Shown: positions 1-64,000 of the stretch, piece after piece
Layout: every line of letters starts with the position of its first letter
How positions within the stretch are numbered: position 1 is the first letter of the stretch
Assembly: GCA_050084515.1 (NCBI GenBank)
Contig: CM114271.1
Span: 13,268,001-13,332,000 of the forward strand
Direction: 5' to 3'
Length of the DNA: 64,000 nt
DNA from: Blasia pusilla
Lineage: Eukaryota
The notes under the pieces: model-generated
What the model saw: the letters and a program-made list of their open reading frames with translations, nothing else
Told to the model about the DNA's origin: nothing
Database searches by the model: none
Made by a program: the position numbers and the translations under genes

Positions 1-1262
1 CAAAAGTACCAAGGTTTCCTTTCTTCTGTTCTCTCGAGTGGTGTAGAGCAAACTCTCGGGCATATGCTTCCTTACACACAAGAACCTCACAGAGATCTCA
101 ATTGCTCGATGGCTTCTCCTACTCTCAGAATTGAATCCGTCTCGGTAGGTTACTCTCTATCAAACAGATTTCCTACATCTATCAATTGATTATCCTTTTA
201 GTGCAAGTGTCTCTCCCAATCTATTCTCACTCCGCAGACCCAATAAGATCTCTCAAACATATGCATCGCACATCAGAAGGAAGGATTGAGGTCTGTACTA
301 TTCCATCAAGAGCAAAAAGGCTGCAAAGTGGTTACAAGCACAAGAAGGTACTACTCTCTAGCTCGGATAATTCCTACATCATATGGACGTCACAATAGAA
401 TGATACTAAAGACTCCTTTGATAATCTTTAGATAGTCCCTTAACCGACGTCAGTAGCAAAGATCTAGAGCGTTTCTTTAGAGTAGAGAGCTCTTGGGATC
501 GTTTAACTACTTAAATCTACGTTTCGCTTAGCTTTTCCTATGATCCCTAGGAATTTTCTGGTTATAAGTGTTCTAACTTCTTATTTGCTCTGAAAAGTCA
601 CGCCTCCTCCTAACCTAACCACTCTGACATTGTACCGCTTGAAATCACAGACAATCTTCTCTTTATTGCGAAGTCAGGACCTCTTCCTCTTCAATAACTG
701 ACAAAGTCTATTGTGGGACGTACACCGAAAATGATCATGTGGAACCGTTGTCTCCTCCTATAGGCCAGATTGAACTCTTTGCCTACATCCGAACTACCAG
801 GGGCCTTTGATCGTTTCACATAAACATGCCGGTATTTCCCGCCCAGCTTGGGGATGTTGAGCTTTGGTATGCGCCTTTGATAGGTGAACTGATACTCCTC
901 ACAAGCTTGGTAGGACGGAGATATATTGGGCTCAAGGCCTCTGATTATATGTAAAGGTTTGGCAAACAACTGATTTAGGATCGGGAAGAATGTTTAAGCC
1001 CACCGAGAGTCCGACAGGGGACTCATTTGTCCTATTTGTGTGGAGGGGCTGCCTCCAAGCGGCAGGGTGCCCAAAGAGAGCCCGCTTGTTACCCCTAGAG
1101 ATCATCACTACCTGCCAAGGTGAACAATCTTGGCATTAAGCTGCAGAGGAGGGCCCGTGAATCCAACTTCAAAAGAAGGAGAGGTCTCCATTTCTCAAAC
1201 AAAGTCCACTGGACACCTTACTTGTGGCACAACTGCCACAAGTCACATGGATTACAGGACAC

Positions 1263-1462
<200 letters not shown>

Positions 1463-2199
1463 GTCCACAACCTCTAGAGCGGCTTTCCAAATTTGCAATG
1501 CTCCAATTATTTTCAAACTGCACCTCTGCTTTTTGAGCCCATGTGCTGTCTGTCTCTCTCCCGCTCTTGCCCAATGTCGATGCTCTTTGCCTCTCTTCGC
1601 GCTCTTGGCCAACATCGACGCTCTTGCCTCTCTTTGATGTCTTTTTTATCGTTCAGACTCTCTCTCCCGCTTTAGTGCATCTCCCGCGCCTTGGGATCCC
1701 TTTCATGTTCGTGAATCAAAACCCTAACAAAAGAATTAAGCAAACTACAATACAAGAAAAAGAAAGCTCTAGAACAAGATAAGGTCGTAGGTCTTCAGCC
1801 CAATTCCTCTATTGTGGCCGTGGAAACCAGGGATCGAATCTGAGGAGGGGCACTTGCGACTTCTAAAGCTTAAGGTGTTAACTCTCTTTTTAGAACTATC
1901 AACACCACGTCCATACGCGTAAAAGGGTGTCATTTATTTTGTTCTAATTTTAAAGTTATTACTTTTTATAGTTTTTGGTTAGGATTTTACGAATTTTTTC
2001 TTGGTAAGATATTTGGGATCTATCTTATATAGCATCACTATTAAATTTTCATAATAATTTATAATTATTGAGTTTTATTCTCCATGCCCGAAAATTTAAT
2101 TAAGGCTTATAATTTTCTCTTTTATATTTGCAAAATTCAAATCAATATTTCCATAATTATGTGTAAGAAATGATTCTTGTGATTGAGTGAATCATGGAA

Positions 2200-2442
2200 T
2201 ATGACTTGCAAATGACCAAGTCATTTGTGTTACTATTTGAGTCATTGATTTATGACTATTTTGGTTTTCTATGTCATATTAAATGATTGGACCAATTGTG
2301 TCATGCTTTCCGTCATTGATTTATGACTATTTTGGTTTTCTATGTCATATTAAATGACTAGACCAATTGAGTCATACTTTCAGTCATTTTATGCATCAGT
2401 CATTCATAGTAGAGTCATAAAAACCATAGTGTTCTTCTAGTG
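2200..2442. mobile_element. Possible CACTA-type element end with subterminal repeats
   Basis: Ends in TTCTTCTAGTG (reverse complement CACTAGAAGAA). It is preceded by dense ATGACT/AGTCAT motifs in both orientations and a 71-bp tandem duplication (2241-2311, 2312-2382). A similar motif cluster, including AGTCATAAAAACCA, lies at ~15490-15750. Confidence 0.4.
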
Positions 2443-3146
2443 ATTAGAATAGGAAGACCAATCAGAAATTGTAAAGACTATTTAAAGAGCAAATTAGTAG
2501 AAGAAGGGATCATTCTGTTGTGTCTTGAATTCCCCAATACTCTTCCGTAATTCATGGGTTTACCAGCAATCTTGGTGAGTGTGTAAGAAGTTTTGTTGAG
2601 GGATGATCCAAGCTGAGGAGTCATTTACTTTTTGAAGCTTGTAATTCTTTCTAGTTCTTTCCACTCTTTGATGCAAAAGAAGAGCCTTCTCTCATGTTTT
2701 CTGATGTGCTGAACTGAATGTGGATCCTATTGGGCTGCAGTAGGGATGAGAGTTGAGTCTTGTAGTTTCGGAATTCCACAAGATAATCAAGAAGAGCGTA
2801 GGAAAGATGTTAGACAATGAGTAATCTTCCGTGACACATTTAGTTCTGAAAGTAGGGTGGGCCGCCATTCTTGAGGTCTCTTTGAGGTCTTCAAGGAGCT
2901 TTGTTATTGCAGATTCACGAGAGTCTTTGTTCGCACTTGAGAAGAGTCTTTTCCAAGAGGGAAGAAAAATCCTTTTATTTTTTTGTACTTGTAAAGACAG
3001 TGTCGTTGTAGTAGGAAAGTTAGTGAAGAAGGAGTTATTCTTATTAATTCTTATAAAAACCTCTCTTTACTCAGGAAACAGTGGTCTCTTGGGAACAAAA
3101 TTAGTACTTTGCGATAGAAAGAGTACCTTTTTCCTATAGTTTTACA

Positions 3147-4828
3147 TTATAATAAATATTTCCAAAAGGCATTAGTAAACTTTGGATCTCGATCAGACAC
3201 AATGCTCCTAGGCAATCCATGAGCTCGCCAAGAACTATCTAAGAACATTAGGGAAGTTGTATAGGCCATCATAGAATCTCTCATCGACACAAACCTCCCT
3301 AACTTGCTAAACCGGTCAACCATCACAAGTATAGCATTGTATCTCTCAGATTTTGGAAGACTCGTAATGAAATCCATGCTAATGCTTTGCAAGGGTCCCT
3401 CCGGGATCGGCAAGGGACAAAGTAACCCTTACTTCTTTGCATAAGAAACTTTGTTTGTCTGACAGGTCACGCAGGTCTTCACATATTGAGCAACATCCTC
3501 CTTCATGTTGGTCCAGAAGAACCTCTTCGCCAAAACAACAAAAATGGATTTCTCTCCTTTGTGTCATGCCAAAGGTCCATCATGGCATTCCACAAACACT
3601 TTGGTCAGTAGCTTGCCTTGGCCCACATAGATCCTGCTCTGCTTAAACCTTAGCAAACCATGCCTCAAACTTAGATTGGCCACCTTCTCGCCCCGCTTCA
3701 ACTTCCTTAGATACTCACTCGCTTGCGCATCCTTTATGCATCCTTCACGAATCCTTCTCTCCATATGTGTTTCGTTAGGGAACATTGCTCTCAAGACTTG
3801 TGTTGTCGATGGCATATGCTCATCCCTGCGACTTAACGCATCTGGAATGAATGTGGAGCTAATCCACAAGCCGAGGAAAGACAATGTCTTTCCCCGACTT
3901 GTGGATTAGATTCACATTCAGAAACACTAAGGTATCATGCCATCGAAGTTGCTTCGGTGTTACGCGATCTTGGGTCTCAAAATACTTGAGCGAAATATTA
4001 TGGGTGAATACTTGAGTCTTGTGAAGTCTCGAATAGTGACGCCACTTTATCAAACAATGAACCACCACGAACAACTATTTCTCATGAGTGGGCCATCTCC
4101 TTTCGGTGTCTTTAAGCTTCTTGCTCTCGTATGCTACAGGTCTCCCTTTTTGCACCAACATTCTGCAATCGTGAAATCACTAGCATCAGTGTGCACCTCT
4201 AGCACTTGGTCGAACTCAGCTTCATAATTGGTTCCTACGAGAGGATCTCTTTGATTTGGTTGAATGCCTTAACCACTTCCTCAGTCCATGTTGTGTTGGA
4301 AAACTTGGCGGTCCAATTTGTGAGAGGTTTCACTATTCCCAAAAAGTTCTTCACGTATGTCTAGTAAAACTAGACCGCTCAGATGAACCTCCTCATTCCC
4401 TTCCCACTGGAAGGCACTCCCCATTCGGAAATTTCGCTTACCTTCTCCGTGTCTAGAATCACTCCAAGTGCACTAACCACATGCTCGAAGAACTTGATCT
4501 TTGTCAAACCGAACTCACTCTTGTTCGCATTCGCATACAACTTGTTCGCCCTGAGTTTCTCAAACACCGTCTTCAAATTTCAAGCGTGCTCCTCTAGTAT
4601 TTTTGAATAGATGACTATGTCATATATGTAGATGATCACATTCTCATCCGTCACCTTATGAAAGATGGAGTTCATCAACGTGGTGAACGTTGCAGGCGAG
4701 TTACAAAGACCAAAAGGCATTACCACAAACTCGAACAAACCGTATCTTTTCCTTCACACAATCTTCTCCACATCCGCTTCTACAATCCGAATCTCATAAT
4801 ATCTTGATTTGAGGTCAATCCTACTGAA
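3147..4828 (-). pseudogene. Degenerate Ty3/Gypsy pol fragment (RT-RNase H-integrase) from a family distinct from the DNMT element
   Basis: RT: FSRIDLKSRYYEIRI...YGLFEFVVMPFGLCNSPATF, with YIYD in place of YIDD (~4620). RNase H: HTDASDF...WRHY...PDALSR. Integrase: SISMDFITSLPKS...VDRFSK...HGLPRSIVSDRDPKFT. Many stops and frameshifts. Confidence 0.9.
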
Positions 4829-5459
4829 TACTCCCCATGCAACATCTCCACTAGTCCTGCTCCAACCAAGTCCTGACTCCTACTCAGAATCAGAGCCCTC
4901 TCCATATCACTGTACCTATAGGGTTGTCAAAAGATCGGCGTATCACTCGACAACTCAATGCGGATCCCCAGTCCCTTCAGCGTACCCAAATCCTCCATGC
5001 TATACGCAAAGCAGCTCCTATAACTCCTGAGGAACTGATGTATTCGTCCCTGCTCTCCTTCTGTCAACTTAAGGCCCATATCTGGCTCCCAAGTCTCCAT
5101 CATGACTACGGTAGGACTCTCCGGCGCGGATATCGATGGTTGCTATGGTGCAACCCCGTCTCGAACAACAACACTCGACCGCTCTCCTGCAGCCAACTGC
5201 ACACTCTAATCTCCTCCATATGCAGTGTCCGGAACCACGCTCGATGCTATGGCTATCATCTCCTAGCGTACTTGCAAAACATCCCAAGAAGTCCAAGGGT
5301 GTCTCTCTCGATCTCCCCTGGTGTGTCAATCTCCTCGGATCTCGCCCCCAGCCACTGCCTCCACCGTCTCGATAGGCATGGGGCTCACCAACTCAACCGT
5401 TGTGATCTGTCGCGATCTCATTTGACGCTGCTCAGCCACTCCCAAGCTGAAGATCCATG

Positions 5460-6395
5460 TCAAGAAATTCAAGTCCATTGCGTGACCCAAGACATGGCGT
5501 TGTGATGCCTCTGATACTGACGGTACTGCCATCACTCCTGTGGGAAATCCCATCGCCCGCTCTCTCTTGTCAACGTTGGGCTCCACCAACCTCTAAACCT
5601 GGTCATCCCAAACCAAGCCAAGACCGGCCTCCTTGTATGCATAGGAAGCGGGAAAACTCACAAACGTGGGAAAGGCTCATCGCGGCTTGCTGACCACCGT
5701 TGATCACAGTCAACGGTGGTCGATCATCGTGCCTCACTGCTTGTGAGCGACGACCTCGATCCAGAATGGAATCCACTAACAAATGGGAGGGGCGCTCCAC
5801 TCTCGCATACGCCCTCCATAACAGCTCATGGGGCATCAAGTTGGTCCACCATAGACGCAAGCGATGGGCTCTAGAACCTACACTCGCCGTATCCAAGAAC
5901 AGTGCTGGGCCGATCCAGGCACGCACCTGATGAGCACTCGTCACCACCCGTGACTTGGAGTCTCCTAAGATGGGCACATTCTCTAGAATGTAGGTTGGAG
6001 AACGAGACTGGAGCTCCTTCAACTGCCGTAAGACCCTCAACATCTCCCAAAAAAACCTAGACCGAGTATCAGCGAACCCGCTGCCTCGTCTAGCACTCGA
6101 TTGGCCCTGACATGGCCAACCAAATATGACCAAATCAATGGTCCCTACCCGCTCTAAGTCCTGCGCCCCCAACAACAAAATATCCCTCGGTAGGGAACTT
6201 TGGTATCCCTGTATCGCAGACGCAGACAATAAGTCGGGGATACGTAAGCATAATTGTGCTATATGTCATAGTGAGACGCGCCTCACAGCATCATCACTCT
6301 CCACATACACGTATTGTTGTACTTGCACTCCTACCTGCAAAACAATAGCTAACCCGGTGCTAATCCCTCCAAAGAGATCTAACAATCGAATACCA
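5460..6395 (-). pseudogene. C5 cytosine DNA methyltransferase domain (DNMT3-like) in copy A
   Basis: Motif I IRLLDLFGGISTG; II YVYVESD; IV IDLVIFGWPCQG; VI YILENVP; VIII HRLRLWWTN; IX ERAMGFP; X RHVLGHAMD. Unpermuted order; one stop and a frameshift. Confidence 0.9.
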
Positions 6396-6799
6396 TCCTC
6401 CAGGGTAAACCACACAATGGGTGTGGTATCCAAGGGTGTTATCGTAGCACTCCCTGCTACCTCGGATTCCTTAGATCCGTCATGCTCCGGTGCAAACGCC
6501 TTGCTCCACGCGGTTTGCACGTGCTCATCTGCGAATCGTTGAAGCTCCTCAGTCGAGCCCCACAACGGCACCTCTCCTCCACGAAATGATACGGCGACCA
6601 TAACACTCCTCTCCATAGAAATATCAGGAAAGAGAGTATCCTCTGCATGGATATGTCCCTCAATCAAATCACTAGGCCAAGTTATGGCACTGCTAAATGC
6701 TACTAAGGTCGCCATCTCTCCTGGCCGTTGCTCGATCACTGCACATGTGAATCGAACAGGTAATGAGCTAAGGCGCCCATCACTTGACTGCCATCCTAG

Positions 6800-7150
6800 T
6801 CTGTAGGACGCTGACTCTTCCCAATAGTCCAGGGAAAACCCCATTGGGTATAACACTGCTCCACCAACCAAGACGTTGTAGGACTCTACATCAATCACCA
6901 TCGCCTTGGCTCGCACCACGGACTCATCTGTAGGATGTCCCGGGCAAATCCTCACCACAACCTCTTGTCGGGTGATATACTGTGTGCTACTCGCTCCACC
7001 CAAGGATGTCTGTATCTGGAATGGACAACGCTCCACATCGGCTCTCGTCAAGCCCAATCCTCTTAATGACGCTTTACCGAACATCAGGGGTTGCGCTTCT
7101 GAATCCAACAAGACGCGCTGCGGACTAAAAGCTCTACCTCTGGGACTCAC
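6800..7150 (-). pseudogene. Retropepsin-like aspartic protease of copy A
   Basis: RVLLDSEAQPLM (degenerate LLDSGA) ... YNVLVGGAVL inside ORF 6266-7243, in frame with the DNMT N-terminus. Confidence 0.75.
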
Positions 7151-7264
7151 CAACTGGAAGACCTCTCCTAGGTTATCCAGCAACACAACACCAAGAGAAG
7201 CCATGGCACGCTCTTTCACGGATCTAGCGGGCATCTCCGCCATCCTAGTAGCCGCAGCCTACCA

Positions 7265-9330
7265 TCAATCTGACGTGGACGGCCCGAGCATCTGCTCCAA
7301 GAGCAGGTCCATCATCTCCTTTGCAATCACCTTTGAACGTGATGTAAGAACTCCAAGTCCACACTCACATAGCGTAGCGGCCAGCCAAAAAGCCTCAGTG
7401 GGCGTACCCCCCAATGTCATAACATCGGAAGCAGAAAATAAAGGAGCACGGTACACAATGGTGGCCGCCCCCAACAACGTGCTTGACACATGCCCCTCTT
7501 GAGCATCAACAATATGAGTAGTCGCACTTGGTTCTCCCATCTCCCTCCGTGTCTACACACCAACAACGTCACCAACTCTCGAGGCACTCTGATCAGGACC
7601 CATCAATGGGGTCCTCATCGCCTCGGATAACGTGAAAGATTGAGGAAGCCTAGTCTATTTCCTGGCTTCCCCTCGCTGTGGATCCAACTCTGCGGCTGCT
7701 CCACGCGTCACTACTACGACTGCCTCCATGTGGGAAACCCTGCACATCCAACCAGGATCCTCCATATCTCTGGCTGCTCCATATGATGTCGATGCCACAG
7801 ATCCGGCGTTGGGTAATCTCAATGCCATTGCGGGTCATGCTCATGTAGCTGATGTATCTGAGTAGCCATCCTAGTCTCACACCCGGCATCTCCCTAGACG
7901 CGTCTAGGTGGTAGGACTCTACCTCCTCCACGGGAAGCTCCACCACCCTGTCGGGCAACTCCAGCTCCTCATTCCCCAACGAAACCACCTGGTGCACGAT
8001 CTCTAGCCCACCCGGACCGGCTACTCGCTCTGGTGCCCTCTCTGGCCCTCGGTCTGGACGTAACTCAGGATGTAAATTGAAACATCTGGTGTGTGTATGA
8101 CCATACCTCTGACAATAGTCACACTAATAACCTCCTGGTGCAGCACCATCTCCTCCTCCATGCTGAGGCACACGTCCATCACCCTGACGAGTGCAATCGC
8201 GCTGATTATGGGCTACACCACATGACCAACAAGTAATAGTAGGCGGCTTCTGCTGAGCCGCATATGAAGGCGCACGTCTCTATGTCACGGCCTCCCGGTA
8301 TCCTCAGTGAGCTTGTGGTGCCACAGTTGACCTATCTCGGAGTCCACGTTGTTGCACAGGTAGTGTAGACAATCGTGACTGCTCTCGCCCAGAAGCCATG
8401 GTGGCTACCCTCTCCTCCGCCATGTTACGCTCAATGTTCTCGGCGGTCCTGAAAACATCTCTCAACGTAGGGGAGGTGTTCATAAGAAGCACCCCTCCCG
8501 CACCCGTGTCCGCATGGTCCGGTCCAGCATAGCGTACCATGACTGGATAGCCTGAGCCTCTATCACCCCCTGAGTGACGTTGATCAACCAGCGAAAGCGA
8601 GTGTAAGCCTCACGCAAACTCTCACCCGGGCCCATCTGGAAGTTGTGGATGCTCCGCAACTTCTCCGTCCATACCCCTTGGTAGCTCGCCCTCAACTCAG
8701 CAAAGAACTCAACCACAGGGTTGAACCTCGAACAAACCCGACTAGATGGTGCAATTGCTCCCGTGTGAATGACCCCTCCTAAAACGTCACTAGTGGAAGA
8801 GGAAGTAGCCTCTCCTAACTCCTCCTCCTCATCTGGGAATGGCTCCGTCCATGACACATAATGTGGGTCATAGTAGAGCCTCCACGCCTCGATCTCACGT
8901 GCATATCTTTGAGAGAACTCATGGTAATCGTCTATGGGTGCCCCCTCTAAATGCTGGAACATACCGTTCCATGCTATAAACGGGTTGAACTCTCTAGAGT
9001 TCTGGCTCGCTGGGAGTCGCACCAACTCCTAAACTCTGCTATGAAAACGTGCAACTCAATCGTGCCTACTGCACCTGAAAACTTACGCGGTCCTCTACCC
9101 CGATCGTCCATCTCGTACGCCCAACTGGTAGGACCACTCACAATGTGTGGCAATGTGCTCACAAACTCCTCTACACGCTCCCCCTTGTCTGAAGATGACA
9201 CAAAAGGAGATCGAGGTGGTCTCTCACGTGGAAACCCTCGAAACCTCGCACCACTCCGGGTAAACCCTCCAGAGCTACTCTCAGGTCTACTACCTTGCCT
9301 CTCAAAATCTTGAAAGGACGCCGTGATGGC
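7265..9330 (-). pseudogene. Gag-like region of copy A with two zinc knuckles
   Basis: Frameshifted ORFs 8974-9201, 8480-9025 (FQMGPGESLREAYTRF, a Gag major-homology-like segment) and 8304-8540. CWSCGVAHNQRDC (~8195-8232) and CDYCQRYGHTHTRC (~8083-8124) read on the minus strand. Confidence 0.8.
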
Positions 9331-12300
9331 CCTCGTGCCCCTATCACACGATCACTCTCAACCTTGCGAGTAATCCTTCAATCACTCATCCCAAACATGC
9401 GGCACTCGATCTACACTCTCCCTCCCCGAGACGTGTAATGTGCGGCAACAAGCAGCGTGGTGCAGCAAATCGACCAGGCTATCATCTCATCAACAACCTA
9501 CCCTAAACTCCGGATATCCCACACAGGTCTATGTCCCCTAAACCACATACATAAATGATGCTCTCAGCATCCACACACCCAATATCCCTAGATAAACTAC
9601 CCAAATCCTAGAATCCCTCACACGTGCAGGGTAAAGGACCAGAATGGGTAACCTGAACACATGTCGATGTCGCTTTTCAGCAATTGCAAATCTCGACCCC
9701 AACTCGGTTGTGGAGACAACTCCTCCAATCAGCAAGTCATACTCCTCCCGTATTGACGCTGCTTAAAACTCCTTGATGGACACTTCGGTTCCAGGGGAAC
9801 GGTGCGGCGTTGCAGGCGGCACATAACGACTACGAACGGCACGGCCCTCGATGGTGAGATGCGGCACTCGGCGGCATACCCTCCTCAATCAACAATCAAC
9901 CCACACTCTACTCCACAATGACGGTGCTGCTCCGCGATCAAGATGGTGCGGTGCGGCCACAAGCAGCACGGCGCCGCAAATGGCGGCGCATTGCGGCTAC
10001 GGGCGTCACGGTACGGTACTCGATCGTCGTCGACCGGCTACCAATCACAACATAGCAGCATGAAATCAAAACTCAAACACCATAACCAAAGGTCATCTAC
10101 CATCACTGGTTGATGACAAAACTGCGATGACGGTGGCGGCCAAACCAAAGTAAGTGATGGTGACGCAAGTCAGAGAATCATCAGTGGTCGTGGAAGACCC
10201 TCCACTTCGAAATGGCAGCAATGGCAACCAAAGGATGAACAACAGCCGAATGCAACTCTCAGCAATGTTGGGCAATGGCAACGGCCAACGGTGGCCGGTG
10301 GACCATTGATGGTGACGGTTGACCAGAGACCAGAGACGGTGACTAGGACGGCGACGACTGCCGCCGTCGTGGCGGCTGGTTTAGGGTTTGAACAATGTAA
10401 CCCTAAAAATCACCTAGCAATGGTAGTTTTGCAAGATTGATCATAAATTTTTACTCGCAACTCCAAATTATGCACGTGCATAGCTTCACGATCTTCAACA
10501 ATTTCAAAAAATATTTGGAATTGGACATTTCAGTAAAAATTGACAGGGACTGTCGTAAAGCCCAATGTCTCTTTCTCCTACACAAATTTTGGCAGCGCTT
10601 CCGCGCTAATTTCTCCCAACTAAAATGTAAAACCTGTAAAAATATAAATCAGCAAGCTACATGGTGCTCCCGAGAGCACCGGCATGGGGCAACCCGCCCC
10701 CATGATCAATCCCTATCAGAAATTGGGCAGCGCTTCCGCGCGCCACTCTTCCACGCAAAAAATCAGAAAATGCAAAGAATAATCAAAGCAGCCCTTGCTC
10801 TAGTGAGCACTCCCATGAGCCGCTAAACGGGGAACAAGGTCCCCAACCTGCAAAAATAGCGAGTGACCAGCGAGCTCCCCCATGAAGCTCTCTCATTCTC
10901 TCATTCTCTCTTTGTAAAGTAAGATCCAATCTCCCTCTACACCATCTCACACCATAGCTCTCAAAGATGTGCACTCTCTCTCATGTCAAACCAAACCCAC
11001 TCTCCTAATGAGAGGCTCGGGTTACACTCAGAAGGCAAGGAACCATAGCTCCGCCGCCTCATGCCAAGAGGTTCAATAAAGAGAGAATGAGCTCTCAAGC
11101 TCTCTCTCCTTGAGGTTTACCCCTCCCCTCACCCAAGCTCTCTCCATGGTAACCTATTCTCCCAAGTCACCTCCTTGGCTCTTGACCTGATGTAGGAGGT
11201 CAACGAATACTTACCAAAAATAGAAAATATATATTCAAAATGGTACTTACCTAAAATAGGAAGTTCCTCAATATGGCTCCAAATGAGCCGAAACGAAGGG
11301 GAAACCTGCTCTCTCAGGTTTCCAAGGCCTGAGCAGGTCATCCTCAACCTACTGAGGATGCCTGTCCTCCACTAATCACGAAGGCGCTCTACTAGATCTC
11401 ACCGATCTATCCTAAAAGACGTGACACATGATAGTTGCTCAACGGGAGAAATAAATGCTTAACTAACCCCCCCGCACCTCCCAAACTAACCTCTCAACTA
11501 GTCCCCCTTAACTAATTTTGCTTAGTCAGGCTCCGGTCCTTCTCATGAACTCATGCGGTGTGTCGTGTCAGATTTTAGTCTTATTATCTAAGTGTACGTG
11601 CGATGCACGGATGTATAATTTTGAATTATCTATTCTAAGTGGAAAATTGAATTTAAACGATCCTATCGGCTTGGACAACTAACGATTCTATGGGCAAAAA
11701 AGAAAATATCATCACAAAATTTGGAGTTATGTCATTTTGATATCAATTACAAAATTATCTGTATTTGATGTATTTATGATGTCAATTGTGTACTAAAACT
11801 TTTTATAAAAAAAAATTATGCATAAAATTGACATGGAAAATTTATTGACATAAAAGATCAATATCAAAAAATTTATTTAATTAGTATCAAATAAATATGA
11901 AAATTAGCCATATCAGATTTCATGGTAAAATTATATTGAAGTTAGCACCCTCTAACTTTCGTGATGGTGTCTAAAGGAGAGGTGATCTCAAAATGAAGAG
12001 GCACTCTCTAATAATAATATAGATATTGAAACACAATGTAGTTGTGTGTAGGGTGTCATGTTTATTCTGCCATCACTCGCAAAGTTACATTGTTATATCA
12101 TGACATTATTGCTTACATTTGGGACTAATTGTTACATCATTAACTAATGATGGATACCCTTGAGGTTGCAAGAGAGGAAGGAAACTTTGAGGCAAAAAAT
12201 AGTGCAAATTTTGGCCATGAGCCATCCAGACATTTGAACCAACATCATTTTTCGACAGAGGATGTCAAAAACTTTGCTAGAAAAAATGACAGGGAGAATT

Positions 12301-13930
12301 TTCCTTCTTATATTCCACAAGCATTTTCCGCAAGCATGGAGGCAGAGTTTGAGAATTGGAAGGTATTAGATTTTTTACACCAACCGAGCGGGCAAAGTCT
12401 TAGTCTCAAAGAAGATACTTATGGATGCAAAATGTAGACTGATGAGCAACCACGAACACTTGTCATTTGGCTGGCGGTTATTTTGAAAGGAATTGCAACT
12501 ATTTCTTCTTGTAGAGTGCTTGCTTGGAAATTGTATGCATATAATTAATACGACTGACGACTCTTTGAGTATGTGGCAACAAATCGGCATTGTGAGCAAA
12601 GTCGACTTATTATGGGGAATAAGTCGACATTATTGACAATGCTGATTTGTTGCCAACTTGCACCTAACTTGTAATGCCTCGTTTGACATAAAAATACATT
12701 ATATATCAAATAATACAAATGCACTCTCTCTCAATTGAAATGAAGAAATTGTGCAATATGTTTGACAATTTTGAATTTGCCTTGGATTGTTGGTGTGCGA
12801 TAAACTCTAGAGAAAAATTATGTACTCATATGAACAAGAAATATAGGAATTGTACATATCAATATGGAGCAAAAAGAAGAGGGAATCAAATGGTGTGAAG
12901 GATGACTTCCACCAAGAATTCAAAGGTTGTGATGAAGATAGGCCATGTTAGTAGCACATCCAAGATTGTAACACCTAATGCCCAAATGAAGCGATCTTAG
13001 GGGATTCAAGCAAAGGAGTGCAATGATCGGTAACTAATTATAGTTTATCATGGCTTAATAAGATAGGAGTTAGTAGAGACTAAGTAAGAGGAATCACTAA
13101 GAATAGAAATGCATAATTTAGGATTAGGCCAAAAGGATAAAGAGGATTGGGGCCAACTTGAGGATAAAAAGATGACGTGGAAGATGAGGAGCGGATAAGA
13201 TAAAGAGAATATTAGATAAGTAGATATGGTGCACACCATATGGTGCCTATGGATAGGAGGACATATAGCAAACATGTAAGAGAATTATTTGCATGACCAA
13301 TGAAAAAGAGAAGATGTAGATTCAATCTTATTGGTTTTGGATGTAAGGGGAAGCTATCATGACGGAGTATATAAAGAGGGGAGGAAGGCCTTACGTGTCA
13401 TCCTTCCTTCTCAAACTAAGATCCTTATATTAGCTTGCCAGAGTCCTAGTGGATCATCCCTCCTCGAAGAAGAGAGAGCACTCTTACCAAGAGTTTTGAA
13501 CTTCAAGGGAGTTTTGGGAGGATTATGGTTTGAGGAGTTTCTAAACTCCTAAAAGGCTTGTGGAGAGAGAGAGAGTTATGGTGAGTCCATGGATCATGGA
13601 TTATATCAGCCTCCTTGATTTCCGCCATCAAATTCATTCATAATTCTCTTGTTCTATGTAGAAAGGATCACTTTCGTCACTATCTAGTGTATCACTTTGG
13701 GGCAAACTTTATGAATTTGGTTATGAACTCACCTAATCCATTTATCTTATCTATTTTCGCTTATTAGACCACATAGGATTATTGTGTGTATATTTTGATA
13801 TAGTCTTATGCAAAGGGACTTGAATCAACACTCTTAATTAATTTATTGATAAAGTTGAAAGACACAAGCTTGTGAGAGATTGAGAGCATAGAGGGGGCAA
13901 TGAATTTGAGAGGGGTGCTATCCCAATCAT

Positions 13931-13972
13931 CACAAGGTGAGGGATCCACTATAGTGGATCCCTCAGCTTGTG
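13931..13972. repeat. Palindrome: 28-bp perfect core, 42 bp with one mismatch
   Basis: CACAAG-G-TGAGGGATCCACTATAGTGGATCCCTCA-G-CTTGTG. Confidence 0.9.
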
Positions 13973-14499
13973 AACATATACAAGAGTGTTTCTTGACTGA
14001 CTCTATCCCCGCGCATTCAATCTGCACGGCTTACTTAGTAGGTTCTCCTCACCAACATGGTCACAACAGCTTCAAAGTTGAGTGCACTCAATCCGCAAGC
14101 TTGATCTACCATCACCATTCCCTCGCTTTCTCACTATCGTGGGGTTTGGGAGACACGAAAGGGGGAATGTGGAGGGTCTGAACCTTGGCAATACAAATAA
14201 AACCGAGCAACACAAATGAGCCCAAGTTTTCAAATCTGACACGTCAAGCCATCTCGGTCTAAACATGCCACATCAACCTAGGAAGTTGTAAACGTCCCAC
14301 TCCAAACCTTCCTCCTCCTTGTTAACACCTCCTTTTCTGACCTCCATCCTCACCAAGGGTTCTAAAAACCTGGAGACTTTGCCCAAAGGTACATCCCAAC
14401 ACTAGGAACAAAGGGGAAAAGAAAAAAGTTGAAACAACCACACCCACATTGATTTAAAAATCGTAAACCCAAATGGGGTGTTTCATTTTGGGGGGATCA

Positions 14500-15250
14500 T
14501 GAGGGGTTCAAAAGCAGATCCAAACCGTTGAAGTGGTGCCAAGATTTCATTCCAAGGTGTGTGCCAATTTTTACTGCCATCCAATGGTGCGATGAAAAGT
14601 TATGTCCATATTAACCTCAGAAATCGCAAAACGTCCTCTTCCTCCTTCTTGGTGTCGCTTTTTGTAGCCTCCACCCTCTACATGGGACCCAAAAATCATA
14701 AGACTTCCTCCTGGATGGAAACCCTAACCCAAGAACAGAGGAAAAAAGAAAAAATTACAAATGAACACTCACACATGGAATTAAAAATCTTAAACCCTAA
14801 AAGTGATATTTCATTTCTGGTTTGAGCACCAAGAGCTGACTGGCAGATCTGAACCGTTCAAGATGTGGAGGAATTTAAGGCCTTGATGTGTGCCAGGTTT
14901 CATCACCATCCAATGGTGGGAGAGAAAGTTAAATGCATGATACAATGAAAATGCCATCAAGACTAGAAACAATCCTACTCAAGGCCCTCTTCCTTCATCT
15001 TGGCGTGTCTTTTTGTACCCTCCACCCTCTATAGAGGGCCCTAAAATCATAAAATATTCCTACTAGTGTACCCTGTACTGTGGAACAAAGGGCAAGAGAA
15101 AAAACTTCATATGACACATGGAATTAAAAATCATGAACCATAAAGTGGTCTTTCCTTTTTGGTTTGAGCATGGAGAGCTAACTGCCAGATGTGAACCGTT
15201 GAAGTGGAAGGATTTAGGACCTTGGCTTGTGTTAACTTTCAGTGCTAAAT
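14500..15250. repeat. Degenerate tandem repeat, ~330-345 bp period, ~2.3 units
   Basis: AACCGTT(G/C)AAG recurs at ~14523, ~14852 and ~15194. CCTCCACCCTCTA...AAAATCATAA and ACACATGGAATTAAAAATC each occur twice. Confidence 0.7.
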
Positions 15251-16039
15251 GCAAGATGCGACAAATTTGTTAAATCCATGATGACATGAAAATGGCAGAG
15301 AGAGGTGGAACCTTCTCTTCATACGTGAGCCCTCTTTTAGTAGGTTTCCGCCTGAACCAAGGGTGCAAGAATGTTCAATTTTTTTCCCGAGGGGCAACCC
15401 AATCCTAGGAATATAGGACATATAAATATTTATATATCCCAAAAACATTAAAAGACACGTTATCATTGGAGCATGAGACCACAAAAACACACTAGTCATT
15501 ATTTATGACTCAATATTACTAGGCAAGTGAAAGAAGTACGACTAGTCTTTACTAAAGGGTATTGATAACTACTTTAGTAATAAGTACATGACTAGGTGAG
15601 TTGTGCAACCTTAAATTTTAGGACTAAACCATTTTAGTCATACTTTGAGTCATTCTTTCGGCAAGTCATTTAAAGCCTAGTCATAAAAACCACACAAGAG
15701 ACTAGGTTATATGACTCATATAAGACACAAATGGCTTGACAATGACTTAGGAACTTAGAGCAAAGAGGGGAATTACAAAAATACATTGATGAATTTCATA
15801 CTTTACAACTCTCCATTCATAATATAAGTCGAGCAAAAGCTCTTGACAAATTCTTGTAAGGATTTAAGCTCATACTTGGAAAGAAGTACTTCTCCAACAA
15901 TCGATGGATGTGTTTTTTTCGCGACCAAGTTGAGGCCGAGGTTGAAGTTTTTTTTTACAAGCGACATATATTTATTCAAGTTACCTATTCATATCTTTTC
16001 ACTTAACATATTAGGGATTTTTTAGTATTGGGTATCTAT

Positions 16040-19000
16040 TATAGTAGTTAGGTTTATAAGGATGTAGAGAACATCATTGATATATGATATTAAGACACAT
16101 AGACGTATGTTGAATATCCATAGTTACGGATATTCTAGGTTGATGAAAGGATAGACTAGACGATTGGCCACACCACGTTGCTTATTGCCGCACATCACAT
16201 GTCTTAGTCAAAGAGAGTGTAGATTTAGTACCGCATGTTTTAATTTTGGGTGATTGAGAGATTACTTACAAGGGTGAGAGTGATCGTTCAAGGGGGCACA
16301 AGGATCAACATGATGTCCTTTTAGGACTTTTAAAGGTGAGTACTTGAGAGTAATCTTGGAGGATTTATATGGATTGAGACGAGGTTTTGGGAGTCACAAC
16401 GTGAGGGAATGTCTTGACCTCAGAGAAAGGAGAGGTCTTAGAGAAGGATTTTGTAAGTGCATCATGACTCAAGTTGAGTGGTCCTACCACTTGGGCATAC
16501 GAGATGGATGACCGGGGTAGAAGACCGCATTGGTTTTCAGGAGCTATAAGTACCATAAAGTTGCATGACTTTATTGCAGAATTTATATTTAGGAGTTGGA
16601 GTGATTCACACAAGATTAGGATTTCCAGAGAGTTCAACTTTTTCACATTATGGAACGGTATGTTGTAGCACCTAGAGGAGGCATCCATGGTTGACTACCA
16701 TAATTTTTCCCATAGATTGAGGATTTGAGACTCTACTATGATCCACATTATGTATCATGGAATAAGCCATTTCCAGATGATAAGGAGAAGTTAGAGGAGG
16801 CTACTTCTCTGCCACTACCGAGAGTTAAGGAGGAATGATTCAAACTAGGGAAGTTGTATTGTCTAGTCAAGTTTGTCTTAGGTTCAACATCCATTAATCC
16901 CGTGGTTGAGTTTTTGGCGGAATTAAAAAGGAACTACTAGGAGATACAATCTGAGTGAGAAGTTACGGAGCATCCACAATTTCCACAGTTGCAAGGGGGG
17001 AGTTTGCGAGAAGCATTTACGCATTTACATTGATAGATTCGTATCACTTAAGGGATAATAGAAGCCCAAGTTGTTAAGACATGGTATGGGATGTTGGAAC
17101 GAGATCCATAGAAATGGGAAAGGGATGTGATACTCATGCATCGCATGTTACCTACATTGAGAAATATCTCTAAGATGGTTGAGCGTAACGCGGCCGAGGA
17201 GAGTGTTGCAACTATGAGTTACGCATGAGAGATGCCACGTGTGTTTGTACCACCAATGCAGCAATGTGTATCTTGAGAGAGAAGTATGGCATAGCGAGCT
17301 CATGGAGGTTATCGCGCAACAACATATGCCACAACAATCTATACCGTCATATGGAGGTCAACATTAGCTAGGAGATATTTGTTAGGCATTTGTAGAGCCC
17401 ATTGCTTGTAAGATTGCATATGATGGAGAAATGAACTTGTGCCCTAGCATGCAGGTGTAGATAGGCCCCCATCACTAATATTCAAGTGTGACTATTGTCA
17501 ACAGTATGGTGGTAAGTGTGCTAGACGTTTTTTCCTGTACCCTGAGCTATGTTTGGATTGACTGCCAGAGAGGATACGGGAGTGAGTTGGTGGTCCGTAT
17601 GGGACTAGATGTTGTGCACTAGATGGTCGCATAGGCGGAGAAGGAGTTGGATATACTCATGGGGGAGTTGGGTATGCTCACGGAGGAGGTAGAGATCCGC
17701 CACCTCAACGAGTCAAGGAGGATTCTAGGTGCAAGGCTAGGATGGCAGTTCAGATATAATAGTTACAACAACACATTGTCGTGATGGCATTGAGGTTACT
17801 TGATTATGGGCTAGTGGCATTGACCTCATATATGGAGTCCCCATAGACATGGAGGATCCTGGTTGGATATGTGGGGTTGCACACATGGTTTTTTTCCTTA
17901 CCCGTGAAGTAGCCGAAGAGTTAGATCCACAAGGAGGGAAAGCCAGGAAATAGACCAAGATTTCTCAATCATACATTTTGTTCGAGGCGATGAGGATTCC
18001 ATCAATGAGTCTCTTCCTCTTGAAACTCTTGATCGATGAGTCTCATCCTCTTGAAACTCTTGATCGATGAGTCTCATCCTCTTGAAACTCTTGATTAGAG
18101 TTTCAAGAGGATGGATGTTGTTGGTCTACATAAGTGATGGTTGATGGGAGAAGTGAGGAAGATGATTCCTCTTGCAGATGCTTAGATGGAGCCTATGTCG
18201 AGTATGTTGATGGGGACGGCCATTGTCATGTATCACATAGTCTATAAAGGTATTGGCTAGGTGCAAGAATATGAGAGATAGACAACCATGGACTTCTTAA
18301 AACGTTGCTCGAGCAAAGAGTGTGGAGGCAGCCACAACAACACATTTTCATTTTTTAGATGTGGAGCATGATGCGGGAGGTCAAAGTGGGGTGGCTAAAG
18401 TAGAGTGGCTAGGGTTGCTATATAGCAACCAAAGCTAGAGGTAGGGTCTTCTTCAATTGAGGTCACAATAGAAACTTGAGAGATTGTGATAGATCTTGAG
18501 TTAAGATGAGGAGAGAGACGACACATATATAGGTTCTAGAGACGGCATGTGAGGTGTTTAGGCTTTAGTATGAGAGACTAGGGTATGTTGAAGGATCTCG
18601 GGATATGGATAGTTTTGGCTAGTGATACACCAATCTTTTGTTGACCCCATATTAGATATTCCGACATGGAATGAGCCTTGATTTAGAATAGGAGCTAGGA
18701 CTTGTGGAGTTATTGCATGGGGAGCAAGCATCTATCATAATTATGTCATTAAAGAAGGATATATATGGCAATTGTATGGATAGGCGAATGTGTGGGGATA
18801 ACCATCATATCAATTGACACACGAGGTCACATCAATACGCCATGCCTACTCGTGAGGAGATATTTGTTATAGTTGGGCATGTAAAGATCTTCAATAATTT
18901 ACATCTCCATGTTGGCTATCATTAGCTTCCTATCAAGATGGAGGATAGGGAGAATATAATGTTTTTTGGAGGATAGATCAATTTGGAAGAGACATTTTGT

Positions 19001-20040
19001 ATCAGTGGCAGTTTTTTACTTTTTTGCTGAAAATGCCCCTGCGGAGTTCCAAAGAGATGGATAGGAATAAAACTAGCTTGGATTTTGTACGGTATTACAA
19101 AGATTCTATTCTTATCTTGAATTCCATGATTAGGGAGCATAAGCAACACTTGGAGGAGTTATTTAAGCGATTTCAATTACATGGACTAAAGTTACATCCA
19201 AACAAGTGTAGGTTCTTCCAAGAGCGGATCAAGTACTTGGGATATACAATATATCAATATGGATTAGGTGTTCACAAGACAAAGATGGAGGCTATTGTGT
19301 CAATTCCACGCCCTACAAATATGAGTTGAGTCCAACCATTTCTAAGATAGGAAAACTTCTATTAATGGTATGTCAAGGGTTTTAGTGCGATCGCAAAGTC
19401 TTTGATCTTGTTGATAAGACTTGATCAAGTTTGGCATTGGAGAGATGATAAGGAGCAAGAATTTTATGAGCTCCAATGATAAGTCAAAATCTGATCTTTT
19501 TTACATAAACACATTTAATTTTGAAGGATTGTCCAATTCAATTACACACATATTGGAGCATGTTGGGTCTAGAAAGAGTACTCACTTAGAGAGATGAAGA
19601 GGAGAGGGAGTTTGTTGTGGCTCATGTTAGCTAATCAAAAAAATTGTAGAGGCAAAGTATAACTTCTATGAGGGAGACTACTTGGTTGTAATGTGGGTGG
19701 TAGCATATTTTAGGTGTTGTCTATTCGATAACCCTTTCACACTTATCTCTAATTATAAATGGTGGAGGGTGGTTGATCGAGTTTGAAAAGCTTACATAAA
19801 TGTTTGTTAGGTTCTCTTACTAGTACTTGAGTATGACTCTATTAGTTTAAGGTGGTGCATAGGCTAGGTCGGTTGAACCAAGATGTAGATGGATGGAGTT
19901 GCAATCCATGCTTGAGTTAGAGAGACAACATAATATAAGCTTTATAGCATGGAGAGAGTGATGGGAAGATGGTACTCGGTTGGCATGCATCTACCTTTCT
20001 TTACTAATTGATTATATTAGGTCAAAAATAGGTGGTACCT
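16040..20040 (+). mobile_element. Highly degenerate DNMT-Gypsy family copy B (gag, RT, RNase H; protease and DNMT missing)
   Basis: SGPTTWAYEMDDRGRRP (16474) matches the gag of A and C. LHGLKLHPNKCRFFQERIKYLG (ORF 18997-19329) is RT. The sequence jumps from late gag (~18240) to the post-DNMT region. Confidence 0.85.
18001..18113. repeat. 31-bp tandem triplication followed by an inverted arm
   Basis: ATCGATGAGTCTCATCCTCTTGAAACTCTTG x3 (first unit with 2 mismatches), then AGAGTTTCAAGAGGATG, the reverse complement of CATCCTCTTGAAACTCT. Confidence 0.95.
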
Positions 20041-20502
20041 CTAGTGTTAGTCTCTATAAATGATGAATTTTCTTTTCATTTCTTTGCGTTAGGAAAATGC
20101 CATAATTAGTATTGAACCCTACTCAAGGAGGCATGCTTACATCCATAAGTTTCTAAATGCACTAACGTACAATCCCACGTAGATGACCATTGGAAGTATC
20201 ACCCGAGTTGGTGATTGCATGCTTTGGTTCGTAAACGTCTTTTCAAAATGATAGACTAGATAGCAAATAAACTCATGCTTATCTAAAAGAGGACCTTTAC
20301 ATGGCTTGGATTAATGAACGAAAATATTGGGTATTACTTGTATTTCACCTCCATCCATGATTGATAAACATCCTCTACCCTTTTCTCTCTCCCTACACAA
20401 TTTAAGATCATAGATGATCACTATACTTATTCCCTGTATCTTATAAATGAGTCATAAGTTTTCCTAAATTTAAGCCTACACTCATTAATCTCTAAGCCCC
20501 TC

Positions 20503-20930
20503 AAGAATGGATAAGGGCCAAGCTATTTTCTCAAGAGAAGTAGTTCCCTCTCATTAGAAGAGCAACCAAGTCTAATACCATAGTCTCAATAATAACAAGC
20601 ACAACTCTTCTAAGATAAGGTGCCTCTCCAAAATACTCGACTTCACATTCAAAAATCTCTCAAACTCCTAAATAATTAATCATGGCCAAGCTAGCTATTC
20701 TCCCAAGAGGGGCACTCCACTCTCCTAGGAAGAGTAATTAAGTCTAATACCATAGTCATAAGAATAACAAACACAACTCTTCTAACATAAGATGTCTTTC
20801 CAAATTAAGCATTCGATTCCATACTCATCAAAATGTCAAATCCTAAAGAATGGATAATGGCCAAGCTATTTTCTCAAGGAAGGTAATCCACTCTCATTGG
20901 AAGAGCAATCAAGGCCCATACCATTTTCTC
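20503..20930. repeat. Degenerate ~170-bp tandem repeat, ~2.5 units
   Basis: GGCCAAGCTA...GAAGAG...ATACCAT recurs at ~20515, ~20683 and ~20859. Confidence 0.8.
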
Positions 20931-23924
20931 AGGAATTTTGAAATTAAAAACAATTTAAGAAAAATCTAATTTAAGGTAGTGAATCTTTGAAGTTCCCTCG
21001 TCTTTATGTACTCATAAGGGATCCAAATGAGTACAAAGTGATGCCAATTTTATCTTGTGTCACATGACTTTCTCTCAAGACTTAGCGAATCACTTTTGGA
21101 GATAAGTAAATTTTTTTGTATCTCTTCTTAAAATATATCTTCATAAAACCATTTCATATCCTCGTAGCTATTCCAACTATTCTAGCCTTGATTTATTCGC
21201 TAACCACAAATATTTTATTAGTACACCAACCTATTACTTTATTTTATTTTTTTCCCATGTGTCATTAATGATATATTTTCATAGAGTTGGGTTTGCATGA
21301 ATGAGGTACACACAAACCCTCTATTTTGATTTTCTATTTTCCATGTCTAATTTATGAGCTCTTTTCCTATAATTGGGCCAACATAAGTAAGGTACCATTA
21401 AGAGGTTTAAACATTAAAATTTATTTTCCGAAGTTAATTAATCACTCAATAATTATTATCATATCTCTCTAAAACTAATAATAGTCGAATGTATACGTCG
21501 AATCAATTTTTTATATGAAAATATATCTTGGATCTTGACACGGGTGTGATCTAAGGAAGATTAGCTCCAAATTAGCCTTATCTAGGGTACACTCTCTCTT
21601 GGCATATTTATGGGTGACTTATACACATAATTGACCTCCTCATAGGAAGTCGATCATAAGCAACCTAGAATATCTCACTCTGTCTCTACTAAATTTCCAC
21701 ATTGTCCTCTCATAAGAGCCCATAATATATCACGCCAAAATTCGGCTCAAAATCATTTGATTAATCTCCAAACGAAAAATACGAATTTCTAGATATTTTC
21801 AAGCCCTTCGGCCCTTCACTCTCCTTCCTTTGTTTTGTCACTAATCTGGAGCTCTATGGGCTTACGTAGCACATGCAAAGACTAAGGCATCCTAACATGC
21901 ACTAGTTCCACAAGAAGGGGGCCAACCTCTCTATGATTACTACTCCTCATAGAAGGAAGGGTGACCAATGCTCGTAGGTTATCTCTAAATAGTAGGTCAT
22001 ATGTTACCTCTGAAAATGGGCAAATATAAGACCCAACTCGCCAAAAGGAACCCTTCCCACCTTAGCATATATAATGTGGATGCAATGCAAGCAAAAATAA
22101 GCCACTACGGCAAAGCAAGATCAAACAGGAGAAGAATGCAAAATGTTGCTTACCGCACCATCTTTTTCCCACCACATACCTACAATGAGTATTTACGACC
22201 CTATGTACGATCGTGGAATGGAACTCCAACGTCTCCCAAGCAAGAACTAAATTGGTCTCTCTAGTGCGTCATTTATCTTTAACTAGTAATAATAGTTAAA
22301 GAGACCTATTAAGAACACTTAGTTCTAAGAGGGCTCGTTGAGTAAGGTTAGTTCTTGGAGAGGCTACTTAAGCAATTTTTTGTGAGTATTCACACCACCA
22401 ATAAGGAGCTCCAAGCCATGCAATTCGCAATTTTTTTGAATGGATTCCTTGATTTTGCAATACGGGTTTGTGTGCTTGGGTTCATATGTACCAATAGATA
22501 AACTCCCAAGATCTCCACACAATGCTTTCTCAAACCTTAGGCTATCCTAGTAGGGTTGGACTCGAACACTTGAAGTCCATGTCCGTAGACTTATGTCTAT
22601 ACCTAGGACAGACAAGTTCGTGCAGGTTCGGGTGCCCACGGCTCGTACCTGAGCCCACACAGGTTTTGTGGCCACGTACGCACGGTTGGTTTAGATCCAT
22701 GCAGGGCCCACAAATAGCGGACCCAGAGCCCGCCATACGCGGGCTCTACGGGCCTCAACCCGCCCAATGGGATCCAACCTGCCATGTGCAAGCCTTGCAC
22801 AAGCTTGATCCCATCCTACGGGCTTGACCGCCGCCACAAAACCGGTGTGAGCTTGGCTAGCGCGGGTGCCTACTACGGGCTCGGCGGTCTCGGATGCGGA
22901 CCCCGGGTACCCGAGCACCCTGTCCTGACATATCTGTCCCATGGAAAAACTTGTGCGTTTCCATGAAACCTTATGTCCAAGTGTGGGTTGCTAAATTTGA
23001 ACTTAGTTATCTATAATTGAGATATTGATGCATTTGGTTATGTTAGTCAATAACTATTGCAGAATGTCAATTTCGAGTGGAACTTGGCATATTGGAGGGC
23101 TGATTTGGCTTATTTTTGTTCTCATGTCACCACAAATTTGTGTGTGGTTTCTTATAGGACACATATTGTCCTCACGCTTTATGCATTAGCAGGAAGGAAT
23201 GCAACATTCATAGAATGGCATAAATTCTGCACAACTAGGCTTAAACATTACATTGGAACGAGGGAAAAGTTCAAGAAAAGTAGTTCAAAGAAAGCAATTA
23301 CTATTTGGCACTACCTACTATGCTTGCAAAAATCAAAATGATATATTTGCTTCAACTAGAGTCAAAATTTCTGTAAGGTGTCTAGAATGGAGAACAATAT
23401 TCCATACCACGACAAGTGACCTTAACTTATTGATCTGATTTCACATCTATTTATTCATTTGATTTCAAACACACTACCTAATCTTACCAAATAAGGTAAT
23501 CCTCTATCTTTCAATCAGATTTGTAGTCTCACATATTGAACTATCTGCTTCCTTTCATTTCGTTGTTGCAATATTTAAGGCATATTCATAGGTTTTGAAG
23601 ATTGAGTTATATTCGAGCTCATCGTAAGCACAAACTCCTCCATGTTATACTCCAATGAAGTAAGAAAGCTTAATCTTGCTTAGTTAATTAAGCAAGATTA
23701 TCATGACTAGGGTTAGTTAACCATAGTTAGTATAATTAAATATTATAATTAGGGTTAGTGTTAGAGTTTCTTGTACAAATACTATATATTTGAAAAGGGG
23801 ACCAATCCACACTCGTTTTCTCGCAAGTACCCTCGCCTGCACGAATATGTGCGTCATAATTTCTCGGACACGGCTTTATCTGCATGCAACCTTGCTCCAT
23901 ATGCATATCAAGCCACTTGCACTA

Positions 23925-24265
23925 TGTTCTGTCCTTTATAGTACATCAAACCGGATCTGTAAGTACATGTAGGGTGCCTTTGAGGAGTTTAGAGTACAAC
24001 CTCAAGAGGCCAAGGATGACCTACTAAGTGTTAGGGTAACGTGAAAGAGCAAGTTTTTATGTATTTTGGGCTCTTTTGGAACCATATTGAGGAACTAACT
24101 ATTTCAAGAAAGATCTTATTGTGAATATAGTTGAGTTGCCTTTTCATTTTAGGAAGCAACCCTTAATCTACTATTTCAGGTCAAGAGCATGATGTGACTT
24201 ATGTAAAAAAATTACCAAAGATCGAGTTTGGGGAGAGGGGGAAGAGATAAACCCAAGGAAAGGTG
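23925..24265 (+). mobile_element. Old diverged relic of the DNMT-Gypsy left-terminal (A) sequence
   Basis: AGGATGACCTAC...GAGCAAGTTT...CCATATTGAG...CAGGTCAAGAGC...GGGAGAGGGG is colinear with 24457-24700. Confidence 0.6.
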
Positions 24266-26519
24266 TTAAAAGGAAGTGATTACCTAAAACATCCATTCGT
24301 GATCCCTGTCGTTATAGAATGGAGAGTGTAGGTTGTGATCTTATATTGAGTAGGAAACGATTCCTTATATACAAATTTGTCACGTCTTTTAGGATAGATT
24401 GGTGAGATCTAGTAAAGCGCTTTCACTAGTAGTGAAGGACAGACTTAGGAGGTTGAGGATGACCTACCGAGGCCTTGGGAAACTTGAGAGAGCAAGTTTC
24501 CCCTTCGTTTCGGCTCATTTGGAGCCATATTGAGAAGCTTACTATTTTAGGTAAGTACCATTTTGAGTATATGATCGACTTTATATTTTTTGTAAATGGC
24601 CTTGACCTCCTACATCAGGTCAAGAGCCAAGGAGGTGACTTGGGAGCATAGGTTACCATGGAGAGAGCCTGGGAGAGGGGAGGGGTATACCTAAAGGAGG
24701 GAGTTTGAGAGCTCATTCTCTCTTTGTTGAACCTCTTGGCATGAGGCTGCGGAGCTATGGTCTTGCTTGCCTTATGTGTGTAACCAAAGCCTCTCATTAG
24801 GAGAGTGGGTTTGGTTTGACATTGAGAGAGACATGTGAAAGTGGACACATTTGAGAGCTATGGTGTTGAGAGAGATTGGATCTAGATTTACAAAGAGAGA
24901 ATGAGATGAGTGAGAGAGCTTCATGGGGGAGCTCGCTAGGCGCTCGCTGGTTTTTCCAATTGGGGATCGTATTCCCCGTTCAGCAATTCATGGGAGTGCT
25001 CACCGGAGCCAAAGCCGCTCATTTTTTATGTTTCCTTTGTTGATTTTTCGTGTAGAAGAGTGGCGCGCGGAAGCGCTGCCTAATTTTTAATAGGGATTGA
25101 GTATGGGGACAAATTTTGCCATGCCGGTGCTCTCGGAAGCACCATGTAGCTTGTTGATTTGTGTTTTCACAGGTTTTACATTTTTTTTGGGAGAAATCAG
25201 CGCGGAAGCGTTGTCAAATTTTGTGTAGGAGAACGAGACATTGGGCTTTACAACAGTCCCCGGTAGTTTTTACTGGAATCTCCGATTCAAAATATTTTTT
25301 GACGTTGTCGTATATCATGAAGCTATACATGCTATTCATCAAATGGTGCACAATTTAGAGTTGCGAGCAAAAATTTATGATCAATCTTGCAAAACTGCCA
25401 TTGCTAGGCGATTTTTAGGGTAAAATTGTTCAAATCCTAAATCAGCCGCCGCACCGGCGGCGGCCATTGCCGTCATAATCACCATCAATGTTCAACCATC
25501 ACCATCGATGGTCAATTTTTATCGTCAATGGTCCACCCGCACCATCAACAGTCAACCGTCACCGTCGACGGTCAATTGTTATAGTCAATGGTCCATCGTC
25601 ACCATCAACGGTCCACCGTCAACGGTCCATCTTCGCCGTCCACCGTTGACCTTCGACCATCGACCGCCGCTATTACCTACAGCCGCTTAGAGCCGCGTTC
25701 GGCCGTTGTCCGCCGTTGGTTGCCATTGCCACCATTACGGAGTGGATGGTCTTCCACGACGACCATTGATTCTCCGACTTGCGCCGCTACCACGTACTTT
25801 GGTGTGGCCGCCATTGACATCATAGTTTCATCATCAACGAGAGATGGCAAGTGACCTCGGGCTATGGTGTTTGAGTTTTAATTTCATTTTTCTATGTTGT
25901 GATTGGTAGCCACTCGACGACGATTGAGTACCGTGCCGTGACGCCCGTAGTCGCAACGTGCCGCCGATTGGCGCGCCATGTCACTCATGGCTGCACCACA
26001 CCATCTTGATCGCGGAGCCGCTCCTTCAATGAGAAGAAGAGCATGTGTATTGCTGATTGAGGAGGGTATGCCATGGAGTGCCGCATCCCATTATCGAGTG
26101 CCGTGCCATTCTGTAGCCGTTCCGTGCCGCTAGTGTCGAACCGGATCCGCACTGCATATTGAGGAGGTTTGAGCAGTGTCACTACGAGAGGAGTACGACT
26201 TGTTGATTGGAGAAGTTGTCTTCACGACCAAGTTGGGGTCAAGATTTGCACTTGCCGAGGAGCGACATCGACATTATTGTGAGGTTACCCATTTTGGTCT
26301 CTTACCCTGCATGTGTGAGAGATAGACCTGTGTGGGATGTCCATAGTTGAGGATGGTTTTTTCGATGAGACTATAGATCAGTTGATTTTCCGCACCATGC
26401 CGCTTGTAGCCGCAATGCACACATCTTGGTGAGAGAGTGTAGCTTGAGTGCCACATGTTAGATTGAGTGATTGCGTGATTACTTGTGAGGTTGAGAGTGA
26501 TCGTGTGAGGGGGGCACAA

Positions 26520-28500
26520 GGGTCATCACGGTGTCTTTTCAAGACTTTGAGAGGCAAGGTGATGGATTGGAGAGTAGCTCTAGAGGATTTACGCGGAGTG
26601 GCATGAGGTTTTGAGGGTCTCCACGTGCGGGGCCACCCTGACCTCCTTGTGTGTCATCTTTAGACAAGGAGGAGGGCGTGGAGGAGTTGAGTAGTGCTTT
26701 GCCACTCATATTGAGTAGTCCTACTACTTGGGCGTACGAGATGGACGATCGGGGTAGAGGACAGCGTAGGTGCAGTAGGCACGATAGAGTTGCACCACTT
26801 CATCACGGAGTTTAGGAGTTTGTGTGACTTGCACCAAGCTAGGAACTCTAGATAGTTCAACCCGTTTACAGCATGGAATGGTATGTTCCAGCATTTAGAG
26901 GGGGCGCCTATGGATGATTACCATGAGTTCTCCACAGATATGCCCAAGAGATTGAGGCATGATGACTCTACTATGACCCACACTATGTGTCATGGACGGA
27001 GCCGTTCCCATATGAAGGGGAGGAGTCAGGAGAGGCTACTTCCTCTTCCATCAATGATGTTTTAGGAGGGATAACTTGCACTATAGCAGTTGCACCATCC
27101 AAGCGGGTTCGTCCCATGTTCGACCCCATGGTTGAGTTCTTTGTTGAGTTCAGGGCGAGCTACCAGGGGGTATGGACGGAGAAGTTGCGGAGCATGCACG
27201 ACTCCTAGAGGCATGCTATCCACTCATGGTACGCGATGTTGGACCGGACCCTGCCGACACGGGTGCAGGAGGGGGTACTTCTTATGAACACCTCACCTAC
27301 ATTGAGTGATGTTTCTAGGACCGTCGAGAACATTGAGCACAACATGATGGAGGAGAGCGTAGCCACCATGGGTTCTGGGCGAGAGCAGTCACGATTGCTT
27401 GCATCACCAGTGTAGCAACGTGGACTCCAAGATAGGTTGACTGTGGCACCACGAGCTTAGGGAGGATACCGGAAGGCCATGCCATAGAGACCTACGCCTT
27501 CATATGCGGCTCAGCAGCACCCGCCTACGATTACTTGTTGGTCATGTAGTGGAGCCCATCATCAACGCGATTGCACTCTTCAGGATCATGGACGTGTGCC
27601 TTAGCATGGAGAGGAGATGGTGCTGCACCATGAGGTTATCAGTATGACTATTATCAGAGGTATGGTCACACACGCGCCAGGTGTTTCAGTTTATACCCTG
27701 AGTTACGTCTAGACCAAGGGCTAGAGAGGGCACCAGAGCAAGTAGCTGGTCCGGGTGGGCCTAGAGCTCACCCACCAAGTGGTCTCGTTGGGGGACGAGG
27801 AGCTGGAGTTGCCCGACAGGGTGGTGGAGTTGCCCATGGAGGAGGTAGAGTCCCACCACCTAGATGTGTCAAGGGAGACGCCGGACGTGAGGCTGGGATG
27901 GCTGCTCAGATACAGTAGCTACAAGAGTAGATTGCCGTTATGGCATTGAGATTACTTGATGTCGGATCCATGGCATCAACATCATATGGAGCAGCCAAAG
28001 ATATGGAGGATCCTGGTTGGATGTGCGGGGTTGCCCAGATGGAGGCCGCCGCACATGTGACGCGTGGAGTAGTTGCAGAGTTGGATCCACGACGAGGGGA
28101 AGCCAAGAAACAGACCATGCTTACTCAGTCTTTCACTTTGTCCAAGGCAATGAGGACCCTATCGATGGGTCTTGATTAGAGTTCCCAGAGAGTTGGTGAT
28201 GTTATTGGTGTGCAGACACGGAGGGAAATGGGAGAAACAAGTGCGACGACTCCTATTGCTGATGCTCACGAGGAGCATGTGTCGAGTATGATGTTGGGGG
28301 CATGATGGTGTACCGTACTCTGCTATTTTTTGCTTCCGATGTTATTTCATTGGGAGGTACGCCCTCTGAGGTGTTCTAGCTGGTCGCTACGCTATGTGAG
28401 TGTGGAGTTGGAGTTCTTACATCACGTTCAAAGATGATTGCAGAGGACGTGATGGACCTGCCCTTGGAGGAGATGCTCGGGCTGTCCACGTCAGATTCAT
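26520..28500 (+). pseudogene. Gag-like region of copy C
   Basis: ORF fragments 26883-27208 and 27755-28179 align with the gag of copy A; degenerate Zn knuckles at ~27535 and ~27645. Confidence 0.8.
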
Positions 28501-28971
28501 GGTAGGCTACGGTTGCTAGGATGGCAGAGATGCCCGTTAGACCCACGATAGAGCGTGCTATGGCTTCTCCTAGTATTTTGTTGTTGGATAACCAGGGAGA
28601 GGTCTTCTAGTTGGTGAGTCGCGGAGGTAGAGCTTTTAGTCCGCAGCGCGTCTTGTTGGATTTAGCAGCATTTAGTAGTGCCTTGACTTGGCCTAGTGAT
28701 TTGATTGAGGGACATGTCCATATAGAGGATACTTCTGTTCTTGACATTTCTATGGAGAGGAGTGTCATGTAGTCGCATCAATCCGTGGAGGAGTGGTATC
28801 GCTTTGGAGCTCGACTGAGGAGCTTTGACGCTTAGCCACTAAGCATGTGCAGACCGCGTGGAGCGAGACGTTTGCACCAGAGTGTGATGGGTCAGAGGAA
28901 CCCCAGGTAGGCAAGAATGCTACTATGACCCCTTTGGATACCTCCACGATTGTGTGGTGCATCCCAAAGCA

Positions 28972-29920
28972 GGGTATTCGGGTGTTGGATCTCTTTGGAG
29001 AGATCAACACTAGGCTAGTTGTTGTTTTGCATGCTGGAGTGCGCGTGCATAAGTACCAGTATGTGGAAATTGATGATGTTGCAAGGCGCGCTTCACTTCA
29101 CCATGTGGCATAGTAACGCCTCCGTTTTCCCAACTTGTTGTCTGCATCCGCTATTCAAGGTTACCAGAGTTCCCTACGAGGGACATTTCATTGTTGGGGG
29201 CACAGGCCTTGAGCAGGTAGGGACCATCCACTTTGCCATTGCTGGTTGGCCATGTTAGGGCCAGACGAGTGCTGGACGGGGTAGCGGATTAGCTGACTCT
29301 CAATCCATGTTGTTTTGGGAGATTATGCGGATCTTGCGACACTTGTAGGAGCATCAATGTCGTCCTCCAGCATACATTCTGGAGAATGTGCCAATTTCGG
29401 CCAATTCGAGGTCCCGTATGGTGATGAGTGCACATCAAGTGCGAACATGGATCGGCCCGACAGTTTTGTTGGATGTGGCGAGTGTGGGTTCAGGACCACA
29501 TCGCCGGCGTCTTTGGTGGACCAACTTGGTGCCACATGAGGTATTACGAAGGGCTTATGCGAGAGTGGAGCGTCCATCCGATTTGTTGGTGGATTCTATA
29601 TTGGATCCGGGCTGTCGATCATGGCCAGTGAGGCATGATGTTCGACCGCCATTGACTGTGGTTAACATGATTGGCATGCTACAAGCAGCCTTTCCCACAT
29701 TGGGTGAGTTTTCCTGCTTCCTATGCATTCAAGGAGGTCGGACGTGGCTTGGTTTGGGATGACCAGGTAAAGAGGTTGGTGGAGCCCAGCGCTGATGAGC
29801 AAGAGCAAGCGATGGGATTCCCCATAGGAGTGGCGGTAGTACCGTCACTATCAAAGGCATCACGATGTTATGTCTTGGGTTAGGCGATGGATCCGAACTG
29901 CTTGACATGGATTTTCAACT
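28972..29920 (+). pseudogene. C5 cytosine DNA methyltransferase domain (DNMT3-like) in copy C
   Basis: GIRVLDLFGEINT (I), YVEIDD (II), IAGWPC*G (IV), YILENVP (VI), PHRRRLWWTN (VIII), EQEQAMGFP (IX), RCYVLG*AMD (X). Confidence 0.9.
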
Positions 29921-30399
29921 TAGGAGTAGCTGAGCTGCGTCATTTGAGGATGCAACAAATCACAGTAGTTGCGTTGGTGAGCCCCATGCCTACTGAGACG
30001 GTTGAGGCAGTGGTTGAGGGCGAGACCCGAGGAGATTGACACACCAGGGGTGATCGGGAGAGAAACCCTTGGACTTCTTGCGATGTTTTGCAAGTATGCC
30101 ACGTGATGGTAGCCACAACATCAAGCGTGGTTTTGGGTACTGCACATGGAGATCAGATTTTGCAGTTGGCTACATGAGAGAAGTCAAGTTCCGTTGTTCG
30201 AGACAAGGTTGCATCATAGCAACCACCTACACCCACACCGGAGAGTGCTACCGTAGTCACGATGAAGACTTGGGAGCCAAATATGGGCCCTAAGATGACA
30301 CGAGGAGAGCGGCGTCGGATACATCAATTCCTGAGGAGTTATAGGAGATGTTTTGCATTTAGCATATAGGATTTGGGTACGATGCAGGGTCCAGGGATC

Positions 30400-31680
30400 C
30401 GCATCGAGTGACACGCCGATCTTGTGACGACCCTACAAGTACAGTGACATGGAGAGGGCTCTGATTCAAAGTAGGAGCCAAGACTTGGTTGGAGCAGGAC
30501 TAGTAGAGATGTCGCATGGAGAGTATACATCTGCCACTTTCATGCCAGCCAAGAAGGATGTGCATGGCAACTAGACGGATAGGCGGATGTGTGGAGATTA
30601 CCGACCTATCAATTGGCAGACAAAGTCTGATAGGTATGCCATGCCCACCCTTGAGGAGATCTGTGATGTTATTGGGCAAGCAAATGTCTTCTGTTCGTTA
30701 GATCTTCGAGCTGTATACCATTAGCTGCCTATCACATTGGAGGACAGGCAAAAGACGGCATTTTGAGGTATCGATCCTTACGGGAAGGATTGTTTGTACC
30801 TGTGGCGGTTCTTACCATTTGGGTTAAAGAATGCCCCGGCTGAGTTTCAGAGGATCATGGATAGGATCTTAGCAGGTCTGAATTTTGCTAGGTATTACAT
30901 TGATGACAATGTAGCCTTTAGCGCCACGGTTGAGGAGCATGAGCGACGTCTAGAGGAGGTGTTTCGACGATTGCAGTTACATGGGTTGAAGCTACATCCA
31001 GGCAAGTGCAAGTTCTTCTACGACCAGATTGAGTACCTGGATCATACAATATACCCAAGGAGCCTTGGTGTGTAGCGACAAAGGTAGAGGCTACTTCACG
31101 CATTCCACGCCCTAGAGATGTGAATCGAGTTCGTGCATTCATGAGATTGGCGAACTTCTATCGACGGTACGTCAAAGGTTTCAATTCGATTCCAAAGCTG
31201 CTAACCTTGTTGACCAAGGTGGATTAGAAGTGGCACTGGGGGATGAGTAGGAGAGAGCATTTCAGCTGCTCAAGGATGTCTGCGCCCATATTGAGGAGAT
31301 CGATCAGGGGCGCCCTTTTCAGTCGCATACCGATTGGAGCATGTTGGGGCTTGGAGCTATGCTCACCCAACATGACGAGGATGGTAGAGATTTTGTAGTG
31401 GCTTATGCTAGTCGCTCGAACAATGTTGTAGAGACAAAGTATAGCTCGTATGAGGGTGAGTGCTTGGTTGCAGTGTGGGTTGTTGCACATTTTAGATGTT
31501 ATGTATTCGCCAATCCCTTTACCATCATTACTGATCATCAGCCACTTAAGTGGTTGATGGAGTCTGATAAGCTTACAGGAAAGCTTGCGAGGTGGGCTCT
31601 TTTGTTGCAGGAGTATGACTTTCAGGTGGTGCATAGACCTGGGATGCTCAACTAGGATGTAGATTGTTAGAGCCGTAAGC
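30400..31680 (+). pseudogene. Reverse transcriptase and RNase H of copy C
   Basis: MPAKKD...RMCGDYRPIN...DRYAMPTLEEI, LPFGLKNAPAEFQR, YIDD (30896-30907). RNase H: TDWSMLGLGAML, YASRSNN, YSSYEGECL, ITDHQPLKWL. Confidence 0.93.
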
Positions 31681-32069
31681 CATGCTCAAGTTAGCGAGAT
31701 GCGACTGGAGCTCGTTGGCATGATGAGAGTGATGAGGAGTTGGTGCCAAGATGGCACGCGTCAGCCTATTTGGGCTTGTTGGCTATGGACAGCCAGACTG
31801 CTGAGACTTTGATGGCGAGGTTTGATGGAGAGTCCTTAGATCCAAAGGCCAATGAGGAGACGACAGGTGGCCGAGACATTCATGACGATGCAATGGTCTT
31901 GGAGTACGTGCGTACTGGCAGCGCCGCGAGCACAATGGATGGTAGAGAGCGGGATCGGATCCTACAGCAAGCTAGACAGTTCCGATGGGAGGGGACACAT
32001 GTGTTGCGAGTGTGGGAGGATGGTAGAGTGCGTGTAGTGCCTCATCCTTCGCAAAGAGCAGGTTTGGTG

Positions 32070-32960
32070 CGTCATGCCCATGAGGGGTTGGGTCATTTTG
32101 GAGTGAAGCGGACGTACAACTTGCTCTAGATTCAGTATTGGTGGCGAGGCATGCACATTGACGTTCAGCAGCTTGTTGCTAGATGCATGGTGTGTGACCG
32201 AGCCCAGGAATCGTTCGATGCTCTGACTCCATAGTTGCATCCACTTTCGATTATGGGTTTAGGTTATAGATGGAGTTTGGATTTTGTAGGACCTTTATCT
32301 TTAACAGAGCGTCATAGTCGTTTTGTGTTGGTGATGGTTGACCACTTCTCCAAGTGGATATAGTTGGTTGCATTTCCTGACAAAGCGAGTGAGGGAGTAG
32401 TATATGCATTCCTAGATTGGGTTCTAAGTCATTACGGCGCATCAGCTGAGGTGTTGACAGACCAGGATACAGAATTCCACAGGGAGTTTCAGGCCTTGGG
32501 TGATCAGGCATTGATCGACCACCGCACTACTTCGCGAGATCATCCTGAGGCGGATGGACTAGCAGAGCGGGTTGTGCTGAGAGGATTACGCAAGTATGGC
32601 TTGCAGAGAGGTCACCTAGGAGATTCGGACCTTCAGTTGTCGTGGTTGGCGATGGGATATAGATTTAGCATGCAAGCATCCTTAACGTCTTTCTCATCGT
32701 ACTTGGTGCTTTATGGCTGTGAGCCAGATTTACGTATGGCTATTCTTCGAGATGTTGGTGAGGTGTTGAACCTTGATGACCTTGATGTATGGATGAGAAT
32801 ATGTTCATAAGGGGTTGAGTTGTTCCGGAGAATAATGCCCATGGCGTTTGAGAACTTGGCGATTGCGTAGCATCAGGATACATTAAGGTATGCGACTATT
32901 CGGGAGGGTGGTTATCGACCTACTATCCGGAGATTTCATCAAGGAGACTATGTCTACTAG
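32070..32960 (+). pseudogene. DDE integrase of copy C
   Basis: HHCC motif (HAHEGLGHFG...CMVC), WSLDFVG, VLTDQDTEF, DGLAERVV. Confidence 0.92.
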
Positions 32961-33167
32961 CAGCAGATGGCACCCACAATATTGGATGTGACTGCATGGC
33001 ACACCATCTTTAGAGTGCGTGAGGTTTTGCCATCAAGTGTTCTCTTATTGGAGGGACGTGATGGTATAGTTTGGAAGGACCATGTGCGTAACTGTGTGCC
33101 GTGTCACCTTCCGAACATTGACGGTATAGTTGATCCGAGCTTAGCTGTAGTTCTTGCATGCTTGCGA

Positions 33168-33302
33168 TGTATGTTGTGTGGTTCTGCTCGTGGTGCAGCC
33201 ACTATGCAAGTCTGTGATGGATGTTCGAGAGGATGGCATATGGCATGCTTGACGCCACCTCTCACTAGGGTTCCTCAAGGACGATGGATATGTCCCAAAT
33301 GT
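33168..33302 (+). other. PHD finger (C4HC3) at the integrase C-terminus of copy C
   Basis: CMLCGSARGAATMQVCDGCSRGWHMACLTPPLTRVPQGRWICPKC. Confidence 0.92.
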
Positions 33303-33487
33303 ACATAAAGTAGGTAGTTCTATATTCCGACTTGTGTTTGTGACATGGATGACAAGAAGGCGACTAATGATGGGGCCACATGAGCACCCGCCCTTTTTGC
33401 TCTTAGTGTCCGAGAGATGTATGTCATTGTACGTAGGGATAGATGGTTATCTGGAGTTAGAGAGACCTAACCACCAACTAGGGGGGC

Positions 33488-33617
33488 AATTGGAGATATT
33501 TTGGTACTTCTTGTCTCATTTTTTTGGATGCCATGAGTTAGCATGGGATCGTGCGTGTTTGTGTGTATGTTCGGTGACAACTATGTATGTTGTGTAGCGA
33601 TGTGTATGCGCACGACA
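33488..33617 (+). repeat. Terminal repeat B1 (130 bp)
   Basis: Directly follows the PPT-like tract; closely repeated at 34043-34173; ends CACGACA. Confidence 0.9.
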
Positions 33618-33619
33618 GT

Positions 33620-34043
33620 TGTCATGTCTTTTAGGATAGATCAGTAGTAGGTTTTTCCTTCGTTTCGGCTAATTTGGAGCCATATTGAGAAACTTACTAT
33701 TTTAGGTAAGTACAATTTTGAGTTTATGGTCAACTTTCTATTTTTTGTAAATGGACCTTGACCTCCTACATCAGGTCAAGTGCCAAGGAGGTGACTTGGG
33801 AGCATAGGTTACCATGAAGAGAGCCTGGAAGAGGGGAGGATATACCTCAAGGAAGGAGCTTGAGAGCTCATTCTCTCTTTGTTGCCTCTTGACATGAGGC
33901 GGCAGAGCTATGGTCTTGCTTGCCTTGTGTGTGTAACCCAAGCCTCTCATTAGGAGAGTGGATTTGGTTTGACATTGAGAGAGACATATGAGAGTGCACA
34001 GATTTGAGAGCTATGGTGTTGAGAGAGATTAGATCTTGATTTA
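33620..34043 (+). repeat. Terminal repeat A2 (copy of 24378-24890 with an ~90-bp internal deletion)
   Basis: TGTCATGTCTTTTAGGATAGATC...CCTTCGTTTCGGCT...GAGAGATTAGATCTTGATTTA aligns with the left end of C. Confidence 0.9.
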
Positions 34044-34173
34044 ATTGGAGATATTTTGGTACTTCTTGTCTCGTTGTTTGGATGCCATGAGTTAGCATGG
34101 GATCATGCGTGTTTGTGTGTGTGTGTTCGATGACAACGATGTATGTTTTGTAGCGATGTGCATGCACACGACA
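34043..34173 (+). repeat. Terminal repeat B2
   Basis: AATTGGAGATATTTTGGTACTTCTTGTCTC...CACGACA, a copy of B1. Confidence 0.9.
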
Positions 34174-34758
34174 ACTTGTACGTATGAATGATTGGCGCCG
34201 ACTACCTTCACTAGAAGAATGGGTCTTGACGAAACATCATATATCCTTGTACCTATACTCTTTGATAAAAATATACCGAATATGAGAAGTCTATATTTGA
34301 AAATTTTATTTGAACGAGAGAAGGATAGACATTACAATCAATACCATACAAAAGTCGTGGAGATTAACCGCCCCATCAAATAGGGAATATCCCTAAGTTT
34401 GGATATTATAACAAAACATGGTTTTCTAAAACTTAGCATTTTTAAAAAACTCAATGTTTTAAAATTTTGTACAATTTAAATGTGAAAGTTATTCATAAAC
34501 TCTAATAATAATCTGAAAATAAAAAATATCTGAAATTACATATTTCCTTGTAGATACCTTCAACTTTTTGAAATTTATTTTGACCTAAACTAATATTACT
34601 TTTGAAATCTGTGTAGATGTGGTCAGATTCATGCGCGCATTTATGGATTATAGATCAGATTTTATCTAATATTAGAACTGAGGGTTGCGAGATTTTTTCG
34701 CTCAAACACTGACGTCCTTTTCATTAAATTTATTATATGTATATATTTATTCCGAAAT

Positions 34759-34792
34759 TTTATCTTTCTCCCCTGCAGGGGAGAAAGATAAA
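34759..34792. repeat. Perfect 34-bp palindrome
   Basis: TTTATCTTTCTCCCCTG|CAGGGGAGAAAGATAAA. Confidence 0.95.
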
Positions 34793-35810
34793 TTTGACGG
34801 GATCGGGTCATTATTACATCCCGTGACTCCAGCAGCCACAAATATCATCAACTTTTGATATCAAAGTGGAATCTGCTACCGATACGAACACGCGTCCTCA
34901 CATTTAAGACCCCACGTGTCATCGCCAACTAGCCGAGATTTATGGTACACCCTGAGAATTTCAACACTGGGGGTCGTCCGCCTCCACGTAAGGGAATAGA
35001 ACGGGGCCATAGTGGCCGCCTTTTACGTCGTTACAGCTGAAGGTGCTCCTATGAAGACACCATAGGAATTAGGTGAGGACTGATGAGAAAATATGCGGCC
35101 CTTTTTTCCTTACGGTGTAGAGAGAGAAACTTGGACGGGAAGGGGGGAAAATTATTTTACAGAAAGAGAGAAAAAAAGGGGATAATGCCTAACACGGAAA
35201 GAATTTTTGTGGACATTTGGATAAAAATACTAGCATTGAGAAACGAATGTGTGATAAATACAGAGAAAACCTTATCACGAGGTGTTGACAACTGCCCATT
35301 TACGGTTTTTTTAATTGTTGACACCTATCCACCTAAGGTCCTTCTATTGTTAACAAGTGTCAATTAAAAGTAATTAAAATAAAGGGTAAACTTGTCACTT
35401 GTGCGTACTTAGTTTAGTGGTAATACAAATTTGTATAGAGGTTGGAAGAGGTGCAATCTTATGTAAATAAACATCCTCCTATATACATAATCTAGAATTC
35501 TAATATTAATAATATGAACCTTGTGTTAAAGAATCTTCCTTGTCAAGAGAGGATTCACTTCTTCAGAAAATTTAAAAGAAGTATCTAAAAAAGTCACCCT
35601 TTCTCTTTATATTCCATTATAGATAAGTAAGCGCCCTTGCTTAAGTATGGGCCTATCATGTTTTTCTACTTTACAACACCATTCAATGAAATCTTAGAGT
35701 CCTCCATGTCTCTAAATTATACTATTTGTCTCTCTTAATCCTAAAATCTACTCTTCAATTTTATGAGAGACTAGCGCAACAATGTTGAAGCTCTAAAAGT
35801 TCAATTCTTA

Positions 35811-36020
35811 CTAGCAAGGTGCAAGGGAAATAAAAAAAAGTGTTTGAAGAGCTTTTTTTAGTGTATAGCCCATAAGGGAAGGGATTAATGATGCCACACA
35901 CAATTTCAATTTTTTTTTCTTGCTGCCGATATAAGGAGAAATTTTTTTACTGCCCAGTTGTCACGTGTCAAACATAAAATTATTTGCCAAAAAGAAATTG
36001 CATTCTCCCATAAAAATATA
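35811..36020 (-). mobile_element. Short Helitron-like non-autonomous repeat
   Basis: Homologous to 36144-36353 and 53323-53545; begins at CTAG, the 3' end on the minus strand. Confidence 0.55.
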
Positions 36021-36143
36021 AATTTCTATAAAAATGGAAGGAATCAACTCTAATCTTAAAGCGTCAACTTATTATTTTCAAATGGAGTTTTTTTAAAGCG
36101 TAGGAATACAAAAAATTAATGCCCTCTCTTACTATTATAAGTA

Positions 36144-37110
36144 CTAGTAAGGTGCACGGGAAATAAAAAGTGTTTGAAAAAGTTTTGTTACTGTATAGCG
36201 TGTGAAGGGAAGGGATTAATGATGTTGCACACAGATTCAAACTTTTCTCTTGCTGCTCGTATAAGGAGAAACATTTTCTTGCCGCCTAGTTGCCATGTGT
36301 CAAACATAGAAGTGTTTGCAAATCAAAGAGGCACTCTCCCGTAATAATATAGATGTTGCCCGTGCCATGCACGCCTAACACAGTTTCCTGAGTAGAATGA
36401 CTTAAAAACAAGTGTCGATGATATTTTAAAAAAATTTTACTTAAAATTCTAAAATATATTTAATTTCAAAATTTAAGTATAATTTTCACTTTTATAAATC
36501 TTAAAAGAGTAAGAAAATCATGTTGAGATAACATCCATCTCCCCTAAATAATTACATTACCCCCTAAAAGTTCCAAAAATAATTTTTCTTCCCCTTCCAC
36601 TCTTTCCACGAAAATCACATTCACTTTAATGATTTTTAATGATTTTTAATTATTATTTTTTTCCTTTTTCATTCAAATTCATTTTCCTTTCCCAAAATAT
36701 CACATGTCAATTAACACGATTAATTTTAAAATAATCACATCATTCATTTCAAATTTTAAATATAATTACTATTTTTCTAAAATCTTAAAAGAGCAATAAC
36801 ATTTCACTCTTCTCAGTAATTAGAGTACTCCATTCACATTTAAATGATATTCCAATCCCTTAAATAATTTTACCCTTCCATAAAATTTAATTTATTCCTT
36901 CTCCACTAAAATTTATTTTCCTTTTTCATCACATGAAAAATTAAGACATAAATTCTAAATTTTTTAACATAATTATTCTATTTTCTTAATATTATAATAA
37001 TCAATTATAATATTAAATAAATTATTAATTAAAATATTTATCTATTCCATTCAAATCCCTATGGGTTTTTCTACCCATCCCGTCCCGGTACCCCTACCAT
37101 GCCACATGTT
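36144..37110 (-). mobile_element. Helitron-like non-autonomous repeat, copy 1
   Basis: AT-rich ~950-bp direct repeat of 53323-54270; CTAG|T end on the minus strand; internal A|TCTATATTATT 5'-type end at ~36353. Confidence 0.6.
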
Positions 37111-37861
37111 GAAGACTACGTGTCAAAGTTATGGGGTAGTGGTAGGGGCCGTAAAGAGAGGCAGAACTATGAGTTTTTTTTTTACTTCTGAATACTTTTG
37201 AAATTTGTCTTTAATGTTTGAAAGTAACAGCGGTGCTGATAATGCTCCTGTGGACCCACCGATCAGGATGATGCGAATGGGGGTTCCTAGTACTTCCTAC
37301 GCCAAAGTCTCTTGCGTACTCTTGGATTGACAGATGTTTCTACAGATCGAGACTAAGCATAGTAGATTTGAAGGTAGACCGAGCAACCATAGCTTTGAGG
37401 TATTTGCCAGTCTTTTCCAGATTAAACATTTCTGCACAGGAGGATAGAAAACATACATCCGGGATTGTGCGGCGCGAGCCCATCTGAGTCGAGCCATGGC
37501 CTCCAGATTCCAAGCGGAAGGTTGCTTGCGATCTGGTTATCTTGCCAGCGACGGGAATCGTGCGCGATGTCCCTTTGCCGCTGGTGGAGATGGATCTTAA
37601 GCAGAATACGTGTACATGAGTATGTGCCGTATAGATCTTGATTCTAATGACATCGAGTACGAAGGAGGATGATCTTAGTTCTAGACAACCCTACAGCTAA
37701 AATAGATATTCAATTTGATCGACAACTTTCCGCAGGGCCGCCTTAATCCTGCAATCGACAATAGTGGTGACTTCAATAGTTTCCAGGACTGTCAATCCGT
37801 ACTTTGTGATTGATAGGCCCATCAACTGTAGTGAATTAGATCTTGTCATCCTGGTTCCATA

Positions 37862-51647: not shown

Positions 51648-53322
51648 GGATGCTACAAACCTGCATGTCTATCTATCTGCTCCCATAGCTGGATGGTCAG
51701 AATCTCGTGCATCTGGAAGGTTGGAGGTCATCGTGCACACTGTGAAATTTTGACGAATTACTGCAGTGCCATTTTAGTTCGTAGACATCATAAACTGATG
51801 GAAGATGAAAAATACTCTGATGATCGATTCTTCCATATAGGCCCTGATTCGAAAACAATCAGTTTCAACCCAGATCTCTGCTCAGGCCTGAACTGGAAAC
51901 CTCCATATGCATCAGTTCGAATCGCAAAGATGGAATACTTCCCGGACCCGTGTTAATGACGAGCTATCCAGTTCTCCATATCCACCACCACAGGAGCTCA
52001 AAGTAGATCCCTCTGGATCTAAGTACAGGAGCTACAAGATAAGGATTACTTTCTAGAACTGGACATATTGGTGAAACTTGAAGTTGGAGTTTTTTTCCTT
52101 GCCCAAATGAAGAATGTTCAATACATATAACCCCAACCTTGGTGAAAATTGCTTCAGTTCATTCCAAATAAACGGCCGAAGCAAAAGGTGACAAGCAGCT
52201 TGGAGTTTGAAAAGATCTGAAAGCGATAAACCCACATGCGCGCCTTCTAAGTTCACCTCCTCTCGTTCTGGAACCAATCCCAGGAGCTCTTGACTGGTAT
52301 GGATCGATTCGGATCGCGATGCTGCCAATGTAAGCTAGCCATATCTCAAACCAGATCAATCGTCAAGAATAATGGAGAACGAATTCAAACAGCGATCGAG
52401 AATGAATGAATGAGCTCACGTGCACCGCACCGCCTGAGGCAATTCTGAATATGCGTTCGAGTGAGTTCTAGCGACCTCCAACAACGCCTTGGAGTTGACA
52501 TATCTCCCCCCACTACTACCTCCAGGCACAATTTCTCAGGTGAAAACTAGTACCTACCTCCCTCGACCTGTGGGGCCATGGTCAATCCCTCCGACTCCAA
52601 TGAGAAACGGAAAGCTCTGCTCACCTCTAGCGAAAGACAGAGCATGCCAACCTAGCTTCTGCGTCATTAGCTCTCTGCGGAAGGACCGGGCCCATGTGGA
52701 TCTGCACGAATTTGAAAACTTTGTCGCATCTTGGCTTTCTGTTGAACGCTTCCCCAGGCGCCCGGAGGATCGTCCCGAGCATCACCAGTGCGAGGCTGCG
52801 AGCCTGTCTAGGTGGGGAGTCACTCGGGCGTTGCAATTCTTACCATGGACTTCCGGCATTCGAACGCCGCTCCTGCAGATCGAAAGCAAGCAGACGAATT
52901 TGCTTCTACAGCGGTTGGAATTCATCGGAATCTCCAGGCCTTAAAGGAGAGAATTCTCTTCGTACTAAATTAACGTAAGAGTACCCAAACCATGCGAATT
53001 AACTCTTACTAACTTTGAACCTATTCCCAACAATCACGCGCCGAGTTGGATTTTGCATCTGCATGCCTGACACGTGTCTCGTGGGGATGTGTTGAGAAAT
53101 CGAGATGTGTCCTTGAGGATTAACTTTCTTTTTTTAAAGTGTAAGAGGTTTTATAAGAGAAATCCTTTGGTTATAATCTTGCAAAATTTATTAGTTTGAT
53201 TATATTTTACTATGCAGAAGCATCTCATTGATGCATGATGAAACGATTCAAATGCGAGTGCTATAATTAGTAGCTCAAAATGAATAAGCGTGAATAAAGT
53301 TCAATCCTAGATTCAATATTTA

Positions 53323-54543
53323 CTAGTAAGGTGATCGTTACGGGACACGGGAAATAAAAAAGTGTTTGAAGAGTTTTAATTACTATATAGCATGTGAAGG
53401 GAAGGGATTAATGATGTTGCACACAAATTCAAATTTTTTTCTTGCTGCCCATATAAGGAGAAACATTTTCTTGCTACCTAGTTGCCACGTGTCGAACAGA
53501 GAGATGTTTGCAAATCAAGAAGGCACTCTCCCATAGTAATACAGATGTTGCCCGTGCCATGCACATTTAACATATTTTCCTCAATAGAAGGGCTTAAAAA
53601 ATGTGTCCATCTTTTTTTTAATTACACTTAAAATTTTAGAATATTTTTTATTTCAAAATTTAAGTATAATTTCCACTTTTATAAATCTTAAAGGAATAAG
53701 AAAATCACCTTTAGATAATATCCATCTCCCTTAAATAATAAAATTCCTCTCTAAAAGTTCCAACAATAATTATTCTTCCCCTTCTACTCTTCCCATCAAA
53801 ATCACATTCACTTAAAAATTCTTAATTAACTTTAATTAACAAAATCATTTTCCTTTTCCATTCAAATTTATTTTCCCTTCCCAAAATATCACATGTAAAT
53901 TAATACGATTAATTTTTAAAATAATCACATCATTCATTTCAAAATTTAAATATAATTCTTATTTTCTAAAATCTTAGAAGAGTATTAACATTTCACTCTT
54001 CTAAGTAATTAGAGTATTCCATTCAAATTTAAATGATATCCCAATCCCCTAAATAATCTTACCCTTCCATAAAATTTAATCTACCCCTTCTACATTAAAA
54101 TTTATTTTCCCTTTCCATCATATGTGAATTAAGATACAAATTCTTTAAAAAAAATTAATCAAAATTATTTCATTTTATTAATACTTATATACACCCATTA
54201 TAATAATAAATAAATAATTTAATTACTTAATAAAATAATTTTCTATTCCATTCAAATCCCTATGGCTTTTCTCCACCTGATTTTTTCAACCTATCTAATG
54301 TGGTTCTAGTAGTAAAATTCAAACATGTTGCTTATTGATTGAATGCCCCTCCTCCTACCCTCCCCTCCCCTCCCCCTATAGATCCGTTACTTGAATGCCC
54401 CCCTAGCCCTCCCCTACCCCTAAAGCCTCTTTATTTGAATGCCTCCCTCCCCCTCTGGTACTCCTCCCCTATCAATGTATCATGCCACGTGTTGCATTCT
54501 CCGGTGTCGCCACTAAAAAACGCTCCTCTGTCAATAGTATAGA
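53323..54543 (-). mobile_element. Helitron-like non-autonomous composite repeat, copy 2
   Basis: The minus strand begins A|TCTATACTATTG (54543) and ends CTAG|T (53323), with a degenerate CCCGTG/CACGGG hairpin near the end. Related 5'-end motifs at ~12000-12024 and ~57132-57160. Confidence 0.65.
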
Positions 54544-57500
54544 TGTAGAATTAAGGGAATAAGATTAAAAAAAATTTAATGGAATTCTGAAAGAATGTGT
54601 TTGCCTATGATAGTAGGCGTGGAGTTTTTTTATTATTTACTCTAAGTCATAAAATATTTTGAAAGAAAGTTCAGAAAAGAGGAAGAAAAAATTTATGGAT
54701 TGGTTGAAGAGGGGAAATAAAGATACATGCAGATTTTAAAAGTACAATCCAAAAATAACTAAAAAATCAAAAATTATTATACATTGAAAACAATTGATGG
54801 GGGTACGGGATGAGGGGAGACTTTTAAAAGAAGATAATTCACACATAGGAAAACATATAGAAAACCAACTCAAGAATACTTGAACCACCTGATCTAAGGA
54901 TGCATTCCCATTTAAAATGAGGTGTTATATTTTATGAATTAGTTTACTAATATATATTATGTATATAGTTGATACTAGAATGATTTAAATGAGCAATACT
55001 TTAAAAGAATAAGCGATCGAAAGGGAGTTGCACCTTGCTTTAAGTTGCTTAGCCACATAGTAATGTCACTAATATAGAAGTTCAATATGTTTCCATTTGC
55101 CGGGGTATAGATTTCTGAAAACTCTCAAGTTACACGGTAAATATGAGTGCTTTGGACCCACAATCTCATATGGCACTACGTAATTTATAACATAATATGT
55201 GGACCTAAGAAGATTGATTGGGATAGGAGTGTGTGTAAGGTGCTTCAAAGAGTTGGGCATATTTTACATATGCATCTCTCTAGGTGAAATTAGTGTTGAA
55301 AATATACAATAATTTCTCTATGTCATCAATCTCAATCCCCTTTGTATTTGAGACTTCATTAAATGTAATCTTAGAGTTAAGAAGAATCGAGATATGCCTC
55401 ATTTATGAACTCTTGCTTTTAGATCTTTTAGATGACATCTATGCCATATAGGGCCACAAGGTATTGGAGGAATTAGTGAATTTTTTGACATGTGGTAGTG
55501 TAAGCCATCTTTGACTAGTTTTGGTTTTTCTTTCCTCAAATTGTCAATGTCTATATTCAAGATAAGTCTTTGTGAACTTGAGCAAAGAGAGATAGATTGG
55601 CACAACTATCTGTATGGCATGCGAATATGGATTATATAAGGAGAACTTGGAGAAGGGGTTAAACAACTACCTTGATCCATCCCTCTCTTTATATAAGCCT
55701 TAAATACATGAGCCTTTAGTTGATCTTAAGATCTACCCTAGTTTATATACTAGCCTTTATATGAACCTAAGAAGAAACTACTCCACAAAGGTAAGGGAAA
55801 AGGAAAGAAAAATTTCATGTGTTTATAGTTAAGCATTTGTCTAAAAATTACCTGCACAATTTATGAGAAAAATTTCTCTACCATTATCTTTAAATTGGAT
55901 AGAAAAATTTTTATTGTAAAGAATGTCAACAAAATTTCTTTTATGTGTAAAAAACACATATGCAATATCTTGACATATATTTACATTTTCTAATAAGGAT
56001 AATAGTTTATACTATGAGTAATATGACATTTGTCTTGAGATGATCTTAGTATTCTTTGAAATGCAATGCTAGGCAAGACAACAAGGCCAACAAAAAATTT
56101 AGATAATTCATGGAGGGATTTGAATTGTAATCTTTGTACAACTCAAAAATACTAAAATTCACAAACATTACTTGTGTAATGCTTTCAAGAATGTAGTGAA
56201 AGAAGTTTGAATACTCACATTCTATGATCTTCCTTCCAACTGAAGGAGAATCTATCAAGGAGGTTGCATGAAAAAATCCCTCACAAAACCGACGGAATTT
56301 TCTTTCATTTGTATTCTTGTCTGCTAGTCAATTTAGAAAGTAGTCATAGGTGAAGCAAATTGGTACTATCTAGTATACCTCTAATGTAATTTGGCACCAT
56401 GTATGAATTTAATCTAGAATGTGACGTTGTGGTACTGCATAGATCACAAATATATAACTCACCAGGACTTGTTATAATGAGGGTTATAGGAAGTCCATTA
56501 CATAATGCATATGATGGATACTTTGTAGAAGAGATTGTCCATATTTAAGCAAAGGGATTGGAATAAAGACTATTACCATAGTCACTAAAACTTTGCATCT
56601 AGCTTTTGAAATTATGACATAGATGCTCCCATTCCAAGAATAATTTTCAAATAATGGGCTAGTGATAGCTTACATGACTACAAGATAATTCTTGGTTTGT
56701 AGATTCCCTATTGTGGGATTTTTCCTTGATGAGCTCTAATGAGTATAATTGAATGTCAAAACAATATGTTTGTTAGAGGCCAGGTATAAATGTTTGTACA
56801 ATTACAATAGGATACTTATAGTATTTATGGTGACATTATAAGAACCATAGTCCACGTGTTACATAGAGGCATGACAATAGGTAGGTACTACCAAGGCTTA
56901 TTTTTGGTGTATTCTCTTTGCAAGATGAAGTCTCAACTCTTGTGAATACTTCAAGGGTCCAACTTATGTAGAAAAAGGCTTTAGTAAGTTGATATACTAG
57001 CTTAGCAAAATTGAAGTGCTATACTAAAGGCATTTGGACATGCTAAAGGAAGACTATCATATAAAGATCAGTATTTTAAATGGATGAAAAATAAGTTTCC
57101 AAGAAAAACATATTATGTATAAAGATTACTAATCTATAATATTATTGGAGAGTGCCTCTTTATTTTGCAACCTCCTCTCCTATTGACTCTTGACACTTTT
57201 AGACAATAGGATCTCTCACCTTCTAAGCCAATAAGATCATTCAAAATTAATTTTGAATGGAACTTAAGAATTAATTATGGAAGGTTATTTAAACCAGTGA
57301 ATTGCATGGGCTTACACTAGTGTGCGAAAAAAGGGCTTTATGAAGCAATATTTTTTAATGTTTTCACTTCCCTTAGAGGATGAGATAAATCTAGGATAAT
57401 TGAAACAATGTGAAAAATCCAAAAATTGTCTACAATACCTACCCATGAGATTGAGAAGTTTTAATTAATAGATAAATAGTCAGATTTTTGGGATGTATAT

Positions 57501-57589
57501 AGATGGATTGTTCTTGTTAAGATAAAAGCCAAAAATGATATCATCCTAGCGAGCTAGACGGTTTCGATGGGAGGGGCAACATGTGTTGC

Positions 57590-58738
57590 CAGTTTGGGAG
57601 GATGGTAGAGTACGTTTAGTGCCTCATCCTTCATAGAGAGCACGTTTGGTGCGTCATGCCCACAAGGAGTTGGGTCATTTTGGAGTGAAGCGGACGTACA
57701 ACTTGCTCCAGATACAATATTGGTGGCGAGGCATGTAGACTGACATTCAACAGTTTGTTGCCACGTGCATGGTGTGTAATCGGGTCTGGGCATCGTTCAA
57801 TACTCCAACTCCATAGTTGCATCCACTTCCAATCATCGGTTTAGGTTAAAGATTGAGTTTGGATTTTGCAAGTGCTTTACCTTTAACAAAGCGCCATAGT
57901 CGTTATGTGTCGGTGATGGTCAAACACTTCTCAAAGTGGATAGAGTTGGTTGGATTGCATGACAAAGCTAGTGGTGAGTCATTACGGTGCACCAATTGAG
58001 ATGTTGACAAACCAGGGTACAGAGTTTTGTAGGGAGTTTCAAGCCTTGTGTGATCAGGCGCTGATCGAGCATCGTACCACTTCGCGAGATCATCCTGAGG
58101 CGGATGGACTAGCGGAGAGGGTTGTGCAGACGGTGAAGAGAGGATTGCGTGAGTATGGCTTGCAGAGAGGTCATCTAAGAGATTGGGACCTCCAGTTGCC
58201 GTGGTTGGCGATGGGATACAGATTCAGCAGGCATGCATCCTTAACGCCTTTCTCACCGTATTTATTGCTTTATGGCCTAGAGCCACATTTACCTACAGCC
58301 ATTTGTCAAGATATTGGTGAGGTGTTGAACCTTGATGACCCTAATGTATGGATGCGAGCATGTTCTCAGAGAGCTGATTTTTTGGAGAGTGATGCCCATG
58401 GCATTTGAGAACTTGGCGATTGCGCAACATCGGGATATGTTAAGGTATGAGACTATTCGGGAGGAGATTATCGACCAACTATTTGGAGATTTCATCAGGG
58501 AGACTATGTCTACTTGTAGCAGACAATATCCACGACATTGGATGTGACTGCAGGGCGCACTATCTTGAGAGTGCATGAGATTTTGCCATCTTGTGTTCTC
58601 TTATTGGACGGACGCGATGGTATGGTTTGGAAGGACCATGTGCGTTACAATGCGTCATGTTATCTTCCTAACCTTGACGGTATAGTTGATCCAATCTTAG
58701 CAGTAGTTCTTACAGGCTTGCGATTTATGTTGTGTGGT
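57590..58738 (+). mobile_element. Integrase fragment of the DNMT-Gypsy family (copy E), cut inside the PHD finger
   Basis: Colinear with C ~31990-33183 (LTNQGTEF, DGLAERVVQTVKRGL). Stops at ...LRFMLCG where copy D begins. Confidence 0.9.
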
Positions 58739-61700
58739 TGTCGTGCGAATCCACATCGTCATACAACATACATCGCTGACATACCATACGCACATACATA
58801 CATAACATAGACGAGAGTATCCACAAACGCAAGTGTACCACAACTCGCCCCCCTAACTGGCGGTTAGGTCCCTCTAACTCCCAGGTAGCCCTATACATCT
58901 ACTACATGCTATACACCTTCTTGGGTGCCCGAATCAGAAGGCCGGGTGCTAGGTTGCCCCATCGTTAGTCGCACATGTGTAATCTATATCATGCAAAGAT
59001 CAAGTCATCTACCTCTCCTAAGTACATCGAGGACAAACCTACCTTCCAGTAGGAACAACATCCAAATGTGGAGTCAAACACATCATGTGCCAACCCCTAG
59101 AACACCGATCACACACCAACATACGGGCGTGCGTTGCCAGAGACCCACACAACATGCACCTCAAGCTAGCACGTATCATGGCTAAGCTTGGGTCAAGATA
59201 CCATCCACATTTGGAAGATGACATGGCGCACAATTACGCACATGGTCCTTCCAAACAACTCCATCACGACCCTCCAACATGAGAACTCCGAAGCTAACAC
59301 CTCACGCGACTTTGGTAAAATAGTGCGGCCTGCCATCACATCCAACGTTGTCGGGCACCTGCTGCAAATAGACATAGTCCCCACATGGAACCTACGAATC
59401 AATGGTCGATAACCTCCACCCGAATGGTTGCATACCGCAACGTATCCCTGTGTTGAGCAATGGCAAGATTCTCAAAGGCTGTTGGCATAACTCTCTGAAA
59501 GAGCTCCGCCCGCTGAGAACACACTCTCATCCACATCTCTCGGGTCATCAAGGTTCACCACCTCACTAGACTCCCGACAAATTTTCTTTGGCAAGTCCGG
59601 ATCTCGCCGATAATGTAAAATAAGGTGAGAAGGAAGCCAAGGATGCTTGGCGATCGAACCTATACCCCATGGCTAACCATGGCAATCGAATATCCGGTCT
59701 CAAGATGCCCCTTCAGAGGCCATACTTACGCAATGCCCTCTTCACCGCCTCGAACCACACGCTCAGCCAAACCATCCGCCTCTGGATGATCTCAAGACGT
59801 GGTCCGATGATCAATCAACGCCTTGTCACACAAGACCAAACTCACTCAAACTCAGACCTGGTCGGTCAAGACTTTAGCGGGTGCACCAAAATGACTAAGC
59901 ACTCTATCCGAAACGCATACGCGTTCCCTCACTTGCCTTGTCCGGTAATGCCACTAACTCAATCCACTTGGAGAAGTGCTCCACCATCACCAACACATAT
60001 CGATGATGTCGTACAGTCAACGGTACCGGTCCCGCAAAGTCCACACTCCAACGGTAACCCAACCCCATAATAGGCAAGGGGTGTAATTGTGGTGTAGGGG
60101 CATTAAATGATGCCCTCACCCGGTCACAAAACCATACAACGTGACACCAACTACTGCACCTGAGTATGCATGCCACGCCACCAATACTGGCCAAGGTGTA
60201 AGCTATACGTACGCTTTACCCCAAAATGTCCCAACTCCTCATGGGCATGTCGCACAATGCGCTCTCTCTGAGTCAAATGTGGCACTTCTCGTACTCTACC
60301 ATCCTCCCATACGCGGAGAATATGTGTTCCCTCCAATCGATACCTCTTAGCACGTTGAAGAACACGGTCTCGCTCCTTGGCACTCACTATGCCTGGCACC
60401 CTACTGGTCCGTAGGAACTCCAATACCAACGCATCATCATGAATATCACGCTGATCCGCACCACCATCTCCAACCTTAGGATCTCAAGGTGGCCATCTAC
60501 CCTCGACTAGAGTAAGATATCATGTGGTCCTCCATACTAGAGTCCACCTAACCAACATAAAAGGCGGATGCATGCCAACCTGGCACCATCTCCTCATCAA
60601 CCTCGCCATGCCATCTAGCCCCAGCTTGTATCCTCTTGGCTAGTACATGGGTTCCTACTCAACCCATCAAGATCAAGGTTGGCAACTCCAGGTCTATGTA
60701 CCACCCGGAAGTCATACTCTGTAAGATAAGAGCCCACCGTGCAAGCTTCCCTGTAAGCTTGTCCGACTCCATCAACCACTTGAGCGGTGGTGATCGGTAA
60801 CAAGGGTAAGCGTGTGCCAAACAAGTAACACCTAAAGTGTGCCACAGACCCACACTATTGCCAAGCACTCTCCCTCATATGAACTATAGCGACTCCATTT
60901 GCATTATTCGAACGACTTGCATAGGCCACCACAAACTCCATGTGCTCATCATCATGTTGTGTCAACACCGCTCCAAGTCCCAACCTACTCCAATCGTGAG
61001 TAATGAAATGGGCGCCCTCGATAGGTCTCCTCAAGATAGGCGCCGCCACCAATGGGCCTTAAGCTCCACACAAAAGCTCTCTCCGATCATCTCCCGAGTG
61101 CCACTCTTGATCTGATTTCAGCAATTGGTTCAAAGGCTTTGCCATAGCACTAAATCCCTTCACATACCTTCGATAGTAGTTCGCCAATCCCATGAATGCT
61201 CGACCTCTACTCACATCTATCGGACGCGGAATAAGTGCAATAGCCTCCACCTTTGCTTGCTGAACTCCCAAACCACCTGGATAGATCACATGACCCAAGT
61301 ACTCAACATCCTCATGGAAGAACTTACACTTTCCTGGATGCAACGAGACCATGAGCTTTCAACCGCTCAAACACCATCTGCAAATGTATCGATGCTCCTC
61401 CACCGTGTTATGAACACCAAGATATCATCAATGTAACACCGAACAAAATCCAACCCCGCTAGGATCCCGTCCATCACTCTTTGAAACTCGGCGGTGCATT
61501 CTTCAACCCAAAGGGTAAGAATTTCCACTAGTACAAACAATCCTTGCCATGAGAGTTGACACCCCAAAATCTTTGTCTTGGCCTTGTCACTCTCCCGAAT
61601 CGGCAATTGATGGTATCTCGCCGAAGATCAAAGTACTGAAAATCTTTGCTTGTCCCACCACATCAAAGATCTCCTCGTAGTGTAGGCATGGCATACCTAT

Positions 61701-64000
61701 CGGCCTTGGTTTGCCGATTGATAGGACGGTAATCTCCACACATCCGCCTATCCGTGTAGTTGCCATGCATATCCTTTTTAGCAGGCATGACAGTGGCTAA
61801 TGCATACTCTCCATGCGACACTCCACTAATCCAGCCTCCAAAAGGTCCAACGCCCTACTCAATCAAGTCCCTCTCCATATCACTATATCGGTAGGGACGA
61901 CGGAAGATTGGCGTATCACTAGCCAAATCAATCCGTATACCGGGTCCAACCAGAGAACCCAACTCCTTCATGCTAAAGGCAAAACAACTCCTATAAGCAC
62001 GTAGTAATTGTGTCAAGCGTCGTTTCTCACCTCCCGTAAGCTTGGGCCCAAGTAATGGCTCCCAAGTCTCCTCCTTGGCACACTAGAGGGAGAGGCGATG
62101 CCATTGGTCACACTCATAACCCCCTCACAAGATGGTACACCCTTAGCTACACCATCATCTCGAGCAAATAACTCCTCCACTAGCATGAGCAACCAACTCC
62201 ACATGCCCACCATTACATCCCATCTACTCCAAGGATGCAAAATACTACTCTCCTCGCTCCCGGCCCGATGCCTCTACCGTCCGGTAGCCATCGAGCTCAT
62301 TACAAGGGTGGAAGACCCACAAACATAGTCCGAAGTCGATTTGCTCGCCATACCAAGACTCAAAATCCAAGTTAAACAATTCAGGTCCATGGCCTGACCC
62401 AACACATGACGTCGTGAAGCCTCGAAATAGAAGCAACCATTTGTCACACCAAAGAGCAAATCCCATCGCACGCATTCTCTCATCAGCGTTAGGCTCCACC
62501 AATGCCGCACATGAGAATCCCATACAAGCCCGGACCACCTTCCTGTAGGCATGTGACGAGGAAAACTCACAAATGTGGGTAGTGCCATCCTAGGTGGCCC
62601 ACACGGTTCACCACCGCCATGGGTGACCGATCAATAACCCTCACCACTTGGGAAAGTTGCCCAAGATTCAAGATACTATCCCTTTGTAAAAGGCGAGGAT
62701 CCCTGCCGACCGCATCATATGCTCGACGAGAACCTCCCTAGGCAATAAGTTTGTCCACCACAAGCGTGGGCGATGTGCACGTGAGCCAACTGGCTGCATC
62801 CAACAACACCGCTGGTCCAATCCAAGAGCGCACCTCATGAACACTCGCCATCATCCGGGTCCGAGTGTCACCAACAATGGAACATTCTCGAATGTAAGCT
62901 AGAGCACGTGCTCGATGAACTGAAGATGTCGTAACACCCGTAACATCTCCCAAAACAATCGAGACCTAGGTCATGTAATCCCTCACCCGACCAAAGACGT
63001 GTATGACACGACATGGCCATCCAGCAATCACCAAATCCACAGGACCAATTCTCTCAAGGTCCTGCGCCCAACAATGCAATGTGTGATGGTAAAGCACGCT
63101 GGTACCCACGAATAGCGATGGCGGAAACAACTCGGGATATCTCCGCATCAATCGACCAATATGTCGGGATGAGACTCTCTCGGGCCGTCTCATCTCGCTC
63201 CTCATACACGATATCTCCAAGACAGAATACCTGCAACACTGCTGACCAAACCAAGTGCTAATCCCACCAAAGAGATCTAACACACAAATGCCCTCCCCGG
63301 ATCTTTGCCATACAATGGGTGTAGTATCCAAAGGGGATAACCTAAGCGGGCGAGGAAGTAGGAGTCCGCCGTGGGGCCTCCTCTTCCTTGTGAGGTATAA
63401 CGACCTCACACCAAGCCTCTGCACTAGGCAATCGGCCTCTGCCGTAGTGCACCGCCTGAACTCCAAAGTGGCACATCCAACGATGAGGATGCCTTTGCTG
63501 CAAAAATAGGGACCTCCTCTTCCTCCTCATGCGCAGGAGAATCCATAGAAACATTACCCTCCAAAAGTCTCTGGCCAAGTGACTACTCCACTAAAACCGA
63601 CCCACAGATGCTAACACTTTGTTGGGAAGACCCTCCTAGTCAAGCCCGAGAAATAAATCTCACAGAACTTGGCTCATACGTCCATCCCGGATCGCCAACC
63701 TGGTCTATAAGACGCTGTCTCGACCCAGTAATCCATCTGAAAACCCATCGGGTACAATCATCGCTCCTCCAACTAGTACATCATACGACTCGGTGATGTG
63801 ACTACCATGCAGAATACTCCCAACCGGGAGCTATCGGTCGCATGATCTGGTCTCAACTGTCAGAAAACTTCTCCCGTGTCATGAATTGAGACCTATCATT
63901 TGCTCCTCCAAGTGATGTTTGAATCTGGAATGGGCAAGGCTCAAGCTCGACCTCCGAATACCCAAACCAATACATGCCGCCTTTCCCAACATCAAAGGTG
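58739..64000 (-). mobile_element. Divergent DNMT-Gypsy copy D (protease C-half, DNMT, RT, RNase H, integrase, PHD; runs off the window end)
   Basis: CPFQIQTSLGGA near 63910; DNMT motifs; YIDD at ~61425-61436; integrase WSVDFAGP; PHD at ~59020-59158; PPT-like AGGGGGGC at ~58847-58855; ends CGCACGACA at 58739. Confidence 0.92.
62360..63300 (-). pseudogene. C5 cytosine DNA methyltransferase domain (DNMT3-like) in copy D
   Basis: GICVLDLFGGIST, VDLVIAGWPC, ENV (~62885), EPNADERMRAMGF, RRHVLGQAMDLNCLTWIL; many 1-bp frameshifts. Confidence 0.88.

What the first reader, a model, noticed from the sequence alone, without database searches (positions are those of the whole stretch)
5460..7243. Ty3/Gypsy retrotransposon family encoding its own DNMT3-like cytosine methyltransferase between protease and RT
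Seen: three copies (A 5460-6395, C 28972-29920, D 62360-63300) carry C5-MTase motifs I, IV (GWPCQG), VI (ENV), VIII (RxRLWWTN), IX (ERAMGFP) and X (RRHVLGQAM) at the same position. In A, motif I is in one ORF with the protease, so the domain belongs to the polyprotein and is not a one-off captured gene. Known: unpermuted motif order and the IX/X wording resemble animal-type and basal-plant DNMT3 rather than the circularly permuted DRM. DNMT-bearing retrotransposons have been reported in dinoflagellates and charophyte algae. Inference: this is a multi-subfamily DNMT-Gypsy lineage in what looks like a land-plant genome. The enzyme could methylate the element's cDNA or insertion site. The copies here are all inactivated.
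Basis: partly seen in the sequence, partly recalled or inferred. Interest (0 to 1): 0.92.

Follow-up and report, generated by a model that had tools for sequence, protein, structure and literature searches.

The report
Retrotransposon carrying its own DNA methyltransferase
Decayed copies of a plant jumping gene that carries its own DNA-methylating enzyme; the kind was known from one green alga, and here it turns up, abundant and transcribed, in a genome whose copies group with those of liverworts and peat mosses.

Summary
Three degenerate copies of one Ty3/Gypsy family (A 4828-11426 -, C 24378-34175 +, D 59024-64000 -) carry a C5-cytosine methyltransferase domain between protease and RT. It matches PF00145, and its nearest solved structures by sequence and by fold are DNMT3A/B/C. 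Motif order is unpermuted. Lesions in A and C are private to each copy. A-C dN/dS on the domain is 0.35.

It is not a new kind. A Klebsormidium nitens protein has the same DNMT-RT-RNaseH-integrase order. Copy C has the odd A-coding-B-A-B repeats that de Mendoza et al. 2018 describe for KnitGypsy-Dnmt3. In a DNMT tree the window groups with Marchantia, Calypogeia and Sphagnum proteins, on the same side as Klebsormidium and Closterium.

What is new is the range. The lineage reaches land plants, and seven literature searches found no report of that. In this genome, read depth on the element is hundreds of times that of its flanks, and sense-strand RNA covers it.

Enzyme activity and its purpose are inferred, not shown. 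Verdict: new member of a known kind, of moderate interest.

The parts
24378..24890 (+). Copy C, repeat A1 (the 5' LTR-like repeat)
   Evidence: blastn 24496-24890 vs 33651-34043, 91.9%. Sequence read. Read joints place the start at 24378.
26769..28167 (+). Copy C, gag region, degenerate
   Evidence: tblastn to Marchantia P0203 residues 16-488.
28308..28745 (+). Copy C, protease remnant. It carries a deletion relative to copy A.
   Evidence: tblastn to P0203 residues 524-801. A 6706-7095 has no counterpart in C.
28940..30093 (+). Copy C, DNMT3-like C5-MTase domain (5 stops, 2 frame changes)
   Evidence: PF00145 E 1.3e-5. tblastn to P0203 residues 819-1245. Projection on the reference. The 1-base frameshift at 29702 is absent from 568 of 964 DNA reads.
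30395..31072 (+). Copy C, reverse transcriptase
   Evidence: PF00078 E 8e-23.
31239..31616 (+). Copy C, RNase H
   Evidence: PF17917 E 1.3e-30.
32046..32546 (+). Copy C, integrase (H2C2 zinc domain plus DDE core)
   Evidence: PF17921 E 1.4e-14 and PF00665 E 7.8e-9.
33168..33302 (+). Copy C, PHD finger at the C-terminus of the integrase
   Evidence: PF00628 E 1.1e-8. Same position in relatives P0006, P0013 and P0019.
33489..33618 (+). Copy C, repeat B1
   Evidence: Aligns to 34044-34175 with few mismatches over about 130 bases. Read joints.
33619..34043 (+). Copy C, repeat A2
34044..34175 (+). Copy C, repeat B2, the 3' end of the element
   Evidence: After the end of B, 1953 DNA reads run on into unlike sequence (consensus agreement 0.33).
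10913..11426 (-). Copy A, repeat A1
   Evidence: blastn A 10338-11429 vs C 25483-24375, 83.6%. Sequence read.
7650..9028 (-). Copy A, gag with a CCHC zinc knuckle
   Evidence: ORFs 8480-9028 and 7650-8123. Weak PF03732 match, E 0.0094. tblastn to P0203.
6431..7258 (-). Copy A, protease-like segment. It is in the same ORF as DNMT motif I. The active-site motif reads DSE where relative P0238 has DTG.
5326..6430 (-). Copy A, DNMT3-like domain, motifs I to X (2 stops, 1 frame change)
   Evidence: PF00145 E 3.2e-10. PDB phmmer: DNMT3A 4.1e-11..
4828..5142 (-). Copy A, start of RT. The copy ends at about 4828, where it is joined to an unrelated low-GC Gypsy element.
62202..63420 (-). Copy D, DNMT3-like domain (3 stops, 9 frame changes)
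   Evidence: tblastn to P0203, P0206 and P0200..
59024..62094 (-). Copy D, RT, RNase H and integrase. The copy runs off the window at 64000.
   Evidence: blastn C 30266-33258 vs 62069-59068, 72%. tblastn.
16525..19929 (+). Copy B, a related copy with gag and RT/RNase H. The stretch that should hold protease and DNMT is missing.
   Evidence: tblastn: P0203 residues 11-354 at 16525-17549, then P0206 residues 707-1127 at 18510-19929.
57543..58759 (+). Isolated integrase fragment of the same family
   Evidence: blastn to C 31959-33183, 84%. tblastn to P0006.

Best explanation
SHOWN. The window holds old, broken copies of a Ty3/Gypsy-type retrotransposon family. Its polyprotein reads gag - protease - DNMT3-like C5 cytosine methyltransferase - RT - RNase H - DDE integrase - PHD finger. 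The element is bounded by split direct repeats (A ... B-A-B).

It belongs to the same lineage as KnitGypsy-Dnmt3 of the charophyte Klebsormidium nitens. That lineage also occurs in Closterium, Marchantia, Calypogeia and Sphagnum. The methyltransferase domain has evolved under purifying selection as part of the element. In the source genome the family is very abundant and transcribed.

INFERRED. In intact family members the domain is an active de novo DNA methyltransferase made from the polyprotein. It would travel with RT and integrase and methylate the element's own new double-stranded cDNA or fresh insertion. I put this cis action at about 0.45, against other uses of an active enzyme. The PHD finger on the integrase probably reads a histone-tail state to steer integration.

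The confidence given (0.8) is for the SHOWN part, that is, what the element is and which lineage it belongs to.
For: Domain identity:
- PF00145 scores above its cut-off in copies A and C.
- Single-sequence PDB search: DNMT3A 4.1e-11, DRM 1.9e-4, HhaI 6e-3.
- Family-profile PDB search: DNMT3A 2.5e-20, DRM 2.9e-14, DNMT2 1.2e-7.
- An AlphaFold model of relative P0158 (58% identical to copy A) has pLDDT 93.5. All 31 Foldseek matches printed (ranks 1-49) are DNMT3A/B/C; the best has E 6.6e-18 and TM 0.84.

Architecture:
- One search gives the domain order of copy C.
- Protease and motif I share one ORF in copy A.

Lineage:
- K. nitens KFL_009030040 has DNMT at 312-369, RVT at 770-930, then RNase H and integrase.
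- Copy C shows A-coding-B-A-B repeats, supported by read joints and loose ends. This matches the figure legends of de Mendoza 2018.
- In the careful tree of 39 rows, a branch with 98/96 support separates the 16 RH-DNMT-IN rows from a side holding the window, K. nitens, Closterium, Mesostigma and the bryophytes. The window lies in a 100/99 clade of 10 rows with Marchantia, Calypogeia and Sphagnum.

Selection:
- A-C dN/dS is 0.35 (bootstrap 0.26-0.45) over 362 codons. For comparison, gag is 0.49 and RT 0.24.
- A-C differences at codon positions 1, 2, 3 are 79, 68, 125.
- The lesions in A and C lie at different sites.

Genome level:
- DNA depth is 1290-2010 on the DNMT bins, 1270-2200 on gag/PR, 2640-3440 on RT-IN, and 0-9 on three of the four flank bins (about 90 on the fourth).
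- Sense-strand RNA depth on the DNMT bins is 22-72 in 3 of 3 RNA runs.

Catalytic motifs (PC, ENV, RxR) are intact in copy A and in Marchantia P0203.
Against: - No enzyme activity is shown for this clade. In de Mendoza 2018 the KnitGypsy-Dnmt3 domain gave no detectable methylation in yeast, which the authors call inconclusive (passages read).
- All window copies are dead, so nothing here acts.
- dN/dS rests on codons mapped by tblastn to a protein guide, which favours amino-acid matches. The A/C-D comparisons are saturated (dS 1.5-2.6).
- I could not place the domain in a tree with host DNMT3, DRM, CMT and DNMT1 references, because none could be fetched.
- The RNA reads may be read-through or heterochromatic transcripts. 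They do not show that intact elements are expressed.
- Copy number is uncalibrated.
- No target-site duplication or tRNA primer-binding site was recognised at copy C.
- The host taxon is inferred from the tree only.
Confidence: 0.8

Rival explanations
1. The domain is an active DNA methyltransferase, but it acts in trans. It would methylate host chromatin or competing elements, for example to build heterochromatin around landing sites or to disturb host regulation, rather than methylate its own cDNA.
For: Same evidence for an active enzyme as the main reading. The family's depth is hundreds of times that of its flanks and it is transcribed, so any expressed enzyme could reach the genome at large. 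De Mendoza 2018 raises accidental activity on the host genome (discussion passage).
Against: The domain lies inside the polyprotein between protease and RT, so it is made together with the particle proteins. By the paper, K. nitens shows no unusual methylome. Nothing in the window tests where the enzyme acts.
Confidence: 0.2
2. The domain has lost catalysis and serves as a structural, DNA-binding or chromatin-docking module, in the manner of DNMT3L.
For: KnitGypsy-Dnmt3 gave no methylation in yeast.
Against: - The motif IV cysteine, motif VI ENV and motif VIII RxR are kept in copy A and in Marchantia P0203.
- In the alignment of 53 proteins, C140, Q141, E183, R223, R225 and N230 are at least 90% conserved.
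- Purifying selection extends over the whole domain.
Confidence: 0.12
3. The domain methylates RNA, as DNMT2 does. Its target would be the element's genomic RNA or a primer tRNA.
For: DNMT2 chains appear in the profile search at E 1.2e-7 to 2e-7.
Against: DNMT3A scores thirteen orders of magnitude better (2.5e-20). All 31 Foldseek matches printed (ranks 1-49) are DNMT3 chains.
Confidence: 0.04
4. The domain is not part of the element. Instead it is a host DNMT3 gene fragment hit by insertions, a single capture event, or an assembly chimera.
For: None found. One related copy (B) lacks the domain.
Against: - Three copies in the window carry the domain at the same place.
- It shares an ORF with the protease.
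- Raw reads cover the DNMT bins at the same depth as gag/PR.
- Annotated proteins of Marchantia, Calypogeia and Sphagnum contain the domain, and tblastn/blastp domain typing places PR or gag-PR before it in many of the proteins held; the K. nitens protein has it before RT, RNase H and integrase.
- Copy B lacks the protease as well, so it is an internal deletion.
Confidence: 0.02

Closest known systems
KnitGypsy-Dnmt3 of Klebsormidium nitens (de Mendoza et al. 2018, Nat Commun 9:1341; section 9 and passages read; supplements closed)
   Same: - Gypsy-type Pol with a DDE integrase.
- An unpermuted DNMT3-like domain inside Pol, upstream of RT. A K. nitens protein shows DNMT-RVT-RNaseH-IN.
- A-coding-B-A-B repeats (against the paper's legends).
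- Same side of the 98/96 branch in the DNMT tree.
- Purifying selection on the domain.
   Different: - The host is on the land-plant side: the window groups with liverwort and Sphagnum proteins, not with K. nitens.
- The paper speaks of fewer copies in K. nitens and of an acquisition in that lineage. Here read depth is hundreds of times that of the flanks.
- A PHD finger follows the integrase in copy C. Pfam found none in the partial K. nitens protein.
- That KFL_009030040 is one of the paper's copies is my inference; the paper's text names no gene.
Unnamed chlorophyte and metagenome Gypsy elements with the order RT-RNaseH-DNMT-integrase-PHD, e.g. 'pol [Scenedesmus sp. PABB004]', and proteins of Haematococcus lacustris and Chromochloris
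   Same: Homologous RT, RNase H, integrase and PHD finger (27-46% identity to the window by tblastn), and a homologous DNMT domain (26-35%).
   Different: The DNMT sits between RNase H and integrase, not between protease and RT. In the DNMT tree all 16 such rows form one side of a 98/96 branch. In the larger quick tree, 69 of 69 such rows lie on one side. Whether this reflects one acquisition followed by a move, or two acquisitions, is open.
SymbioDIRS-Dnmt3 of Symbiodinium (same paper)
   Same: A DNMT3-like domain in Pol and A-coding-B-A-B repeats. Two tested copies methylate CG de novo in yeast.
   Different: SymbioDIRS-Dnmt3 is a DIRS element with a tyrosine recombinase. The window element has a DDE integrase (PF00665, PF17921) and no PF00589 match in copy C.
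Cellular DNMT3 (animal DNMT3A/B/C; plant DNMT3 as in Yaari et al. 2019, passages read)
   Same: Best sequence and fold matches. Motif order I to X.
   Different: There are no PWWP or ADD domains, and the domain is embedded in a retroelement polyprotein. The element's only reader-type domain is a PHD finger on the integrase.
Plant DRM methyltransferases
   Same: Second-best solved relatives (E 2.9e-14).
   Different: DRM aligns only to profile positions 34-166, and these fall at the C-terminal end of the DRM chain (residues 228-354 of 357). That is consistent with a different motif order in DRM; its circular permutation is recalled, not tested here. In the window the motifs run I to X in order.

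Membership tests
C5 cytosine DNA methyltransferase, DNMT3 class | Pfam PF00145 match above the gathering score | tested here: met
   Copy A: 40.4 bits against a cut-off of 22. Copy C: 25.3 bits. Copy A read through: 35.4 bits.
C5 cytosine DNA methyltransferase, DNMT3 class | Motifs I, IV, VI, VIII, IX, X in unpermuted order, with the catalytic PC, ENV and RxR residues | tested here: met
   All are present in order in copy A and in Marchantia P0203. They are partly destroyed in C and D. The motif names are recalled. The residue correspondences with DNMT3A come from the alignment.
C5 cytosine DNA methyltransferase, DNMT3 class | Nearest solved relatives are DNMT3 enzymes, by sequence and by fold | tested here: met
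   The fold was modelled on relative P0158, not on the broken window copy.
C5 cytosine DNA methyltransferase, DNMT3 class | Groups with eukaryotic DNMT3 in a tree that includes DNMT1, CMT, DRM, DNMT2, DNMT5 and DNMT6 | not tested
   No reference sequences of those families could be fetched with the searches left. The paper places the K. nitens element DNMTs in a divergent Dnmt3-related clade.
C5 cytosine DNA methyltransferase, DNMT3 class | SAM-dependent methylation of DNA | not testable with these tools
   This needs an enzyme assay.
KnitGypsy-Dnmt3 lineage | Gypsy-type Pol (RT, RNase H, DDE integrase) with the DNMT inside the Pol reading frame, upstream of RT | tested here: met
   Copy C domain order. 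The K. nitens protein has the same order.
KnitGypsy-Dnmt3 lineage | Repeats arranged A - coding - B - A - B | tested here: met
   Copy C: A1 24378-24890, B1 33489-33618, A2 33619-34043, B2 34044-34175. A-to-B and B-to-A joints, and 1953 loose ends after B, appear in DNA reads. Only one copy in the window has its 3' end.
KnitGypsy-Dnmt3 lineage | The DNMT domain groups with that of the K. nitens element | tested here: met
   Same side of a 98/96 branch. They are not sisters, and the order within that side is unresolved.
Canonical Ty3/Gypsy LTR retrotransposon | Two plain LTRs, a target-site duplication, and a tRNA primer-binding site | tested here: inconclusive
   A1 and A2 are 91.9% alike, but an extra B repeat follows A2. 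I recognised no duplication at the flanks and no primer-binding site after A1 (by eye only).
DIRS/Ngaro-type retrotransposon | A tyrosine recombinase in place of a DDE integrase | tested here: not met
   PF00665 and PF17921 are found, and no PF00589 match, in three frames of copy C.
Plant DRM | Circularly permuted motif order (VI-X before I-V) | tested here: not met
   Motifs run I to X. Motif I is in the ORF upstream of motif IV.

The most novel reading that the evidence does not exclude
The DNMT3-bearing Gypsy lineage is an ancient element found across streptophytes. It crossed from algae into land plants and still replicates there, using split-repeat ends together with a DDE integrase. In large bryophyte-type genomes its enzyme, made from on the order of a thousand or more transcribed copies, would contribute measurably to de novo methylation of the host genome. 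That would make part of a plant methylome transposon-made. Because Marchantia carries the family, this is testable in a tractable model.
Probability: 0.15. Interest if true: 0.85.

Novelty: new member of a known kind. Interest (0 to 1): 0.55.

Why it matters
Retrotransposons that carry their own cytosine methyltransferase invert the usual picture, in which methylation is the host's weapon against them.

Until now the Gypsy-DNMT3 case rested on one charophyte alga with few copies, and its enzyme gave no activity when tested. This window and its relatives add three points:
- The same lineage exists in land plants (liverworts, Sphagnum, and this genome) and in Closterium.
- It can reach very high copy number and is transcribed.
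- A sister form in green algae carries the domain at another place in Pol.

This moves the question of what a transposon-encoded DNMT3 does into organisms with genetics and methylome tools, Marchantia polymorpha above all. It also warns that DNMT3-like hits in bryophyte gene sets may be transposon genes.

Tried and rejected
- Whole genome: none is held for this window, so intact copies could not be sought. Family-level statements rest on reads instead.
- Earlier notes of this scan for this genome: none.
- Run index: no RNA holder listed. RNA evidence comes only from the three raw-read runs that were laid.
- Protein atlas: the DNMT query returned only generic PF00145 clusters. The 507-aa LRR ORF gave LRR clusters of mixed taxa. 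Neither helped with the host or the function.
- Pfam found no protease in the window copies. The protease was shown by alignment to a relative instead.
- A full DNMT family tree with host DNMT3, DRM, CMT and DNMT1 was not built, for lack of reference sequences.
- A/C-D dN/dS values are reported but discounted, because dS is saturated.
- Target-site duplication and primer-binding site were looked for by eye at copy C and not recognised.
- Copy number was not calibrated, because the stretch laid contains no clear single-copy stretch.
- Literature. Seven searches for a land-plant report found only de Mendoza 2018 and later papers citing it for 'streptophytes'. One search on PHD fingers in Gypsy integrases found nothing relevant in its listing. 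Supplements are closed and Repbase was not available, so a prior listing there cannot be excluded.
- Considered and rejected: host-gene fragment, single capture or assembly chimera; DRM; DIRS membership.
Full report
**What is in the window.**
A self-comparison of the window, ORF lists and Pfam scans of three-frame read-throughs with X at stops show one retroelement family present several times.
- Copy C (24378-34175, + strand) is full length.
- Copy A (4828-11426, - strand) matches C from its 5' repeat to the start of RT at 80-86% DNA identity. It then stops at about 4828, where an unrelated low-GC Gypsy RT continues.
- Copy D (59024-64000, - strand) matches C from the DNMT region onwards at about 72% and runs off the window.
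- Copy B (16525-19929, + strand) has gag and RT/RNase H, but the stretch that should hold protease and DNMT is missing.
- An isolated integrase piece lies at 57543-58759.

**Domain order.**
In copy C, Pfam gives DNA_methylase PF00145 (core at about 29226-29408), then RVT_1, RNase H, integrase zinc domain, integrase core and a PHD finger. Upstream lie gag and a protease remnant, found by tblastn with Marchantia proteins.

**The methyltransferase.**
- The ORF 5603-6265(-) of copy A matches PF00145 at E 3.2e-10.
- Against all PDB chains, copy A's domain hits DNMT3A at 4.1e-11, DNMT3B at 2.3e-8, a DRM at 1.9e-4 and M.HhaI at 6e-3.
- A profile of 13 family members gives DNMT3A 2.5e-20, DNMT3C 4.2e-19, DNMT3B 1.2e-18, DRM 2.9e-14 and DNMT2 1.2e-7.
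- An AlphaFold model of an intact close relative (P0158, 58% identical to copy A; alignment of 53 proteins) has mean pLDDT 93.5. Foldseek ranks only DNMT3A/B/C chains among the 31 matches printed (ranks 1-49); the best has E 6.6e-18 and TM 0.84 on the target.
- The motifs run I to X in order. Copy A keeps the residues that align with DNMT3A's catalytic positions. C and D have lost several.

**Part of the polyprotein.**
In copy A a single ORF (6266-7258, - strand) runs from a protease-like segment into motif I, and one in-frame stop separates it from the ORF with motifs IV-VIII. That ORF aligns at E 2e-45 to a metagenome protein across the latter's Pfam aspartyl-protease match and on into its DNMT. 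In relatives the domain lies in one predicted protein with its neighbours: gag-PR-DNMT in P0002 and DNMT-RT-RNaseH-integrase in P0039 and in the K. nitens protein.

**The lesions are private, and the domain was under selection.**
- A DNA alignment of the three DNMT regions shows that the frameshifts and stops of A and C lie at different sites.
- The 1-base frameshift of C at 29702 is absent from 568 of 964 genomic reads.
- Codons were mapped through a protein guide, without mending anything. A-C dN/dS on the DNMT is 0.35 (bootstrap 0.26-0.45, 362 codons). For comparison, gag is 0.49, protease 0.57 (70 codons) and RT 0.24 (82 codons).
- A-D and C-D give 0.24-0.46, but with saturated dS.
- A-C differences at codon positions 1, 2 and 3 are 79, 68 and 125.
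- The guide-based mapping favours amino-acid matches, so these values are approximate. They are far from 1, even though both copies have also decayed neutrally since insertion.

**Genome-level view from raw reads.**
One DNA run (about 1 in 100 of it was read) and three RNA runs of the same species label were laid on 23500-35000 at 80% likeness. All depths below are the two orientation columns added.
- DNA depth is about 2700 on repeat A, 1270-2200 on gag/protease, 1290-2010 on the four DNMT bins and 2640-3440 on RT to PHD. On the flanks it is 0 on two bins, about 9 on one and about 90 on one.
- The DNMT region is therefore as common as gag/protease. The 3' half is covered about 1.5 to 2 times more. 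That could reflect better conservation or 5'-truncated copies.
- Of 175,323 DNA reads laid, 137,384 are under 90% alike to copy C, so the family is large and diverse. The copy number is not calibrated.
- In all three RNA runs, reads lie mainly with the first mate on the - strand. In most stranded libraries this means sense RNA for this + strand copy. Depth on the DNMT bins is 22-72.
- This shows transcription of family members. It does not show that intact elements exist.

**Unusual ends.**
- Copy C has repeat A at 24378-24890 and again at 33619-34043 (91.9% alike over 396 bases).
- A second repeat B lies both just before A2 (33489-33618) and just after it (34044-34175). The two B copies differ at few positions over about 130 bases.
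- No B lies upstream of A1 in copy C or copy A.
- Reads show A-to-B and B-to-A joints. They also show 1953 reads that leave the end of B into unlike sequence, so B is the 3' terminus across the family.
- This is the A-coding-B-A-B layout. De Mendoza et al. 2018 give it for DIRS elements and say KnitGypsy-Dnmt3 shares it despite its Gypsy domains (legends read).
- I recognised no target-site duplication or primer-binding site.

**Relatives.**
- The domain finds 2061 proteins at E<=1e-3 among 1.84 billion representatives.
- Named relatives at 47-64% identity are hypothetical proteins of Marchantia polymorpha (a dozen or more; one 90% cluster holds 18 sequences), Calypogeia fissa and Sphagnum.
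- More distant ones come from Closterium, Mesostigma and Klebsormidium nitens.
- The K. nitens protein KFL_009030040 has DNMT, then RVT, RNase H and integrase. Marchantia MARPO_0091s0058 has DNMT before RVT. This is the window's order.
- A second set has the order RT-RNaseH-DNMT-integrase-PHD, and in one case a Tudor domain as well. It includes 'pol' of Scenedesmus, proteins of Haematococcus and Chromochloris, and many metagenome proteins. Its RT, RNase H, integrase and PHD are homologous to the window's.

**Trees.**
- Quick DNMT tree of 141 rows. Only rows with at least 230 aligned residues were kept, out of 219 proteins then held. All 69 RH-DNMT-IN rows lie on one side, and 29 of 30 PR-DNMT-RT rows lie on the other.
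- Careful tree of 39 chosen rows. The 16 RH-DNMT-IN rows are one side of a 98/96 branch. The other side holds K. nitens, Closterium, Mesostigma, metagenome forms, and a 100/99 clade of 10 rows made of the window copy, Marchantia, Calypogeia, Sphagnum and two metagenome proteins.
- The trees are unrooted and contain no host DNMT3.

**What it is.**
It is a member of the KnitGypsy-Dnmt3 lineage, here in a genome whose copies group with bryophyte ones. The paper presented that element as an acquisition in the K. nitens lineage. A 2025 paper and a 2026 preprint still cite only 'streptophytes' for it. Seven searches found no report from land plants. Supplements and Repbase could not be seen.

**How it most likely works.**
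- Shown: the domain is encoded inside the polyprotein, keeps DNMT3-type catalytic residues, and was conserved by selection.
- Inferred: it is an active de novo DNA methyltransferase, present with RT and integrase where the cDNA is made and inserted.
- I consider methylation of the element's own cDNA or new insertion the most likely use (about 0.45), as the 2018 paper proposed. Action on host chromatin comes next (about 0.2). A non-catalytic role (about 0.12) and RNA methylation (about 0.04) are less likely.
- The PHD finger on the integrase stands where chromoviruses carry a chromodomain, so a role in steering integration by histone marks is a reasonable inference. It is untested.
- Against any activity claim: the K. 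nitens domain gave no methylation in yeast, which the authors regard as inconclusive.

**Side observation on decay.**
Where most reads differ from copy C, the changes are mainly A>G (282) and T>C (261) among 923 listed places in the DNA run. That is, copy C carries T or A where the family has C or G. Between A and C, C/T mismatches affect 16.2% of CG cytosines, 18.2% of CHG and 7.1% of CHH, while transversions stay at 5-6.5% in all three contexts. This fits deamination of CG- and CHG-methylated cytosines, as expected for silenced plant transposons. It does not tell who laid the methylation down.

**Verdict.**
It is a new member of a known kind. Interest is moderate. The kind is published, but three things are worth a specialist's attention: its reach into land plants, its abundance and transcription here, and the two placements of the domain within one Gypsy backbone. 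They also make the function testable in Marchantia.

Noticed in passing
window 4820-4830: Copy A's RT stops, and an unrelated low-GC Gypsy element's RT continues from Pfam RVT_1 position 70. The two elements appear to be joined near equivalent points of RT. This could be recombination or template switching between families, a deletion between nested elements, or an assembly join.
   Followed up: partly
window 16525-19929: A related copy (B) has gag and RT/RNase H, with only about 960 bases between them. Both protease and DNMT are missing, so it looks like an internally deleted derivative.
   Followed up: partly
window 24375-30526 vs 4828-11429: Between copies A and C, C/T mismatches affect 16% of CG and 18% of CHG cytosines but only 7% of CHH cytosines, while transversions are flat. 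Copy C carries T/A where most family reads have C/G. This is the signature of CG and CHG methylation decay.
   Followed up: partly
window 30380-31437: A joint that skips 1056 bases inside RT/RNase H is seen in all three RNA runs (11, 18 and 8 reads) and in 0 reads of the DNA run. The ends are GA..CA, not a canonical intron. It may be a transcribed deleted copy that the 1-in-100 DNA sample missed.
   Followed up: no
window 24762-33919 and 24883-34044: DNA reads join repeat A1 directly to A2/B2, skipping the whole interior (62+64 and 81+97 reads). This is as expected for solo repeats left by recombination.
   Followed up: no
window 50145-51668 (-): An open frame of 508 codons between stops encodes leucine-rich repeats of the ribonuclease-inhibitor type. 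It is the only long non-transposon ORF seen and is possibly a host gene.
   Followed up: partly
window 1265-1458: A long (GA)n microsatellite.
   Followed up: no
window 35809-37075 and 53346-54277: Two copies of another repeat, 84% alike, of unknown kind.
   Followed up: no
proteins P0006, P0013, P0017, P0019: Green-algal and metagenome Gypsy elements carry the homologous DNMT between RNase H and integrase. One of them also has a PTM/DIR17-like Tudor domain after the PHD finger. Seven literature searches aimed at Gypsy-DNMT3 and land plants turned up no description of this arrangement; none was aimed at it specifically.
   Followed up: partly
protein P0203 cluster: The Marchantia polymorpha gag-PR-DNMT protein Mp_4g09160 stands for 18 sequences at 90% identity. 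This suggests fairly recent amplification in that model liverwort.
   Followed up: no

What the first reader, a model, noticed from the sequence alone, without database searches (positions are those of the whole stretch)
24378..34173. Non-canonical termini: split direct repeats (A1...B1-A2-B2) on a DDE-integrase Gypsy element
Seen: C begins with A1 (24378-24890) and ends PPT-B1 (33488-33617)-GT-A2 (33620-34043)-B2 (34043-34173). Copies A and C both start exactly at TGTCACG with no B upstream. Copy D ends at CACGACA after a B-like segment with no A. B starts right after the PPT-like tract in both C and D, and B2 starts at that same boundary. I found no TGG-type PBS after A1 and no convincing TSD (AATT left, ACTT right). 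Known: an A...B-A-B layout is typical of tyrosine-recombinase retroelements (PAT, Ngaro, TOC1), not of integrase-bearing Gypsy elements. Inference: the true LTR may be B+A, with integration through the internal CACGACA-GT-TGTCAYG junction. A 2-LTR circle would then give A...BAB (copy C) and a 1-LTR circle A...B (copy D). LTR-finder tools would miss such elements.
Basis: partly seen in the sequence, partly recalled or inferred. Interest (0 to 1): 0.8.

Follow-up and report, generated by a model that had tools for sequence, protein, structure and literature searches.

The report
Gypsy retrotransposon integrating through DNA circles
A common plant-type Gypsy retrotransposon has its insertion ends in the middle of its terminal repeat, which most likely means that it inserts from a circular DNA copy, a form usually regarded as a dead end for such elements.

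Summary
The A...B-A-B layout is real and is the norm for two high-copy Gypsy families in this genome (at least 604 and 762 5' ends). Copies have 4-bp target duplications (15 of 18 exact in the young family). There is also a PBS: a self-priming one directly after A1. PPT and PBS define the reverse-transcribed LTR as B-GC-A. The integrated ends come from an internal palindrome, GACA-GC-TGTC, conserved in families with only 46-61% integrase identity. B1/B2 and A1/A2 share variants within a copy. The A2|B2 joint varies like a 2-LTR circle junction and is almost absent from RNA reads. One mirror-image copy (A-B-A...B) with a matching duplication exists, as cutting a circle predicts. Best reading: the DDE integrase opens a 2-LTR circle at the palindrome (about 0.7); no circle was seen, and the roughly 99% choice of one palindrome is unexplained. 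The element encodes a DNMT3-like domain and a PHD finger. It is a relative of KnitGypsy-Dnmt3, whose DIRS-like repeats were noted in a 2018 figure legend without a mechanism. This scan reported the same layout earlier in another genome (e1-7364823).

The parts
24374..24377 (+). left copy of 4-bp target site duplication (AATT)
   Evidence: sequence; family-level TSDs
24378..24889 (+). A1: promoter-bearing part of the 5' LTR (distal U3, R, U5); begins at the TG half of the att palindrome
24686..24695 (+). weak TATA-like box 26 nt before the self-primer (clearer TATAA at the same spacing in family D and in L235)
   Evidence: sequence; function inferred
24712..24727 (+). self-primer candidate, exactly complementary to the PBS
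24890..24905 (+). self-priming PBS directly after A1
26844..28167 (+). gag region, broken by stops and frameshifts
   Evidence: tblastn with a natural frame of family D; weak Retrotrans_gag hit on that frame
28323..28733 (+). aspartic protease region, partly deleted in this copy
   Evidence: LLDSGA motif in P0001 aligns to K. nitens protein
28796..30090 (+). DNMT3-like C5 cytosine methyltransferase domain, broken here
   Evidence: PF00145, E 5.6e-9 on family D frame; best PDB hits DNMT3A, E 4e-14
30226..31646 (+). reverse transcriptase and RNase H, broken
   Evidence: best PDB hits are Ty3 RT
31650..33305 (+). DDE integrase with HHCC domain and C-terminal PHD finger, broken
   Evidence: invariant D215, D274, E309
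33480..33486 (+). polypurine tract (AGGGGGG) directly before B1
33489..33617 (+). B1: PPT-proximal part of U3 of the 3' LTR
33611..33626 (+). internal att site CACGACA-GT-TGTCATG (family form has GC, giving the palindrome GACAGCTGTC)
33620..34042 (+). A2: rest of the 3' LTR, with a private deletion of about 89 bp
34036..34050 (+). joint J (A2|B2): inferred ligation of the two cDNA ends, here with one extra A that equals the first PBS base
34044..34173 (+). B2: inferred to be the B part of the 5' LTR, carried round the circle; ends at the CA half of att
34174..34177 (+). right copy of target site duplication (ACTT, one mismatch to AATT)
58739..64000 (-). copy D, younger related family, A...B layout with exact TSD ACCA; 5' end lies outside the window at G000:C1:13336020
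4825..11426 (-). copy A, 5' part of a family C relative (about 80%), starting at TGTCACG

Best explanation
A Ty3/Gypsy retrotransposon whose integrase attachment site lies inside its LTR. RNA starts in A1 and ends in A2. Reverse transcription is ordinary apart from Tf1-type self-priming and gives a linear cDNA B-GC-A...B-GC-A whose ends lack the TG...CA att sequences. The two ends are ligated (probably by host end joining) into a 2-LTR circle, which creates joint J. The DDE integrase then cuts the palindrome GACA-GC-TGTC of the PBS-side LTR after CA on each strand and inserts both halves with a 4-bp stagger. The product is A...B-GC-A-B, the only arrangement that can be copied again. Shown: layout, TSDs, PPT and PBS positions, att conservation, shared variants of the repeats, variation at J, RNA coverage, one mirror copy. 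Inferred: self-priming chemistry, existence of the circle, cutting by integrase, the ligating activity. Unexplained: why one of the two identical att sites is used in about 99% of events.
For: Layout: unbiased 3' ends B-att-A in 28 of 30 (family C) and B-A-B in 29 of 30 (family D), each count including the window's own copy; no B upstream of 26 scorable family C 5' ends of 30 loci or 18 family D 5' ends of 20. TSD 4 bp. PBS complement of at least 11 nt in 15 of 16 family D ends and at least 9 nt in 11 of 23 family C ends, against at most 8 nt in 460 control 25-mers; 17 and 15 nt in L179 and L235 with different sequences. B1/B2 share minor alleles (13 both/0 single in D; 18 both/2 single in C), with no fixed differences in the larger sets. 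J in family C is precise or +A in all three subfamilies (10/16, 7/3, 18/8; 5 other); in a distant family J keeps A, AA or AAT, the first letters of its PBS. Stranded RNA covers PPT, B1, att and A2 at about 80-340x, under 1x in the B2 bins, and 26 and 14 reads at the end of A run on into the PBS. Mirror copy A-B-GC-A-PBS...PPT-B with TSD AAGT/AAGT (L254/L258). att core within 3 mismatches in 22 of 50 metagenome loci, 0.5 expected from shuffles. Foamy virus integrase cleaves the palindrome of 2-LTR junctions (PMC1180852, abstract).
Against: No circle or cDNA was observed. The model is symmetric on paper, yet att-A-PBS patterns number 4 against 762 5' ends in family D and 7 against 604 in family C (patterns not identical in stringency), and only one is a TSD-verified mirror copy; 8 are head-to-tail dimers, 1 is a partly deleted mirror whose 3' end was not found, 1 is unresolved. 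J is nearly uniform in family D (28 of 29), less ragged than end joining often is. A one-base variant at J could partly be assembly error, since some copies carry many 1-nt indels, and the variant proportions differ somewhat among subfamilies (p = 0.052). A contig of run X1 (RNA or DNA, not known) crosses J by 30 nt, and the only pile of read starts (L121:2122, one run of three) lies 32 nt upstream of the predicted start.
Confidence: 0.7

Rival explanations
1. Same cDNA and same att site, but no free circle: integrase cuts the att nearest the left end of the linear cDNA, keeps both halves, inserts them, and host repair then joins the two free cDNA ends inside the chromosome to make J.
For: Gives the same product, TSD and J variants. 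The left att lies only 107-185 bp from a DNA end against 290-510 bp for the right one, which could explain the strong bias.
Against: It predicts frequent failed joins (deletions or rearrangements at J); J is intact in 28 of 29 family D copies and TSDs match in 15 of 18.
Confidence: 0.13
2. Reverse transcriptase makes J by an end-to-end template jump: the plus strand leaving the end of A clamps on the shared A at the start of B and copies on, giving a circle, a concatemer or a linear A...BAB precursor without host ligation.
For: In all three families examined the PBS and B both begin with A, and J is mostly precise.
Against: J with filler or extra letters (L127, L029, L114) looks like end joining; a jump alone does not give the mirror copy unless a circle forms.
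Confidence: 0.1
3. PAT/Ngaro-like replication: the transcript carries B1-A2-B2 in full, J is inherited, and the internal B-A junction templates both ends.
For: The layout is that of PAT, Ngaro, VIPER and SymbioDIRS; an X1 contig crosses J.
Against: PPT and PBS sit exactly at the repeat limits in unrelated families; both J variants occur in each subfamily; RNA depth is under 1 in B2 in three runs; no tyrosine recombinase hit in 104 frames scanned; TSDs and a DDE triad are present.
Confidence: 0.04
4. Local accident: a solo A-B LTR or a deleted copy inserted behind a truncated element, or an assembly error.
For: Solo A-B units exist (6 of 30 loci); the window's A2 has a private deletion.
Against: 330 exact att-A-J-B matches in family D alone; one TSD brackets the whole A...BAB unit; the same layout with TSDs occurs in independent metagenome contigs L179 and L235.
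Confidence: 0.01

Closest known systems
KnitGypsy-Dnmt3 of Klebsormidium nitens (de Mendoza et al. 2018, PMC5890265; read: passages, section 9 in full, word search of 3 supplement files; the figure itself not seen)
   Same: Gypsy domains, a DNMT3-like domain behind the protease, and repeats arranged as in DIRS-type elements (Fig. 4c legend). K. nitens KFL_009030040 is 48% identical over the integrase and 33% over protease plus DNMT.
   Different: In the text read there is no TSD, att palindrome, PBS, PPT or mechanism for this element. Here an in-frame TAG separates the Gag-PR-DNMT frame from the RT frame in 8 of 19 family D copies scored, whereas the K. nitens protein holds DNMT to integrase in one frame; copy number here is far higher.
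Canonical Ty3/Gypsy LTR retrotransposons, self-priming Tf1/Tj1/Tcn1 type (PMC4600332 and PMC6317226, passages)
   Same: PR-RT-RH-INT order, DDE integrase, TG...CA ends, 4-bp TSD, PPT, PBS complementary to a stretch of the 5' LTR.
   Different: Integrated copies do not carry two whole LTRs at their ends; att sites are internal to the LTR; a PHD finger and a DNMT3-like domain are present and no chromodomain was found.
PAT, Ngaro, TOC1, VIPER, SymbioDIRS tyrosine-recombinase retroelements (PMC6681497 and PMC5890265, passages; replication model recalled)
   Same: A1...B1-A2-B2 layout, solo A-B derivatives (compare SIRE), integration inferred from a circle.
   Different: No tyrosine recombinase; DDE integrase, TSDs, Ty3-like RT, PPT and PBS. 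The layout looks convergent (inference; no tree was built).
Cleavage of 2-LTR circle junctions by foamy virus and HIV-1 integrase (PMC1180852 abstract; PMC1905944 and PMC4372172 search listing only); circle-junction insertion of IS3/IS30-type elements and the 1984 circle-precursor model for retroviruses (recalled)
   Same: A DDE enzyme opening a palindromic CA-NN-TG junction in double-stranded DNA.
   Different: There the palindrome is the ligation point of the two ends and the route is accessory or disputed; here it is templated inside U3, is separate from the ligation point, and appears to be the regular route.
PHD-finger Gypsy elements of chlorophytes, e.g. Gypsy-7a_cRei (PMC9940879, passages)
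   Same: PHD finger on a Gypsy polyprotein; Chlamydomonas, Pleodorina, Haematococcus and Tetrabaena proteins are 43-48% identical to the integrase.
   Different: The legend speaks of LTR subparts and a left LTR lacking 8 bp, not of A...BAB; I could not examine their termini.

Membership tests
Ty3/Gypsy LTR retrotransposon | pol order PR-RT-RH-INT with Ty3-like RT | tested here: met
   (Ty3 RT E 4.5e-71)
Ty3/Gypsy LTR retrotransposon | DDE integrase with HHCC domain | tested here: met
   (D215, D274, E309)
Ty3/Gypsy LTR retrotransposon | TG...CA ends and 4-6 bp TSD | tested here: met
Ty3/Gypsy LTR retrotransposon | two whole direct LTRs at the ends of the integrated copy | tested here: not met
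   ends are A and B, halves of the LTR
Ty3/Gypsy LTR retrotransposon | PBS after the 5' LTR and PPT before the 3' LTR | tested here: met
   with the LTR read as B-GC-A; PBS is not tRNA-type
PAT/Ngaro/VIPER tyrosine-recombinase retroelements | split direct repeats A1...B1-A2-B2 | tested here: met
PAT/Ngaro/VIPER tyrosine-recombinase retroelements | tyrosine recombinase in place of integrase | tested here: not met
   no Pfam recombinase hit in 104 frames of copy C and one family D copy (13 + 4 + 87); integrase present
PAT/Ngaro/VIPER tyrosine-recombinase retroelements | no regular TSD (feature recalled) | tested here: not met
   4-bp TSDs
KnitGypsy-Dnmt3 (streptophyte Gypsy-DNMT3) | DNMT3-related domain in a Gypsy polyprotein | tested here: met
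   an in-frame stop follows the domain in family D
KnitGypsy-Dnmt3 (streptophyte Gypsy-DNMT3) | DIRS-like repeat arrangement | tested here: met
KnitGypsy-Dnmt3 (streptophyte Gypsy-DNMT3) | one clade on an RT/INT tree | not tested
   pairwise similarity only
KnitGypsy-Dnmt3 (streptophyte Gypsy-DNMT3) | same att palindrome, TSD and PBS in K. nitens | not testable with these tools
   no K. nitens DNA held
Tf1-type self-priming elements | PBS complementary to a stretch of the 5' LTR | tested here: met
Tf1-type self-priming elements | transcript starts at the complementary stretch | tested here: inconclusive
   one start pile 32 nt upstream in one of three runs; ordinary RNA-seq
Tf1-type self-priming elements | RNase H cleavage releases the primer | not testable with these tools
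   needs a biochemical test
REXdb lineages Phygy, Selgy, Tcn1 | placement on the RT-RH-INT tree | not tested
   no reference sequences held; supplements of PMC6317226 not read
REXdb lineage Phygy | NCGN target preference and short internal region | tested here: not met
   none of the 27 TSDs tabulated is NCGN; elements are about 9-11 kb with long non-coding parts

The most novel reading that the evidence does not exclude
An old clade of green-lineage Gypsy elements integrates as a rule from 2-LTR circles through a conserved att palindrome inside U3, so that it reaches the split-repeat design of tyrosine-recombinase elements with a DDE integrase. Bolder and untested: the element's DNMT3-like domain marks the early-made strand of each LTR, which leaves the two att sites methylated on opposite strands and lets integrase choose the productive one (probability of this last step about 0.1).
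Probability: 0.6. Interest if true: 0.87.

Novelty: new variant of a known kind. Interest (0 to 1): 0.72.

Why it matters
2-LTR circles are generally treated as by-products of LTR elements and retroviruses. A natural, abundant, transcribed family whose anatomy requires end joining before integration would make circle integration by a DDE integrase directly testable. It would also show how the split repeats of tyrosine-recombinase elements can arise from an ordinary LTR. In practice, tools that demand two terminal LTRs are likely to misplace or miss these elements, which number at least 1,366 5' ends in this genome, and LTR dating has to use A1/A2 and B1/B2.

Tried and rejected
End-joining scars at the retained att site as a sign of later cutting: 8 of 29 family D copies show a length change there, but only 4 of 60 in family C (2 of them in the nearby T run). 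A1/A2 indels elsewhere run at 0.11 per 19 nt per pair and cluster in a few copies, which may be assembly error; left as inconclusive. Spacer taken from target DNA: rejected, since GC, AC, GT and AT make up 52 of 56 two-base spacers in family C and 19 of 21 in family D and fit decay of CAG/CTG sites; CHG decay in family D repeats is 0.099 per site. LTR = A+B with a deleted 5' LTR: rejected by the PPT and PBS positions and by 762 + 604 A-PBS ends. Symmetric circle cutting: rejected by the rarity of mirror copies. Head-to-tail dimers (8) show PPT-B-GC-A-PBS in place but can be the reciprocal of solo formation, so they are not counted for circles. A...B copies (D, L095) and solo A-B units cannot be assigned to circles or to recombination. 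The 5' end of L107 and the 3' ends of L261 and L262 were not found; 15 of 29 fetched family C 5' ends had no matching 3' end within 12 kb and 5 more were not scorable, one of them (L034) a mismatch; 3 of 18 family D pairs have unmatched flanks. No tRNA gene in the window. The run search listed no holder on record as RNA; the three raw RNA runs were added by species label. Nine further family D 5' ends were not obtained. A sequence look-up in earlier findings gave nothing, nor did the look-up for this genome. bioRxiv 10.1101/2022.05.23.493040 (passages) had nothing on Gypsy.
Full report
Observation. Copy C is old and broken. Natural frames of a younger relative map gag, protease, a C5 methyltransferase, RT, RNase H, integrase and a PHD finger in that order between 26844 and 33305. 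The RT's best solved relative is Ty3 RT, the integrase has D215, D274 and E309 invariant in 15 relatives, and the methyltransferase's best hits are DNMT3A. No tyrosine recombinase was found in 104 frames.

The layout is the family norm. The window lies in a 390-Mb genome. A search with the 3' end gave 24 B-A-B and 6 solo A-B among 30 loci. A search with the sequence up to the end of B1 only, which cannot favour what follows, gave B-att-A in 28 of 30 and B alone in 2. None of 26 scorable 5' ends among 30 loci has B upstream. Copy D belongs to a second, younger family (97-98% among copies): 29 of 30 3' ends are B-A-B, the exception being copy D itself, and 0 of 18 5' ends found in 20 fetched stretches have B upstream. 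Exact patterns count 604 (family C) and 762 (family D) A-PBS ends and 330 att-A-J-B ends in family D; these are lower bounds.

Integration is by a DDE integrase. Four-base duplications bracket the whole unit: 15 exact of 18 in family D, and 7 exact and 3 with one mismatch of 10 scorable in family C, the window's AATT/ACTT among the latter. Solo A-B units show 2 exact and 3 near matches of 5 scorable. Copy D (ACCA) and L095 (CCTT) are A...B units with exact duplications.

Reverse transcription defines the LTR as B-GC-A. A G-rich PPT abuts B1 in both families. The bases after A1 are complementary to a stretch inside A that lies about 25-30 nt below a TATA-like box: 16 nt in copy C, at least 11 nt in 15 of 16 family D ends, at least 9 nt in 11 of 23 family C ends, at most 8 nt in 460 controls, and 17 and 15 nt with other sequences in metagenome elements L179 and L235. 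This is the arrangement described for self-priming Tf1 and Tj1 (PMC4600332, passages). Within a copy, A1 and A2 and also B1 and B2 share lineage variants, and the larger sets show no fixed difference between first and second repeat; the small family C set of 8 shows a few majority differences at decaying sites. Both repeat pairs are therefore copied from one template in each round.

The ends come from an internal palindrome. The B1|A2 spacer is mostly GC or its decay products, giving GACA-GC-TGTC. This core recurs after the integrase gene in 22 of 50 metagenome loci with enough sequence (0.5 expected by shuffling), including families at 46-61% integrase identity whose A and B are otherwise unlike. 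L179 and L235 are complete A...BAB elements with duplications AAGG and GGTC. The other 28 loci show no match; many may be truncated, which I did not check one by one.

The A2|B2 joint behaves like a ligation of cDNA ends. In family C it is precise or carries one extra A in each of three subfamilies (10/16, 7/3, 18/8, plus 5 others). In the distant family it keeps A, AA or AAT, the first letters of that family's PBS. In family D it is uniform in 28 of 29, with one filler insertion. Three stranded RNA runs, listed by species label, cover PPT, B1, att and A2 in sense at about 80-340x, falling towards the end of A. Depth in B2 is under 1, and reads at the end of A continue into the PBS (26 and 14 reads in two runs). 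Against this, one contig of run X1, which may be DNA, crosses the joint, only 63 nt of B2 were offered, and the single start pile does not match the predicted start.

A prediction of the circle model was tested. A 2-LTR circle holds two att sites; opening the PPT-side one gives A-B-GC-A...B. Family D has 4 att-A-PBS matches: 3 are head-to-tail dimers and 1 is that mirror form, with an exact AAGT duplication (L254/L258); a second pattern found only this one. Family C has 7 matches: 5 dimers, 1 partly deleted mirror without a located 3' end, 1 unresolved. The mirror form is hard to obtain by recombination, so it supports a joined intermediate. It rests on one verified copy, and its rarity shows that the two att sites are not used equally.

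Mechanism. Self-primed reverse transcription gives B-GC-A...B-GC-A; the ends are joined; integrase opens the PBS-side palindrome with a 2-nt stagger and inserts with a 4-nt stagger (0.7). Only A...BAB keeps promoter, R repeat and an intact att, so selection for the bias is expected, but its molecular basis is open. Rivals: joining after strand transfer with no free circle (0.13), an RT end-to-end jump (0.1), PAT-like inheritance of the joint (0.04), a local accident (0.01).

What is known. De Mendoza et al. 2018 (PMC5890265; passages, section 9 in full, word search of three supplement files) state in the legend of Fig. 4c that KnitGypsy-Dnmt3 has DIRS-type repeats with Gypsy domains; the K. 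nitens protein is a clear relative. A 2026 preprint mentions streptophyte Gypsy-DNMT3 in passing (10.64898/2026.05.21.726589, passages; supplements closed). Ten searches found no paper giving TSDs, the att palindrome, the PBS or a mechanism for such elements; 'KnitGypsy' occurs in that one paper only. The library lacks most subscription papers, Repbase reports and the Craig 2021 thesis, and I did not read the REXdb supplements, so a description may exist there. The Goodwin-Poulter model, the 1984 circle-precursor model, IS circle junctions and REM1 details are recalled, not checked. I had reached the reading and the 2018 paper before seeing it; its word 'permuted' was used in one search. It is not counted as evidence.

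Verdict. Real, family-wide and conserved across distant families; a new variant of a known kind. The layout has one printed precedent; the anatomy that explains it and the case for regular circle integration were not found in print. Interest 0.72.

Noticed in passing
family D, e.g. L150:8555-8557: An in-frame TAG separates the Gag-PR-DNMT frame from the RT-RH-INT-PHD frame in 8 of 19 copies scored, the rest being shifted by small indels; several close relatives are stand-alone proteins of about 1,040 aa. Read-through or separate expression of pol is possible.
   Followed up: partly
L121:1803-1901: RNA reads in all three runs skip 97 nt that hold the PPT and half of B1 (10, 7 and 3 reads; ends not GT..AG); a deleted genomic copy or an RNA event.
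   Followed up: no
L121:1816-1852: RNA reads of family C share the 36 nt before B with family D and then run into family C's B, so both families are transcribed in these runs and the PPT-upstream stretch is conserved.
   Followed up: no
G000:C25:10649 and 20279: Head-to-tail copies of family C spaced 9,630 bp on a 50-kb contig; a tandem array or an assembly leftover.
   Followed up: partly
family D copies L123, L125, L129, L135, L138: Four to six small indels between A1 and A2 in copies with few substitutions, while others have none; possible assembly error in repeats.
   Followed up: partly
window 50142-51668 (-): 508-aa open frame with leucine-rich repeats, probably part of a host LRR gene.
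   Followed up: no
window 57543-58739 (+): 3' fragment of a family C relative into which copy D inserted.
   Followed up: partly
window 15959-20001 and 3165-4831: Fragments of a third related family (about 66%) and of a more distant Gypsy pol (27-31% protein identity).
   Followed up: no
window 24013-24267: Degenerate piece of an A-like repeat (69%) just upstream of A1.
   Followed up: no
L150:4181-5242 (-): 354-aa antisense frame over the start of gag with no Pfam hit.
   Followed up: no
L029: B-A-B followed by a second PPT-B-A-B, a local duplication of the 3' end with different joints in the two units.
   Followed up: no
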